A stretch of DNA of 64,000 bases from an uncultured Chlamydiae bacterium (GTDB lineage: Bacteria; Chlamydiota; Chlamydiia; Chlamydiales; JAJFMA01): positions 384,001 to 448,000 of the forward strand of contig CAVQMM010000001.1 in NCBI GenBank assembly GCA_963713615.1, read 5' to 3'. Shown here one piece after another: positions 1 through 64,000 of the stretch. Both the position numbers and the translations under genes were made by a program. Each line of letters opens with the position of its first letter. The stretch's first letter is position 1. The notes below the pieces were generated by a model. It searched no databases and was not told the DNA's origin. It saw nothing but the letters and a program-made list of their open reading frames with translations.

Positions 1-1041
1 GTCCTGCATTTGCTTCGAGAGATGAAATGTAGAAGCGTTGCTCAACCGTGGTTTTGCCTTTGATGGTTCTCTCGGATTCAATCAAGATAGCAGATTTCAA
101 GCCAGGCCATTTGCCTATGCTGCTAAGCTCATTTAGATCAGAGCTAGCCCAACATTTTCGACATTCAATTCGACCATGACCCTTGTCATATTCCTCATGC
201 TTGGTTCCATTAAATCCATTCCAAGCAGTCTTCTTCCAACCCTCGAATAGGCCTTGTTCACCTTTACGGTCAGAATTTCGGTCGGACGAAAAAGGTCGGA
301 TGTCGTGGTTTGTGACGAGGGCATAGCGCCAGCTATGTCCGAGGAGCAAAACGCGACAGACGATCCTTTTGCAGTCGACCGAAAACTGACCGCAAAGGTG
401 AATAAGGCCCTCGAATAGTAGCTTGATGTCTGTGTGAAGCGTGCCTTGGTTGCCTTTCAGTCCTAAAATATAGTCTCCTTTCTGTTCAATGATTTGGGCC
501 GCAATCTTTCTTTGGCACCCCATTGCATCCATGGTGACTATCTGACCCTCCAAATCTAACATAGCAAGAAGCTCAGGCAGAGCTGTGATCTCGTTGGATT
601 TGCTATCAACAGCTACTTGCCCTAAAACTAAACGGTTTTGCGTAGCCCAGGCAGACACTGCATGTAAGGCTTCTTTACCATTCTCAGGATTGGCGCTTGC
701 GCGAGCTGTTTTGCCATCAATCGCTATGACCTCTTTGCAGGGCTTTTTCAACGTGTTTGTAAATTCTACAAAGCAATGATGAAAGGTCTTTGGATTGAGC
801 CTAGACATTACACGCCCAAATGTATCATGGGATGGTACACCATTAGGCAGAGGGACAACCGCTGCAAAAAGATCAAAATTAGCTTCACAATAATCGTGCA
901 TTCCCACCCATTCATCAATACCAGCCATAGCTGAACAGATGGCGATGAAGATAATACTCATTAAGGGATGTTTTTTGTGCGATCAATTCTGGGATCTTCA
1001 ATTTGCTGAAAAACAATCTTAAGACGCTCTGCTGCTGACAT
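1..1041 (-). pseudogene. ISAs1 transposase, frameshifted near the 5' end, with an in-frame MITE insertion
   Basis: Manual translation gives MSAAERLKIVFQQIEDPRIDRTK, then a frameshift at the T6 run 971-976. The frame resumes with PSHDTFGRV, IAIDGKT, SNEITALPELL, VTMDAMGCQ, LKGNQGTLH, DKGHGRIECR and RFYISSL, all ISAs1 motifs. Confidence 0.9.
250..409. mobile_element. 160-bp palindromic MITE, copy 1
   Basis: TIR GGCCTTGTTCACCTTTACGGTCAG / CTGACCGCAAAGGTGAATAAGGCC. 8-bp target duplication CTCGAATA at 242-249 and 410-417. Confidence 0.95.
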
Positions 1042-1112
1042 TGTTATCTCCTCTATAGTGTGATGGCGAGGAGATATAATACCTAGTCAAAAATTTAGAT
1101 GCGATCGCCCTG

Positions 1113-1178
1113 AAGGGATCAATACCCAAGAAATTCATCGTCCCTTGCTCAAAGGAGTGCCGATGTGTTTCCTGCGTT
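1113..1178 (-). pseudogene. Remnant of Rhs-CT cassette constant region, cut by ISAs1
   Basis: Near-identical to 2079-2143 and 6680-6745 (ETHRHSFEQGTMNFLGIDP). Confidence 0.85.
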
Positions 1179-1259
1179 TCGCAACAACGCCTAAGTTTTG
1201 CTTAGTAAAACGAAAGTCAACCGGTTCGATGCCACATAGACAAATAATTAGAAATGATC

Positions 1260-1574
1260 TCAAATTGGTAGCCAATCAGGTCGAATGGATTTGATGACAG
1301 CTATTGCCTCAGTTTGGGCTTCGGGAACCAGGCAACTGATTATGTCAGGCCTAAAATTTTCTTGCTTAACAAGTATCTGTCCAATGGATTCACCACAGAC
1401 ATCAAGAATGAAATCATCCTCTTGGGATGGTTTAGAAGCTATTTTTACTAGTGCAACTAGCGCTCTATCATCATTATATTTACCCAAATCCATCGCGGCA
1501 TCATCTCTCTCATCAATTCTAGCCTTTTTATCAAGTAAAATGTCTATAAGTAGTGCAATCCTGTCAGCCATCAT
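1260..1574 (-). CDS. Putative immunity protein, HEAT-repeat-like
   Basis: 104 aa, directly after the toxin stop. Carries the family motif LLIDILLD...DERDDAAMDLG.Y.D.RAL.AL...D.CGESIG..PDW. Confidence 0.85.
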   Translation of the reverse strand: MMADRIALLIDILLDKKARIDERDDAAMDLGKYNDDRALVALVKIASKPSQEDDFILDVCGESIGQILVKQENFRPDIISCLVPEAQTEAIAVIKSIRPDWLPI

Positions 1575-2552
1575 TTACCAGTCCCCATAATTAACACCCA
1601 ATGAAAGATGCGATCCAACGGTCGTGTCCCCCTTTTCACAAGTAAATGGGTTAAAGCGACTATTCGCACCCTTACCTAGTCTCACATCAAAGCGTGGCAA
1701 AGCACTACCCTCGTCTAGTCCTGGTCGCAGACTAGCCTCTGGTTTAATTCTTAGCCGCCATTCAAATTCTCCATTTTTATATATCCCCCATTTTTCAGGG
1801 GCACCCTGAGGATTTGGCAGCTTTTCCCATCCTTTGCTCTTGGCCCAGCCGCGTAGTATGCGAATATTGTTTTGGGCGGTGGGGGAAAGCTGGCTGGCAT
1901 TGAAGTGAAAGCGGTTTAACGTTACCGGTAACTTTGGTAACGTTGTGGAGATTCCTCTTATAGCGAATTTTCCAACAGACCAGCCTAACTTCGCTAAGCC
2001 CCATCCACCCGATACTAGGGCTACTGCCTCACAAGCCATTGTAGCACCATAGCGATAATTTTGATAAGTCATATCGGAGGGATCAACACCCAAGAAATTC
2101 ATCGTCCCTTGCTCAAAGGATTGCCGATGTGTTTCCTGCGTTTGGTCGATACAATCCCTAATAGCACACTTTTCCTCGGATGGACATTCTGAATCCCATA
2201 GTCCAACATTGCAGAAACAATCGCAGAAGCTATGACAAACGGACAACCCAAAATCTGCTATACCGGCACATATCCCCTTACAAGCACTTGATGCACGGGA
2301 GTTTGAATAATTGGACTCCCTTTGAACGTTATCACCGCGTGATTCCCTGTTCTTTGAAGTGCTGGTCTTTCGCCCACTGTCCGCCGCTTTATTTCGGTCA
2401 TACAAAGCACTGAGTCCCCAAAGATCCAAGAGGGTCAACGGATTATTGTGCACATAAGCATAGAGGTTAGGTCCGTCTGAAAAGCCTTGTGGATCGGGTG
2501 TTAGCCAGCGTCCTATCGAAGTATCGTAGTCGCACTTGCCAAATTGGAATAA
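1575..2552 (-). pseudogene. Orphan Rhs C-terminal toxin cassette (5'-truncated)
   Basis: Rhs core end (GRWLTPDPQGFSDGPNLYAYVHNNPL..DLWG), then the constant stalk and a variable tip ending NPFTCEKGDTTVGSHLSL. Confidence 0.85.
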
Positions 2553-2567
2553 CTTTGAGAAGCAACG

Positions 2568-3047
2568 CTAAATTTTTACGATTAAATGCGGAGCGTTAAT
2601 TTTAATATATTTATATATGATCTGCCTTGAAAAGGGTGGGAGGCATTCAAACATTTTTTCGTCGTACATATTAAGTCCAACACAAATTTCGCCAATCGAC
2701 TCTGAGCAGTCATCAACTATATGGCCTTGTTCACCTTTACGGTCAGAATTTCGGTCGGACGAAAAAGGTCGGATGTCGTGGTTTGTGACGAGGGCATAGC
2801 GCCAGCTATGTCCGAGGAGCAAAACGCGACAGACGATCCTTTTGCAGTCGACCGAAAACTGACCGCAAAGATGAATAAGGCCAACTATATCATCCTCTTC
2901 ATCTGGTCTAGCTGCGGCTGTAACTAGAGCAGTCAGTGCCCGTAAATCCTTATATTCCCTAAGGTCAATAGCAGCATCGCTTCGTTCATCTTCTCTAGCC
3001 GATTTATCTAGTAAGATATCTATTAATAATTGAGTTCGATCTTTCAT
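2568..3047 (-). CDS. Putative immunity protein with a 56-aa in-frame MITE insertion
   Basis: Same family as 14043..14405. The frame stays open across MITE 2723-2882. Confidence 0.8.
   Translation of the reverse strand: MKDRTQLLIDILLDKSAREDERSDAAIDLREYKDLRALTALVTAAARPDEEDDIVGLIHLCGQFSVDCKRIVCRVLLLGHSWRYALVTNHDIRPFSSDRNSDRKGEQGHIVDDCSESIGEICVGLNMYDEKMFECLPPFSRQIIYKYIKINAPHLIVKI
2723..2882. mobile_element. 160-bp palindromic MITE, copy 2
   Basis: Near-identical to 250-409. TSD AACTATAT at 2715-2722 and 2883-2890. Confidence 0.95.
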
Positions 3048-3049
3048 TT

Positions 3050-3385
3050 TCACCTTGCATAGTCAAATTCTAAAGGTAAATGAGAACCAACCCGCCAATT
3101 TCCAATCTCTCCAGAAAATGGGTTTATATAATCCTTCCCTGCAAAGTCAGCATTTAATCGCGCATCAAATCTAGGTAAATTACTACCAGCGTCCAAATTA
3201 GGCCTGAGACTTCCTTCTGACTTAATTCGCAATCTCCATTCAAATTTTCCATCTACATGAACCCCCCATTTTTCAGGGGCACCATGGGGATTTGGCAGTT
3301 TTTTCCATCCTTTGCTCTTGGCCCAGCCGCGTAGTATGCGAATATTGTTTTGGGCGGTAGGGGAAAGCTGGCTGGCATTTAAGTG
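3050..3385 (-). pseudogene. Orphan toxin cassette (tip plus partial constant region)
   Basis: Reads HLNASQLSPTAQNNIRILRGWAKSKGW...EWRLRIKSEGS...PRFDAR...NPF...GSHLPL. No start codon context. Confidence 0.85.
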
Positions 3386-3515
3386 GTCAGTCAGCTGCGT
3401 CCGGCGCTCAAACGGTTTCCGGATAAACCCCGTATGTTTCTTTCAAGACATTTTTCTATAGAGCTGGTTTCCCTTAGACAGGGTTGGCAGCAGCTGCCAA
3501 AAATCTATATATTTC

Positions 3516-3544
3516 TTGACAACTCTATGCAAATTGCATAGATT
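3516..3544 (+). promoter_or_regulatory. Sigma70-type promoter of IS607 tnpA with an overlapping palindrome
   Basis: TTGACA(3516)-17 nt-TAGATT(3539). Palindrome TCTATGCAA-A-TTGCATAGA at 3524-3542. The ATG lies 7 nt after the -10 box, suggesting a leaderless transcript. Confidence 0.6.
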
Positions 3545-3551
3545 TTAGCGC

Positions 3552-4172
3552 ATGAAGGTGAGTATCAAGAAAGCAGCTCAGGAACTTGGCGTACACGAGG
3601 CTACACTCCGTCGTTGGGAGGCTGCTGGCAAAATCCAGGTTGAGCGTACACCCAAGGGACACCGACGTTATCTATTGTCTAGCCTAAAAGGATTTAGTCC
3701 TAAAGCCACCTCCTCTAAGGTTTCTAACGGTTTGACGCTCTGTTACGCGCGGGTTTCGAGTCATGATCAAAAAAAAGACCTCGTTTGTCAAAAAGCGGTG
3801 TTAGAGTCTTTTTGTGCAGCTCATGGATGGACCCATGAAGTCATTGAGGATCTCGGCTCGGGATTGAATTATCAAAAGAAGGGTTTAAAAAAGCTCATTA
3901 AAGCGATATGCTCTGGCATCGTTGGCCGTTTAGTGATCACACACAAAGATCGCCTGATGCGGTTTGGGGCCGAACTGATCTTTTCTCTTTGTGAGAGCTT
4001 TGGTACGGAGATTGTAATCATCAATGCTAAAGAAGACACGACTTTCGAGGATGATCTCGTCCAGGACGTGCTAGAAATCATCACCGTGTTTTCGGCAAGA
4101 CTTTACGGCGCAAGAAGCCGTAAAAATCAGAAGCTGCTTAAGGCACTTAGTAAGGCTGCTAATGCCGTCTAA
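3552..4172 (+). CDS. tnpA: IS607 transposase (MerR-like HTH + serine recombinase)
   Basis: N-terminal HTH (TLRRWEAAGKI..RTPKGHRRY); motifs YARVSS, DLGSGLN, HKDRLMRFG and FSARLYG. Confidence 0.95.
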   Translation: MKVSIKKAAQELGVHEATLRRWEAAGKIQVERTPKGHRRYLLSSLKGFSPKATSSKVSNGLTLCYARVSSHDQKKDLVCQKAVLESFCAAHGWTHEVIEDLGSGLNYQKKGLKKLIKAICSGIVGRLVITHKDRLMRFGAELIFSLCESFGTEIVIINAKEDTTFEDDLVQDVLEIITVFSARLYGARSRKNQKLLKALSKAANAV

Positions 4173-5805
4173 AGATGACTCTAAAACGTTTACATACCAA
4201 ATGCGGCTTAATCTGGATAAGTCTTCTGCAAGCATTTTGGATGCTTGCGCGCAACTGTTTTCCAAGCTTGAACGTAAATTGTTTGCAGATGTCTGCAAAG
4301 GGAAGACTCCTGGTGAGCTTAAAGCAAGATACATTCGGGAATATGAAATTACCGCCCGTCATTTCAATGCTCTTCGTGTTCAGATCGAGGGGAAAGTGAG
4401 ATCGATACGAGAGAGACGGCCGGGGCTGATTGCTGAAATCCGGGATAAAATAGCGTCGGCTCAGAAGGTCATTGCACGTTTGGAAGAGAGAAAACTTAAT
4501 TCCGAGAAGCTCCATCAAAAGAAGCGACGCTTGGGGAATCTGAAACGTGGTCTTGAGAAACTCCAAGCGGATCAAGCGACGGGAAAAGTGTCCCTATGCT
4601 TCGGATCGAAGCGTCTATTTCGAGCTCAGTTCGCCTTGCATGAAAATGGCTATCAAAGTCACGAGGAATGGCTTGCAGAGTGGCGCCAGTCGCGGAGCAA
4701 CAGCTTTTTTCTTCTCGGATCCAAAGACGAATCCAGTGGAAACCAATCCTGTACGGCTACGCTCACAGAAGAGGGCAGTCTAAGGTTACGACTCCGCCTT
4801 CCATCCGCGCTGGCAGGGCAAGAAAAGTACTTATGGCTTCCCCCGATTCGTTTTAAATACGGCCATGACAACATTGTGGAGGCTTTAAGATCCTGCGAGG
4901 AAAGAAAGCGACTACAGGCATCAAAAAGTCCTGAAGCGAGCCATTGTGGAGTGGCTCTCAGCTATCGATTCGTACGCGACGAAAAAGGATGGCGCGTGTT
5001 TATCAGCATGCCCGTTCAGAAACCCCAGACAGTCACTTCACAGCATCAGGGAGTCATCGGCGTCGACATCAATGCGAATCATCTAGCCATCACAGAAACA
5101 GATCGCTTTGGCAACCCTATCGCCAAGAAGTCGCTTCCACTAAACACCTATGGAAAAAGTCGAAACCAAATCCAAGCTATCGTTGGCGATGCCTGTGCTA
5201 ACCTTGTGGAAGCTGCGAGAAGTACCGGCAAGCCCCTAGTTATCGAACAACTCGACTTTCAAAAAAAGAAAGCAGAGCTAAAAGACCACGCAAGTCCCAA
5301 ACTGGCACGAATGCTCTCAGGCCTAGCCTATAGTACCATCATAAGCGGCCTGAACTCACGAGCTTGGAGATTGGGCGTAGAGGTCATGGAAGTGAATCCA
5401 GCCTATACTTCAATCATAGGACGCGTCAAATTTGCAAAAAGATATGGATTGTCAGTCCATCATGCGGCCGCACTGGTCATAGGCCGCCGATCCCTTAGAG
5501 CCTCCGAAAGAGTTCCTCGCGATCTGGACTCAATACCAGATGGCAAAGGAAGCCATGTCGCTTTGTCCCTACCCGAGAGGAATCGGGATAAACACGTATG
5601 GCATACCTGGGGAATCGTCAATAGAAGGTTTAAAACCGTGCATGCAGCACACTTCCGGGCGAAAAAAAATCGATCCTCATGCTCTAAGCCAGCATGCGTG
5701 ATAGAGCCCATCCCGGATGTTGCCGGTGAGATTCCGGCTGGTGAATCCGTCAACACAACTGCTCGGTTGGCGTCCTTAACTAGGCCTACAACGATAAATG
5801 TGTAG
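4162..5805 (+). CDS. tnpB: TnpB-related RNA-guided nuclease family protein
   Basis: RuvC-I GVDIN, RuvC-II VIEQLDF and VNPAYTS motifs. Overlaps IS607 tnpA. Confidence 0.85.
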   Translation: MPSKDDSKTFTYQMRLNLDKSSASILDACAQLFSKLERKLFADVCKGKTPGELKARYIREYEITARHFNALRVQIEGKVRSIRERRPGLIAEIRDKIASAQKVIARLEERKLNSEKLHQKKRRLGNLKRGLEKLQADQATGKVSLCFGSKRLFRAQFALHENGYQSHEEWLAEWRQSRSNSFFLLGSKDESSGNQSCTATLTEEGSLRLRLRLPSALAGQEKYLWLPPIRFKYGHDNIVEALRSCEERKRLQASKSPEASHCGVALSYRFVRDEKGWRVFISMPVQKPQTVTSQHQGVIGVDINANHLAITETDRFGNPIAKKSLPLNTYGKSRNQIQAIVGDACANLVEAARSTGKPLVIEQLDFQKKKAELKDHASPKLARMLSGLAYSTIISGLNSRAWRLGVEVMEVNPAYTSIIGRVKFAKRYGLSVHHAAALVIGRRSLRASERVPRDLDSIPDGKGSHVALSLPERNRDKHVWHTWGIVNRRFKTVHAAHFRAKKNRSSCSKPACVIEPIPDVAGEIPAGESVNTTARLASLTRPTTINV

Positions 5806-5871
5806 ATTTGTTAAGGTTTTTAGGAGCGGTTGAAAGACCTTAACCTTGAAACAACTGAGTAATTCCTCAAA

Positions 5872-6210
5872 TCAATGGGAATAGTCTTCACAATTTAAAG
5901 CATAGCGCTTAACCCATTCCGGCTTTCGAGCTTTAACTACAAAATATACTCCATGCTTTACCGTACCCGGAAGATTACGAAAAATTTTATAGTCAAAAAT
6001 GTTCATTTGTACCCATATCGAGCCAAGCGACTCACCGCAAGAATTTAAAATTAATTCATCTTCATCTTTGTTTTTTGATGTCTGTAGTAGCGCATTGATA
6101 GCTCGATCATCGCGATATTCGGCAAGATCCATCGCTGCATCGTCTCGTTCGGCAATAGACGCCTTACTATTACAAAGAATTTGAATTAAATCGTCAATCT
6201 TACTTTTCAT
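5872..6210 (-). CDS. Putative immunity protein, HEAT-like
   Basis: ERDDAAMDLAEYRDDRAINAL...CGESLG...KPEW, downstream of a toxin tip. Confidence 0.85.
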   Translation of the reverse strand: MKSKIDDLIQILCNSKASIAERDDAAMDLAEYRDDRAINALLQTSKNKDEDELILNSCGESLGSIWVQMNIFDYKIFRNLPGTVKHGVYFVVKARKPEWVKRYALNCEDYSH

Positions 6211-6228
6211 TTTTTTGATAATTTTAGT

Positions 6229-7037
6229 TTATTCATAGTAATTAAACTCTAACGGGATATGCCCCCCAACATCTTTGCCACCTATTTGACTTCTGAACGG
6301 GTTAACAAATATCTCATCCCCCAAACGAGCACTTGCTCGAGGAAAGTTGCTATCTATCTTTAATCCCGGTCGCAGGCTACTCTCGGGTTTAATTTTTAAA
6401 TACCATTCAAATTTATTTGTTAACAAATTCATCCTTTGCTCTTGACCCAGCCGCGTAGTATGCGAATATTGTTTTGGGCGGTGGGGGAAAGCTGGCTGGC
6501 ATTGAAGTGAAAGCGGTTTAACGTTACCGGTAACTTTGGTAACGTTGTAGAGATTCCTCTTATAGCGAATTTTTCAACAGACCAACCTAACTTTGCTAAG
6601 CCCCATCCACCCGATACTAGGGCTACTGCCTCACAGGCTATTGTAGCACCATAGCGATAATTTTGGTAAGTCATATCAGAGGGATCAATACCCAAGAAAT
6701 TCATCGTCCCTTGCTCAAAGGAGTGCCGATGTGCTTCCTGCGTTTGGTCGATACAATCCCTGATAGCACACTTCTCCTCGGATGGACATTCTGAATCCCA
6801 TAGTCCAATATCGCAGAAGCTATGACAAATGGACAACCCAAAATCTGCTATACCGGCACATATCCCCTTACAAACGCTTGATGTATGAGAGTTTGAATAT
6901 GTGGACTCCCTTTGAACGCTGTCTCTGCGTGATTCCCAGTTCCTTGAAGTGCTGGTCTTTAGCCCACTATCCGCCGCTTTATTTCGGTCATACAGAGCAC
7001 TGAGAGTATTGAGTCCCCAAAGACCCAAGAGAGTCAA
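6229..7037 (-). pseudogene. Orphan toxin cassette broken by a deletion/frameshift at about 6430
   Basis: The constant-region ORF 6429..7037 stops at KSKG and the tip ORF 6229..6432 is in another frame. The WEKLPNP..PEKWG segment is missing. Confidence 0.85.
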
Positions 7038-7107
7038 AGGAGCAGTTTCGAGATGCCGTTGTTCTGTCTGCTTGTCTTATGAAAAAACTAAACAGGTGTG
7101 CCTAAAA

Positions 7108-7455
7108 TTACTCCTCAACTTCATTGCCTAGCCATTCTAGTTTTTGACCTCTAATGCGGGAATAGGCAGCTATTCGAGCTGTAGGCGCTAAGTCATTAAT
7201 AAACTTTTTATCAAATTGACCTAATTTAATAAGAATTCTGGCAATAGACTCACCACACGAATCCAATATAGTGTCGTTTTCATTTGGATCCGAAGCAATT
7301 TTTGCCAATGCATTCAAAACTCTATTTTCAGTATAGCTACCAAGATCCATAGCCGCATCATCACGTTCATCCTCTCTAGCCGACTTGTCAAATAAAACAT
7401 TTATTAAACCATCAACTTCATCATGCATAATGTGAGCCTTATCAATATGGATCAT
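7108..7455 (-). CDS. Putative immunity protein, HEAT-like (true start may be about 7428)
   Basis: AREDERDDAAMDLGSY...ILDSCGESIA. Confidence 0.85.
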   Translation of the reverse strand: MIHIDKAHIMHDEVDGLINVLFDKSAREDERDDAAMDLGSYTENRVLNALAKIASDPNENDTILDSCGESIARILIKLGQFDKKFINDLAPTARIAAYSRIRGQKLEWLGNEVEE

Positions 7456-8632
7456 CTAAGATAATATGCGTTCCAACAGATTCATCTCCAATTTGAGATG
7501 TAAAGGGATTAATATAGCCGTCACCACCAGTGCTTACTCTCGAATCAAATCTTGGTAGTTTGCTACCTTCTTTCAGGTTTGGCCGTAAACTTGCTTCAGC
7601 CTTTATTTTAATTCTCCACTTAAATTTGCCATCGTCATAAATTCCCCATTTTTCAGGTCCACCATGGGGATTTGGCAGCTTTTCCCATCCTTTGCTCTTG
7701 GCCCAGCCGCGTAGTATGCGAATATTGTTTTGGGCGGTGGGGGAAAGCTGGCTGGCATTGAAGTGAAAGCGGTTTAACGTTACTGGCAACTTTGGTAACG
7801 CTGTATAGACCCCTCTTATAGCGAATTTTCCAACAGACCAACCTAACTTTGCTAAGCCCCATCCACCCGATACTAGGGCTACTGCCTCACAGGCTATCGT
7901 AGCACCATAGCGATAATTTTGGTAAGTCATATCGGAGGGATCAATACCCAAGAAATTCATCGTCCCTTGCTCAAAGGATTGCCGATGTGTTTCCTGCGTT
8001 TGGTCGATGCAATCCCTAATAGCACACTTCTCCTCGGATGGACATTCTGAATCCCATAGTCCAACATTGCAGAAACAATCGCAGAAGCTATGACAAACGG
8101 ACAACCCAAAATCTGCTATACCGGCACATATCCCCTTACAAGCACTTGATGCACGGGAGTTTGAATAAGTGGACTCCCTTTGAACGTTATCACCGCGTGA
8201 TTCCCTGTTCTTTGAAGTGCTGGTCTTTCGCCCACTATCCGTCGCTTTATTTCGGTCATACAGAGCACTGAGTCCCCAAGGGTCTATAAGGGTCAATGGA
8301 TTATTGTGCACATAAGCATAGAGGTTGGGTCCGTCTGAAAAGCCTTGTGGATCGGGTGTTAGCCAGCGTCCTATCGAAGTATCGTAGTCGCGCTTGCCAA
8401 ATTGGAATAAACCTGTATGCGAATCGAGACGCTTACTAGCGAATAGCCATGGGTTAGCGATTGTAGAATGCGCTTGAGCAACATTGGTCGCATCGTAAAT
8501 TTTAAGTTCCCCAAATGCACTATAACGATAGCTTTCAACGGCAATGCCTGTTTCACTGTCCACAAGGCAGCAGACGTTTCCTCGATGGTCATGGATAGGC
8601 GCATATACTTTCTGATTTAGCTCTAATGCAAC
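7442..8632 (-). pseudogene. Longest orphan Rhs cassette (Rhs core end + stalk + toxin tip)
   Basis: VYAPIHDHRGNV...YRYSAFGE...NPWLFASKRLD..TGLFQFGKRDYDTSIGRWLTPDP...NPLTLIDPWG is an Rhs-associated core with the DPxG cleavage motif. 5'-truncated. Confidence 0.9.
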
Positions 8633-8655
8633 TTGGCCCGCTCTAGTTCACTCCC

Positions 8656-8737
8656 CTTCATCCTAGGTCAGACTCTCCTGAGAATGGGTTTACATAAATT
8701 TGGCCAGTTTTATCAGTTAATAACCTCGCATCAAACC
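8656..8737 (-). pseudogene. Small toxin-tip fragment
   Basis: Manual translation RFDARLLTDKTGQIYVNPFSGESDLG*, which matches the tip motif RFDAR...YVNPF. Confidence 0.7.
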
Positions 8738-9076
8738 TTAACTATTTTCGGGTTGCACTTTCGAAACCCATTCAGGCTTAATTCCTAAAATATATTGAAT
8801 GGCAGAGTCTTTTGCGGTCTCAGCCAGTGGTGTTAATATGTTGGAATCAAACTGATTACGTCTAATGAGAATTTCTGCAATGGAAGTACCACATGAGTCG
8901 AGAACAATATCGTTCTCAAAAGGATCAGAACCTATAGATAATAGTGCCTGAAGCACCTCTTCATTATTATATTTACCAAGATATGCTGCAGCTTCATCAC
9001 GCTCATCTTCACGTCCCTGTTTATCTAAGAGTATTTGCAGTAGCAAGATCATATTTTCTGTCATTATCTTCACCAA
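8738..9076 (-). CDS. Putative immunity protein, HEAT-like
   Basis: GREDERDEAAAYLGKY...VLDSCGTSIAEIL...KPEW. Confidence 0.85.
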   Translation of the reverse strand: MVKIMTENMILLLQILLDKQGREDERDEAAAYLGKYNNEEVLQALLSIGSDPFENDIVLDSCGTSIAEILIRRNQFDSNILTPLAETAKDSAIQYILGIKPEWVSKVQPENS

Positions 9077-9508
9077 TATTCTCGATCCAGTAAGAGGTGT
9101 CGGCCAATGTCCCTATCACCTGTGTTACCATTGAAAGGATTAACATAGCGATCGCCACGTTTCTCCAATCTTGCATCAAACCGTGGAAGATAACTACTGC
9201 TAGCTAATCCTTCATTACTGCTAGCTTCGGATTTAATCATCAGTCGCCATTCAAACTTACTATTATTGTAGACGCCCCACTTTTCCGGCGCACCCTGAGG
9301 ATTTGGCAATTTTTCCCATCCTTTGCTTTTGGCCCAGCCGCGTAAAATACGAATATTGTTTTGGGCGGTAGGGGAAAGCTGGCTGGCATTGAAGTGAAAG
9401 CGGTTTAACGTTACCGGTAACTTTGGTAACGTTGTAGAGATGCTTCCTATAGCGAATTTTCCAAAAGACCAGCCTAACTTAGCCGCATCGTAATTTTAAG
9501 TTCTCCAA
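9070..9508 (-). pseudogene. Orphan toxin cassette with an internal deletion
   Basis: Constant region runs from KLGW to the tip GRHLLLDREYW. It is preceded by a ~25-bp Rhs-core scrap (9484-9508) matching about 8489-8514. Confidence 0.8.
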
Positions 9509-9513
9509 CTGAT

Positions 9514-9840
9514 TTATTCATGAATTTGGCCCAGCCATTCGGGCTTATGTGCTTCTAGGTAATCAATAGCCCTTCTTTTCGCAAGAGGAACTAATTTGTC
9601 TATTATTTTTTTTTGAAATTGATTGCTACGCGATAAAATAATTCCTATAGATTCTCCGGATGTATCTAGTATCATTGGATTTTCTAATTGGTTTGAACAA
9701 ATTTTTATTAAAGCATCTAAAGCTCTATTATCATTGTATTCACCAAGGTATACCGCAGCATCATCGCGTTCATCTTCGCAAGCTGTGGGATCAAATAAAA
9801 TCTCAATCAATAAATCAATATTGTCACGCATAAGCCTCAT
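9514..9840 (-). CDS. Putative immunity protein, HEAT-like
   Basis: EDERDDAAVYLGEYNDNRALDAL...GESIG...KPEW. TGATG stop/start coupling with the toxin. Confidence 0.85.
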   Translation of the reverse strand: MRLMRDNIDLLIEILFDPTACEDERDDAAVYLGEYNDNRALDALIKICSNQLENPMILDTSGESIGIILSRSNQFQKKIIDKLVPLAKRRAIDYLEAHKPEWLGQIHE

Positions 9841-10303
9841 CAGTAAGGATCTTCTAATGAAATATGTCTTCCAATCTGACGCCCACCAGTATTTCCAGAG
9901 AAGGGGTTTATATATTGCTCTCCGGTGGTATCCAACCTGGCATCAAATCTAGGCACATGGCTACCATCCTTTAATCCTGGTCGGAGACTGCATTCAGATT
10001 TGATGCTAAGATGCCATTCAAATACACCATCTTGGTACACTCCCCACTTTTCAGGGGCACCCTGAGGATTTGGCAATTTTTCCCATCCTTTGCTTTTGGC
10101 CCAGCCGCGGAGTATGCGAATATTGTTTTGGGCGGTAGGGGAAAGCTGGCTGGCATTTAAATGAAAGTGGTTTAACGTTACTGGTAATTTTGGTAACGCT
10201 GTATAGACCCCTCTTATAGCGAATTTTCCAACAGACCAGCCTAACTTTGCTAAGCCCCATCCACCCGATACTAGGCCTACTGCCTCACAGGACATTGTAG
10301 CAC
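9840..10303 (-). pseudogene. Orphan toxin cassette truncated by IS21
   Basis: Constant region runs from ATMSCEAV to the tip GRHISLEDPY. The 5' part is replaced by the IS21 end. Confidence 0.85.
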
Positions 10304-10541
10304 TGTACGGCGACAGCGATGATGGCACCTCGGCGACACGCAGTTGGCACCTTCCATCACCGCCCGGCGTCAGCGAGTTGGCACCTTCCATCACCGACTG
10401 ACGACAACCTCCTGGCACCTCCTCCATCACCGACCCGCGACACGCGGTTGGCACCTCCCATCACCGCCCGACGACAGTCGGTTGGCACCTAAAAACAGGC
10501 CAGAATCACCCGGGCCCAGATCCTTCTCGTCTGAAGTCCTT
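10304..10541. repeat. IS21 terminal IR with ~35-bp-period subrepeats (TGGCACCT..CCATCACCG)
   Basis: Five to six TGGCACCT motifs, mirrored at 13332-13569. Confidence 0.9.
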
Positions 10542-10595
10542 CCAGCCCGGTCCATACCCGCAGGGCGAGTATGGACCATCTGTTCTAATTTCTTC

Positions 10596-10928
10596 TCAGA
10601 TCACTGGATCGTCTCCGATAGTCTTTCTAGTGCTACCCTCCGGAGCTTCCAAGTCTTCCTCCAATTTTGCATGAAAGGCATAGATCTGTTCCAGATATTC
10701 TGCAACAAGTTCTCTAAAACGTCTACGTAGATCTTCCTCCAAGCCAGCTACTAGGGCCAATAGCTGAAAAATCCCTTCTCGCACCTCTAAAGATGGGGCC
10801 ACATAAGTCCTGTCTCCACTTAGGGCGTTTTCTATTGAGCTATCGGCTCTACGCTCAAGCTCAGCCACCGCATTTCGTAAATCCTCAACCAAAGCCCTAC
10901 TGAGAAGTATTTCTGAATGATGTTTCAT
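10596..10928 (-). CDS. Hypothetical helical protein carried inside IS21
   Basis: ATG at 10928 is preceded by GAGG and follows the istB stop (10931). About 110 aa. Confidence 0.6.
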   Translation of the reverse strand: MKHHSEILLSRALVEDLRNAVAELERRADSSIENALSGDRTYVAPSLEVREGIFQLLALVAGLEEDLRRRFRELVAEYLEQIYAFHAKLEEDLEAPEGSTRKTIGDDPVI

Positions 10929-10930
10929 GT

Positions 10931-11755
10931 TTACCTCGAATCTTGTATTTCTTGATTCATGCAAGTACTCAATGTTTTCGCCCGATCCTGGTCGGTCACA
11001 CTGGCTCTTGCTTTAGCTGACAAGCTGTTCCTGCGATAACTTTCGCCGTTGATCTGGATAATTTGAGCGTCATGTACCAGCCTGTCTATTGCGGCCACCG
11101 CCATAGCTTTATCTTGAAATATGTTGGTCCATTCACTGAATGGCTGATTACATGTTATGATCAGGCTCTTTCGCTCATATCGCTCTGAGATCAGCTCAAA
11201 GAGAACATTTGTTTCCATGAGATCCTTGTTGGCATAGCCAAAATCGTCTAAAATCAAACAATCATATTTATCCAGCTTTGCTAGCGTTGTCGGTAGCGTC
11301 AGGGCCTGTTTTGAGGCTTGAAGCCTTTGAATGAGCTCGGTGGTACGCATGAACAAAACACGGAACTTGTGCTCTAAGAGTCCCGCTCCAATTGCAGCTG
11401 CCAGATGTGTTTTACCAACTCCTGAGGGGCCAAAAATCAGAATGTTTCTGCCCTCGCGTAGCCAGTTCCCACCTGAGGCTAATGTACAAATCAACGTCTT
11501 ATTGAGCGATGTCACTTTGAAGTCGAAGTCTGTAAGTGTTTTACCTAGGGGCAGGCAGGATTCCTTCAGGTGCCTGATCATACGACGATCCGTTCTTCCT
11601 GTTAATTCGTGTTCACACAAGACTTTCAGGCATTTGGCGCTTCCCCACCCTTCAAGGTCCGCTTGATGACTCATTTCTTCCCACAAAGCGGCCATTGTTG
11701 GCAGGCGAAGCTGCTTGAGTAGTATCGGTAGTACTGCTTCTTCTTTTGTAACCAT
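10931..11755 (-). CDS. istB: IS21 helper ATPase IstB
   Basis: GPSGVGKTHLA Walker A, LILDDFGY Walker B, AAIDRLVH and GESYR. Confidence 0.97.
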   Translation of the reverse strand: MVTKEEAVLPILLKQLRLPTMAALWEEMSHQADLEGWGSAKCLKVLCEHELTGRTDRRMIRHLKESCLPLGKTLTDFDFKVTSLNKTLICTLASGGNWLREGRNILIFGPSGVGKTHLAAAIGAGLLEHKFRVLFMRTTELIQRLQASKQALTLPTTLAKLDKYDCLILDDFGYANKDLMETNVLFELISERYERKSLIITCNQPFSEWTNIFQDKAMAVAAIDRLVHDAQIIQINGESYRRNSLSAKARASVTDQDRAKTLSTCMNQEIQDSR

Positions 11756-11771
11756 GAATCTTCTCCTAAAT

Positions 11772-13268
11772 TTATAATGTGGCGTGCTTTAACAGCTCGT
11801 CGTATGAGCCAAGATCGTGTTGTTCAATCTCTACCAGAGGGACAACGTGCTTCGCTTCCTTAAAGTGTTGCTGTAGCTCTTCAAAGCTTGGTATGCGTTG
11901 CTCGTTTAGTGCCTTTCGAAGCTCGGCTGCAATTTGTTGCTGGTGACCGTCTGCAGCCAGCTTTAAGATCCTCACCATTTCCTTACATGCCATACGCTCA
12001 TCAAGCCGCGCATCCAGTAACACCCAAGCCTGGCGAAATTCATCGCTGGGAAATAAATCATCTCTAAAGATGTAGTGTCGAAACGCTTGAGGCTTGCGGA
12101 CAAGCTCAGGAATGACATGGCGATAGTCGATGTTTCTTGGGCGAGGACCCGTCTTGCTCCAACGTAATCGCGGAAAAGTAATGATATGAGAGGCTGCATG
12201 AAAACACTCTAATCGGTCGTCATGAACGTGTACCGTTAACGTATGACCTATCAAGCGCGAAGGCACTGCATAATATGCCTGTCGTACGGTTATGATGCCC
12301 GTGGTAGGAACACCGACGTTTTCTATATCGTGACTGCCTACCTTATGTTTTGGGAGAGGCTTTAGGTGCTTTCGTTCTTCAGCTACTTCAGCCTGACGTC
12401 GCGAATTGTCACTTTTAACAATTTCATCGACAAAGTTTCGATACTCTTGCAGTGAGGAAAAGTCTCTAGAACCCCTCAGGCGCAGCTTTTGATCGATTTT
12501 ATTTTTAAGATGTCTGTGCGAACTTTCAATACTGCCATTTTCATGCTTTACTCCTTTATTGTTTCGCGTGGGCTTTACATCATAGTGTGCGCACATTTCA
12601 TTGTACGCGTTTGTAAGGTCCTCTCTTGCTGATTCATTTAGATTTTTATATGCCGCTGAAAGACTATCGGTACGATGGGTTTCAGGTACCCCACCTAGCT
12701 CCCATAACGCATTTTGAAAACCTGCAGAGAGAGCTACATGGGACTCTCCTCCCAGAATGACAAAGGCATATGCCCAGCCGCTGAATGGAACCCTGAAATG
12801 ATACAGCAAATGAGGAAGCGAAGTACCCTCTATTGTTACATGCAGTTCATTGCAGTTGGTAAAGTCAGAAATGCCCTGAAAACCGGGAGGGTGGTTTTGC
12901 CGAAAGATCCGTTCCTTCTCCCTTCCATGGAGTGCTTTCCATTGCCGAACCCTTCTTTGTAGGGTTCTAAGTAGGCTGTCGGGATATTCCTGTGGATAGC
13001 GTTCCTGGAGATCCCGCATTAAGGTAATGGGCGTTAGGAACGGATCTCTTTCCAACAGGGGAACGAACTCGGTCCTCCAGACTTTCGCGAAGGGGTCTGA
13101 TGAAGATCCAGATTTGGAGCGATACTCCTTGATATGAGTGCCTTTCTCGAAGCGCTTAGCGCTTCGCGTACTAATACCCGCTTTGGCAGCGGCAGTGGCC
13201 TGCATGCTGCCACCGTTTCTAATTTGCATATACAACCTCAATTGTTCTTTCGTAATTCTATTTGACAT
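11772..13268 (-). CDS. istA: IS21 transposase IstA
   Basis: Motifs SDFT, HRTDSLSAA, HENGSIES and YAVPSRLIG; located upstream of istB. Confidence 0.97.
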   Translation of the reverse strand: MSNRITKEQLRLYMQIRNGGSMQATAAAKAGISTRSAKRFEKGTHIKEYRSKSGSSSDPFAKVWRTEFVPLLERDPFLTPITLMRDLQERYPQEYPDSLLRTLQRRVRQWKALHGREKERIFRQNHPPGFQGISDFTNCNELHVTIEGTSLPHLLYHFRVPFSGWAYAFVILGGESHVALSAGFQNALWELGGVPETHRTDSLSAAYKNLNESAREDLTNAYNEMCAHYDVKPTRNNKGVKHENGSIESSHRHLKNKIDQKLRLRGSRDFSSLQEYRNFVDEIVKSDNSRRQAEVAEERKHLKPLPKHKVGSHDIENVGVPTTGIITVRQAYYAVPSRLIGHTLTVHVHDDRLECFHAASHIITFPRLRWSKTGPRPRNIDYRHVIPELVRKPQAFRHYIFRDDLFPSDEFRQAWVLLDARLDERMACKEMVRILKLAADGHQQQIAAELRKALNEQRIPSFEELQQHFKEAKHVVPLVEIEQHDLGSYDELLKHATL

Positions 13269-13569
13269 CCTAACTCTCGCTTAAGTTTGGGGACGTCAGC
13301 ATTCTAAATGCTCTCTTGCAAGCTCCCAAGAAAGGACTTCAGACGAGAAGGATCTGGGCCCGGGTGATTCTGGCCTGTTTTTAGGTGCCAACCGACTGTC
13401 GTCGGGCGGTGATGGGAGGTGCCAACCGCGTGTCGCGGGTCGGTGATGGAGGAGGTGCCAGGAGGTTGTCGTCAGTCGGTGATGGAAGGTGCCAACTCGC
13501 TGACGCCGGGCGGTGATGGAAGGTGCCAACTGCGTGTCGCCGAGGTGCCATCATCACTGTCGCCGTACA

Positions 13570-13651
13570 CTATAGCGGCGTCATCCCTTTCTGTAAGTGA
13601 TGCGTTAGCGTCATTAAGAATGTCTATGAGCAACTTAGTCCGATCGTCCAT
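13570..13651 (-). pseudogene. Immunity gene truncated by IS21
   Basis: Manual translation MDDRTKLLIDILNDANASLTERDDAAI, then the IS end. Confidence 0.85.
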
Positions 13652-13659
13652 AAAGCCTT

Positions 13660-13993
13660 CTAGTAATAATTATATTCCAAAGGGATGTGTCCCCCAGAAT
13701 CCCGACCAATTTCCCCAGTGAAAGGATTGACATAGTTTCCCTTGCCAAATCGAGCGCTTGCCCTGGGAATATTGCTATCTGTGCCTAACCCTGCACGAGA
13801 GCTTGCTTCTGGTTTTATCTTTAAATTCCATTCAAATTTATAGGTTAATGAATCTATGCTTCCCCGGGTTTCGGGGCCACCCTGAGGATTTGGCAATTTT
13901 TCCCATCCTTTGCTCTTGGCCCAGCCACGTAGTATGCGAATATTGTTTTGGGCGGTAGGGGAAAGCTGGCTGGCATTTAAGTGAAAGCGGTTT
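13660..13993 (-). pseudogene. Orphan toxin cassette
   Basis: Runs from NRFHLNASQ to the tip PRASARFG..NPF..GGHIPLEYNYY. Confidence 0.85.
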
Positions 13994-14042
13994 GAGGGAT
14001 TTTCTTAAAATCGTTGGGCCAAAAAAAACTCAAACCAACACC

Positions 14043-14405
14043 CTACGACCGACCCTTCGCTCTTGAATTAAATTTCTTAGAAAATTCAGTTTTTAGAGAT
14101 GGCTTAATGAGTTCCGGGCTATGAGCCATGATAAAACCAAATACTATTTCCTGAGCGGACGGGGTTATTTTTCGAAACTCGCTTTCGTAAAATTGGTTCA
14201 GACCAACAGATATTTCACCTATCGATTCTGCGCAATTATCCACCATAGAATGATCTTCGTTAGGGTCCGCTGCAATTTCCGTAAGAGCCAATAATGCTCT
14301 AAGATCTACGTATTCTCTTAAATCAATGGCGGCATCATCCCGTTCATCTTCTCTACCTGCTTTATCCAGCAATATATCAATTAATAACTGCAATCGATCT
14401 TTCAT
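14043..14405 (-). CDS. Putative immunity protein, HEAT-like
   Basis: GREDERDDAAIDLREYVDLRALLAL...CAESIGEI. Confidence 0.85.
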   Translation of the reverse strand: MKDRLQLLIDILLDKAGREDERDDAAIDLREYVDLRALLALTEIAADPNEDHSMVDNCAESIGEISVGLNQFYESEFRKITPSAQEIVFGFIMAHSPELIKPSLKTEFSKKFNSRAKGRS

Positions 14406-14424
14406 CTCATCTCAAATTTAGTGA

Positions 14425-14922
14425 TTAGAATTCCAAGGGCAAGTGAGTTCCGACTCGCCAATCCCCAACTTGTCCGCTAAAGGGATTAATATAACTTCTT
14501 CCAGCCACGTCCGTACGTAATCGCGCATCAAATCGTGGAAGATAGCTACCATCGTTGAGTCCTGAATTCAAACTCGGTTCGGATTTAATTTTAATTCGCC
14601 ATTCAAACTTACTATTATTGTAGACGCCCCACTTTTCCGGTGCACCCTGAGGATTTGGCAGTTTTTCCCATCCTTTGCTCTTGGCCCAGCCGCGTAAAAT
14701 ACGAATATTGTTTTGGGCGGTAGGGGAAAGCTGGCTGGCATTTAAGTGAAAGCGGTTTAACGTTACTGGTAACTTTGGTAACGCTGTATAGACCCCTCTT
14801 ATAGCGAATTTTCCAACAGACCAGCCTAACTTTGCTAAGCCCCATCCACCCGATACTAGGGTTACTGCCTCACAGGCTATCGTAGCACCATAGCGATAAT
14901 TTTGGTAAGTCATATCGGAGGG
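14425..14922 (-). pseudogene. First (5'-most) orphan toxin cassette of the array
   Basis: Similarity to the other cassettes starts abruptly at PSDMTYQ (about 14922). The tip ends GTHLPLEF. Confidence 0.85.
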
Positions 14923-15013
14923 ACTTTTTAGGACCAAAAACACGATACATAGGATATGATTGAAATACATTAACGTGTTATAATTAGACTAATTATTATA
15001 ACGAAAGATAATT

Positions 15014-18000
15014 ATGAATATAGATTATTTTTATGATAATGATAACGCCTTCATTAACTCTAAGCAGTTAAGTCCCGCGAGTGCCCACTCAGGCGAGATT
15101 GTATCCGAGCACCTAGAGAGGCTACTAAAAGCGGCCGATCGAGCAATGGACCCATTGATGCTGCGGGCAGGGGGAGGCCGACGAGTAATTAATGCCTCTG
15201 TCTCGAGCGTGCTTGATAAGGCGCTCGAGTGCCATCCCGACCTTGGTGAAGGACTGGTTAAGATCGTCTCATCTTCACTAACATCTCCCAGTCAACAGTG
15301 CCGCAACTTGAGCGATATTGGACTTTATCTGTCCTTGCTAAGTCGGAGAGCAGAACAGGATGAAGGCATTAGCCAAGAGGATTACCAATTGCTGCATGAT
15401 CTCGCTGGAGAGATTCAGGAAGTGACGCAACAATTCTTTCAAGCACTAACCCCTGTATGGACTTCACACCTTGATAAAATTGATGGCATCATCAGGGATG
15501 AGCTGCCCAAGGTGAGCCCTCTTCCGCCTGTTGTATCCGTTCTTAATACGCAAAAGGGGACACCATTAGATGATAAGACTTTTGCGCATATTCAGGCAGA
15601 GGCCGTTATTCAGAAATCGGGCTTAGAGGGGCACGCTGAGGAGCCCGTTTTGACTTATCTGGGCGATTTTTTGAAGACCTACGAAGCGAGCTACCTGACC
15701 GGCGATCAAGAGGGTGCAGAGATTACGAAGGAGCTCCCTGCCCTGATCAAGATGATTGATGAAGCTAGGAATCTGGCAAGAGCTGCTAAAAGTAATCAAC
15801 ACATTAACACCAAAAGATTTGAGGAGGATTTTTCGCAACGGCTTCTGAATTTTGAAACGTTATTGAGTACAACAGTTGAAGATCTAAAGCCAGGGGAGAA
15901 AACGCTGGTCCCTGTAGGATGGACAGGGACAAAATCGGGGCATTCCATGAAACTAGGCATCGAACGGGATGAGGAGGGGAAACTAGACGTCGTGCTATAC
16001 AATACTGGCAGTGGTTTAGATTCTTTTCATGCTTCACTAAGGAACGGGAACGCAACATACTATCAGACGTTTATTAGGGCGGAGAATGTTAGTCCCCAGC
16101 GGTTGCTCGATCCACTCTTCGTTCGGGCTCTACTTGAGTTGAACGTCTGTCCTCGTGATCCTGTTGATCAATGTGACACAAAATACTCAGCCAAAGATAT
16201 TTATGCGCTCTTTCAGCAGGGTCTTGATGCTAAAGTGATCACTTGTGAGGGGGTAAGAGACAAATTTGACCTACCTCGGACAGCTGGGATTTGTACCTGG
16301 TCGTCTCTACTTGCTGTCTTTCATCGAGTCCTTAGCCCAAAGGACTACCACAAATTGAACAGTGATATCACCTTCGATGGTTTGTGCACTTACTTTCAGT
16401 CGGTCAAATCCGAAATCCCAGTAAATGAGGAGAAACGCCTGTTATTGCGGCATGCGGCAGTGCGCTGTGGTCAGGTGACTTTAGATGCCTACAGCAACGG
16501 AGCCATATCTCTTGAGCGTTTGCAGGTTATTCAGGCGACGCTAAGGGAGTTGGAGCAGGTGCTCGAGACAGTAGAGGGCAAAGTCACATCTGAAGCAACA
16601 GGAGCATTGATGGAATTGCACTTTCAATGTGTGGAAAGCCCCGTGCCACATGGTGCTATCATCAGGCCGTGGGAACTGGTCGACCTCACGAATGAGTCTG
16701 TGTCTCCAGATTTCTCGGTGCCGGCAGGGTTACCTCTGGTCACCTTTAACTTGGACTGGGTAAACGATCAAGTTCAAATTACAGACGGTTTATTACGCTT
16801 AGAAGAGCATGTCCGCAGTTGTTTTGAGGCCAAAGATAGCCGATCTGGGATAGAGAACCTTAATCAGTTCTTTTCCTGTCTTGCTCAGCCGAATGCTGAG
16901 GATTTGTGGAGGAAGATTCCATTACAACAAAAGACTCAAACGATGGTTCATCTGGCAGATCTGAGCGAATTGCTATTTGATGCGTACTTGGCTCAGCCGT
17001 CGAGCAATCGCACCTTCACGACCTACGCCCATTACGCCAACGCCCTCATGATAGTCTTAGGAGAAGACCATCCCGATGTCGATTTATTTTACAAATATGT
17101 TAATCGAGTATTCTATTTAAACAAAACACGATCTTCGAGTCATTTCGGTAGTCTGCTTGATGATCAAAATCTGTATAGTTCCAATGAGAGACTCTTGCAG
17201 AATAAGGCATTAAATATTTTTTACAGAGATAGCGTAAAAGACAGGCTCAATCTGATTAAATTTGATCAAAAAGAATATCGAATTCCATCGAGGTCTATAA
17301 ATGCGTATCAATATTGTGATCTGGAATACATCCAAATTTTGTTAGAGCGCAATCCGGAGATAGAAGAGAAGTTGAGGGGGCGCTATCCTCGATTTGAAAG
17401 TGAGCTTGCCTTGCCTGATTGGAAAGTGGCGCTTGCCCTGGCAGATTGGCAGGGAGAGATTCTTCCCCCAGAGTTTTGTGCTGCCCGCCGTCAAGCTTTG
17501 ATAGCAAGCTCCTTGCTTGAGGGAAAGGCGCTTGATTCTAAGAAGGGAGAGACCTTTCGATCTGAGATTATTAAAAGGCATGACGGCGGCCCATCTCTCG
17601 TGTTTACCTCCCCTCCCACCGAGCGGCCATTGCCTTTTCGCGACTTCAAATCGGATCGATTATTTGATGAAGTTTGCCAGATTCGAAAGAGGCAAAACCA
17701 GGTTATCAGACAGAATGGGGCGAGCTTTTTCAATTTTGAATCTGAAGCGGATGTTATGTTAAAGCCTCTGAACGAATGGGAGCGTAGTCTTGAGCTGATT
17801 CTCACCCAAGGGGATCGTAACGCCGAAGAACAATACCTTGAGCAGCAGGTGACTAAGACAGTTGCTTACTTTTCGGAACACCTTGCGGAACTCGCGGACC
17901 ATGATACGCGTATGCTGTGCCGCCTGTTGATCTTTGAGTGCGATTATATCGAAACGCTTTTGCGCTTGAATCCGGCTTTGGGGAACGTTCTGTCTCAGTT

Positions 18001-21000
18001 TGTCAACAGTGGCTTAGAGTATTATCTCGCAAGTGACGATGTTGAGGGGGCCATGTTCTTTGTAGAAATGGGGCGCACCTTAGATACAATTGCGTCAAGT
18101 CGCGATGTGAAAATGAAGCTGCCAGATTTCAGGCTGCTGCTGCTGGACTTGCTAAAAGTAGAGCGGAGTGCCGAGGAGCGCACGCTGCTTTATCAACAGG
18201 TGGTTGCCAGCTACGTCAGTCACCCCCCACAGGACTTAAATTCTACAGATATAACACGATTGATTATCGGTATGCTGCACGGCAGGATCTTTCCTCATGG
18301 TGATGCTAAGGAGACTGACCATCTACTTGAAGAGATGAAGAGATCTCAGATGATTTGGCACAAACAAATTAGCACTATGATGCAGAGTGGTGCCGGGGCA
18401 CAAATCTGTAATGCTATTGTAGGTGCATTTGATCCGTTTGCAGGAAAAAAACAATGGGACCTTAGCCAGTATCCACAGTGTAGAAGTACCGATGGCGTCT
18501 ATATTTTAGACGTAGATTCGCTCCAGCTTCTTGAGAACAGACAATCCCTCTCAGGATTACCTGTGGCAATATTAGAAGATAAGAATTTCCAACATTATTT
18601 TTCTAAAAAAAATTATGCCTGTCATGTTCTCAATGATGGGCAGTATGAATTTACCGATCAACGAGGGATCCTTACGCGAGCTGGACCTATTACTGATCGA
18701 GATCGTTCAATGGTCATTCGTCAACAGTTTGAGGGGCATTGGTACGAATTAACCAATTTACTGCGTTTGGAGGTAGCAACCCCCTATGTAGCGTTATTGC
18801 CTAAAGACTTTAGAGGCTTGTGTGACCAATCCTCGGTATGGATTTCCATTGAGAAAGGCGTGGAGCCGCATGTTTTGCTTAAGAATTCCCAACATGACAC
18901 AACGCATCGAGTGGACCTAAAGGAGGTATCACCAAAGCTGACAGAAGAGGAGCGACAGCGCTTTTATCAGTTTTTAGTTGACACAGATGTTCGCAGCGCA
19001 CCTATTAGACAGAAGATTCTTAGTGAGGACAAGGGTTTTCTTAATCAGTATCTTGAATTAGACGGTAATGACGCTAAAAAACTTGCTGAAAGGATCGGAC
19101 TTGCTAAGTCGCCTCCGTCGCGATCGAAGATCGTAAATTTTTTTAGTAAACCTTCCCCGGCCATAAATACCCCGCCATTGGAGGGCCCTGCGCTATTCGA
19201 ATTCATGGACAGCTGTCCGGAAAGTTTTGAGCTTTCCCTCTGTCACCGAATCCTTCAGCTACGCTCTCTTCACGATAAGCTAGAGGTCGATACGTGTTGT
19301 AAACAAATCGATGCGAAGACCTCTTGGAGGCTTGTCGATCTCAAAAACGCACCGGAAACTACTCTGAAGCATCTCTTTGGTGAGGGAATGTTGTGGCGCG
19401 ATGGTAATGATAATCTAACGGAACTAGAACTACCCTCGCTAGGAGTAACCTTCAAAATGGTTAGAGAAGCCAGCGGGGACTGGCGTGCGGACAGTGTTGA
19501 ATATCCCGGCTATAGATTGGCTTCTAACCAACACTATCGTGGCTTAGCAGCAGTAAACGGTGCTGTGGTCCTAGAAAATCGATTTGGCAAACGTAAGCTT
19601 GTCTTACCCTATGGCGAGGTCCGGAATCAGAAGCCTGGTAGTCTCAACAGTACCATAACAATTAAGGTCTCGAGCGATCCCACCAATCGTTCGATAGCTA
19701 TCGATCTCGATGCATCTTCTAGACCCGCAGCCTCCAACAGAGAGCAACAGCTCTATTTGGCCAACGTGTTGTTGGGACAGAAAAAGTATCATCAAGCTCA
19801 GGCCTTACTCCGCGCGTCATACTCTCCCATCATCCCCTATACCAACGAAGAGCTGGACCGATTAGAAGCGATCAGTCGGCATCTATCACTATCTAAAGAT
19901 CAATCCCCACATGCTATAGCCGTAGCACTCACCGCAATGGCATTGATCGGTTCTGGTCCCGATCCACGCTCACCCATTGATGCGAGTCAACGAGATCAGG
20001 TCCAGGAAGCTTTGGAGCAGCTAACCCAGAACTTTCGTGACTATTGGCAACAAACGGGCAGGGTTCCCGATCTGCAGTTATCTGACGAGGAGGCAATCAA
20101 TTTTTTGCATGGTCTACTTCGGACGATGAACAAATATGCTAAAGGTACTGATAAAACCGACATTCAAAGTGCTATTGAGAGCTGGATAGAAACGCTGGAG
20201 GACTCTGCTAAGGAGGCTAAGCTTCCTCCTTTAGATCATGCGCGTTCGACCATGGGAAACATCACCGTGCAGGAGCTTAAGAGAGTATTGAATTCAGGCA
20301 ACAAACCGAAATCAGCTCTGATTACCCGTCCAGGAGCTCATTTCAAGGCCCAGTTTCTAGAGTTGTACCAAACTGCTTTTGACGACTCCGTGAAATTGGA
20401 AATTCTTCTGGCTGGAGCTGAGAATGACCCCAGGGTACCTTTTGAATTAGTTGGCTTGCTGCGTGCTGTGTCAAGGGCAAAAGCAGAGCCCACTGAAAAT
20501 GCCGAGGCTTTCGATAGGTTATTAGCTGAGGCCAATAGAGTTAATGCATCATGGGATGAAAAGCAGCAAGAAACTGTAGAGCTAACCAACAGCTTACCTA
20601 CACATTATCGTCGCGATCGGGAAGCCCAAATCATCGGTGTGGTTTCTAACCCAATCGCTGCGTTGGCTATTCAGCCCTTACCGAACCGACCACCTATCTT
20701 GACGAGCGTACAGCTTGGAGAGGCCTTTATCACTGTTGATAACGGAGGTCTGCACCTATCTGAGCAGGAGATTCAGCAACTGCAGACTGCCATAGGTTCT
20801 GATACTCCTTCAGCCAATGCCGCTGAGCTGGGGGCCAATATTAAGTCCTATTGGAGTCTTCCTGAACATCAGGCGGATTGGCATAAACTGGATAACTCAA
20901 CACTCATCGATATGAGTACAAACCGCATGGTAGACCGTTCCGAGAAGACCAAGACCCTCTTGCAGGTCACGAGTGCGGAAATGGGTAAGCGGGTTGGCTT

Positions 21001-24000
21001 GCTAGAGCAAGAGTTACTCTCTCTAGCCAATCAGCTTCCCGTAGAGGTTCTTGACGCCGTCTTATTTGAGACTGAGAAGAGTGCTCATATGCGCCAAGAG
21101 GTGACTCTTCATGATCTGATCGTCTTTACCGCCCGTTCTCAACACTTTACCCTCACCAACAAAAATCCTAGCTTGGCTGCTATAGAGCAACGGTTGTTGC
21201 AGCACTGTCTCGTTTATTTGGACGCTAGGGCCCAGCAACAACAAGTGAAGCGAGCCATTGGCCATTTTAACACTTTAGAGGGGCTCGATGAAAGCGACGA
21301 TGCGTATGGACGTGTGTCGGAACAGCTCTATCAGGAATTAACTCGAGAGGTCCCTTACAAAGTACACGAAAATCCCGAAATGCTCGTCTTTGAAGTGATG
21401 GAGGATATCGGCCTCAGAGCAGCACAAGTGGCAGATCTTAAGCGCATGCTCAATCCAAAACCAGGAGAGAATCCCAATATTATCTTAGAGAAGGTCATGG
21501 GCTCCGGTAAGACAAAAGTCTATTTACCGCTTCTCGCTCTTAACAAGGCGGATGGGGACCATCTCTCTGTAATTGTCGTTCACGCCTCGCAGTATGAAGG
21601 TGTCACAAAGGCGATGCAGGTGAGCTCTGGACAGACTTTTGCTCAAGTGGCACATCCTCTTCACTTTTCTCGCGATAGCGACACGTCTGTGAGCGGACTT
21701 AGAAAGATCCTTAAAGAGTGCGAACAGGTGCGTCAAAAGCGTCATTTCTTTGTGGTCACCGATAAAGCCATGCACAGCCTGCAATTAGCCTCAGATCAAT
21801 TGTGGGATGCCTATCTTAAGGGAGAAGGCGATGATGCTGATCTGGCCGCTCGTATCACATTGATGCGCGAGATTCTAAGCCTCTTTAAAAACAAGGGACG
21901 GGCAACTTTTGATGAGGCTGATCTGTTGCTAAACTGTCGCTTCGAAGTGGTCTATTCCCTTGGTGATGAACGCCCCATTGATCCCATTCACAGAGATATT
22001 GTAGCGGATCTCTATCAGGCCATCACACCCAAGGTGGCGAAGATTGTACCCTTTACTAAAGCAGAATATGAAAGGCTGAAGCCAGAGCTCATTGAAGCCT
22101 TTATTAAAAATTTGGTCGATGAGCAGCCTTCCAAATTGGATGATAGAATGCTTGCCAGCTATTTCCAAGGAGAAAAGGAGGGCGCTGACTACGTCGACAG
22201 CCTATCCGACCAATTGCGTCGACAGCTTGCGATTGTGCGCTACGAATTTTCCGAGCTTCTTCCAGTTGTTTTAGAGAAACGCTGTGGCGAGCACTTTGGG
22301 TATAGCCAGCGCCCAGACCAAATTCTGGCGGTGCCTTTTGTCGCTAGTGGAATTCCCAGCCTCACCTCGGAATTTTCCTTTCCCTATGCTTTAATGGATT
22401 ACACCATCCAGACACTTCAAAGCGAAGGGGTTACTCAGTCCCTGCTGAAGTCACTGATTACAAATATGCAAAGTAGCGCTGCAAAGGAAATGGCCGAAGA
22501 TCGCTCCTTGCTACTCCAACAGACAGATGGCTTTAAAAAGTTTCAAGAGCTCCTTGGGGATAGGGTTTCGCTGCCTTTTTTAAAAATTAACGATGCCGAT
22601 TTTGCAGCTCTTGCTAAAATCTATCGCGAGGATCCGCCTGATCTCTATGCATTTGCCAAAAAATTCCTCTTACCTGCTGTGACAATACATGACCGCAAAC
22701 TGACGAGCACCCCCTACACACTCGTCAATATGTTTTTCGAAACACAAGGCTTTACCGGTACTCCTTGGAATAGTGCAACGTATGCTAAGACCCTACAAAC
22801 ACTACGAGATCTCTATTCCGCAGGTAAGACGCAGGGAATCATCTGGAAAAATAGCCAAACGGTTCATTCTCTCCCATCATCAAACCTCAAAGAAACGATA
22901 GATGAAATCGCCAAAATCCATGCTAAGGGGGACTATGGTGCCTTCATTGATGTGGGGGCTCTCTTTAATGGTATTGATAATCAGCAGGTGGCTCAGGAAC
23001 TCTTAAAAACGCTTCCTCATCATATCAAAGGCGTTCTCTTCTACCAAAATAACAAACCTGTCGTTCTCAATCGAGCGGGGGTGATCATGCCTTACGAAAA
23101 GGTAGGCAAAACAGATGACCTCTACATTTTCTATGACCAATGGCACACCACTGGCACTGACTTCAAGATCGCAGGCAAGTCACTTCTATCCATTGATAAA
23201 AATACCAAAATGCGTGATCTCGAGCAGGGATATATGCGCGACCGTCAGGCAGAGAGTGCTCCTCGGGTGGAATTTATTTTATCTGGACAAGCTCGAGACT
23301 ATATTACCAAAGAATTGCAAGTGCCGGAAAACAGTGCGGTTGGTACGGCAGAGATTCTTCGTTGTATGCAGCTTAACCAAGAACGCGAGCTGGAGACGCA
23401 GATGGTGATGGCTACATTCGGCATGATTAAGGAAGCAACAGTCCATTATTTAAGGAGCCTGCTCAATGACTCAACTATTCCACCGGAGAAAATCAAAAAC
23501 AAGGCTGACATCATCTACCAATTCATAGGTGAACAGGTCAAGGAAGATCCTTATGAACAATTTGGGCGTTACCAGGAAAGCATTAGCTCACAGGATTTCT
23601 TTAAGACTATTGTTGATCAGGCCGTTGTGCACTTCAAACCCATTCTTCAAGATAATGAGCTCTGTCCCAAGGGGCTGACCGAGGTTTCCTTGCGACAGGA
23701 ACTTGAGGCATGTGTGAATCTAGCTCTATTGCCGGAAACCATGACCGCGGATGCAGATAACTCGCCGGACCAATTAGTAGAGCATCAGAACCAACAGGAG
23801 CAGCAGAACCAAAACGAGGTCCAGCAACAGCAAATGTCTCAGGTCCAAAAGGAGCTGATCGGCGATTTAGAGGGGGCTAACCGCAAAGGGGCAATTCACT
23901 GGAATTGGATGTCCTATCAACCAACCTACTCGGCAAAATTTTTCAGAACAATGTCGTTACAAGAGCTGAAGAATGAGGAACTTCCAAGTATCGATTGGGT

Positions 24001-24631
24001 TTGGTATGGACGGCCCAAGGCGGATTCTCAAGCTCCATTTTTATCTATTGCAGAGGTTTTTGCAGCGGAGCCGGGTTTAAATGAGTTTGCTGATATCTTC
24101 GATATCGAAGCCAGTTACAATTTTTTGCCCGTGGAAGGACATCGACGAGAGGGTACCAACATCGTTAATGTGCATAACACGCCGTTTGAGAAGCAGCAGC
24201 TACGCTCTCAACAGGTGTTGATTTGTAAAGACTTGCTGACTGGAAAGACGCAAGTGAGTTTGATTTCTCAAGCAGATACCGGTTTTTTCTGTGACCAGCT
24301 TAGCAAAGACAGGCAAAAAAATGACAAAAGAGAAGTGGATGTAACAGTTTATCACTACACCCTTAAAGTCCTTCAGAGCAATGATAAAGTCATTGCTGGT
24401 GAAGTTAAAGATGTCATCACTCCTGACGTGCGCCAAAAGATTGTGCAAGCCAAATTCTTCAATGGCGAAATTTCATATAGCAAGGAAGAGCAAAAATATC
24501 TCAAAGCTTGGATTACGGACAAAGGGGCAGGGCGCATGCGTAGGTTATTCGAGGAGCATATCCTCAAGTACAAAAAGGATAAATCGGAAGACTATCACAA
24601 CAGCCTTCTCCAACGTCTTCTTGCTGCCTAG
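15014..24631 (+). CDS. Giant 3205-aa protein: N-terminal cysteine-protease-like motif + DUF3638-type P-loop/SF2-helicase-like module
   Basis: GHSM..YNTG..AGICTW near the N-terminus; MGSGKT, FDEAD, GFTGT, TGTDFK and LEQGYMRDR in the C-terminal half. Paralogous to 37802..48661. Confidence 0.8.
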   Translation: MNIDYFYDNDNAFINSKQLSPASAHSGEIVSEHLERLLKAADRAMDPLMLRAGGGRRVINASVSSVLDKALECHPDLGEGLVKIVSSSLTSPSQQCRNLSDIGLYLSLLSRRAEQDEGISQEDYQLLHDLAGEIQEVTQQFFQALTPVWTSHLDKIDGIIRDELPKVSPLPPVVSVLNTQKGTPLDDKTFAHIQAEAVIQKSGLEGHAEEPVLTYLGDFLKTYEASYLTGDQEGAEITKELPALIKMIDEARNLARAAKSNQHINTKRFEEDFSQRLLNFETLLSTTVEDLKPGEKTLVPVGWTGTKSGHSMKLGIERDEEGKLDVVLYNTGSGLDSFHASLRNGNATYYQTFIRAENVSPQRLLDPLFVRALLELNVCPRDPVDQCDTKYSAKDIYALFQQGLDAKVITCEGVRDKFDLPRTAGICTWSSLLAVFHRVLSPKDYHKLNSDITFDGLCTYFQSVKSEIPVNEEKRLLLRHAAVRCGQVTLDAYSNGAISLERLQVIQATLRELEQVLETVEGKVTSEATGALMELHFQCVESPVPHGAIIRPWELVDLTNESVSPDFSVPAGLPLVTFNLDWVNDQVQITDGLLRLEEHVRSCFEAKDSRSGIENLNQFFSCLAQPNAEDLWRKIPLQQKTQTMVHLADLSELLFDAYLAQPSSNRTFTTYAHYANALMIVLGEDHPDVDLFYKYVNRVFYLNKTRSSSHFGSLLDDQNLYSSNERLLQNKALNIFYRDSVKDRLNLIKFDQKEYRIPSRSINAYQYCDLEYIQILLERNPEIEEKLRGRYPRFESELALPDWKVALALADWQGEILPPEFCAARRQALIASSLLEGKALDSKKGETFRSEIIKRHDGGPSLVFTSPPTERPLPFRDFKSDRLFDEVCQIRKRQNQVIRQNGASFFNFESEADVMLKPLNEWERSLELILTQGDRNAEEQYLEQQVTKTVAYFSEHLAELADHDTRMLCRLLIFECDYIETLLRLNPALGNVLSQFVNSGLEYYLASDDVEGAMFFVEMGRTLDTIASSRDVKMKLPDFRLLLLDLLKVERSAEERTLLYQQVVASYVSHPPQDLNSTDITRLIIGMLHGRIFPHGDAKETDHLLEEMKRSQMIWHKQISTMMQSGAGAQICNAIVGAFDPFAGKKQWDLSQYPQCRSTDGVYILDVDSLQLLENRQSLSGLPVAILEDKNFQHYFSKKNYACHVLNDGQYEFTDQRGILTRAGPITDRDRSMVIRQQFEGHWYELTNLLRLEVATPYVALLPKDFRGLCDQSSVWISIEKGVEPHVLLKNSQHDTTHRVDLKEVSPKLTEEERQRFYQFLVDTDVRSAPIRQKILSEDKGFLNQYLELDGNDAKKLAERIGLAKSPPSRSKIVNFFSKPSPAINTPPLEGPALFEFMDSCPESFELSLCHRILQLRSLHDKLEVDTCCKQIDAKTSWRLVDLKNAPETTLKHLFGEGMLWRDGNDNLTELELPSLGVTFKMVREASGDWRADSVEYPGYRLASNQHYRGLAAVNGAVVLENRFGKRKLVLPYGEVRNQKPGSLNSTITIKVSSDPTNRSIAIDLDASSRPAASNREQQLYLANVLLGQKKYHQAQALLRASYSPIIPYTNEELDRLEAISRHLSLSKDQSPHAIAVALTAMALIGSGPDPRSPIDASQRDQVQEALEQLTQNFRDYWQQTGRVPDLQLSDEEAINFLHGLLRTMNKYAKGTDKTDIQSAIESWIETLEDSAKEAKLPPLDHARSTMGNITVQELKRVLNSGNKPKSALITRPGAHFKAQFLELYQTAFDDSVKLEILLAGAENDPRVPFELVGLLRAVSRAKAEPTENAEAFDRLLAEANRVNASWDEKQQETVELTNSLPTHYRRDREAQIIGVVSNPIAALAIQPLPNRPPILTSVQLGEAFITVDNGGLHLSEQEIQQLQTAIGSDTPSANAAELGANIKSYWSLPEHQADWHKLDNSTLIDMSTNRMVDRSEKTKTLLQVTSAEMGKRVGLLEQELLSLANQLPVEVLDAVLFETEKSAHMRQEVTLHDLIVFTARSQHFTLTNKNPSLAAIEQRLLQHCLVYLDARAQQQQVKRAIGHFNTLEGLDESDDAYGRVSEQLYQELTREVPYKVHENPEMLVFEVMEDIGLRAAQVADLKRMLNPKPGENPNIILEKVMGSGKTKVYLPLLALNKADGDHLSVIVVHASQYEGVTKAMQVSSGQTFAQVAHPLHFSRDSDTSVSGLRKILKECEQVRQKRHFFVVTDKAMHSLQLASDQLWDAYLKGEGDDADLAARITLMREILSLFKNKGRATFDEADLLLNCRFEVVYSLGDERPIDPIHRDIVADLYQAITPKVAKIVPFTKAEYERLKPELIEAFIKNLVDEQPSKLDDRMLASYFQGEKEGADYVDSLSDQLRRQLAIVRYEFSELLPVVLEKRCGEHFGYSQRPDQILAVPFVASGIPSLTSEFSFPYALMDYTIQTLQSEGVTQSLLKSLITNMQSSAAKEMAEDRSLLLQQTDGFKKFQELLGDRVSLPFLKINDADFAALAKIYREDPPDLYAFAKKFLLPAVTIHDRKLTSTPYTLVNMFFETQGFTGTPWNSATYAKTLQTLRDLYSAGKTQGIIWKNSQTVHSLPSSNLKETIDEIAKIHAKGDYGAFIDVGALFNGIDNQQVAQELLKTLPHHIKGVLFYQNNKPVVLNRAGVIMPYEKVGKTDDLYIFYDQWHTTGTDFKIAGKSLLSIDKNTKMRDLEQGYMRDRQAESAPRVEFILSGQARDYITKELQVPENSAVGTAEILRCMQLNQERELETQMVMATFGMIKEATVHYLRSLLNDSTIPPEKIKNKADIIYQFIGEQVKEDPYEQFGRYQESISSQDFFKTIVDQAVVHFKPILQDNELCPKGLTEVSLRQELEACVNLALLPETMTADADNSPDQLVEHQNQQEQQNQNEVQQQQMSQVQKELIGDLEGANRKGAIHWNWMSYQPTYSAKFFRTMSLQELKNEELPSIDWVWYGRPKADSQAPFLSIAEVFAAEPGLNEFADIFDIEASYNFLPVEGHRREGTNIVNVHNTPFEKQQLRSQQVLICKDLLTGKTQVSLISQADTGFFCDQLSKDRQKNDKREVDVTVYHYTLKVLQSNDKVIAGEVKDVITPDVRQKIVQAKFFNGEISYSKEEQKYLKAWITDKGAGRMRRLFEEHILKYKKDKSEDYHNSLLQRLLAA

Positions 24632-24667
24632 CATTGTGTAATACGTTAAAAAGGCCCCCACGAACCG

Positions 24668-26377
24668 CTACTGGATGGCGCGGATGAGCAAGCCCGCCAG
24701 AGGACAGCGGTTTTTGGGATTCCCATCTTTAATCAGACTAAGAAGGACTTCAATCCCATGGTCGTCTTGGCGAGAAGCTAATGTTTCTACTGAGGTAAGG
24801 AAAAGCCGCGATGTCTCCTCCGGAGTGAGCAGATGGAGGTCTCCGGGTTCACGCATATCCCAGGGAACTATAGGGCGAAACTTGATCAGGTCGATATTGG
24901 ATTCGGAACAGACCCAGTTTTTTAGGGTGTCGGCATAAGGGCCCTCGGCACCCAAGCGAAACAGCACCAGGTTGCAGTAATTTCGTACTAGGGGAGCTCC
25001 AATTTTCTGATAGTGTTTTTTAAGAATGGCTACGGCTCCATCACTACCGAGGTTTTCGAGGAGTTGCGCCGTCGCTGGGACTAGATCATTTTGTTGCTGG
25101 GCCAGGATAGCATCGGCTAGATTTAAAAAATCCGTTTCCGGTAGTTCAAGGGCTAGAGACAATGCGGCTTCACGCATTTTCATCGACAGCTCTAACGCTA
25201 TGGGCACCGCCTCGGTGGGTAGGCTAGCGAGGGGGATTCCTTTCCAAGCCGAAAGGACCTTTCCATGTGAGCTAAAGCGTGCATAGGCGCAATCGCTGTT
25301 AAGGCTGATCAAAAAGCGTCGTAAAGTCGGTAAGCAGCGTGCATCCCGCAATTGAAGCAGGCTTAAGGTGGCATTGAGTTGAATCTGGGGGTTGCTATGC
25401 TTGCATAGATTGGCTAGGAGGTCCTCGCTACCCTCAATCTCCCCTAAAGAGGCTATTGCTAGTAGGTAACCCTCGTGAGCCATTTGCTGGATGTGCTTGG
25501 CATATTCTTGCCGTCCGAGTTTGTACAGAGAAAGACACGCCGCTAGGCTCACAGGAGCCACTTTGGAACAAGCCAGTATTTGCAATTTATCAATGGAGCC
25601 TTCGTCACCTAACTTTCCCAAAGCTAGCGCGCAGGCCTCCTGCTGGCTAGCGTCGAGATGTGTCACCAGCTGCCGTATTTGAGGGATGAGGTCGTCACGC
25701 CCATGTTCTGCTGTAGCGACGATAGCCGCAAGGCGTACCATGGCATCGCAATTATTCATAAGACGTCTGAGCTGTCTAATGGAACGAGCATCGCCAATGG
25801 TAGCAAAGATCTCGGCGAAGATAAACCAGGTAGCAGGTGGAAGCTTAACCATGAGGGCCTCAGCTTGTCCTACGGCGGAGGGATGCTTCTTTTGTGCCAG
25901 CAGGTAGATGGCTTGCAAGCGAATTAAGATGTCCTCACAATTGATGGCTCGGTTGACCAATGCATCGGCAAAATCGGTCTGCCGTTGCGCTAAAAGGTTG
26001 ATGCTAGCCAAGCGAATCTGCGGATTTCGGCTGCAAAGGCCTTGTACGATCACATGTGTGGCGCTATCGTGAGCCGCCACACCGGCTCCAAAAATCGCCA
26101 GGAGCTGTGTTTCTGGACAGTCTGTCGTAGCCCCAACATCGAGCAGTAACAGCCCCATTTGTTGCAGAAGATCGTGATCTGGACGACCGATGGCCCCTGT
26201 ATAGCGCTCGTATAGGTCAATGGCGTCGGCAACCTGTCCACGGCGTAGCAGGAACAGCACGCGTGAGGGCATGCTTTTGGTGTCAACTTTCGAGCAAGGA
26301 GGAGCGGCAGCTGTACCTGGAATATTTGCCAGGCAGCAAAATGAGACTAAAGCCACGCTGTAGAGGCTATGGCGCAT
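24668..26377 (-). CDS. HEAT-repeat protein with a signal peptide
   Basis: Repeated VRLAA/ACALALGKLG helical motifs. The maf-adjacent arrangement resembles that in Chlamydia. Confidence 0.8.
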   Translation of the reverse strand: MRHSLYSVALVSFCCLANIPGTAAAPPCSKVDTKSMPSRVLFLLRRGQVADAIDLYERYTGAIGRPDHDLLQQMGLLLLDVGATTDCPETQLLAIFGAGVAAHDSATHVIVQGLCSRNPQIRLASINLLAQRQTDFADALVNRAINCEDILIRLQAIYLLAQKKHPSAVGQAEALMVKLPPATWFIFAEIFATIGDARSIRQLRRLMNNCDAMVRLAAIVATAEHGRDDLIPQIRQLVTHLDASQQEACALALGKLGDEGSIDKLQILACSKVAPVSLAACLSLYKLGRQEYAKHIQQMAHEGYLLAIASLGEIEGSEDLLANLCKHSNPQIQLNATLSLLQLRDARCLPTLRRFLISLNSDCAYARFSSHGKVLSAWKGIPLASLPTEAVPIALELSMKMREAALSLALELPETDFLNLADAILAQQQNDLVPATAQLLENLGSDGAVAILKKHYQKIGAPLVRNYCNLVLFRLGAEGPYADTLKNWVCSESNIDLIKFRPIVPWDMREPGDLHLLTPEETSRLFLTSVETLASRQDDHGIEVLLSLIKDGNPKNRCPLAGLLIRAIQ

Positions 26378-26386
26378 GAATAAACC

Positions 26387-26974
26387 TTAAGTCTTATCGA
26401 TGAAGTCCCAGAGATCAATATTAATTCTCTGTAGCAAGGAACATAGTGTTTTGATGGGCAGGCCCATGCAGTTATAATAGCAACCCTCGATACGGTTTAC
26501 AATGATGCCACCCGACATCTGACAAGAGTAGGATCCTGCCTTATCAAGGCAATGTGCATTCATACAGTATTTTCTGAGCTGCTCATCACTGGCGTGGTGC
26601 ATCTGAACTCTGCTTTCCTCACAAGATGAGAACTCTTCTGTTGGCGTTTTTAGTGTGACTGCCGTAAAGACACTATGCCACTTGCCCGCGAGTTCCTTGA
26701 GGAATGAAAAGCTCTCAGCTTCGTCAGATGGCTTGCCATAGACTTTTCCATCGCAATACACCACTGTATCGGCCGTTAAGAGAGTTCCATGGGGAAATTC
26801 AGGTTGCAACGCTCTTGCCTTGCCCATGGCGATCTCCATGGCAAAAGCTTCTGGGTCTCCCTTAAACGCGACCGTTTCTTCATCGAATGGAGGAGATGCT
26901 ACCGTAAAGGGAAGTTTGAAAAAACCAAGAATTTCACGTCTGCGAGGTGACTGTGAGCCTAGGATGAGGGTCAT
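26387..26974 (-). CDS. maf: Maf family nucleoside triphosphate pyrophosphatase
   Basis: ILGSQSPRRREIL, TADTVV, GKP, DKAGSY and GCYYNCMGLP. Confidence 0.95.
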   Translation of the reverse strand: MTLILGSQSPRRREILGFFKLPFTVASPPFDEETVAFKGDPEAFAMEIAMGKARALQPEFPHGTLLTADTVVYCDGKVYGKPSDEAESFSFLKELAGKWHSVFTAVTLKTPTEEFSSCEESRVQMHHASDEQLRKYCMNAHCLDKAGSYSCQMSGGIIVNRIEGCYYNCMGLPIKTLCSLLQRINIDLWDFIDKT

Positions 26975-26981
26975 GATATAC

Positions 26982-27302
26982 CTATGTCACTAAAGTTATC
27001 GGTAGCACATAAATAGGAATGGAATGAGATTTGAGTTGCGGACAAAGGACGTGTAGACGACTGCGTATAGCCATTTCTTTGGTGCGTAGGTCATCCAAGG
27101 GGACTTGATTGCAGTGAATAAAAATGCCCAAGTAGTCCTTGCCATGAAAATGTTGTTCCCGCAGCTCGGCTTCATCTGATGCAGCGGTGATCTTCGCTTG
27201 TTGCCAGGCAGAACTGTGGTTCAGGGCAATGCGCACATCAGGACTCAGTACGCAGCCCACAAAAAACTTGGTGGTAACTTTCGAAAGAAGATTCGTATCC
27301 AT
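26982..27302 (-). CDS. Hypothetical protein, first gene of the maf operon
   Basis: 106-aa ORF co-oriented with maf and 7 bp from it. Confidence 0.7.
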   Translation of the reverse strand: MDTNLLSKVTTKFFVGCVLSPDVRIALNHSSAWQQAKITAASDEAELREQHFHGKDYLGIFIHCNQVPLDDLRTKEMAIRSRLHVLCPQLKSHSIPIYVLPITLVT

Positions 27303-27354
27303 AAGGACTCAACCATACCACATTGCACGCGCATGATCAAGAATGCAGTACACC

Positions 27355-27512
27355 TTTAGGAGTAACACGGATGCACACGGATCTAGGAGGATTTAGGAGT
27401 AACACGGATGCATGTGTGCATCCGTGTTGCTTCTAAAAAGCTGAACGAACCGTATTTGCCATCCTATCCTCCTAAATCCTCCTAGATCCGTGTGCATCCG
27501 TGTTAATCCTAA
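27355..27512. repeat. REP-like repeat family B (TAGGAGTAACACGGATGCACACGGATCTAGGAGGA), direct and inverted copies
   Basis: Tandem units at 27355 and 27392; inverted units at 27417-27437 and 27460-27512. Recurs at 31724-31864 and 32140-32190. Confidence 0.85.
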
Positions 27513-27516
27513 AAGG

Positions 27517-27676
27517 GGCCTTATTCACCTTTGCGGTCAGTTTTCGGTCGACTGCAAAAGGATCGTCTGTAGCGTTTTGCTCCTCGGACATAGCTGGCGC
27601 TATGCCCTCGTCACAAACCACGACATCCGACCTTTTTCGTCCGACCGAAATTCTGACCGTAAAGGTGAACAAGGCC
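27517..27676. mobile_element. 160-bp palindromic MITE, copy 3 (opposite orientation, intergenic)
   Basis: TSD CTAAAAGG at 27509-27516 and 27677-27684. Confidence 0.95.
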
Positions 27677-27792
27677 CTAAAAGGCGACACAAACCGTTCT
27701 ATCTCTAGTTTTTTTATAATTATTGTGTAATATTTATAATTATTGTAAAATACTGATTTAGTTTAATATATTTTGTAACGGAGTTTTATATT

Positions 27793-29172
27793 ATGTTTAG
27801 AAAATCGTATGTTCTTTTTATTTTGGCGGCTTTTAGCTTTACAGGACTTCAAGCTGACACCTTTCCATACCCAGCGGAAGAGCTTTCTCGCAGTTATTCC
27901 GATTCTGAATTAGCTATATTGGATGGCAAAACCGAAATTGGAAATGTTCATTTCTCAAAGTCTGTCATCTCTAGATTTGGGAAGTCTATCAGCTCAGACT
28001 CCCTTGGAAAATTTATGAACCTAGGCTCTTTGACTAGCGACCAACAAAAATTCGTTCAAGACATTGTTAAGGGAAATTCAAAAGAGGTAAAAAAAGCCCT
28101 CCAAGGGAATGTTGATGTTGATTTCATCGTTAGTGATTCTCCTTATCTCCCTGGTATGACGCCTGTTGAGATTTGCCACGAGTACACATCAAAAAATTGC
28201 GACTTGCTCTTGTCAAAAGGGATTAGTAAGCACCAGTTCTATCTTAGAGCATTGGCTAACGTTTGGGAATACCAGGATGCAGCTGAATACCTTGGTTGGG
28301 CAATCGGTGGCTTGTTAGGATGGAGCGATTTAGAATCTGCTCATATCTTGAGTCGTTCTCTAAAGCTATTTACAGGCAATGACAAAAGCAATCTACAAGA
28401 AGGCAAGAGGTTGATTGGTGCCCTTAAAAATGCAGATCTCAAGGATAACCTTGATTATAAACAGGATCCTTCTAGCCTTTTAGCTCGATACCAATCAGGA
28501 CAACCAATCATATTTAAGAGCGGATATGATGATGGTTATGTTGGTCATTCAATAGCGTTTATTTTGTATAAGGACTATTTGATTATCGGGAACCGAGGGG
28601 CAGATCATCATCCTGACTACCCTAGCGTTATCTATATAATTAATTCGGATAAAGTAGATGAGATCATTATAGAGACCATCCAAGGCTTAAGCTGGAAGTC
28701 ATCCCATAACTTCGTGTCTTTTCAGAATGCTCTCCCCCGCATCTTAGGCGCCAAGGTAAGCACCATGAGCGACAGTGTACGAGAGATCTATCGAGGTAAC
28801 CAATGGCAAAAATTGGAAAATTGCACTTGGTCTAGCCTAGAAGCCGCCACGATCGGTTTGTGGACAGTGTTCGATTGGGAGCAATCTAAAGATCTGAGCA
28901 ATACTATAGATACTCTTCGTATGTGGAGAGAGTTTACCAAGCTTCAGCTACTAAAAGACTACATCGATTCCTATAAGGAAGACATGAATGGGCTTTGTCT
29001 TGAACATCTTAGAATGCTTATCAAAAAGGCCGGGACTTTAACCACATTTCCAGAGCTGGTTTTGCAGATCGAATTAGATGGAAGAGAGCTTCTGGCGAAG
29101 GCTATGTACCTCTATGACCATCAGAATTATAGGGATGACGCCGCCACTTCAAAGATAAAGAAGACGTATTAA
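27793..29172 (+). CDS. Secreted protein with an ankyrin-like segment and a cysteine-protease-like domain (AnkH/LegA3-like motif order)
   Basis: Signal peptide; GHSIAF..GNRG..QKLENCTWSSLEA. Confidence 0.65.
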   Translation: MFRKSYVLFILAAFSFTGLQADTFPYPAEELSRSYSDSELAILDGKTEIGNVHFSKSVISRFGKSISSDSLGKFMNLGSLTSDQQKFVQDIVKGNSKEVKKALQGNVDVDFIVSDSPYLPGMTPVEICHEYTSKNCDLLLSKGISKHQFYLRALANVWEYQDAAEYLGWAIGGLLGWSDLESAHILSRSLKLFTGNDKSNLQEGKRLIGALKNADLKDNLDYKQDPSSLLARYQSGQPIIFKSGYDDGYVGHSIAFILYKDYLIIGNRGADHHPDYPSVIYIINSDKVDEIIIETIQGLSWKSSHNFVSFQNALPRILGAKVSTMSDSVREIYRGNQWQKLENCTWSSLEAATIGLWTVFDWEQSKDLSNTIDTLRMWREFTKLQLLKDYIDSYKEDMNGLCLEHLRMLIKKAGTLTTFPELVLQIELDGRELLAKAMYLYDHQNYRDDAATSKIKKTY

Positions 29173-29308
29173 TTTTATTTAGATTTGCGTAATTTCAATA
29201 CAAGCTTGATAGGTAATATAAATAGCATTTTTGTATTGAATGAAATCCATGTAATTTGTATAATGAGGTTTTTGTTTATTAATTATTATATGATTAGGTT
29301 TTAATTTT

Positions 29309-31135
29309 ATGTGCTATATGTTTAAAAAATCGCTTTCTTTGTTTGTTTTGTTCGCTCTTACTCTTAGCTTTGCAGGGCTTAAGGCTGAAACCTGTTATTA
29401 CCCAGCGGAAGAGCTCTCACGTGTTTACTCGGATGCCGAATTGGCTGTGCTAGATAGCCAAACGCATGTTGGAAGTATTTCTTTCTCAAAGTCTATCCCC
29501 GAGACACATCAGAAATCTATAAAATATGAATTTTTGAATAGCGTTCAGTCTAAATTAATTAATACTGCAGCTCATGGAAGTGAAAGAGATCTTCTCAATA
29601 TCGTAAATGGGAATGCTGATTTAGACTTCATGACCAGATTTAGTGATGATCCTTTCGAAAATGGATGTACATTACATCAAGCTTGTGTAATCAATTCTTC
29701 AAAAAACTGTGAGTCGCTTTTAAAGAGAGGTCTTAGCAAGCACGAATTTTATCTCAAGGCGCTCGCGGCTGTTTGGGAGTATACACAGGCTGGGGAATAC
29801 CGCGGCTGGACGATCGGCTCTATTGGAGGCAGTCCCTTAGAATTGGCTTCTGTCTTAAGTCGTTCCCTAGAGCAATTCACAGCCAAGTACAATAGTGATT
29901 CACCTGGAGGTAAGAGACTGATTGAGGCTCTCAAAAATGCAGACCTCAAGGATGACCTCTCGGTGAGGTCATCGGGTGCAGCTCTTTTAGCTCGACACCA
30001 AGCAGGCCTGCCAGTGATAGTAAAGACTGGTTATCCTGGTCATTCAGTCTCATTTATCTTATACAAAGACTATTTGATTGTTGGAAATAGAGGTGAAAAT
30101 CATCATCCTCACTACCCCACTGTTATTTACACAATCAATTCGAAAATGTTAACAGCAGCGATCTTTGAAATGATTCAAGGTCTGGATTGGCAGCCATCAA
30201 ATTACTTCGTGGGCTTTGTGGGTGCTCTCCCCCAACTGTTGGGTGCTGCTCCAAACTCAATGAGTGACAGCGTGCGTGAGATTTATCGAGGCGACGAGTG
30301 GCAAAAAGTGGGTAATTGTGCGTTTTCCAGTCTAGAAGCTTCACTGGTTGGCTTGTGGACATTGATGAGCTGGGAGCAGTCCAAAAATCCACATGACTTT
30401 ATAGCCAATATTCGTATGTGGAGAGAATTTACCAAAATGCAACTGCTCAAGGATTACATCGCTGCTTATATGGAAGACATCGATGGACTATGCCCTGCCC
30501 AGCTTAGGATGCTTTTAGCGAGAGCGAAACCTTTGCACACGTTCACAGAGCTTAATTTGCAGATTCAGTCTGAAGGGCAGAAACTTTTAGCGAAAGCGAT
30601 GTATCGTTTTCGTAACCCGAATTGCCCCACTGCAACACCTGAGCCAAAAGCTTCTAAGAAGACCGATCCTACCCCTACCGCTACCCCAAAGACATCTAAG
30701 AAGACAGATCCTACCTCTGAGAACAAAAGGAGCACCACTCCCACTCCCAAAAACTCAAAAAACAAGCCTAGGGAAGTTAAAGAGGTTCGAAAGGACATCA
30801 ATCCTCCGTCATCGTCAAAATTTGATGAAAAAGTAGTAGGGCCAGGTGTTCCTGAGCCTTTGATGCGCCTATTTGCTTCAGGATTGGCATACCTAGGGCA
30901 GTTGAGAGAAAACTTGCCTTCGTACGTCGATATGCGTCAAACCGCGGAAGAGTACCTAGAAGGCTCCTACAGCCGGTTGCAAGAGATTGACGTCTCCTAC
31001 TTGAAGGAAAGGTATGAGCTCCTAAGAAGTTACTCGAAAGAAGATATTATGGATTTGTGGGCAATGATCGTAGAGCGCGGCGGCTTGGGGAGTCAAAAAA
31101 CAGACGAACCAAAAAGCAAAACGAGTCGTCGGTGA
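29309..31135 (+). CDS. Paralog of the previous gene with a K/T/P-rich linker and an extra C-terminal domain
   Basis: Shares YPAEELSR.YSD.ELA.LD; has GHSVSF..GNRG..QKVGNCAFSSLEA. Confidence 0.7.
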   Translation: MCYMFKKSLSLFVLFALTLSFAGLKAETCYYPAEELSRVYSDAELAVLDSQTHVGSISFSKSIPETHQKSIKYEFLNSVQSKLINTAAHGSERDLLNIVNGNADLDFMTRFSDDPFENGCTLHQACVINSSKNCESLLKRGLSKHEFYLKALAAVWEYTQAGEYRGWTIGSIGGSPLELASVLSRSLEQFTAKYNSDSPGGKRLIEALKNADLKDDLSVRSSGAALLARHQAGLPVIVKTGYPGHSVSFILYKDYLIVGNRGENHHPHYPTVIYTINSKMLTAAIFEMIQGLDWQPSNYFVGFVGALPQLLGAAPNSMSDSVREIYRGDEWQKVGNCAFSSLEASLVGLWTLMSWEQSKNPHDFIANIRMWREFTKMQLLKDYIAAYMEDIDGLCPAQLRMLLARAKPLHTFTELNLQIQSEGQKLLAKAMYRFRNPNCPTATPEPKASKKTDPTPTATPKTSKKTDPTSENKRSTTPTPKNSKNKPREVKEVRKDINPPSSSKFDEKVVGPGVPEPLMRLFASGLAYLGQLRENLPSYVDMRQTAEEYLEGSYSRLQEIDVSYLKERYELLRSYSKEDIMDLWAMIVERGGLGSQKTDEPKSKTSRR

Positions 31136-31249
31136 CATAATCCCCCCACAATCACGTCTCGGAGCGTAGCGTTTTTGTGGGGTGCGTGTCGCTTGCGACC
31201 GCACTTCCAAGTAACAGGTATATCGCATGGCTTTGGGCTATGGACGAAC

Positions 31250-31610
31250 TGAGGTAATTGCAAAATTATTTGAGCCCTTGAGAATCGATTCTCGGGAAAA
31301 AAGGTTACCTTTTTTTGTGAGAAGGCGATTCTAGAGAGCTTAAGTGGTATGGCACTATCCAGTCTGGAAAGACAGGCTTTTCTCCCTTCCCAGGCCCGAA
31401 GGGTCGATATTGCAACAGGCCATGGCATCGCCATGGTATATGCCAGGAAGGGATTTCGCAGTCTGAAGGACTGCTACAAGACGCCAGTTTACAAACACCA
31501 TTTATGCATGCGCTTTATGGCAGCCCTACAGGCTGCTAAAACCGTTTTGGCATATACCATGGCGATGCCATGGCCTGTTGCAATATCGACCCTTCGGGCC
31601 TGGGAAGGGA
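31250..31610. repeat. Composite palindromic repeat family C
   Basis: 63-bp perfect IR at 31383-31445 / 31548-31610. About 260 bp is identical to 48947-49205. Confidence 0.9.
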
Positions 31611-31723
31611 ATGACTCTCTCTTCACCGGCATCCGATTTTCAGGAAATTGACTTCGGAAAATCGCTTTCTACAGCTGTTGTGCAACCAGGTGGGGCCGGT
31701 GACAATCGAGCAAGCATCCCACG

Positions 31724-32190
31724 TCTAGGAGGATAGGATGGTACCCACGCCCCACCTATCACGAGGATCTAGGAGCAACACGGATGCACACGGATCTAGG
31801 AGGATTTAGGAGGATAGGATGGTAGCCACGCCCCACCCATCACGAGGATCTAGGAACAACACGGTACGTCCTTAAAAAACTATGGCGCTGGCGCGCCACA
31901 GCTTTTCAATGTTTTTTAAGTTTCTCCTCAGCATCATGATGTTCGTGCTAATGGAATGCAACCCAGGGATCGAAGCAATGGTTCTGGCGGTCCTTCAAAT
32001 TCGGTACCCCCTTCAGATGGCCTATTAAGCGTGAAACAAACGTGTTTTAGGCTTGGATATAACTTTTGGGATTATTTGCAGCGATTGTACCATGGTGATC
32101 CTCCAGATCTTGCTGAACTAGTCCGAAGCCAATATCGAACCTCCTAAATCCTCCTAGATCCGTGTGCATCCGTGTTACTCCTAGATCCGT
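31724..32190. repeat. Family B repeats (tandem ~81-bp units, then an inverted copy) flanking a transposase scrap
   Basis: TAGGAGGATAGGATGGTA.CCACGCCCCACC.ATCACGAGGATCTAGGA occurs twice; inverted unit at 32140-32190. Confidence 0.8.
31956..32147 (+). pseudogene. Probable IS66-like transposase C-terminal remnant
   Basis: LSVKQTCFRLGYNFWDYLQ resembles the IS66-family C-terminal S..QTC...G.N..DYL motif (compare SLVQTCRAIGVNPHEYL in 50175..51719). Confidence 0.5.
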
Positions 32191-34424
32191 GCAGTTTTTG
32201 GCGTCTTGCGGGATTTTATTTTGTTGGCTATCCAGCGTGCGGCTCCTGAGCCTAAAGAGCGTTGGTCATGATGACGTAGGTGGTTCAGAGCTTCGTCATA
32301 TTGTTTCCACTGCTTTCCTCCAGGAGGATCTGCAGCTAATGCCTGAGCCCATTCTTTTGGTCCCCATTCTTTGGGCATTTCTCGATAGTGCTTTTTCATC
32401 ACCTCGAACATGAGAGAAGTTGCTGTCTGATCCTCTAGGCCAGCGGCTTCCAATTGGGGCCACATGGCGATTTCTTTGTTAAGTTGCGCCTTGAAGGCGC
32501 TGTTGAATTGTTCGGTCGAAATATGAGCTTTTTCTAGATACATTGTGCGCAGTTTTTTGACTAAACCAGCCACTGGATAGGCAACCGCTAGGCCACAGTA
32601 ACCGATTCCCATTCCCGTCACGAGAGCTGCAAGGCCCACATGGGGGGCAAATGGGGTGCTAACTATTCCTACAGTCGTCACCACGGCTGACGTTATCGTC
32701 AGTCCATCAGCAGTTAGGCGAACCCCTTCCATAATAGCCTTCGTCTTGGCCTTCTGCTGAATGTAAGGGACTAGAGTAGACTCTAAGGTTGTTGCGGTGG
32801 TTGCGAGCGTTTTTTTTGCATTCAGGCGGCTGACGACTTTTTTAAGAACTTCTTGGGTAGCTGGTGTGGTTGAAGGATCTGCCATTTTTTGTTGCACCAT
32901 CGCTTCTACTTCATCATGTAGAAGAGCCTTTTCTGCTCTTAAGTTCGCGCGTTCCCCTTTGAGTTCTTTGATTTGGTCTTTCTTGAGGTTTCCCGCCAGT
33001 AGTTTTTGGTCTATTGCTTGTATGCCTCTTTCCAGCTCATCGCTACGTGTTTGAACGGCATGAATGTTCAATCTTAGCCCAGACAATGGAGGATGCAGTC
33101 TGACTTCGGGCATATTGAAGATATCATGGAATCCTTCAGCATTGAGGCGCACATTCTCGATGCCTGTTTTGCGAGCTTCACTGGCAAAACGCAGATCTTG
33201 TCTGCACCGAATAAGGTTGCGACGGCAGCCCCAAATCCCCCGCAAGCTAGTGAATACTACCCCGGGAAGCGTCGCTATCGCGAATATCGTTGAAGCCGGC
33301 CCGGCGACGGCTGCTGCGTTTGATGCTAGGTGGGCGGCGTGCGGTAGGGTAACGCCAAGCACTGACTGGGCTGCGCTTATCGCTGGGCTGATCCAGGTAA
33401 TCATGCCGGTTACCGCTTCTGCTACTCGAGCAAGGGAGTATTGAGCTTTAATTAAGTTGGCTACATTTTGTTCGACAATCTCCGCTACTGGAAGCTGTTC
33501 TAAAGCAACCTTAAGCTCTGCCACGGCGGCTTCCATGAGTTCGCGTTCCTTAGCCAGTATTTGGCCCTTTTCACTATGAGGGTCAATGTGAGCTTGTAAG
33601 CCGTCGAGCTCGGCCAAACGTTGCTCGCCTACCTTTAGAAGCTCCTTGATACCCCGTGTTTCTGAAATAACCGAGGCTCCGGTACGCATCCATGCCATGT
33701 TCCAGACGCTGTCGATGATTCCGTGGTAATACACCATCGGCGATAGGAGTACATCGGCGCCGACTCCCCATCCTCGCGCTTCTAGTCCAAGCTTTCCTAT
33801 TTCCCCGAGGAACTTACCCAGCGCGGCCTTGGCTGGATTAAGCTTGCCGGGCGTCAAATCGTGAAGTTCTTTAGAAATACCGGCGATTTGATTTTCTTTC
33901 ACGCTGATCTGCTTATTTAAGGACTGTAGCTCTAAGTAGCTAGCCATTCGTTCCGCGGTAGGCAGCATTGCTTTGGCAGATCGGGCGATGCCCAGGTTCG
34001 CTACCCCTTCTTCTATGAGGGCATGATCGGTGCGTTGCGGTTTGGTAATGCGGCCCTTGAGCTTCTTGGCATCCTTCTTCATTGTAGAGAGCTTCTGTTT
34101 CTTGGTGGCTAGCTCCACCTTAAGTCTTTGCTTGGTAAGACGAGCCGCTTCTTTGTCGGTCAATGGTACTGATGAGTGTATCTTGACTGCGGGTTCATGG
34201 TTATGAACTGGTTCGATGTTAGCCGTTTGATTGGAGGTCGTATGAATGTGCTGAATAGGTATTCTATTGCCAACATTCGCCGTCTCCGTTGTTCCCACCT
34301 GTGGCGCGCTGGTAGAGTCTGCTTTTATGCTGCGGAGTTGTTGTTTTGAACTCACGGGGTTGGTGTTAGTTGATGAATCTGTAGAGATGTGAGGTTGTTT
34401 ATTTACATATCCGTCAGTTTCCAT
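32181..34424 (-). CDS. Coiled-coil protein with two long hydrophobic segments (Inc/translocator-like effector candidate)
   Basis: S/T-rich N-terminus, coiled coils, and a bilobed hydrophobic stretch LTITSAVV...YPVAGLV. Confidence 0.65.
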   Translation of the reverse strand: METDGYVNKQPHISTDSSTNTNPVSSKQQLRSIKADSTSAPQVGTTETANVGNRIPIQHIHTTSNQTANIEPVHNHEPAVKIHSSVPLTDKEAARLTKQRLKVELATKKQKLSTMKKDAKKLKGRITKPQRTDHALIEEGVANLGIARSAKAMLPTAERMASYLELQSLNKQISVKENQIAGISKELHDLTPGKLNPAKAALGKFLGEIGKLGLEARGWGVGADVLLSPMVYYHGIIDSVWNMAWMRTGASVISETRGIKELLKVGEQRLAELDGLQAHIDPHSEKGQILAKERELMEAAVAELKVALEQLPVAEIVEQNVANLIKAQYSLARVAEAVTGMITWISPAISAAQSVLGVTLPHAAHLASNAAAVAGPASTIFAIATLPGVVFTSLRGIWGCRRNLIRCRQDLRFASEARKTGIENVRLNAEGFHDIFNMPEVRLHPPLSGLRLNIHAVQTRSDELERGIQAIDQKLLAGNLKKDQIKELKGERANLRAEKALLHDEVEAMVQQKMADPSTTPATQEVLKKVVSRLNAKKTLATTATTLESTLVPYIQQKAKTKAIMEGVRLTADGLTITSAVVTTVGIVSTPFAPHVGLAALVTGMGIGYCGLAVAYPVAGLVKKLRTMYLEKAHISTEQFNSAFKAQLNKEIAMWPQLEAAGLEDQTATSLMFEVMKKHYREMPKEWGPKEWAQALAADPPGGKQWKQYDEALNHLRHHDQRSLGSGAARWIANKIKSRKTPKTARI

Positions 34425-34471
34425 AATCTAACTTTCTGATGTGTAGTAGTTGAATAGTAAATTGTTAACTC

Positions 34472-34514
34472 ATAATAATATTATATCACCTATATAATAT
34501 TGTATCACCTATTG
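34472..34514 (-). promoter_or_regulatory. Extended -10 promoter (TGaTATAAT) in a short direct repeat; counterpart at about 36750-36775
   Basis: Minus strand ATAGGTGATA(C/T)AATATTAT twice. GTGATATAATATTATTAT occurs upstream of both paralogs. Confidence 0.5.
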
Positions 34515-36725
34515 TTATATTGTTCTATTTGGAGTCTTTCGGGCTTTTATTTTGTCGGCTATCCAGCGTGCGGCGCCTGAGCCTAAAGAGCGTGGGTCAT
34601 GATGACGTAAGTGGTTCAGAGCTTCATCATATTGTTTCCACTGCTTTCCTCCAGGGGGATCTGCAGCTAATGCCTGAGCCCATTCTTTTGGTCCCCATTC
34701 TTTGGGCATTTCTCGATAGTGTTTTTTCATTACCGAGAACATGAGGGAAGTGGCTGTCTGATCCTCTAGGCCAGCGGCTACTAATTGAGGCCATATGGTG
34801 ATTTCTTTGTTAAGTTGAGTTTTGAACTCTTTGTTGAATTGTTCGGTCGAGATATGAGCTTTTCCTAGATACATTGTGCGCAGTTTTTTGACTAAACCAG
34901 CCACGGGATAAGCGACCATCAAGCCGCAGTAGCCGATTCCCATTCCCGTCACTAGAGCCCCAAATCCTACAGGAGGAGCGAAGGGGGTAGAGACAATTCC
35001 CACAGTCGTCACCACGGCTGCCGTTATCGTCAGTCCATCAGCAGTTAAGCGAACCCCCTCCATAATCGCCTTCGTTTTGGTCTTCTGCTGAATGTAAGGA
35101 ACTAGAGTAGATTCTAAGGTGGTTGCGGTGGTTGCAAGAGTGCTTTTTGCATTCAGGCGGCTGACGACTTTTTTAAGAACTTCTTGCGAGGCTGGTGTGG
35201 TTGAGCGATCTGCCATTTTTTTCAGCACCATTTCTTCTACTTCATCATGAAGAAGAGCCTTTTTTGCTCTTAAGTTCGTGCGTTCTGTTTTGAGTTCCTT
35301 GATTTGGTCTTTTTTGAGGTTTCCTTCCAATAGTTTTTGGTCTATTGCTTGTATCGCTTTTTCCAGTTCGGCGCTGCGTGTTTGGACGGAATGGATACCC
35401 AGTCTTAGTGTGGTCAGTGGGATGTGGCTGACGATCTCGGGCATATTGACGATATCGAGGAGTCCTTCAGCATTGAGGCGTACATTCTCGATTCCTGTTT
35501 TACGGGCTTCGCTGGCAAAAGATAAATCTTGTCTGCAGCGAAGAATGTTGCGTCGGCAGCCATAAATACTGCGCACACTAGTAAAGACAACCCCAGGAAG
35601 AGTCGCTATTGCGAATATCATTGATGCAGGCCCAGCTATAGCAGCAGCACTTGATGCTAGGTGGGCGGCGTGGGGTGCGGTAACACCGAGCACAGATTGT
35701 GCTGTATTTATTGCAGGGCTGATCCAAGTAATCAATCCACTCACCGCTTCTGCAACTCGAGCAAGAGAGTATTGGGCTTTAATCAAATTGGAAACGTTTT
35801 GTTCAAGAATCCCGGCAACCGGAAGTTGTTCCAATGCGATCTTAAGCTCTACTATAGCCGCTTCCATTTGTATGCGTTCATCAGCCAGGACTTGACCTTC
35901 TTCACTATGAGGGTCAATGTGAGCTTGTAAGCCGTCGAGCTCCGCCAAGCGTTGTTCACCGATTTTTAAGAGTTCTTTGGTACCTCGCGTTTCCGAGAGA
36001 ATTGAAGATCCAGTACGCATCCATGTCAAGTTCCCGATAAGGTCGATGATACCATGGTAATAGACCATTGGTGTCAGGAAGACATCGGGCCCAACCCCCC
36101 ACCCGCGCGCCTCCTGGCCGACCTTTCCTAGTTCTCGGAAGAACTTGCCAAGGACTGCCTTGGCCGAATCGAGCTTGCCAGGATTCAGCTGGCTGAGTTC
36201 TTTGGAGATGTCGGCGATTTGGCTTTCTTTTACATTGATCCGCTTTTTGAGGACCTGTAGCTCTAAATAGCATGCCATCCGATCTCCGGCAGGCAGCATT
36301 GCCTTAGTAGAATGGGCTATGTTTGGGTTTGCCACCCCCTCCTCCCTGAGAGTACGCACGGTAGGTTGCGGCTTGGTGACCTGGCCCTTAAGCCTCTTGG
36401 CATCCTTCTTCATTGTAGAGAGCTGTTGCTTATTGGCGGCAAGCTCCACATTAAGCCTCTGCTTGGTAGCTCGAACCGCTTTTTTATCCTTGGCCCTATG
36501 ATTATGAACGGATTCGACATTTGTCGTTTGATTGGAGGTCGTATGAACATGCAGAATAGACATGCTACTTTCAATATTCCCCGTCCCCGCTGCTGCAACT
36601 TTTGGAGCGCTGGTAGTATCTGTTTTAATGCTTCGGAGTCGTTGTTTTGAACTCAAAGGGGGGGGGCTAGTTAATGAACCTGGAATATTGAGAGATTGTC
36701 TCTTTACGTAGTTATTAGTTTCCAT
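34515..36725 (-). CDS. Tandem paralog of 32181..34424
   Basis: Colinear and highly similar. The C-terminal MKKHYREMPKEWGPKEWAQALAADPPGGKQWKQYDEALNHLRHHD is identical. Confidence 0.7.
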   Translation of the reverse strand: METNNYVKRQSLNIPGSLTSPPPLSSKQRLRSIKTDTTSAPKVAAAGTGNIESSMSILHVHTTSNQTTNVESVHNHRAKDKKAVRATKQRLNVELAANKQQLSTMKKDAKRLKGQVTKPQPTVRTLREEGVANPNIAHSTKAMLPAGDRMACYLELQVLKKRINVKESQIADISKELSQLNPGKLDSAKAVLGKFFRELGKVGQEARGWGVGPDVFLTPMVYYHGIIDLIGNLTWMRTGSSILSETRGTKELLKIGEQRLAELDGLQAHIDPHSEEGQVLADERIQMEAAIVELKIALEQLPVAGILEQNVSNLIKAQYSLARVAEAVSGLITWISPAINTAQSVLGVTAPHAAHLASSAAAIAGPASMIFAIATLPGVVFTSVRSIYGCRRNILRCRQDLSFASEARKTGIENVRLNAEGLLDIVNMPEIVSHIPLTTLRLGIHSVQTRSAELEKAIQAIDQKLLEGNLKKDQIKELKTERTNLRAKKALLHDEVEEMVLKKMADRSTTPASQEVLKKVVSRLNAKSTLATTATTLESTLVPYIQQKTKTKAIMEGVRLTADGLTITAAVVTTVGIVSTPFAPPVGFGALVTGMGIGYCGLMVAYPVAGLVKKLRTMYLGKAHISTEQFNKEFKTQLNKEITIWPQLVAAGLEDQTATSLMFSVMKKHYREMPKEWGPKEWAQALAADPPGGKQWKQYDEALNHLRHHDPRSLGSGAARWIADKIKARKTPNRTI

Positions 36726-36850
36726 AACCCCTCTTTCTTTAATGCGAATTATAATAATATTATATCACTTATTGTTATATCGTTTGTTAATTATATTTAG
36801 GTAGAAGGGGAGGGTGCTAACACCCATATGCGTTAAGCTAAGAGAATTAG

Positions 36851-36935
36851 GAATTTTCACCGCCGAGGCGCATAGAAGCTCGTGGGGCTTTTTTAGGATT
36901 TTCACCGCCGATAGGAGAGAGAGGAAAAGGAAAGA
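36851..36935. repeat. Purine-rich intergenic repeat family D (TTT.ACCGCCGAGGCGC.GAGATAGGAGAGAG)
   Basis: Also found at 61638-61711 and 63531-63580. Confidence 0.75.
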
Positions 36936-37097
36936 ATGTTCAGTTACTACCGACTCTGGACAAAATCCAGTCTAAGGGTTCCCGCAGGAATGACTCTATT
37001 TCGTTCATTGGTTCGCTGTCATTTTTGGTTGTTTTTTCTCAGTTGCTATGCGATATTCGGAAAGTTCTTCAATCATTGCAGAATTAGTGGGAAAGCA

Positions 37098-37805
37098 ATG
37101 GCTTCTACAAAAATTCGTAAACCTTATGTTTCTCGAGCTTTGCCACCAAAGGCGATTGAATATCACCAGGGGAAGATGGACCTGGTTTTTCGCCCTTTTG
37201 AAGCTTATGATGCGCCAAAATGTCAAAAAGTCCTGAAAGACACTATTCCTTACCTTTACAATTATATGTTATGGCCGAACCAGAAATGGGATCTAAAGGA
37301 CTGCCTTCATTGGGTGGTTGAACGCCACGCGGTGTACTATGCTGGCTCTGAATTTGAGTGGGGAATGTTTGATGCCCGTAACGATGAGCTGCTCGGGGTC
37401 GTTGGCATCATGCCCTGCACACCCTGGAATCCAGATTGCTTTGAAATCGCCTATTGGACGGCTCTTAAACATATGAAGAAGGGGCTGGCAACGGTCGCCA
37501 CACAAGTTGCCACGGCCGTTGCGTTTGAATGCCTAGGGGTCACGCGTATGCAGGCAGGCTGTCTAAAGGAAAATCTTGCGAGCCGACGTGTCATCGAAAA
37601 ATGCGGTTTTGTTTATGAGGGTGAACTCCGAGCGTTTTATCCTCCACCAACAAAGCAGCAGCTCCAAAAAGTTCCCATAGTCGCTAGGGATCTCTTATAT
37701 GCTCTGCTTCCTTCAGACTGCCAGGATCTACCCTGGTATGCATCTACTCTGAAGGCTGTATCGATTGTTCCATTGTGTGGTGACAAATTTCAGCTTTCCT
37801 ACTAA
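37098..37805 (+). CDS. RimJ/RimL-type GNAT N-acetyltransferase
   Basis: FEIAYW...KKGLAT...ENLASRRVIEKCGFVYEG. Start taken at MASTK. Confidence 0.88.
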   Translation: MASTKIRKPYVSRALPPKAIEYHQGKMDLVFRPFEAYDAPKCQKVLKDTIPYLYNYMLWPNQKWDLKDCLHWVVERHAVYYAGSEFEWGMFDARNDELLGVVGIMPCTPWNPDCFEIAYWTALKHMKKGLATVATQVATAVAFECLGVTRMQAGCLKENLASRRVIEKCGFVYEGELRAFYPPPTKQQLQKVPIVARDLLYALLPSDCQDLPWYASTLKAVSIVPLCGDKFQLSY

Positions 37806-40800
37806 GGACATAGTTCTTGAAAGACCTTCTCTAATGCGCTTCCTGGGAAGTCGTTTTTGTTCGCGTCTTTCCACCTCAGGATCTGATTGAGGAATAGATC
37901 ACGCATTTTGGCAGCGTCATGTGTTTTTAGCCATTGCGTCAACAGGGGGATTTCGCTTTTGCTATAGTCGCTGCGGCCCCCAAGGAACTTGGCTTGGATC
38001 TTAAGTTTCATAAACTCGGGATTTGCCTCAAGCTCATCCTCTTGAATGCGCTCGCGCCCAGTTCGAACTAATCCTGTGCTGAGGTTGTACAGGCCCAAGC
38101 GTACCTCGCGTTTTTCTTGCATACTTGTTTTCCCATCTTGGGTTAGCATCGCATCGAACCATTTGGCGTCATTATGATCGAGCAGGAGGAGATCCAAAGC
38201 ATTGGATGCTTTATCCTGAATGACCAGCGCCCATTGGTTTTCCTTTTGGGATAGACCAAAGGGTGCAAAAGGAAGCTTATATGTTTCAACATGCTGATGA
38301 ATAGGCATTTGATTCAGGCTCACGAATAGATGATGTTTAAATGCCTGTGCCAGTTCAGGCTTCATACCTTTGGCTTCTAGACCTTCTGCCAGGCGAATAA
38401 GGGGACCGTTGGAGTTCCCTTTAAAAGGTTTATAACCGTAACTGTGGATATCTTTAGCGCTATTTGGGTCGAAGTAATCGCGTTGGAAAAGTTTGGGTCG
38501 TGGCCAGGTAAGCACTGGTAAGGCTGTATCCCATTTATCAAATTGATAGGACCGATCGGTTTCCGTTTCTGCTTCTACGTTGATTTCGGTTTCCTGTTCT
38601 TGCTGTGTTTCTACGGACACTTCATGTTCATATCCGCTGATGTGTTTCACAGTGTCTGGAAGATAGGGCAATTCTCTTTCCGCGAGTTCATGCAGGGCCG
38701 TTGCGATCGACTTGGTATTGGCATATGTGGCTAATGGAGTATGCTTTTTGAAGGCTTTGACGGCTTTACTGTCTAGTATATGCTGAATTTCCGACTCAAC
38801 AAAATCACGAGCTGCGATTTCCATATCTAGTTTCCCCATTCGCTGGAAGGGCATCTCTGGCATTTTCTTCTCAAAGAGATCTTTGACATCCATGTAGATA
38901 ACGGCAACCTGACTATTTGGTATGTTGAGATCGAGCAGTGCCTTGACCACATGACCGATGGGCAAGGCATGGAGCTTTTGTGACAACGAACGTTGGTTGT
39001 GGTCGCCTTGTCGGGTAGCTTCGTAATACTGCACATATAGAAGAACATCTTTCAGGGTAAGCATATTCCCCTTTGGGCGGCTGCCGATGGCTCCGAGAGT
39101 CTCCTTTATGGAATCATAGTCTTCTTGTGATACGGCAAAACTAACAACTTGGCCCTGACCCAATTGACGTAGGCGCCACACCGCCTGAAGAAGGTCTCGC
39201 AGGCTAGTATGACGACTCACCGTTACCACTGCCGTCATTGTTTGACTGAGTTTTAGATCGGAACCTGTGGTGTGTTTTTGATCCCAGTAGGCTATTAGAT
39301 GCTCTTTGGGATAGCTGTCAGTCAGGCGCTGCGGTGCATGGTTGCGCTCGACGACCCAGTGTTTATCATCCTCACCATAGTAGACCACACCGGTAATCGA
39401 GGTATTACCCCAGCAACTTTGATTTAGGATTTCGCGGGCGACGGCTTCATTAGACAGGCCGCGGAAGAGACCTGCGGTGTCGATTAGCGAACCGGGGGGA
39501 ATCTCTCGCTTTTGATAGATGATTTCTAGGTTTTTTTGGATCGCATTGTCGGATCTACTCGTTGCAGAGATGATGTCGACTTGGTGGGGACTTTCACTCC
39601 ATAACGTAAATAGGGTTTTTTCTGCGGTGTTAGATAGTTGGGCATCGCTAAAGGTTGGTGGATAGGTCTGAGCATTCCAAAGTGTGCCGCTAAAGCCTCG
39701 GATATCGTCAAAGAGGGCTTTATAAATCTGTGCATTGGTGCTGAGTTGAGTGTCATAGATGCGAATCTGTGGCAATACATGATATCGCAAGAGGCGCATC
39801 AGTAGCTTGGGGGTGGCGTTTACATGGGCGGTGACTATTTTCAGCTCTTCTGGTGTTAGTGTGAATAGGCCAATACTTTCGTTCGGACCGCGCATTTCTT
39901 TAAATAGTTCTAAGGCTGCGATGGAATGACTTCGGTTAGAGACCTTTTTACTTTTTTTGTTACCTGAAATGATGCCTTGGAGACGTGTGATTTCCAGTTG
40001 AACGACCTCTTCAGGCAGACCCTGCTCCAGATACATCTGGATGGTATAGTTAAGGATTTCGAGCTCATTACCAAACTGAGAGCCTATGGAGGGGCTGCCC
40101 AAGTGATAGGGAATTGCCAAATACTTTGTTTTAGGGTTCCTGTATTTAGGGTGCGAGGGGCCATAATGCATGTTTAGATAGCGTTTGGCTGTGAGGGGAA
40201 TTAAACGATTCAATTCCTCATATAACACTGTCACAATATTTCGAATCCGATCGTTCGGAAGCTTACCTATATCAAAGTCGCGGTTCTTTCCAAGAAGGTA
40301 GTTGGTGAGCTCTTGGTGTTCTGCGGGCTGAAGGGCTGCTAGAAACCTCAGCCAACCTTTTTCCTGTTTTCCTATAGAGCCGTCGAGGGCTTTTCGGATT
40401 AAAGTGGTTTTAATCCGGTCGCCGTACTGAAGGTCAGTAAAGGCCGGCGCCCCGGAGTGCTTGACAAAGCTAAAGGTGATTTGTTTCAAAATATAAGCAT
40501 GTGTAGTCATCTCTTCATAGAGATCACACACCACCCGGATGAGTTCTGTCTGTAAGGTTTGGCTTTCGCCCATGGCAAAATGATGAGATTTTAAAACATC
40601 AAAGACAAAGTCGACCTCGTCTACTGTTACGCTACTAGACGTTTTTAGTAGAGACAAGATCTGTCTGAATAGGGTAACTCCACTATCCAACTCGACCTTA
40701 TCCATGCTTTTACCATAGGCATCTAGCCAAACTAGGAAATTGAGGAAGATACTCTGTATTGTGGAATTGGTCATCATGACAACACGATGAGCATCTCTAG

Positions 40801-43800
40801 CGAATAGTAGGCGCTTGTGTAGGTTAGAGAGATCATCCGTTTTCAGGCGTCTTTGTCGGTTTAATGTGATCACTTCTACAGCTTGGTGAAAGCTACTGCC
40901 CAGATGCTTCTGAAGTTCTTCCGCTTTGGAGGCCAGCAGGGGTTCTGGCATCACTACAAGGGCGAGATTGTCTTGGTCGGTGAGCGCTTTACTAATCAGA
41001 GGTAAAAGAACGGCTGTTTTACCAGATCCCATAATCATTTCGAGAAGGGCTCCTAGGTAGCGTCCTTGGCTATTCCATTGGGAATTTTTTAGGTTATCAA
41101 GTCCATCTAATTGGGCGGGTCTTAGAAGAATTCCCATATAATATTCGAAGACGAGGTATTCAGGATGCGCGTCTACCTCATACTGGCGCTGAGCCTGAGC
41201 CTGTGTAGCAAATTCCTGGATTAGTGCATTGATTTCTTTGTCGTTCTTATTTTCGGTGAGCTGCTTTTCTAGCAGATAAAGCTGTGTGATGATGCGTTCC
41301 ACCTGCTGCAAATAAGTAGCCTCGATGAGGTATTGGAGGAGGTTCTGGCTGATATTACTGATCTGGTCTAGTGTTAACGACGCATTACGTTTATAGAGCT
41401 GTTCCGCATCTCGGTGTAGGAACCAGATGATAAGCTCATCTAAGGTGATCGCTTGGTTAGTGTCGCCAAGGAAATTCAGCCCCTGAAAAGCGTCTTTAGT
41501 TTTGTCTATAGGAGGTTGATTTGCTGCTTGAAGAATCTGTTTCTTGCGATAGGCTAAGGTGCGTTTTCCATGTCCTAGAGATTCGATTAGCTCCTGTCTT
41601 AACCTAGCCAGCTCGTCAGGGTGGGTTAAGGTGTAGTGATCCGTTAATGCCTCCGTAGCTGTAGCGTAGGCTGTGATGCGGTTGCGGAGCTGATCAAACG
41701 CGACTTGCGTGGATCCACGCAGCGAGGGAACATCAAGAGCCTTATCGAGGGCGAGAGCGGTCTTAGTAAGCTGAGAGAGTTGTTGTGCTGTGGCTGTTTT
41801 CTTGACGAGGTAGTTGTCTAGTTCCAGAACAATAGGATCTTTCAAAAGCTTGCCTTCAAGGAATAAACAAACCTGAAGTTGTAGGGTAGCCTGTGCTGGG
41901 CCCATGTCCCTTTTATAGGGGTCATTTGCCAGCTCTATGGCAGTACTAGTAGGTTTGTTGGATTCATTCGTGTTGGTTGTTACTGTTGGACGAATCTTCT
42001 TGATAACATCTTGTTGGGCCTGGTTAATCGGATCGCAATAATAGCGTGTTAGCCACTCTGTAGCTTTTTCTGCAGCCTCTGGGGAGGTTGATAGAGATGC
42101 TTGCAGATTTTTTTCTAGTTCCGCCGATGAAGGGAATTGACTGGGGAAATAGAGAACCGCTTCGAGGTGTTTTGCTAACGCAACTTCATCCTTTTCAGAG
42201 CCATCTGATGATGAATGACCTTGGATGATCCGTAGAATCAGGCCCAATTCGTTCTGGAGTTCTGTATGGGAGAGCGCAGAAGAATAGGTGATGCCGGTTA
42301 GACTGGATAATAGGGCCTTTTGTGCTGTGGAAGAGAGCTCCCCTTTGACCAGTTTGTATAGATCGATAAATTGGTGCCAAAGGGATCCTCTTAGAAGCTT
42401 TAAAGGATTCGTTTGTGAGGGCGCTTTGGAATGTTGGTAATGTTGCACTAACCAACGAGTCTGTATACGATAGTAGTTCAGCTCGGTGAATCCCGGCGTG
42501 TAGAGTGATGGTACATTTTGTTGTATCGGTTCCGTCTTTCCTTCCTTTTTCAGGGCAACAGCTTTGTCATCTATCCGCAGAGGCTGTAGGCTATTCAGGC
42601 GGTTTACAATTCGGCCTTTGGCAACTTGATCTTCCCAAAGTGGCTGGGTCAAGAGGTTCTCGATGATCAAAGCTTCTTCTTCTGGAAGTAGCCAACGGTC
42701 ATCTAAGTAGTCGGCGTTGTCTAGGTAGGATCGATAGGTACTGATGGGGTTTTCCAGGGTCAATGCATCGGCCCCAAAGTCGCGCATATGACGCAGGAGA
42801 AGGAAATGAGCTTGCAATCTTAGAGCTTGGGCACGAGGGTCCCCATCCTTGTTGTTTTTGCCAAGCGCAACAATCCATTGCAAAATGGTTAATTCATCAG
42901 CGGAAAAGTGGTTTAGCTGTGAGCCGTAGCTGCGTAAGAGAGCATTTGCGCTGTTATATTGGTGCTTCCATAGGTATACCAGGGCAAGATAGAGCCTGCC
43001 AGATTCGGATGAGGGGATAAGCTGGCCGTTATTTGGGTTAACATGGTAAACAAAATACTGGTGCTTTTTGATCCACTGTTCAGGTAATTCTCTGTTTGGA
43101 ATGGTTTGAGTAATTAAAGACCCTTGCTCTAGTTCCTGGAGGCTTTGAAAAGGAAACAGAATGAGTTGACGAGTGTCTAGGCGGTTCCGCTGTTTTTGTA
43201 GAATCAAATAGTGAGACACATCGCCAAGCTGGGGCAGTTGCTGGACAGGAGCCAGTGCATAGTGACCTAGGGCGGGAGCTACAAAGGTAAGGCGACCGCC
43301 GCGCTCTTCTACCTGAAAGTTTAAGTCAAAGCGTGGTAGTTCAATCGTACGCGGCTTGCCACCCGCTTTATCTACCCAAATCAGGGTGTAGGCAGGATCT
43401 TCAAAGCGCGAAAGCGTGGAAAAATTGGGGTCTTCTTTTTGTGGGTGATAGAGCACTAAGCCACTTGGCTGACCCTTTGCTGTAAGAAGGTGAATGTCTT
43501 TCATTTCACCATACCCTGTAAGATCTATGCGGTACCTGGGCTGGCTAGAGCCCACCGGCATGACCAGAACGTGTGGAGTGGGGCCAGCAGCATACCAGTG
43601 AAGATGTCCTAAGATCAACGCATGACTCTTGAGTTGCTTTAGAAGAGATTCACGTTCGATGAGTCTATACAGATTATCCTCTCGCTGTTGCTGCAGAATC
43701 ATCTTGCCACTACTGGGCTCTAGAAAGGCAAAATAGACGCCATTTGCTCCATGAAAGAAGTGGTAGATATCACCAGGGCTCTTAGAGGCAAGCATACGTT

Positions 43801-46800
43801 GGTTATCGCCAAAGACCTCTCTAAAGCTGCTGTGGTTAGTAATTTCTTCTGGGAGGAATCCTAGATCTCCAGCTTCAAAGATGCCTTCGACAGCGTTGAT
43901 GTGTATCCATGGAGAGCCTTCCCCTACGATGATTGGGAAAGTAGATGAGGTCCATCTAGAGGGTAGTTGCCAGTTGGGTAAAGGTTGGTTGGGTCTTAAG
44001 GTGGCATATACCTTATTGAGAACTTTACTGCCTTCTGTGGAATCCAAAATGCGTTTTAGCTCCGCACGGTGTGTACGTAGCAAATCCCGAAGTTCAATCT
44101 CCGCTTCAACCTGCCATGAATGCGCTTTTGGGATATATAGCTTATGGTAGATCACTCCAGTGAGCATTTCTGCAGCGGTGTCAGCCGTAAATGAGGAGGC
44201 GTTGACATAACAGCGTGCGAGGTCTCTGTAGATTAGGCTTTTTAATTCTTCGCTAAGGTGAGGAAGCGTTAGCAGGTTGCGTAACTCCTGCTTCATATCG
44301 AGGAAAGGAGAATTATATCCCGTTGGCAGAATTTTGAGATTGTGTGTGACATAGTCATTGAAGAGACGATTCATTTCTAGGAAGTAGGCTGCGGTATTAA
44401 TGTCCCCCAAATCGCGATAAAATTGGAACTGTTCCTGACAAAAAGCGGCTAATTGATCGAGAAGCCTTGCGGCACACTGCGGATCTTTGGAGAGTTCGGC
44501 AAAGAGCAGACCCGGCTCGAAGACTAACTGTTTAAAGAGCATTTGATAGGCCGGTTCCTTGAGATAGTGAGATCTCTGGTGAAAGTAGGCTATGGCTTGT
44601 AGTACCTGCAGTTCTTTGATGCTGCTTAGAAGTAAAAGCTCCCGCGTAGCTTGCAGGCCGAGATCGACGTTGAGATCCTTTTTTGGATCTTTTAGAATCA
44701 CGGCGTTTGGCTCAATGCGCTGTCGATGTGGTATTGACCCACTGGCAGGCCCAACAGTATCTAGCTTTTCTCGGTTGGTGTAAATATTTTCGATGGAGGC
44801 GTCTGGAAAAGCATCTTGTGCGCGCTCTAAGTGATAGGAGAGAGCTATACTGATTGGACTATATTGCGTTTTATCCTTGAAAGGCTGGATTTTGGGTTCT
44901 TCGGGGTTATCCTCATTTGTATAGTCGAAAAATGTAGTCCGAGCGTTCCAATGGAATATTTGGACATCTCTTATAGTAGTCACCCAGCGTTCACCAGGGT
45001 ATGAAATGCCGCGCCGGTAGTAGAACTGTTCGAAGGAAGTGGAAGGTGCCAATGAACCGCTCAGAAAGAAGTTGGTAATCCACGAGATGTCACGAACATC
45101 ATAAAATATTCGGGGAAGAATGTTCGGCCTATCACCATGAAGAACAGGTTTACCACTCGACGAATGGATATATTTATGATAAAAAAGTGCAAAAGCGGCT
45201 ATGTAGGACTCATTTTGACCTACAAGATCCGGATATTGCTGTTGTATTTTTGCACGTACCTCCGGTTTGTTGATCCATTCCTTAGCCCATTTGACATCTT
45301 GCCACGCAATTCCCCCATCCCAGGTTTGATAGTAGTCGCGGAAAATGTTCTCATGACGATCTGATTCAAAGATTCTGCGCTGGCCGTCAGATCTCATTTT
45401 GTTGGTCACCGTACCTGCTGGCAAGGCCTCGAAGCCGAAAAATGAGATCGGTCGTTGACTTCGCTGTTCCACAGGATCCACGGTATCCCAATGGTTTTTT
45501 ATTATCCGATATTGCTCATCCCACTCCGGATCATATAGCTGGAAAGGACTCCACGACTCATTTAAAAGCTCTTCAAGCTGCGGCTGAAATAGGCTGGGAA
45601 GCGTGACACCCGTTTGGCTTCTATATTGCCGTGTGATTTTGTCTATAAAGGTCAGTAACTTGACTTGTGCTAGATATTCCTTAGACTTCAACTGAAAAGT
45701 TCTTCGCGGATCAAGATTAACGGCTGTGAGCATAGCTCGCAGGTAATCTAGATTGAGTTTAGAGAGGGCTTCGATGATGCCTTCCACATGGACTGGAGGT
45801 AGTTCCTTCCATAGGACATCGGAATCAAGAAGGGGAAGAACAAGTGCAAGTTGATTAAATGCGTCAATCACATTCAAAAATTGTTTTTTTTCATTGGCGT
45901 TAGCAAAGAGTTTTTGATAGCTTTCAAGGTCCGTCAACAGCGTGCTAGCGCGAGGCTTCCATGAGCTCAGATCCAGTTCAACATAGGGTCCCGAGGAGTT
46001 AGCTACCTTATGGCTACTCACATCGATAGGCGCATTAAGGCTTAATGAGGAGCTATCAGAGACATAACCGTTCGCTAATGGCGTAAATCGGGGAGCTGTT
46101 AATGTCTGCCGGATAGCAGTCAAATGCTCCATCTCTAACAATTCAGCAGCGATTTGGTTCGCACGTGTATGGGCAAGCTGAAGCTCTTGGCTGTCAATCC
46201 ACCCCTTTTTATAGGCACGTGTGGTGATGGCTGCAAAGCTCTCCAGGCTTTTGCGGAGGAGGCGTTGCGAACGTTCTTCGTTTAACACATGGGCTCGGTT
46301 ACCTTTAAAGTAATCTCCTAGAGCCTTTAGTTGTGTTTCAAATTCAAAATGATTAAAGCTCGTGCTATCAGGAAAATGTTGTTGCAAAACAGCCGAAATA
46401 GATCTGTAGGCACAGATACCTGATCGCTGTGGTTCGATGACACTTTCCTTTTCGTAGAGGTGTGGGCTGGATCGGCCATTTAGCTGGGTCAAAATTGTTT
46501 CGTAGAGGTCTACTGGCTCCGCAGCTTTTGGAGTCCCTTCGGAAAGACTAAGCTCTTGTAAAGCTCGCAAAAAGGGCTTTGCAGTAATTTTTCTGTAGGT
46601 GACATCGAAGACTTCAATAAATGGTAGAACGAGTTCTTGCGTACCTATAAACGCGAAGGTATGATAGCCATTAATGGCTTCCCCTGTGTTGTAGAGACGA
46701 ACTCTATAGAGTGAATTGCTTTGTGCCATTACCTCCAAGGCTACAGTATGGCCAGGCCATCCGAGGGGTAAGAAGAAGCTCTGGCCTGGGGTAAGTGTTA

Positions 46801-48661
46801 GCAGGCGTTTGTTTATTGCAGCTTCAAATTTTTCAAATGTATCTCTGTAGGCTGCTAGAAGAGTCTTGGCATCGCTTAGTAGGGTCTCAAGATGCTTTAA
46901 TGTGGCTAACTCGGCGTTCAGTTGCCTCGGGTCTGCTGCCTTAGCTAAAAGAGCCCGTTTGGCAGCAATCATTGACCTTACGATACTCAGACGGAAGCTT
47001 AGCATATCTCCCGACCATGCCCCTTCTAGCTTGCTACCTGAGCCAAAAAAATCCCCTAAAACATGGAGTAATAATTTGTCGGACACTTCAATCTGCGTGG
47101 AATCTAGGAATTGCTCTAGCGGCTGCGAAGAGGGGCTGTTGTCTTGATCGATTGATTTGATGCCTGAACAACCCTTCGTGGAGCATGCCTTACTGTTTTT
47201 CTCGTAGGTGTCCGTATAGATTGACAGTTGTAACTTAAAGAGGTCTGTACCTGTTTTTAAGAGGGTTCTATTAGTAAGCGTTTCTATAGATGTCTCTAGG
47301 AGTGCAGGGAGGTTGGGAAAGTCTTCGCCAATATCATTTGCAGAAGTAAAGAGCGTATATAGGGGATCTGCAATATAAATGAGATGTTCTGTGATAGCGC
47401 GACTGCCGATCATTAGTCGCAAATGGGCTGTGATAGTCTTCCCTGTTATCTTAGCCTTATTCAGTTCAGTTAAGATTGTCTCTATGGCCACTTTGGGCTG
47501 TTCTAAGGAGATTCCTGGTGTCATAGAGTATAATTCGGCATAGCGTAACTTTTCATTCACATATGCCTTTACGCCAGGGACGCTTTCTTCAAGATCAGGA
47601 ACGATAATGCGGTGAAGAATTTCGAAGATGACGGCATCTTCCAAACGTGTGTAGGCTTGAATTTGTTTTCCGGTCATGCCCGGATGTGCCAATAGGGCAC
47701 ATTGTAGGGCAAAAAAATCTCCGAGAGTCAGTTTTTCGGGTAGGCGTTGGAAGAGCTCCTTGATCAACTTTGGTTTCAACGCTTTTGTTAGATTGCCAAA
47801 TTTGTTTTTTGCCCATTCTTGAAAGAATGGCTTATCCCACATCTCGGAAACAAGATCTTCTAGCAGTATTTCGGCCGTTGACCACTCAAGTGGTGATTTG
47901 GTCTTTTTTGCTGAATCATCATTATTTGCCGACGGTTCAGTTTTACGTTTGGCTTCAGCTGGTTTTTTGGAGTCTTCTTCGGCTTTACGTTTGTCTTCAG
48001 CTTGTTTTTTTTCGTTTTCTTCGGTGTTTGGTTTTTTTGAGTCAGTCTTAGTTGTCTTGATTTTTGCAAAGCCCTCTGGCGTGAAGGTATAACCTATGAG
48101 CAAACCGCTTGCTTTATCCATTGGAATGCTATCGACTAGATCATTCCAATTTTTCCATTGTCCTTTGAAGAAAATTTGAGGGGTTGAGAGTCGTCCAAGA
48201 CGTATCTGTAAACTGCTGTTGTGAAGCTTATTAGCTAAGATGAATCGTTCTAGGGTGGGAGTCTGTTCTAGGGACCAGACATCAAAATCATAGAAATTCG
48301 CCAAGGCCAATCGCCCCATTTTAATGCCATCCGCTGCCTTGTAGATTGGTAGAGCATAGTCAATGCATGCCTTAGCTAGGTGCTGATTTAACGTGTGTAC
48401 TTTCAGTAGTTCGTAAATAAAGGCAATGGCTTTTGGGTCTGGCTGGTTGTTTATGTTACTATTAATAATAACTTTCCATCCATTCAAGTCGTCAGTGACA
48501 CGAATTGTCTGTTGTCCGCTAAGCGCTTTGCACAGGATTTTTTGATTTTCTTCAGTGAGGGTTAAAGATTTATCGATCGTCAAAGTGTAAGGTGTCGCTG
48601 CCTCAAGTGCTAAACATGAGACGATAAAAAACAGACAAATAATTCTTGATATTGTTTTCAT
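37802..48661 (-). CDS. Giant 3619-aa protein with a signal peptide, a cysteine-protease-like motif and a DUF3638-type P-loop/SF2-helicase-like module
   Basis: MKTISRIICLFFIVSCLALEA signal; GHTVA..YNTG..QRSGIC; MGSGKT, VDEVD, GFSGT, TGSDLK and LLQAVWRLR. Confidence 0.8.
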   Translation of the reverse strand: MKTISRIICLFFIVSCLALEAATPYTLTIDKSLTLTEENQKILCKALSGQQTIRVTDDLNGWKVIINSNINNQPDPKAIAFIYELLKVHTLNQHLAKACIDYALPIYKAADGIKMGRLALANFYDFDVWSLEQTPTLERFILANKLHNSSLQIRLGRLSTPQIFFKGQWKNWNDLVDSIPMDKASGLLIGYTFTPEGFAKIKTTKTDSKKPNTEENEKKQAEDKRKAEEDSKKPAEAKRKTEPSANNDDSAKKTKSPLEWSTAEILLEDLVSEMWDKPFFQEWAKNKFGNLTKALKPKLIKELFQRLPEKLTLGDFFALQCALLAHPGMTGKQIQAYTRLEDAVIFEILHRIIVPDLEESVPGVKAYVNEKLRYAELYSMTPGISLEQPKVAIETILTELNKAKITGKTITAHLRLMIGSRAITEHLIYIADPLYTLFTSANDIGEDFPNLPALLETSIETLTNRTLLKTGTDLFKLQLSIYTDTYEKNSKACSTKGCSGIKSIDQDNSPSSQPLEQFLDSTQIEVSDKLLLHVLGDFFGSGSKLEGAWSGDMLSFRLSIVRSMIAAKRALLAKAADPRQLNAELATLKHLETLLSDAKTLLAAYRDTFEKFEAAINKRLLTLTPGQSFFLPLGWPGHTVALEVMAQSNSLYRVRLYNTGEAINGYHTFAFIGTQELVLPFIEVFDVTYRKITAKPFLRALQELSLSEGTPKAAEPVDLYETILTQLNGRSSPHLYEKESVIEPQRSGICAYRSISAVLQQHFPDSTSFNHFEFETQLKALGDYFKGNRAHVLNEERSQRLLRKSLESFAAITTRAYKKGWIDSQELQLAHTRANQIAAELLEMEHLTAIRQTLTAPRFTPLANGYVSDSSSLSLNAPIDVSSHKVANSSGPYVELDLSSWKPRASTLLTDLESYQKLFANANEKKQFLNVIDAFNQLALVLPLLDSDVLWKELPPVHVEGIIEALSKLNLDYLRAMLTAVNLDPRRTFQLKSKEYLAQVKLLTFIDKITRQYRSQTGVTLPSLFQPQLEELLNESWSPFQLYDPEWDEQYRIIKNHWDTVDPVEQRSQRPISFFGFEALPAGTVTNKMRSDGQRRIFESDRHENIFRDYYQTWDGGIAWQDVKWAKEWINKPEVRAKIQQQYPDLVGQNESYIAAFALFYHKYIHSSSGKPVLHGDRPNILPRIFYDVRDISWITNFFLSGSLAPSTSFEQFYYRRGISYPGERWVTTIRDVQIFHWNARTTFFDYTNEDNPEEPKIQPFKDKTQYSPISIALSYHLERAQDAFPDASIENIYTNREKLDTVGPASGSIPHRQRIEPNAVILKDPKKDLNVDLGLQATRELLLLSSIKELQVLQAIAYFHQRSHYLKEPAYQMLFKQLVFEPGLLFAELSKDPQCAARLLDQLAAFCQEQFQFYRDLGDINTAAYFLEMNRLFNDYVTHNLKILPTGYNSPFLDMKQELRNLLTLPHLSEELKSLIYRDLARCYVNASSFTADTAAEMLTGVIYHKLYIPKAHSWQVEAEIELRDLLRTHRAELKRILDSTEGSKVLNKVYATLRPNQPLPNWQLPSRWTSSTFPIIVGEGSPWIHINAVEGIFEAGDLGFLPEEITNHSSFREVFGDNQRMLASKSPGDIYHFFHGANGVYFAFLEPSSGKMILQQQREDNLYRLIERESLLKQLKSHALILGHLHWYAAGPTPHVLVMPVGSSQPRYRIDLTGYGEMKDIHLLTAKGQPSGLVLYHPQKEDPNFSTLSRFEDPAYTLIWVDKAGGKPRTIELPRFDLNFQVEERGGRLTFVAPALGHYALAPVQQLPQLGDVSHYLILQKQRNRLDTRQLILFPFQSLQELEQGSLITQTIPNRELPEQWIKKHQYFVYHVNPNNGQLIPSSESGRLYLALVYLWKHQYNSANALLRSYGSQLNHFSADELTILQWIVALGKNNKDGDPRAQALRLQAHFLLLRHMRDFGADALTLENPISTYRSYLDNADYLDDRWLLPEEEALIIENLLTQPLWEDQVAKGRIVNRLNSLQPLRIDDKAVALKKEGKTEPIQQNVPSLYTPGFTELNYYRIQTRWLVQHYQHSKAPSQTNPLKLLRGSLWHQFIDLYKLVKGELSSTAQKALLSSLTGITYSSALSHTELQNELGLILRIIQGHSSSDGSEKDEVALAKHLEAVLYFPSQFPSSAELEKNLQASLSTSPEAAEKATEWLTRYYCDPINQAQQDVIKKIRPTVTTNTNESNKPTSTAIELANDPYKRDMGPAQATLQLQVCLFLEGKLLKDPIVLELDNYLVKKTATAQQLSQLTKTALALDKALDVPSLRGSTQVAFDQLRNRITAYATATEALTDHYTLTHPDELARLRQELIESLGHGKRTLAYRKKQILQAANQPPIDKTKDAFQGLNFLGDTNQAITLDELIIWFLHRDAEQLYKRNASLTLDQISNISQNLLQYLIEATYLQQVERIITQLYLLEKQLTENKNDKEINALIQEFATQAQAQRQYEVDAHPEYLVFEYYMGILLRPAQLDGLDNLKNSQWNSQGRYLGALLEMIMGSGKTAVLLPLISKALTDQDNLALVVMPEPLLASKAEELQKHLGSSFHQAVEVITLNRQRRLKTDDLSNLHKRLLFARDAHRVVMMTNSTIQSIFLNFLVWLDAYGKSMDKVELDSGVTLFRQILSLLKTSSSVTVDEVDFVFDVLKSHHFAMGESQTLQTELIRVVCDLYEEMTTHAYILKQITFSFVKHSGAPAFTDLQYGDRIKTTLIRKALDGSIGKQEKGWLRFLAALQPAEHQELTNYLLGKNRDFDIGKLPNDRIRNIVTVLYEELNRLIPLTAKRYLNMHYGPSHPKYRNPKTKYLAIPYHLGSPSIGSQFGNELEILNYTIQMYLEQGLPEEVVQLEITRLQGIISGNKKSKKVSNRSHSIAALELFKEMRGPNESIGLFTLTPEELKIVTAHVNATPKLLMRLLRYHVLPQIRIYDTQLSTNAQIYKALFDDIRGFSGTLWNAQTYPPTFSDAQLSNTAEKTLFTLWSESPHQVDIISATSRSDNAIQKNLEIIYQKREIPPGSLIDTAGLFRGLSNEAVAREILNQSCWGNTSITGVVYYGEDDKHWVVERNHAPQRLTDSYPKEHLIAYWDQKHTTGSDLKLSQTMTAVVTVSRHTSLRDLLQAVWRLRQLGQGQVVSFAVSQEDYDSIKETLGAIGSRPKGNMLTLKDVLLYVQYYEATRQGDHNQRSLSQKLHALPIGHVVKALLDLNIPNSQVAVIYMDVKDLFEKKMPEMPFQRMGKLDMEIAARDFVESEIQHILDSKAVKAFKKHTPLATYANTKSIATALHELAERELPYLPDTVKHISGYEHEVSVETQQEQETEINVEAETETDRSYQFDKWDTALPVLTWPRPKLFQRDYFDPNSAKDIHSYGYKPFKGNSNGPLIRLAEGLEAKGMKPELAQAFKHHLFVSLNQMPIHQHVETYKLPFAPFGLSQKENQWALVIQDKASNALDLLLLDHNDAKWFDAMLTQDGKTSMQEKREVRLGLYNLSTGLVRTGRERIQEDELEANPEFMKLKIQAKFLGGRSDYSKSEIPLLTQWLKTHDAAKMRDLFLNQILRWKDANKNDFPGSALEKVFQELCP

Positions 48662-49510
48662 ATTTCCATGATTGTTTACTTAGCAAAAGTCCATAGCATA
48701 TCATAATTATTAATTTTTGTAAATCAGTTAAGGCGAAGTTTTTGTGTTATTAATTTTTATTAATTGAAGTGATTGAAGGGGATTGGCAATGTTTGACTTC
48801 GTCCATGATGTCCATTAGACCTATCCTACATATCATGCATATCCATGAATCATGTTTTTTTGTTTGCCGCGTCCATACTGTCCATATGAGGTAATTTCAG
48901 AAGTATTTGGGCCCTCATGGATCGATTCTTTGGAAAAAAATCACTGTTTTTTGTGAGAAGGCGATTCTAGAGAGCTTAAGTGGTATGGCACTATCCAGTC
49001 TGGAAAGACAGGCTTTTCTCCCTTCCCAGGCCCGAAGGGTCGATATTGCAACAGGCCATGGCATCGCCATGGTATATGCCAGGAAGGGATTTCGCAGTCT
49101 GAAGGACTGCTACAAGACGCCAGTTTACAAACACCATTTATGCATGCGCTTTATGGCAGCCCTACAGGCTGCTAAAACCGTTTTGGCATATACCATGGCG
49201 ATGCCCCATAGGCCTCAACCTAACAGGTCTTTTGAGCTTATATCTCAATGACTTAGGACTTCACAATCGTATCTCGGCGCGCAGCGCTTTGGAGTGCGGT
49301 CGCTTGCGACCGCTTTTCGTTCCTTGGGACGGCAATGCTAAACGGCATTGTATGGATTCGTCGAAGGCTGCATGTACTAACTATTTTACCCTTAGGGAAT
49401 TATAGTGATGCCGTTGCACACGACCGTCGCAAGGAACCCAAAGCGGTCGCAAGGTAAGCGTCAATTGAAGCCACCTTTTTCGTAATTCCGCGAGGTTCTA
49501 AGTTTTCTCC

Positions 49511-50092
49511 ATGACCCTAACCATGGAGATACTAATGGATTTCAAAAGGAAGCGTTCTGAGTGGGCTCGACGCATAGACCAATGGATGGCGAGCGGTCAG
49601 AGTGGCCGCAGGTGGTGCCTAGAGAACAATATAAGCTACCAGCAGCTCTTGTACTGGTACCAACGCTTTAAAGTTAGCCCGCCCGACCACATTTCCTCGA
49701 CGGGTTGGATAGACATTACCCTGCCCGAGCTCAAGCTTTCGCTTGATCAGAAGAGCGTCTATCTAACCCTAAAGTCTGCGAGCAAAACTCTGAGGTCGTC
49801 ATATCAGAAAAACAAGGGTGTCTTTCTCTATCAAGAGCCGATCGATATGCGAAAGGGATTTGAGTGCTTGAGCAATCTTGTTGACAGTTCGTTCTCGGGC
49901 GAATTTACCTGCGGGGCCTACTTCGTTTTTTTAAATCGTCGTAGAAATCTAGTGAAGGTCTTTTACTGGGATGGTAATGGTCATGCCGTCTGGTACAAGC
50001 GACTTGAAAAAGGAAGTTTTCGCAATGGAAGCATTCCAGATTCCGCTATCGATCGTCGAGAATTTCTAATGTTGTTGGAGAGTAGTCATTGA
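49511..50092 (+). CDS. Fused IS66 accessory proteins TnpA-TnpB (Orf1+Orf2)
   Basis: N-half W...SGQS.R.WC...ISYQQLLYW; C-half PIDMRKGF...FVFLNRRR..VK..YWDGNG...YKRLEKGSF. Confidence 0.85.
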   Translation: MTLTMEILMDFKRKRSEWARRIDQWMASGQSGRRWCLENNISYQQLLYWYQRFKVSPPDHISSTGWIDITLPELKLSLDQKSVYLTLKSASKTLRSSYQKNKGVFLYQEPIDMRKGFECLSNLVDSSFSGEFTCGAYFVFLNRRRNLVKVFYWDGNGHAVWYKRLEKGSFRNGSIPDSAIDRREFLMLLESSH

Positions 50093-50174
50093 GCCTAAAA
50101 TCCTAAAAACAATGTGCATTTTATTAGATAAAATACTTGATAATAGAGGGGGTCTGTGATATGATTTAGAGCAT

Positions 50175-51719
50175 ATGGAAACCTCAACACTATCACTAGA
50201 ACAGCTTCAATCGGAAATTTATTCCCTGCGAAATGAGAATAGCTTTCTCAAGGAGCAGCTTGAATGGTTTAGGCGTCAGATTTTTGGGAAACGTTCGGAA
50301 AAAGTAGTCGACGATGGCGGTCAACAACTCTACCTGGAAGGTTTCGAAAATCTTGGTTCCGAAGAGCAAAAAGAGACAATAAATGTGCCTGCTCATCGAC
50401 GGGTTAAGCAGGGGCGCAATGGCAAAGATAAAATTACGCTTCCAGACAATATTCCCGTTCAACGCTGTATTTTAGATTTGCCAGAGGATCAAAAAGTTTG
50501 CCCTACAACGGGTGAAGCCCTCGTCAAAATTGGCGAAGAAGTCACTCACAAAATAGCGCATACGCCAGGTAGCTACTACGTCAAGGAGCTAGTACGTCCC
50601 AAGTATGCATGTAGAGCACATAGTGAAGAGGGCGTTTTTATCGCAGATTTACCAGATAGCATTTTTCCTCGCTGTCAAGCCGATGAGAGTCTTTTAGCCA
50701 GTGTGATCGTGAAAAAATTCGCCGATCACCTTCCTTTATTTCGTCAATCGGAAATCTTAGCTCGCGAGGGCATTCTCATCAGCCGACAAATACTTTGCAA
50801 GTGGGTAATGCGCTGTGGATATGCCTTAAAGGCGCTATATGAAGAAATGATTGCTCGCGTGCTCAGCAGCAACAATGTTTTTGTGGACGAATCTCCTGTG
50901 GACATGCTTGTCCCTGGTAAGGGAAAGGTGCACCAGGCTTTTATGTGGGTGATCGTTGGAGGGCAGGAAAAAAATCCGCCTTATCGAGTCTATCATTTTC
51001 GCACGGACCGCTGCCACAAGCATGCTGTGGAAATACTAGCTGGATATAAAGGTGTTGTCCATTCGGATAAATATGGAGCCTATGAAGCACTGGCTAATAA
51101 GAAGCAATTCACTTGGTGTCCATGCTGGAGTCACATTCGGCGCAAGTTTTTCGACGCTGTAGGTGGCGATAAAAAATTTGTTAGCTGGGTACTGCGCAAG
51201 ATAAAATATCTATTTATGTTAGAGAGAGTTGCTTGGGAACGTTCTCCAGAGGAACGTCTGCGGATAAGACAAGAGAAAGAAGCTCCAATAATAGATGAGC
51301 TGACTGCACGCATCAAGGACCGGCTGGTTAATGGCAAGGCTCTTCCCAAATCGAATCTAAGGGAGGCTCTAGGCTATTATTGCAGCTTAATTCCCCATCT
51401 GAAAAACTACACCCAACATGCATTTGCGCGTCTCGACAACAATGTAGCGGAGCGAGCGATACGCCCTCTAGCTATTGGCCGCAAGAACTGGATGTTTATT
51501 GGAAGCGAGGAGGGTGGGGAAGCTTCCGCCGTACTGCTAAGCCTGGTACAGACCTGCCGCGCGATAGGAGTCAACCCCCACGAATACCTAGAGGATGTGA
51601 TGAGGCGCCTGCCAGCCCATAATTCTCAAAAACTTCACGAGCTTCTGCCCGACGCTTGGGCTGCCGCCAGGCGACAAGCAAAGGCCTCATCCACCTCATC
51701 AGCCCCCACTGCCGAATAA
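50175..51719 (+). CDS. tnpC: IS66 transposase TnpC
   Basis: FGKRSEK, KFADHLPLFRQ, VDESP, CWSHIRRKF and LDNNVAERAIRPLAIGRKNWMF. Confidence 0.97.
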   Translation: METSTLSLEQLQSEIYSLRNENSFLKEQLEWFRRQIFGKRSEKVVDDGGQQLYLEGFENLGSEEQKETINVPAHRRVKQGRNGKDKITLPDNIPVQRCILDLPEDQKVCPTTGEALVKIGEEVTHKIAHTPGSYYVKELVRPKYACRAHSEEGVFIADLPDSIFPRCQADESLLASVIVKKFADHLPLFRQSEILAREGILISRQILCKWVMRCGYALKALYEEMIARVLSSNNVFVDESPVDMLVPGKGKVHQAFMWVIVGGQEKNPPYRVYHFRTDRCHKHAVEILAGYKGVVHSDKYGAYEALANKKQFTWCPCWSHIRRKFFDAVGGDKKFVSWVLRKIKYLFMLERVAWERSPEERLRIRQEKEAPIIDELTARIKDRLVNGKALPKSNLREALGYYCSLIPHLKNYTQHAFARLDNNVAERAIRPLAIGRKNWMFIGSEEGGEASAVLLSLVQTCRAIGVNPHEYLEDVMRRLPAHNSQKLHELLPDAWAAARRQAKASSTSSAPTAE

Positions 51720-51986
51720 ATCGCCAGATGGCCTCAATTGACGCTTACGTCGCAAGCGACCGCACTCCAAAGCGCTGCGCGCCGAGATACGATTGTTAGG
51801 CTTAGGTTGAGGCCTATGTGGCGATGCCCTGGCCTGTTGCAATATCGACCCTTCGGGCCTGGGAAGTGATAAAAGCCTGTGTCCACTCCAGATAGTGCCA
51901 TACTGCCTGAGCTTTCTAGAATCGCCTACTAGCCAAAAAAGATAACCTTTTTTCCCAAGGATCGATTCTCAAGGGCTCAAATAATT

Positions 51987-52146
51987 GGCCTTGTTCGACT
52001 TTTCGCGCAGTTTTCGGTCGGCTGCGAGGCGCCCATCTGCAGCATTCGCCTCCTCGGCAATAGCTAGCGCTATTCCCTCGTCGTCGACTGCTGCATCTGG
52101 GACCTCTCGCCTGACCGAAATTCTGCCCGGAAAGCCGAACAAGGCC
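51987..52146. mobile_element. 160-bp palindromic MITE, copy 4 (diverged subfamily)
   Basis: GGCCTTGTTC...GAACAAGGCC with TSD AAATAATT. The empty site is visible at about 31263-31270. Confidence 0.9.
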
Positions 52147-52223
52147 AAATAATTTTGCAATTACCTCATATGGACGAAGCCAAACGGGCCAGGGGTAAAT
52201 CCCCTGAGCCCGCTTGCTAAGAG

Positions 52224-54935
52224 TTACGGGACAAACCACTGGCCAAAGCAAACGCGTGGATCACGAGGTTGTCTTTTGACTAGCCAGTCTGGCGCCGTCC
52301 ATCCTTCGTTAAGTAAGTAGCCGTAGGAGAACGCTGCTCCGGACATTGTTTCCCAGATGGTAAATTCATTCATAGGCACAGCGACCATGTTATCAGGCTG
52401 CCAGTTACGCAATCTAGGCAGCACCACCGCTCCATTGGTATACAGGGAAGGTTTTAGCATTTGTATGGGTTTGCCTGTGGGATCCTTGGGAAGCCATAGA
52501 GTATTGAAGTCCGAGAGACTCCCTTCACTCGGGCCATAGATGGCGATACCGGGAACGGGGTCAAAGATTCCGTCGTCGGTGCTGACGGCATGGTGAATAG
52601 GAATAGGGTAGACAAAACCGATTCCCGTTGTCCAAGATGTGCCGGTGGCGTTGCCACCAAGCATGTAGTCGATGTTGAGCACCGCAGCTTGTATATACTT
52701 TGAGTCTTGGGTGAGATAGTGAGCATACAACAGCACTTTGGCGACGTTTGTCATGCAGTCACCACCCCAGGCCATTTGGGTGGCTTGGGCGGCTGTACGA
52801 CTGCGACGATAGAACTCAGTGGCATTCATATTCGCATAAGTATTTGCCAGCGAGATGAAGAAGTTTTTCCACGTCGTGATGACTGAGGCAGGAAGTGCTG
52901 CGGCCATTCCCGGTTGCATCAGGCCGGCATAAAGCCATAGGCCGCAATCGGCTGGGACAAAGGGCCACTGCGTGGGCATAAGCTTCACTTGTGCACTATT
53001 ATAGAGAAAAGGTGTTTGGACATCTGTCAACAGCTGTTGGAGTCCTGTCAGGTAGGCTTGATCTTGCGTTAGTAGAAAGAGTCTTATCTGAGCCGCAATT
53101 TGAAACGGCTTATTAAAGTTATCCGATTCAGTAAAACTGAAGCTGTATGGAGTGCCTGTGCCTCGATTGGTGGCGGCTGGAACAGTGATTGTTCCCAAAC
53201 TGTTTTTGGGATCATTACCGAAGGTATATGCCTGGATGGCATACGCCTGGTATTGTGTCGCTTTGTCAGCATTGAACGGCTTCACTAATTGCGCAAATTG
53301 GGCGCATGCGGCGGCATACAGCAGCGAGGTCCAGCGGGTGCGCAGTGAGTAGGCATAGGGGTAGGCTGGATCATTCAAGGCAGGGTGATTGTTTGTCATC
53401 ACGAAACCGGCGACACCACCTTGCTCTGTCATGCTTGCCGTCCAAATCTTTATCCCATATTCGGCTTCATCGAGTATGTCAGGGATACCATTGCCAGATT
53501 CAGGAATATTTAACTGCTTATCGGCGAACACCGTGGGTTTGAGTTCGTAGAGATTCAGAAGGTCAAAAATGCACGCATAGTGCCTTAGACTTCTTTCCCA
53601 GTCGCCAGCATCGTGCCAGCCTCCAAGAGCATTGGGTGTGCTTTTGCTCTTGTCCATCGTAGCGCCGACGATGTCCATAATGGCCCATTTGGCAGGGTCT
53701 TGAAGAGGTTCGAAAAAGATGGGCACATATTGGGTTTCATAGAGTGGAGTCGTATGGCAGATAACCCTATGCCATGGGCTATAGGGTTCGCCAATGGCGA
53801 TGCCACATCGTTGATGGAATAGGCCACGAACCTGAGTGTAGAAGGCTTCCGCATGGACATTGGGATCAATAGTAAAGGGCCAGGAACGTCCGACACCATC
53901 CACGCTTATGAAGTAGTTTCCCGGTGCGGTCAGGGAACTAAAGTCCATCTCATAGATATTCTCACCACAAACAGCTACTCCTGCTGATGGGTTGAACTGG
54001 GGATTTGCAGCTCGCAGTGTGACGGAGCCTGTCAGGACAGACTGCCCTGACGCAACGTCGACTACGCTGAAATTGGTACTATCTGGAATCGTCATGGGTC
54101 CAAGATCTTGAAGGTATGCTCCCACATAGGCGTACTTACTGACGTTAGGGAGGTAGCCGACTTGATTGACTTTGATAGCTCGGGAAACCAGCGACAGCTC
54201 GTCATAGATAAAGGTAACGCTCTGGCCATTTTGCAAAGTGATTGTATAGGTATTACCATCGACCATCGGACTGGGAAGCTGCAAGTAGGAGTATTGCGCG
54301 TAGTTGGGAACTATGCCTGCATAAACCTCGACACCCTGTGCAGCGACAAAACGCGCTACCGCAGCGGGCGGAAGAGGATCTTTGTATTTTTTGTCGTCAC
54401 TACTGGTGACGGTAAAGTAGGATGGGTTGTCTAAGTCTAGCTCTCCAGCATTAATACGCGCCTGCCCTAAGTACTTGGCCACTTGTGCTGTGACCTGATT
54501 TTTGTAGTTGTAATAATCAGGTTTTCCGGCTGCCACGCTAGCAAGCCAATGCTGTTGTGCCGCTATAAAATCGATGGTAGACCAGGCGGGATCAGCTGTC
54601 ACCAACTTGGCAATTTCCTGGCAAACCTGGGGAAGATTGTCGGAGACGACGATTACCCATGTGTTGGAGAGAGGCAGAAGCTGCACCACACCATTGTATG
54701 AAGGCATTTGAACCGGTAATGTTCCCTGCTTGGTTTGGGGTAAGCCATCCAAACCTTGCGCAGGGGTGAACGTATTGGCATCTGCCGCTTGCGCAATGAT
54801 ACTCGAAGACTGTGCAGGGGACTCGAGCTTTGCCGTCTTGGAGGGGTGATGATCAGCCTCTGTGCAGCTAGACATGCACATGAGTGCGCTTCCAGATAGT
54901 AATGGTCCTAGAAATATTGAAAACAGCTTTAGCAT
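52224..54935 (-). CDS. Glycoside hydrolase family 9 (Ig-like domain + catalytic barrel), exported
   Basis: KVNQVGYLP, QRCG, GGWHDAGD, NGIPDILDEA, DYMLGGN..G.SW.TG.G and NEFTI. Confidence 0.9.
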   Translation of the reverse strand: MLKLFSIFLGPLLSGSALMCMSSCTEADHHPSKTAKLESPAQSSSIIAQAADANTFTPAQGLDGLPQTKQGTLPVQMPSYNGVVQLLPLSNTWVIVVSDNLPQVCQEIAKLVTADPAWSTIDFIAAQQHWLASVAAGKPDYYNYKNQVTAQVAKYLGQARINAGELDLDNPSYFTVTSSDDKKYKDPLPPAAVARFVAAQGVEVYAGIVPNYAQYSYLQLPSPMVDGNTYTITLQNGQSVTFIYDELSLVSRAIKVNQVGYLPNVSKYAYVGAYLQDLGPMTIPDSTNFSVVDVASGQSVLTGSVTLRAANPQFNPSAGVAVCGENIYEMDFSSLTAPGNYFISVDGVGRSWPFTIDPNVHAEAFYTQVRGLFHQRCGIAIGEPYSPWHRVICHTTPLYETQYVPIFFEPLQDPAKWAIMDIVGATMDKSKSTPNALGGWHDAGDWERSLRHYACIFDLLNLYELKPTVFADKQLNIPESGNGIPDILDEAEYGIKIWTASMTEQGGVAGFVMTNNHPALNDPAYPYAYSLRTRWTSLLYAAACAQFAQLVKPFNADKATQYQAYAIQAYTFGNDPKNSLGTITVPAATNRGTGTPYSFSFTESDNFNKPFQIAAQIRLFLLTQDQAYLTGLQQLLTDVQTPFLYNSAQVKLMPTQWPFVPADCGLWLYAGLMQPGMAAALPASVITTWKNFFISLANTYANMNATEFYRRSRTAAQATQMAWGGDCMTNVAKVLLYAHYLTQDSKYIQAAVLNIDYMLGGNATGTSWTTGIGFVYPIPIHHAVSTDDGIFDPVPGIAIYGPSEGSLSDFNTLWLPKDPTGKPIQMLKPSLYTNGAVVLPRLRNWQPDNMVAVPMNEFTIWETMSGAAFSYGYLLNEGWTAPDWLVKRQPRDPRVCFGQWFVP

Positions 54936-55086
54936 CCCTGGCCTCCATGACGAGTCATTTTTTCAGGCGAGGGGACCGTTCCCCTCGATCCTCAAATGCG
55001 GATCATAGGGACGAGCCGTCTAATTTTCAAATTGTTCCTATCAAGACAGTCATTAATCACTGCCCAACACAAGGGTTCAAGACCTC

Positions 55087-55437
55087 TTAGCTAAGTTTTT
55101 TGTGATAAATCTGGCATGATTTAAGGAATTCTAGAGCCTCATCAGTTGTTGGACGTTCGTCTGGATCGTATTGCAAACAATCGGAAATAAGACACCGGAG
55201 GTCGATCTGAACCTTTGATATGTGCGACCCCTCATCGGCTAACCGAGAAGAGCTTCGTACCGACCATCTGCTGCCGTTAGTTTCTAGGGGTCGTTCTCGA
55301 TTGACTGCAAAGTGGTTCCTGTAAATATTGAAAGCAGGCCTGAATTGGAGATTCATGGCCGAGCGTAATAGTTTTTGCCGCTTCGCGTGTGGTTCTCCGC
55401 CGATAGGCCTAGGCATGTGTTGGTGTACTGGAATCAA
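55087..55437 (-). CDS. Small ORF repeating a kinase C-lobe end; possibly a frameshifted tail of the upstream kinase
   Basis: CLQYDPDERPTTDEALEF resembles CFKYDPNARPTASQVVNF. Overlaps the kinase stop. Confidence 0.5.
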   Translation of the reverse strand: MIPVHQHMPRPIGGEPHAKRQKLLRSAMNLQFRPAFNIYRNHFAVNRERPLETNGSRWSVRSSSRLADEGSHISKVQIDLRCLISDCLQYDPDERPTTDEALEFLKSCQIYHKKLS

Positions 55438-56878
55438 AAGGCTGACTCAGGAAGTTTACAACTTGACTGGCTGTAGGCCGTGCGTTTGGGTCGTATTTAA
55501 AACAGCACAACATGACTTGCTTTAAACGCTCTTGGAGAGATTCCACATGGGTTCCCTCGCTTTCTAAGCGAAAATCACATTGAAGCGACCAGCTGCTGGA
55601 AGGGTGAGTTATTGGATACAACAGTGAAGTTTTAAGCGAATTCATTGCATCTTTAATTGATTTTTTTACCTGATAAGAGGTCCTTTTCTTGTAAAAAAAC
55701 TCCCGGCGTTTAGGTCCTGGAATGGTAGAGAGGAATCTTTTATCAGGCTTTCCGAGTTGAACAAACATACAGGCAAGCCTGGCAGTCGGCGTATGACCAA
55801 ATAGACATGGCGTACCGATATAGAGACGATAGATCATCGCCCCCATTGCCCAGATATCTGAGCTTTTGGTTTGTGGAAGGTCGAAAAGGTCTTCCGAAAA
55901 GCTGTTCTCTCGGTTGGTTTCATTAACCCTAAGGCTGTTTGCAAAGTCGCAGAGTTTTACCTTCCCATAGTTCGACTGGCTAAATAAGGCATGATCTGGA
56001 TTTAGACTTCCATGAATCAGTCCAATTTGATGAAGATGACGCAAGCCATCGAATAGTTGTGCGACAATATGATAAACCTCCTGGGTTGTGTAGGACTGAT
56101 TGTTCCTTATACGTTGGGAAAGGTTGCAGGCGCCAAGTTCCAGAACAAGGCAATAGAAGGGTGGGTTGAGAGCCAATGGTTCGCCTTCCGCGAGTAGTTG
56201 TATCTCTTTCTCGTTAGCGGGATTCCAATGCAAGTCACCAAGCTTGTGGATGACAAACTCTCCGCATTGAACATGATTTTCAATGACTTGCAAGTAGTGA
56301 AGCTCACTCCAATAAAGATAAGACTCCCTAACGAAAATCTTTATGGCCACACCTTTTCCCGTGGTTGTATCAAGACCTACATACACCTTTGCTTTGCTGT
56401 CGTCATTGCTTAGCTTGAGATGCGGAAACAAGAGATATTGATCATTCATTTGTATGGATGGCGGTTGCAATAATTCATCATAGATTTTGCAATCGGAAAT
56501 CAGTTCACGAACAAGAGGGCTAATGGATGAGGAGGAATGGGAACTGATGGGGGCGAGAGCGTTTGGTTGCGTCGTGTTTAGTAAAATCAAAGGAGGCTGC
56601 GCATTTTCTCTGAACTGGGGAGGGCATTGCATATAGGGAGGTGGAAACATTGTGGGAGGAGTAATAACTGAGTTGAATAGGTGGCTTGAGGGGTAGGGTT
56701 CAGGTAGTCCTTGAATATTCATCGCCGTACCCATGATGCTCTGCTGTCTAAATGGTGGTTCGTCACTAAGGGGACTAGGAAAAGAGGTCTGGGAATTTAT
56801 AACAGGTTGAGTCGTTGGTTGGTTGGAAATGTATGGCGGTTGTATGGCTGAATGAGAATAATAGGGATGGGAATACAT
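55409..56878 (-). CDS. Eukaryote-like Ser/Thr protein kinase (probable pseudokinase) with a Pro-rich N-terminus
   Basis: VAIK, IHGSLNPDH (HRD position), VKLCDFA, SDIWAMG and YDP..RPT. Confidence 0.85.
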   Translation of the reverse strand: MYSHPYYSHSAIQPPYISNQPTTQPVINSQTSFPSPLSDEPPFRQQSIMGTAMNIQGLPEPYPSSHLFNSVITPPTMFPPPYMQCPPQFRENAQPPLILLNTTQPNALAPISSHSSSSISPLVRELISDCKIYDELLQPPSIQMNDQYLLFPHLKLSNDDSKAKVYVGLDTTTGKGVAIKIFVRESYLYWSELHYLQVIENHVQCGEFVIHKLGDLHWNPANEKEIQLLAEGEPLALNPPFYCLVLELGACNLSQRIRNNQSYTTQEVYHIVAQLFDGLRHLHQIGLIHGSLNPDHALFSQSNYGKVKLCDFANSLRVNETNRENSFSEDLFDLPQTKSSDIWAMGAMIYRLYIGTPCLFGHTPTARLACMFVQLGKPDKRFLSTIPGPKRREFFYKKRTSYQVKKSIKDAMNSLKTSLLYPITHPSSSWSLQCDFRLESEGTHVESLQERLKQVMLCCFKYDPNARPTASQVVNFLSQPFDSSTPTHA

Positions 56879-56997
56879 ATTCTTTCTGGCTTGGGTTTAA
56901 ATGCCAGAAAAGGTAACATAGCTTATTAATTACTATCAATAAAAGATGTGTCCAACTGCATTTCCAAGTAACTCAAAAGGTTGGCTAGACGCAATTA

Positions 56998-57134
56998 CCT
57001 AGGTGGGGCAGTCATTCCATGACTGCGGACCAATCCGTTGCAATTGTGGAGACGTGTAAAACAAACGTCCCATGTGATGCAAACGGAAGCTGTTTCAACC
57101 GTTCTCGCAGTCATGGAAGACTGCGCCACATAGG
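56998..57134. repeat. REP-doublet-like inverted repeat
   Basis: CCTAGGTGGGGCAGTCATTCCATGACTGCG ... CGCAGTCATGGAAGACTGCGCCACATAGG. Each arm is itself a hairpin. Confidence 0.75.
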
Positions 57135-57227
57135 AAACCTTGTTACTTTCGGATATTGGCGACGCAGTCGGCTGGGGCTCCAGAGCGCTTCACGCGTGTT
57201 ATTCGATGGTGTCTGTGTCAGCTTCCA

Positions 57228-58448
57228 CTAACTTAGCTCACGCATTCGGTTAGCACGCTGTTGATCTTGCTGGTGTTGTATGTCTGGCAAGCCGCTAGGG
57301 GGGAAAGGTCTCCTTTCCGCAAATGCGTTGCTTACCGCATGGCCGGCATGTGTATTTTGGATTTTTCTAGATGACCTGGAAAAGAAGTTACTTATAGCTC
57401 TTCCGGCTGCCTTGAATGGTCTGACGAAGAAACTCGCCGTTTTTGCAAGAGTTGATTTCTGTTTGACTTTTGCATCAGACTCTATGGTTGTGTCAAGAGA
57501 GCTAGATGCCTTTACGTCAGCAGCAGGAGAGCCAACCTTTACGTCAGCAGCAGGAGAGCCAATAAGGGCAACGTCCCTTCGCCAAGCAGCTTCAGCGGAT
57601 TGTTGTACAACTGGAGCTTGCTCGACAACGTTCCCTCGAGGGGGCTCTGGAGCTGCTTTCTCCGATTTACCTGCATTAGCCTCGGACATCACCTTTTTTG
57701 CCCAGGCCAGATCTTTCTCATGGGAAATCTTAATGTCTGCTTTAATGAATTCTTCATGCAAATCGGAAGAGTGTATTCCTGGTTTGAGATCTTTTTCTTG
57801 AGGCACCTTAACGCCTTTAGCCATCTTCACAAGGTCCTCAGGTGGGCTTGCATCTTTATCAGCCGCTTCTAATAGTTCAGCTTTTTCTCTCTCTAGCTTA
57901 GGGTCTGCCATTGCCTTTTTTGCCCAAGCCCGGTCTTTTTCAGTGATGGCAGCTGGAGAATTACTGAGGATGGCATTAATCGCTTTTTCGTCTTTAGCTG
58001 CCTTTTCCGACATAATCTTGTCTGCCCAGGCCCGGTCTTTTTCAGTGATGGCAGCTGGAGATTTACTGAGGACTGTATTAACCATCTTTTCATCGAGGCT
58101 TAAAGAAGTATCCTCGCCCGGCTTCATTTCATGTTCCTTTGGCACCTCGACACCTTTGGCCATCTTCGCAAGGTCCTTTGGTGGGCTTGCGGTTTTGTCT
58201 GCAGCCTCTAAGAGCTCTTCTTTTGCCGCTTCTAGCTTTTGGGCAGCTCTTGCTGCCTTCTTTTCCACGCGAGTATGCGCCTGATTAACTACAGGAGGTC
58301 CTCGACCTAGTCCTTTAAGCTCAGCGTTGCTGCTGATGAAATTGCTTAAAACCTTCGCACTAGGGATTTCGACTTTTTTATTCGCTTTGGTTGTCTCGCC
58401 GACGCCTGAAATTTCATGCAGATGGCTAGCTCCAGAGGTGGCATCCAT
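57228..58448 (-). CDS. Internally repetitive A/K/E-rich protein, candidate T3SS substrate
   Basis: AGGAG RBS before ATG 58448, just after the chaperone stop. Contains duplicated ELLEAADK.ASPP.DL.KMAKGV.VP, SPAAITEKDRAWA and GSPAADVK. Confidence 0.7.
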   Translation of the reverse strand: MDATSGASHLHEISGVGETTKANKKVEIPSAKVLSNFISSNAELKGLGRGPPVVNQAHTRVEKKAARAAQKLEAAKEELLEAADKTASPPKDLAKMAKGVEVPKEHEMKPGEDTSLSLDEKMVNTVLSKSPAAITEKDRAWADKIMSEKAAKDEKAINAILSNSPAAITEKDRAWAKKAMADPKLEREKAELLEAADKDASPPEDLVKMAKGVKVPQEKDLKPGIHSSDLHEEFIKADIKISHEKDLAWAKKVMSEANAGKSEKAAPEPPRGNVVEQAPVVQQSAEAAWRRDVALIGSPAADVKVGSPAADVKASSSLDTTIESDAKVKQKSTLAKTASFFVRPFKAAGRAISNFFSRSSRKIQNTHAGHAVSNAFAERRPFPPSGLPDIQHQQDQQRANRMRELS

Positions 58449-58450
58449 AA

Positions 58451-59152
58451 TTAACTCCTTGTTGGTGAAAGTTTGGTTTGGAGCGCTTTTGCCAGGCTTT
58501 CCCAGGCTGCTTGCTTCTCTTGAGTTTCCATCAACGCCATGGCATATTTCCATGCTTCTTCCGCATCATTTTTTTTGTCCAAATTCAATAAGCACTCGCA
58601 GGTAAGCAGGACGGGAAGTGCGTTACTTTCATTGACATCGATAGCTATATCATAAGCATTCATAGCCTCCTGATACTCACCCAACATCTGGTGTGTGCCG
58701 CCCAGACCAAGCCAAAAGGTTTCCATGAGTGGATTTAATATTGTGAGAAGGGTAAAGATGTCGCCAGCTTGCTCGAATTGTTCGCGTTGGTATTGGTCAT
58801 TGGCGATGCGATACCAAAGCCGCATGCTGGTGTTGCTGATGCCTAAAGCGTGCTGCAAGTCCTGCGTTGCCTCTTCCCATTTTGTCGCTCCCGTAGCCAT
58901 TTTGTTAAGATCTGCCCACATTTGCTTTTGTTCCTCGACAGAAAGTAGTGACACGCCATCTTTCAGAAGAGTGTTTATGGCACGGTTGAGTCTCGTGCTC
59001 ACATCCTTCATCTGAAGTGTTTCGAGAACCTCGTTTCGCCACTTAGCTTTTTGCTGCTCAGCGGATAATAATGACTTGGGATCGTAGACATTCGCACTAT
59101 CCACAATCGCATCAGCCAGTTGTTCCAGTGTTTCTATCTCTTGCATCTGCAT
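58451..59152 (-). CDS. SycD/LcrH-family TPR type III secretion chaperone
   Basis: Y..A...Y....FEQA..IF.LL..LNP....FWLGLG...QM..EYQEA..AY. Confidence 0.8.
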   Translation of the reverse strand: MQMQEIETLEQLADAIVDSANVYDPKSLLSAEQQKAKWRNEVLETLQMKDVSTRLNRAINTLLKDGVSLLSVEEQKQMWADLNKMATGATKWEEATQDLQHALGISNTSMRLWYRIANDQYQREQFEQAGDIFTLLTILNPLMETFWLGLGGTHQMLGEYQEAMNAYDIAIDVNESNALPVLLTCECLLNLDKKNDAEEAWKYAMALMETQEKQAAWESLAKALQTKLSPTRS

Positions 59153-59289
59153 AACCCACCACTCTATTTGAATTCTTGTTCCATTACTTAATTATAATTA
59201 AATCTATGATATTATTCACAAATAGTTTTTTTTGTTATAATTATTTGCGTATGAATAAGCTATTGTTTAATCGAGTTTGAGGAGGATTT

Positions 59290-60501
59290 ATGGTTAGTAT
59301 GATAGACGATGTGAACTACGCACACGACAAGCTGGGGGAGGCGATATCCCAGGCAAAATTAGCGGGACATGAGTTTAAGCAAGCTTGCGCTGATGCAATA
59401 GACAAGGTAATCGCTGATATCACCGAAGCTATCAAGGAAACTGAAGCTGCACCTTTACCAGACAAGGGCTTTTTTGCACGTCTAGGAGCTAAATTTGCGA
59501 GATATCGCAAGACGAGTAAGCTGCACAAAGAGATGCGGTTTCTAGAGAACGTAAAATTTGAGATGGAAAAGACACTAATTGACAGCTATCAAGATGCCCA
59601 AAAACTTGTAGAAAAGGTGGTGCGAGATCTTAGACGTCCCTATCTTATAGGGAAAAAATTAATCGGACCATCTCGCAGCATGGATGCGCTCGTTCCTAAC
59701 ATTCTGGCTGCTAAGCGGACGTTGCGTGAGAAGATTATGCAATGCGTTCACAGCATGGACATGGAATTAGATAGGCTACGTGATAGCTTTGACGAAAACA
59801 CGACTAAAGCAAGCGTTAATAACCTCATGTCTGAGGCAGCCTACAAGGATGGCTTAAAGCTGTCTCAGCTGGAAAGTATCAACCATCGTGCCCGTCTGAT
59901 CACAGCACCTCCTGTGGTTGAGGCTGTAGTGCCTGCTGCCACCGAGCCTGCAGTCGTATCCGTCGAGGAATCCGAGGTTGCGGCGCCTATCTATGAAGAG
60001 AACGTGGCCGCACCTGAAGAGATTGATAGTACTCCTATAGCAGCTGAGGTAGAAGAAGAATCAGAAACATCACCAGCTATTAAGGATGAATACCAGGAAC
60101 CTGTTGAGGCCCTTGAAGAAGAATCTTATCTGAAATCCTATGAGGAAAACCTTCCATCGGAGGATATGCCCCAGGAGAATACCCTGATGGAAGAAGAACC
60201 TGTTGCTACGGAGACGGTAGAAGCAGCTGTAGAGAATGAACAAGAAGCTCTCCAAAATGATGAGATGCCGGAAGAAATACCCTCAGCAATAGAAGATGAA
60301 ACCGTTGGCAAGGCTGAGGATGTCGATGTCTATGAAGTTCCACAGGAGATGCTTGTTGAAGAAGATGAACTGACATCGCCTGAGCAGGAGCTGACGCCAC
60401 AGGAAGAACAGATGCTGGCTCACGAAGAAGAACAGCAACAGGATCCGGTTGCGAAACAAGGTGAAGAATTTGAGGAGCCAAATCAGTCCAAGTCAGCTTA
60501 A
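59290..60501 (+). CDS. Hypothetical protein: helical N-half, highly acidic E/P-rich C-half
   Basis: 403-aa ORF with a GGAGG RBS. Confidence 0.8.
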   Translation: MVSMIDDVNYAHDKLGEAISQAKLAGHEFKQACADAIDKVIADITEAIKETEAAPLPDKGFFARLGAKFARYRKTSKLHKEMRFLENVKFEMEKTLIDSYQDAQKLVEKVVRDLRRPYLIGKKLIGPSRSMDALVPNILAAKRTLREKIMQCVHSMDMELDRLRDSFDENTTKASVNNLMSEAAYKDGLKLSQLESINHRARLITAPPVVEAVVPAATEPAVVSVEESEVAAPIYEENVAAPEEIDSTPIAAEVEEESETSPAIKDEYQEPVEALEEESYLKSYEENLPSEDMPQENTLMEEEPVATETVEAAVENEQEALQNDEMPEEIPSAIEDETVGKAEDVDVYEVPQEMLVEEDELTSPEQELTPQEEQMLAHEEEQQQDPVAKQGEEFEEPNQSKSA

Positions 60502-60509
60502 AAACAGGT

Positions 60510-61613
60510 TTAAAGAATCGCTACAAAGGCTTTAAATCTCTCGAAAACCAGATTGGGATGCAGGACTTTCAAACAGGCAAAGTCAGGACAATCAACTGCA
60601 CGTTGTGTTCTGCTGTTGTTGGGATGGATCCACGAGTAGCAAGGTCCGCAGGACAGGCCAGCAGAGACAACACAGTGATGGCTTGGGTCTAGCCACTCAT
60701 AACCAGCTTGAAGGGGATCTGAAGCGCCCCATATCGTGAAGGTGGGACGTTTAAGGGCCATGGATAGATGCATCAGACCACTATCATGGCCCATGAGAAG
60801 TTGAGAATACAAAATCAGCTGCATGACATCGTCTTGGGTGGTCTCACCAACGACAGAAATAACGCGAGGAATATTTTGGGACATTATTTCCTGCGCATTC
60901 GATAGTTCGTTAGGACCGCCCAACAGGACGAAGTGATGTCCTGGATATTCCTTCGAGATCTTTCGCAGCAATTCTATCCAATACATTAAAGGCCAAGACT
61001 TGTACTGCACGAGATTGTGCGCCGCCGAAGTCTGAACCGTAAAAAAGGGCGTAGGAATCCTGGAGGAGAACTCAGGAGGCAAGGGCCTTGAAAAGCGTTT
61101 TTGTATGGCTTCTAGGGAGTAGGACAGAAGCTCAATGCTGAGGTCTTGATTAGTAGCTTCAGGTATCCACAGTCGTAGGTTTTGGGTGGCATCATGGATG
61201 TGCTTTACTAAAGGATTGCGCTGATAGGTGGCACCGGTCAAGAGAATTTCGCGTTTTCCGATGAAGTTGGCAACAATTTTTCTTCCAATGGCTCTAGCGA
61301 GAAGAAGGTTTTGCCATGTTGCCGCCATGGGCATTAGATAGACTTCGTCGAAAGCTTTGAAATAGCGTACCGCTGCCTGAATCATCGATCTTCTATTGGG
61401 TGAGATCGCTATGGACATATCTAAAAGATCCATATCGGCAAGGATCTCTTCGGAGACATAAGGTGACTGAAAGACACCTGTCAAATGGCGATGCGTCTGC
61501 TTCAGATGCTTCAAAAGGGGAATTAGCTGTATGGCATTGCCAAGTCCTGCATTGATGAATATAGCCGCACGTACTGCTTTCAACTTCATTACCCCTGGGA
61601 AAGCAACAATCAT
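60510..61613 (-). CDS. Glycosyltransferase family 9 (heptosyltransferase-like)
   Basis: GLGNAIQLIP, KSWP and GHDSGLMHLSMAL.RPT.TIWG. Confidence 0.9.
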   Translation of the reverse strand: MIVAFPGVMKLKAVRAAIFINAGLGNAIQLIPLLKHLKQTHRHLTGVFQSPYVSEEILADMDLLDMSIAISPNRRSMIQAAVRYFKAFDEVYLMPMAATWQNLLLARAIGRKIVANFIGKREILLTGATYQRNPLVKHIHDATQNLRLWIPEATNQDLSIELLSYSLEAIQKRFSRPLPPEFSSRIPTPFFTVQTSAAHNLVQYKSWPLMYWIELLRKISKEYPGHHFVLLGGPNELSNAQEIMSQNIPRVISVVGETTQDDVMQLILYSQLLMGHDSGLMHLSMALKRPTFTIWGASDPLQAGYEWLDPSHHCVVSAGLSCGPCYSWIHPNNSRTQRAVDCPDFACLKVLHPNLVFERFKAFVAIL

Positions 61614-61856
61614 AGCGAGCGATGAGGATTTAGAGGAAGAAGCGCGTGGGGCTTTTTAGGGTTTTTACCACCGAGGCGCCGAGATAGGAGAGAGAGGATT
61701 AGGAGAGAATGTGCTCCTGCCTGTGTAATCAAGTCCTACGAAACCAGATGAATCTTTTAACTAATTAGTTATTTTGGTTGATTTTTTGTTTATAAAACAA
61801 AAAATATAATATAATAACATTGTGAACTTGTTTTTTTAATTAAGTGAGGGTTCTGT

Positions 61857-62396
61857 ATGGATGGTCTCACCCAGGTAAAAACAACTAGTAGTGTCGTTCA
61901 ACCTTCGCTTGAGCAAAAAAAGAAGGAATCCGTTTTTAGTGCCAAGCAAGAAAGAGAGTTTACTCTCACCATGAAGTTATTGGCTACAGGAGCAAAGTTT
62001 GCTGATATGCCTGAGATTGCAAAGGCGATTTCCTTGCAAGTGAAGACTACTAAGTTTGTAGATAATCTGCAGAAGAATCCTTTTGATAAGCTTATAAAAG
62101 AAGGTGATCATTCGAAACCCGTCATGACTTTAGGTTTAGGTATAGAGCTCACAGAAGACGATAATAAAATGGTTGCCTGGGCAGGACAGTTGAAGGAAAG
62201 TCTTACTGATGCTCAGGAGCAGATAAAGCAGTGTCGTCAAGGTCTGTGGCGAAATGATCCATGGGATGGATCAGAGGATCCTATAAGGAAACTATCTATT
62301 GAGAAGCAAGAGCACGCTTTTGCCGAAATTGCGCGTCTAACCGATCCTCAAGGCATGCAATTTATTGAGTCCTGCATTCAGAGGTTGGTTCACTAG
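61857..62396 (+). CDS. Hypothetical protein
   Basis: 179-aa ORF after an AT-rich promoter-like region, with a GAGG RBS. Confidence 0.7.
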   Translation: MDGLTQVKTTSSVVQPSLEQKKKESVFSAKQEREFTLTMKLLATGAKFADMPEIAKAISLQVKTTKFVDNLQKNPFDKLIKEGDHSKPVMTLGLGIELTEDDNKMVAWAGQLKESLTDAQEQIKQCRQGLWRNDPWDGSEDPIRKLSIEKQEHAFAEIARLTDPQGMQFIESCIQRLVH

Positions 62397-62474
62397 ATCT
62401 TTTTGGTTCTTTTTGAAAAATCCATTGTTAGGCATTCTCTCCTCTGAATCGTTTTGCATCACGAACTTGGGGGA

Positions 62475-63509
62475 ATGCAGATGAAATTTTATGCGTTAGC
62501 GTGCTTGTTGTTCATGCAAACCTTGACTTTTGCCTATGGAAGTGTCCTTTCTAGTGAGTTATGGGTGAGTGTGCCTGTGGATCAGAAAGCTTGGAAGCCG
62601 CTCTATCCTTCTTTGCCTTATGATCAAAATGTCCTTTGGCTCGCTCCAGAAGGCGAAGAATCTCCAATCGCTCGTAAAGAGTTTTTGGTGGTCAGGAAGG
62701 GGCCTGTGGGCTCTAAGGTGGAAAACCTCAGTGTTACGCTATCTGAGATTAATCCAGAGCACGAATTTGCCCGAACCTCGACACCAGAGGGGGCATTTGC
62801 TTTAGCGGTCAATGATCTGCGCGTAGGCCATTTCACTGTTTTGCGGTTTTTCCAAGGACCCGATGCTGTATACGAAATACGCTATGAGGCGCCCGAAAAG
62901 CTTCTTTCTGAGAGTGAGAAACAAGCTTGGTGGAAACGCATTAATGAGGCGACTGCTGATAGGTCATTCAACAATCCGACATGGCTTTCGCTTACCCCAA
63001 GTGGTGTTTCTCGCAATAAAGAGCTTATCAAGCATGTGGATAAGTGGATCACGTACCGTCATAAGACCCTTCCCTTTACTCTAGAGCTACCAGAGTCCTG
63101 GACTCTGGAGGAATCAGCAGTGACACCGGGAGCCACCAATGGAAACTCTGGATTCATACCAGCTCTCGCTTTTACACGACTGGACAAGCTTGTTCACGGG
63201 GCTGTGACAATAGCCATTCGTCCTTCTGTTGTACCTGAAGAGGAGCTGGAGCGAGAATGGCAGGAGTCCATTCAGTTTCTCAAGGACCAATCTGGTCCAG
63301 TATCTATCCTAGCGCATGGTGACTTCAAAAATAAAAATGGTGGTCGAGACCGGTTTGTGATTACAGGTGATGGTGACAGCATATCCTGGAAAGTCTTCCA
63401 TACTAGAGATGTCAACACCTATCAGGTGGAAGTATGGATGGATAAGGGGAATTTGTCGTTAGTACGCGAAACCTTACACAAGATTCTATCAAGCTTAACG
63501 GTCAGCTGA
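62475..63509 (+). CDS. Hypothetical exported protein
   Basis: Signal-peptide-like MKFYALACLLFMQTLTFA; long ORF. Confidence 0.7.
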   Translation: MQMKFYALACLLFMQTLTFAYGSVLSSELWVSVPVDQKAWKPLYPSLPYDQNVLWLAPEGEESPIARKEFLVVRKGPVGSKVENLSVTLSEINPEHEFARTSTPEGAFALAVNDLRVGHFTVLRFFQGPDAVYEIRYEAPEKLLSESEKQAWWKRINEATADRSFNNPTWLSLTPSGVSRNKELIKHVDKWITYRHKTLPFTLELPESWTLEESAVTPGATNGNSGFIPALAFTRLDKLVHGAVTIAIRPSVVPEEELEREWQESIQFLKDQSGPVSILAHGDFKNKNGGRDRFVITGDGDSISWKVFHTRDVNTYQVEVWMDKGNLSLVRETLHKILSSLTVS

Positions 63510-63665
63510 TCCCATACCTGGAGGGGAGGAATAGGAGTAGGAGTTTTTACCGCCGAGGCGCAGAGATAGGAGAGAGGGGAGTAGAAATGGCCCGGTACAA
63601 CCTCAATTAACTTTATCGAGGTTTTGGTGCAGCACAAATGGGTTTAAAGACGCAGTCTTTAAACC

Positions 63666-64000
63666 GTGCGACCGGTATGTCGTTAAACTAGAAGGTGAAA
63701 GTCCTTTACGGGCTCTAGTAAGGAGAACCGTTAGAGAAGGCAAGGGTGTCCATCGCGAGATGGAATCTGAAGAAAGCCGTGTAGATGCAACAGGTTAGCA
63801 GGAAAGTTTAACGAATTACCCGGTGAGAGCTGTATTCATGCATGGAAGAGTACTGACAAAAGAGGGAAAACCCATAGCTAGCGGTGTCTCGGAGAGATGA
63901 CGTGAACGGTACAGCAGTCAGCAGACGGCATAGTAACTCGTCGAAAGACGACGAAGGCCCGAACATGAAAACAAAGGAAAGACCCTAACTTCTATGACAA
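63666..64000 (+). ncRNA. 5' part of a group II intron (class IIC-like), running off the right edge
   Basis: Starts GTGCG. Contains GGTGAAAGTCC, GCAAGGGTGTCC..GGAATCTGAAG, TTACCCGG and AGTCAGCAGA.GGCATAGTA..GAAGGCCCGAAC. Inserted right after a stem-loop. Confidence 0.85.

Follow-up and report, generated by a model that had tools for sequence, protein, structure and literature searches.

How a 160-bp repeat can differ extensively in its interior from its neighbors, yet keep its length and still fold end to end, is the question raised by positions 51987 to 52146 of the window (the whole 64,000-nt stretch of DNA from an uncultured Chlamydiae bacterium that was analyzed). The initial annotation described this repeat as the fourth copy of a MITE (miniature inverted-repeat transposable element), diverged from copies 1 to 3. 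It proposed that selection acts on a full-length RNA or single-stranded DNA (ssDNA) structure with a conserved internal-loop motif, beyond simple recognition of the terminal inverted repeats (TIRs).

Two MITE families and their partner elements

The coordinates, the 160-bp length, and the stems given for copy 4 in the initial annotation are correct (Table 1). Read on the minus strand, copy 4 lines up gap-free with the window's three other copies. It departs from theirs at 45 of its 160 positions but has in common with them GACGAGG, CCGAGGAG, and ATAGC-N4-GCTAT. Both types fold end to end, with RNA minimum free energies of -104.9 and -103.9 kcal/mol (z of -12.3 and -14.1), and none of 200 shuffles equaled the RNA fold stability of types A and B. 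The compensatory changes were also borne out: 24 of the 64 predicted pairs of type A differ in type B, 17 of them on both sides, and 16 of these 17 still pair. Seven pairs changed on one side only, and three of these still pair.

Table 1. Copy 4, its insertion site, and the other MITE copies, in window coordinates
Feature	Position	Strand	Basis or remark
MITE family B copy (copy 4), 160 bp	51987..52146	-	Well-folding strand is minus; 1 of 13 in genome
8-bp target-site duplication, left	51979..51986	+	Sequence; single copy in empty paralogous site
8-bp target-site duplication, right	52147..52154	+	Sequence; single copy in empty paralogous site
Left terminal inverted repeat	52131..52146	-	15/16 to IS-B right end; 13-14/16 to IS-A ends
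Right terminal inverted repeat	51987..52002	+	16/16 (22/24) to IS-B right end (G000:C1:1074398-1076015)
Conserved 75-nt core	52029..52103	-	Alignment and model
Near-invariant internal loop, 5' side (GACGA)	52078..52082	-	93-100% conserved, 57 elements
Near-invariant internal loop, 3' side (GAGGA)	52051..52055	-	93-100% conserved, 57 elements
Apical ATAGC-N4-GCTAT hairpin	52060..52073	-	Alignment, fold
High-copy repeat hosting copy 4, split by the MITE	51749..52167	+	Genome matches and aligned empty paralog
Family A copy	250..409	+	Inserted in frame within ORF-like stretch
Family A copy	2723..2882	+	Gapless alignment to copy 4
Family A copy	27517..27676	-	Gapless alignment to copy 4

The divergence of copy 4 is real, but it is not a lone copy: it has 12 siblings in the genome at 98.8 to 100% identity. 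Because of these near-identical siblings, the changes are placed between family founders. Nor is copy 4 a variant of copies 1 to 3, as it had been taken to be; it belongs to a separately amplified family with ends matching a second transposase. Copy 4 thus inserted recently and represents a second MITE family, family B.

The empty paralogous sites of copy 4, when aligned, carry a single copy of the target, and the insertion point is spanned by 137 of 650 genome matches to the host repeat, the best being 97.6% identical over 252 bp. This host repeat (51749-52167 and 49263-49453) belongs to a very abundant modular family with hundreds of fragments and no replichore bias. An IS66 element (TnpB and TnpC; window 49454-51748) with an 8-bp duplication is in the same repeat. 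Because the IS66 element and copy 4 both sit inside one host repeat, the site is a stack of three mobile elements. Elsewhere in the window are two giant ORFs with DUF3638 domains (15014-24631 and 37802-48661, 3205 and 3619 amino acids) and an IS21-family element (IstA/IstB; 10304-13569), the 238-bp perfect terminal inverted repeats of which contain 34-36-bp tandem units.

The host genome (G000, 3.97 Mb) has 117 copies of family A (113 plus 4) and 13 of family B. Each family is 160 bp long with 8-bp target duplications, and the duplication was found at 109 of the 129 TIR pairs of 150-170 bp. The elements have the anatomy of type II bacterial MITEs: they are shorter than 500 bp, contain no transposase, and have many dispersed copies; their 16-bp ends pair, the target duplication is 8 bp, and empty sites have one copy of the target; and the ends match the right end of the cognate insertion sequence (IS) at 15-16 of 16 positions around an interior that is not IS-derived. 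Core-less derivatives of 55-67 bp are also present (G000:C1:1056875-1056931 and about 11 similar sites), and some of these keep the 8-bp duplication. They apparently come from deletion between short internal repeats. All are scattered single forms, unamplified, which their small size alone could explain.

Open frames had also been reported for copy 4. They are present (three of six frames in each family), but we found no sign that they are selected. Plain shuffling, 2000 times per family, gave at least three open frames 20 times for A and 168 times for B; palindromic shuffling, again 2000 times each, gave at least two in 590 cases for A and in 957 for B. The reading frame was kept in 2 of 10 insertions into ORF-like empty sites. 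Thus, the open frames look incidental. Tolerance of in-frame insertion was rejected as well: element plus duplication is 168 bp here, yet 163-166 bp in several other families.

The MITE ends point to the partner elements. IS-A (G000:C1:1035800-1037682, or L001:801-2683) is intact, 1883 bp long, and flanked by an 8-bp duplication, and it encodes a 559-amino-acid DUF6399 protein. IS-B (G000:C1:1074398-1076015) encodes a DUF6399 protein 65% identical to that of IS-A. Family A ends match the IS-A ends at 16 of 16 positions and the IS-B ends at 12-14 of 16; family B ends match the IS-B right end at 15-16 of 16 positions and the IS-A ends at 13-14 of 16. Given this end identity, families A and B were likely moved in trans by DUF6399 DDE transposases. 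For family B it is the ends that identify the partner, because the sole full-length IS-B is damaged (about 93 codons are missing) and has no target duplication.

The predicted structure of the IS-A transposase (pLDDT of 83) has an RNase-H/DDE fold with a helical insertion, and its best whole-chain structural matches are Hermes (E=5e-5) and ISCth4 (Z of 12.2, rmsd of 3.5 over 245 residues). D166, D221, H243, and E473 are invariant, and the model has the D-D-E triad, the helical insertion, and the xxH motif of Mutator/IS256/hAT-like DDE enzymes. A PDB sequence search with the transposase profile gave no match, and the IS-A protein had no match in five other genomes, three of which carry GGC-ended MITEs. 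DUF6399, with more than 1500 homologues, looks like an IS family without a name; no description of it was found in the literature searched (main texts, largely outside the subscription journals). On the structural model, DUF6399 gains a probable role as a DDE transposase.

A shared core and its fold

The full-length structure, which had been proposed as the conserved unit, is not what is shared: ends and outer stems are freely exchanged, and the conserved unit is the inner core. The core consists, in order, of a GA/GA loop, a 7-bp stem, a 1x1 purine mismatch, a 5-bp stem, a GA-C-GA/GA-G-GA loop, a 9-bp apical stem, and a 4-nt loop.

Covariation was counted in two sets of elements, in both cases uncorrected for kinship between elements. 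Among 20 nonredundant elements (in which the loop was fixed by the search pattern), 93.7% of the cells are paired, and both sides have changed in 20 of 26 pairs, which none of 500 shuffles reached. Among 27 elements found by the covariance model, the alignment being fitted to that model, 91.2% of the cells pair and all 26 pairs have changes on both sides. Conservation across 57 elements was 93-100% in the GA-C-GA/GA-G-GA loop, 74-89% in the outer GA/GA, and 30-70% in most stem columns. (A viral match at 29.6 bits stayed in alignment A7 and model R2; it was dropped, together with the partial match L055, before the 57-element counts were made.) Wobbles in the helices set one strand apart, with 47 G·T versus 8 A·C (51 versus 18 in the second set), and it is also the better-folding strand in 20 of 20 elements, with RNA and DNA parameters alike. 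Because covariation, the G·T excess, and better folding are all on that strand, the fold is selected on one single strand. The covariation is strong and strand-specific. Together with the G·T excess and the conservation of the loop, it supports the central claim of the initial annotation, that what is selected goes beyond recognition of the TIRs and is a structure of one strand that includes a conserved internal-loop motif. We have high confidence that these elements form a MITE family and that the core which they share is selected on one strand, and this is far more secure than any mechanism.

Three known motifs were compared with the core and rejected. The hammerhead motif is CUGANGA/GAAA, and by eye the core has no GAAA and no third stem. 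The loops of the core, unlike a kink-turn, are symmetric and have no 3-nt bulge. The ssoA CS-6 motif is paired in the core and is not conserved. A neighboring hairpin (L033:461-592) scored 39.7 bits against the Clostridiales-1 RNA model, which has a gathering score of 48.

The same core is found under other ends. A third MITE family in the host genome has the same interior between IS66-type ends, and in another genome (G002) a B-like core is flanked by A-like ends. A pattern scan of genome contigs gave at least 79 loci, mostly titled Parachlamydiaceae or Chlamydiae; other titles among the pattern loci listed are Acidobacteria, Anaerolineae, Geobacter, Gemmatimonadales, and Thermoleophilaceae. 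Excluding loci with <100 nt on one side from the comparison of ends, these loci have many end types, some with TA-type flanks and others with a duplication that is 5, 8, or 9 bp long; the labels that we gave to end families other than IS66 and DUF6399 are presumptive. Three pattern loci without a model match (L035, L040, and L050) were judged to be chance, and two pattern matches in viral contigs, with unpaired spacers, were also taken as chance.

Of 151 genomes from the host phylum, 39 had a covariance-model match to the ~75-nt core, and in the small-genome family f37 none of 27 did. Outside the host phylum the core is patchy: when 32-48 candidates were scored per genome, it was present in 1 of 151 genomes of the Geobacter phylum (model R1, E of 1e-5) and in 1 of 101 genomes of the Gemmatimonadales phylum (model R2), the one genome being the seed in each case. 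Three seed genomes are nevertheless multicopy, with 71, 13, and 12 matches. The genome with 71 matches (G326, locus L261), 2.1 Mb long and titled Acidobacteria, has some that closely resemble the chlamydial GGC-ended families; its matches represent either cross-phylum transfer or a mislabeled bin. The model found no core inside IS-A or IS-B. Among 64 neighboring ORFs there was no gene that recurs beside the core, and an association with GIY-YIG was rejected, there being none at E of 1e-8.

Two unrelated genomes have two-core mirror elements of about 345-400 bp, with each core just inside one end (L182:9600-10100 in G102 and L268:1436-1800 in G328). In the host genome, a decayed IS66-ended core element (G000:C1:2417800-2417990, L107) abuts a remnant of the right end of IS-A, a possible snapshot of cores meeting new ends. 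Judged from these sequence comparisons, the core, old and folded, outlives the ends that carry it.

Once inserted, copies are not protected. In 36 variant A copies, 4 of 84 substitutions fell in the 10 loop bases, where about 5 are expected if substitutions are uniform. Because the loops are kept in founders but decay without restraint in copies once inserted, selection likely acts on the spread of founders and not for the benefit of the host.

Replication-strand orientation and its explanation

Origin and terminus of the host genome were placed from cumulative GC skew. Only 34 of the 126 copies have a folding strand that runs in the same direction as the leading strand (p=2e-7), consistently in all three chromosome segments; for family B alone the numbers are 5 of 13, which is not significant. 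There was no comparable preference relative to genes: in tandem gene contexts, 30 copies are sense versus 36 antisense. Target sites are A-rich on the element strand, and target preference alone predicts 48% leading. Five other abundant repeats in this genome are unbiased (115/227, 46/77, 49/94, 33/66, and 30/62), none of them being a comparable core-less long hairpin. Core-less minis (5 of 12 leading) are uninformative for the bias.

In other genomes, the replichore was assigned from GC skew in local windows no larger than 20 kb, a procedure that is correct at 108 of the 126 sites in the host genome. The first set gave 61 of 90 in the direction seen in the host genome, and a replication set, with the direction predicted beforehand, gave 27 of 43 (p=0.13). 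With two-core elements included, 88 of 133 agree. Among single-core matches 79 of 116 agree (62 of 90 for non-GGC ends), counts in which 17 two-core elements were removed after the data were seen, some windows overlap, and kin are not independent. Tallied by genome, the single-core bias is in this direction in 15 genomes versus 1, with 1 tie. Relative to genes, 29 are sense versus 26 antisense. Mirror-image two-core elements are unbiased (9 of 17), versus 8 of 10 for one-core elements in the same genome. The bias is flat with copy age (58 of 77 identical copies versus 26 of 36 diverged copies), which counts against simple loss because simple loss predicts growth with age. Thus, irrespective of end type, the leading-strand template tends to be the one that has the folding strand, and this is unrelated to transcription.

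A group II intron domain (Rfam RF01998) lies at window positions 63879-63959. A repeat starting at this domain is on the leading strand in 7 of 7 cases, and another repeat is so in 14 of 14. If they are intron pieces, both repeats are a positive control for the replichore assignment.

Why bacterial MITEs have long conserved hairpins is an open question to which RNA is the usual answer, and DDE transposases are thought of as duplex-DNA enzymes. Between the two substrates that the initial annotation had allowed, the replication-linked orientation and the lack of a gene-direction bias lean toward ssDNA over RNA. We tentatively favor, at a little short of an even chance, the reading that at the replication fork the core forms its fold in one of the two DNA strands, when single, and thereby helps the element spread. 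G·T pairs and tandem G·A loops would let one strand fold well, and their complements, A·C and T·C, would weaken the other. With the folding strand as lagging-strand template, the element would fold back, its two ends would pair, and the GA loops would be presented, perhaps for recognition by the transposase or a host factor. Fold-back would raise donor activity (excision or copy-out), so that the loops are kept in founders; it would also remove such copies faster, leaving survivors with the folding strand on the leading-strand template. Template switching, or recombination with the ends of an IS, could exchange the ends of the element, and a core could burst once it had gained ends fitting an active transposase. 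A parallel is found in integrons, in which the lagging-strand template favors attC folding, and in chromosomal integrons the strand that folds lies on the leading-strand template (from the available text of PMC8946536).

A broader form of ssDNA folding at the fork seems to us unlikely as a whole. The GA-loop core would be a portable ssDNA mobility module for unrelated DDE transposases (DUF6399, IS66, and TA-targeting), promoting excision or copying from the lagging-strand template, probably via a single contact, made by the host or the transposase, on the GA-C-GA/GA-G-GA loop. It would then be the core and not the ends that is the long-lived selfish unit, and two-core mirror elements would be its orientation-independent form. 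If ssDNA folding is correct, MITE interiors are functional parts that can move from one transposase family to another, and folding of the substrate couples small elements' DDE transposition to the fork. If instead the core acts as RNA, or the bias is a by-product, this is a well-defined but more ordinary repeat superfamily. The core makes the hairpin question testable, with a defined 10-base motif, an intact partner gene, variants that naturally have no core or two cores, and a signal in the replication strand that points to DNA.

The orientation bias could itself be a by-product, as any asymmetric hairpin might be lost from the lagging template. In E. coli, SbcCD cleaves lagging-template hairpins (available text of PMC3315005). 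SbcCD cleavage was rejected as the source of the bias here: there was no match to sbcD in the 99%-complete genome, in which 13 of 14 controls were detected. The host genome thus has no sbcD match despite well over 100 long imperfect palindromes.

Hairpin loss as a by-product is also part of an explanation by selection on an RNA fold, which we rate as somewhat unlikely. Read-through transcripts would form a long irregular hairpin, the GA loops of which would determine how RNase III/E treats it or would be bound by an RNA-binding protein of the host and so make founders tolerable or mobile. The architecture, rich in G·U and with purine loops, is RNA-like, and the G·U frequency and tandem GA suit RNA equally well. 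In two-core elements the cores are where read-in transcripts would meet them, and MITE transcripts with stable stem-loops and compensatory changes have been reported for bcr1 (available text of PMC3184786 and PMC10969869). However, orientation relative to genes shows no preference in either set above, loops are not spared as copies decay, and RNA-type tetraloops are scarce (GNRA in 2 of 35 and UNCG in 0 of 35). Rfam searches of the window and 14 related loci gave nothing at gathering score, with only subthreshold miRNA-type hairpin scores over two cores. In three low-depth metatranscriptome contig sets, the contigs of which carry neither strand nor ends, only a 33-base piece and a 22-base edge touch the MITE, so that these sets are uninformative on RNA.

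It is quite improbable that the bias arises at insertion, through contacts between transposase and replisome (the beta clamp) to which the core is irrelevant, the core being kept for, e.g., synapsis of ends 160 bp apart by cruciform extrusion or duplex protein binding. Such an origin would fit the flat age profile and the A-rich target sites on the element strand, and several IS families, including ISL3, show lagging-strand bias and bind the beta clamp (available text of PMC3971601). But the bias has the same direction under unrelated end types, and the other abundant repeats in the genome are unbiased. A cruciform needs both strands, which the one-strand G·T and G·A asymmetry would disfavor.

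Conversion alone is very improbable and already largely refuted. It holds that repeated intra-element template switching made the arms symmetrical and that the loops are inherited leftovers. The initial annotation had named such conversion as the explanation that competes with selection. Conversion does occur in the outer stem: symmetrizing outer-stem changes are enriched in variant A copies, with 12 G·T-to-Watson-Crick changes on 8 positions (some of the symmetrizing changes may be ancestral states), and copy-specific paired ends are found in three other genomes (G065, G084, and G097). But it erases loops instead of keeping them. In two A copies, positions 122-126 were converted to the left-arm complement, turning a conserved loop into perfect pairing; yet across elements the loop bases are far better conserved than most stem columns. 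In addition, a strand-symmetric process gives equal G·T and A·C, not 47:8. The least probable explanation is a domesticated host regulatory element (a small RNA [sRNA], a terminator, or a sequestered ribosome-binding site) that is kept at its loci: GAGGAG looks like a Shine-Dalgarno sequence, some families have an ATG 3-5 nt downstream, and MITE-derived sRNAs are reported in Coxiella (available text of PMC5896051), but the majority of copies, identical and flanked by target duplications, are recent, neighbors are unrelated, orientation to genes is random, and the ATG is missing in family A.

Comparison with known systems

The DUF6399 partner resembles the IS256/Mutator, ISL3, and hAT-type DDE systems in its RNase-H core with a helical insertion, in the D/E-x-x-H after the second Asp, and in elements with an 8-bp duplication and GG ends. 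Unlike them, it reaches no Pfam or NCBIfam transposase cutoff and matches only DUF6399. No ISL3 model was listed among its matches in the Pfam and NCBIfam scans, and the likeness to ISL3 is a presumptive one of motif.

The E. coli rpsB-tsf spacer, which we take to be an ERIC/IRU element, likewise has a long imperfect hairpin with tandem GA/GA below a short apical stem and a 4-nt loop, and it folds better on one strand. Its single tandem GA, however, sits 6 bp from the apex, whereas the double loop of the core sits at 9 bp. This one E. coli spacer gave no match, at E of 0.001 with R1 or at E of 0.05 with R2, that would indicate ERIC/IRU homology. Rickettsia palindromic elements differ as well: here 2 of 10 ORF-like insertions keep the frame, and 93 of 103 copies are outside such sites.

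Integron attC sites are recombined by the IntI integrase at RYYYAAC/GTTRRRY boxes. As described in the available text of PMC8946536, they share with the core an imperfect palindrome, unpaired bases that single out one strand, and placement on the leading-strand template. In contrast to attC sites, the MITEs are dispersed single copies with TIRs, 8-bp duplications, ties to DDE transposases, and unrelated neighbors, and no cassette array was seen. The IS200/IS605 family, according to the available text of PMC5027513, also uses strand-specific ssDNA hairpins and is coupled to the replication fork. There, however, the folding strand is enriched on the lagging-strand template, whereas here it is depleted (34/126), the ends are those of a DDE partner and not of an HUH enzyme, and an 8-bp target duplication is present.

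The closest relatives in form are type II MITEs: Chunjie of Geobacter, QMITE2 of Coxiella, Nezha, nemis/Correia, and bcr1 are short, noncoding, and dispersed, with IS-matching TIRs, a target duplication, and an end-to-end fold (available text of PMC3184786, PMC10969869, and PMC5896051). MITEs with stable folds and compensatory changes are already known from these sources, compensatory changes having been reported for bcr1 in the first two. In the literature searched, there was no description of the core or of one core under unrelated ends. As those type II MITEs are described in the available texts, Chunjie and QMITE2 being compared by description only, the elements analyzed here differ from them in having one core under unrelated transposase ends, a near-invariant loop, a one-strand fold, and an orientation linked to replication.
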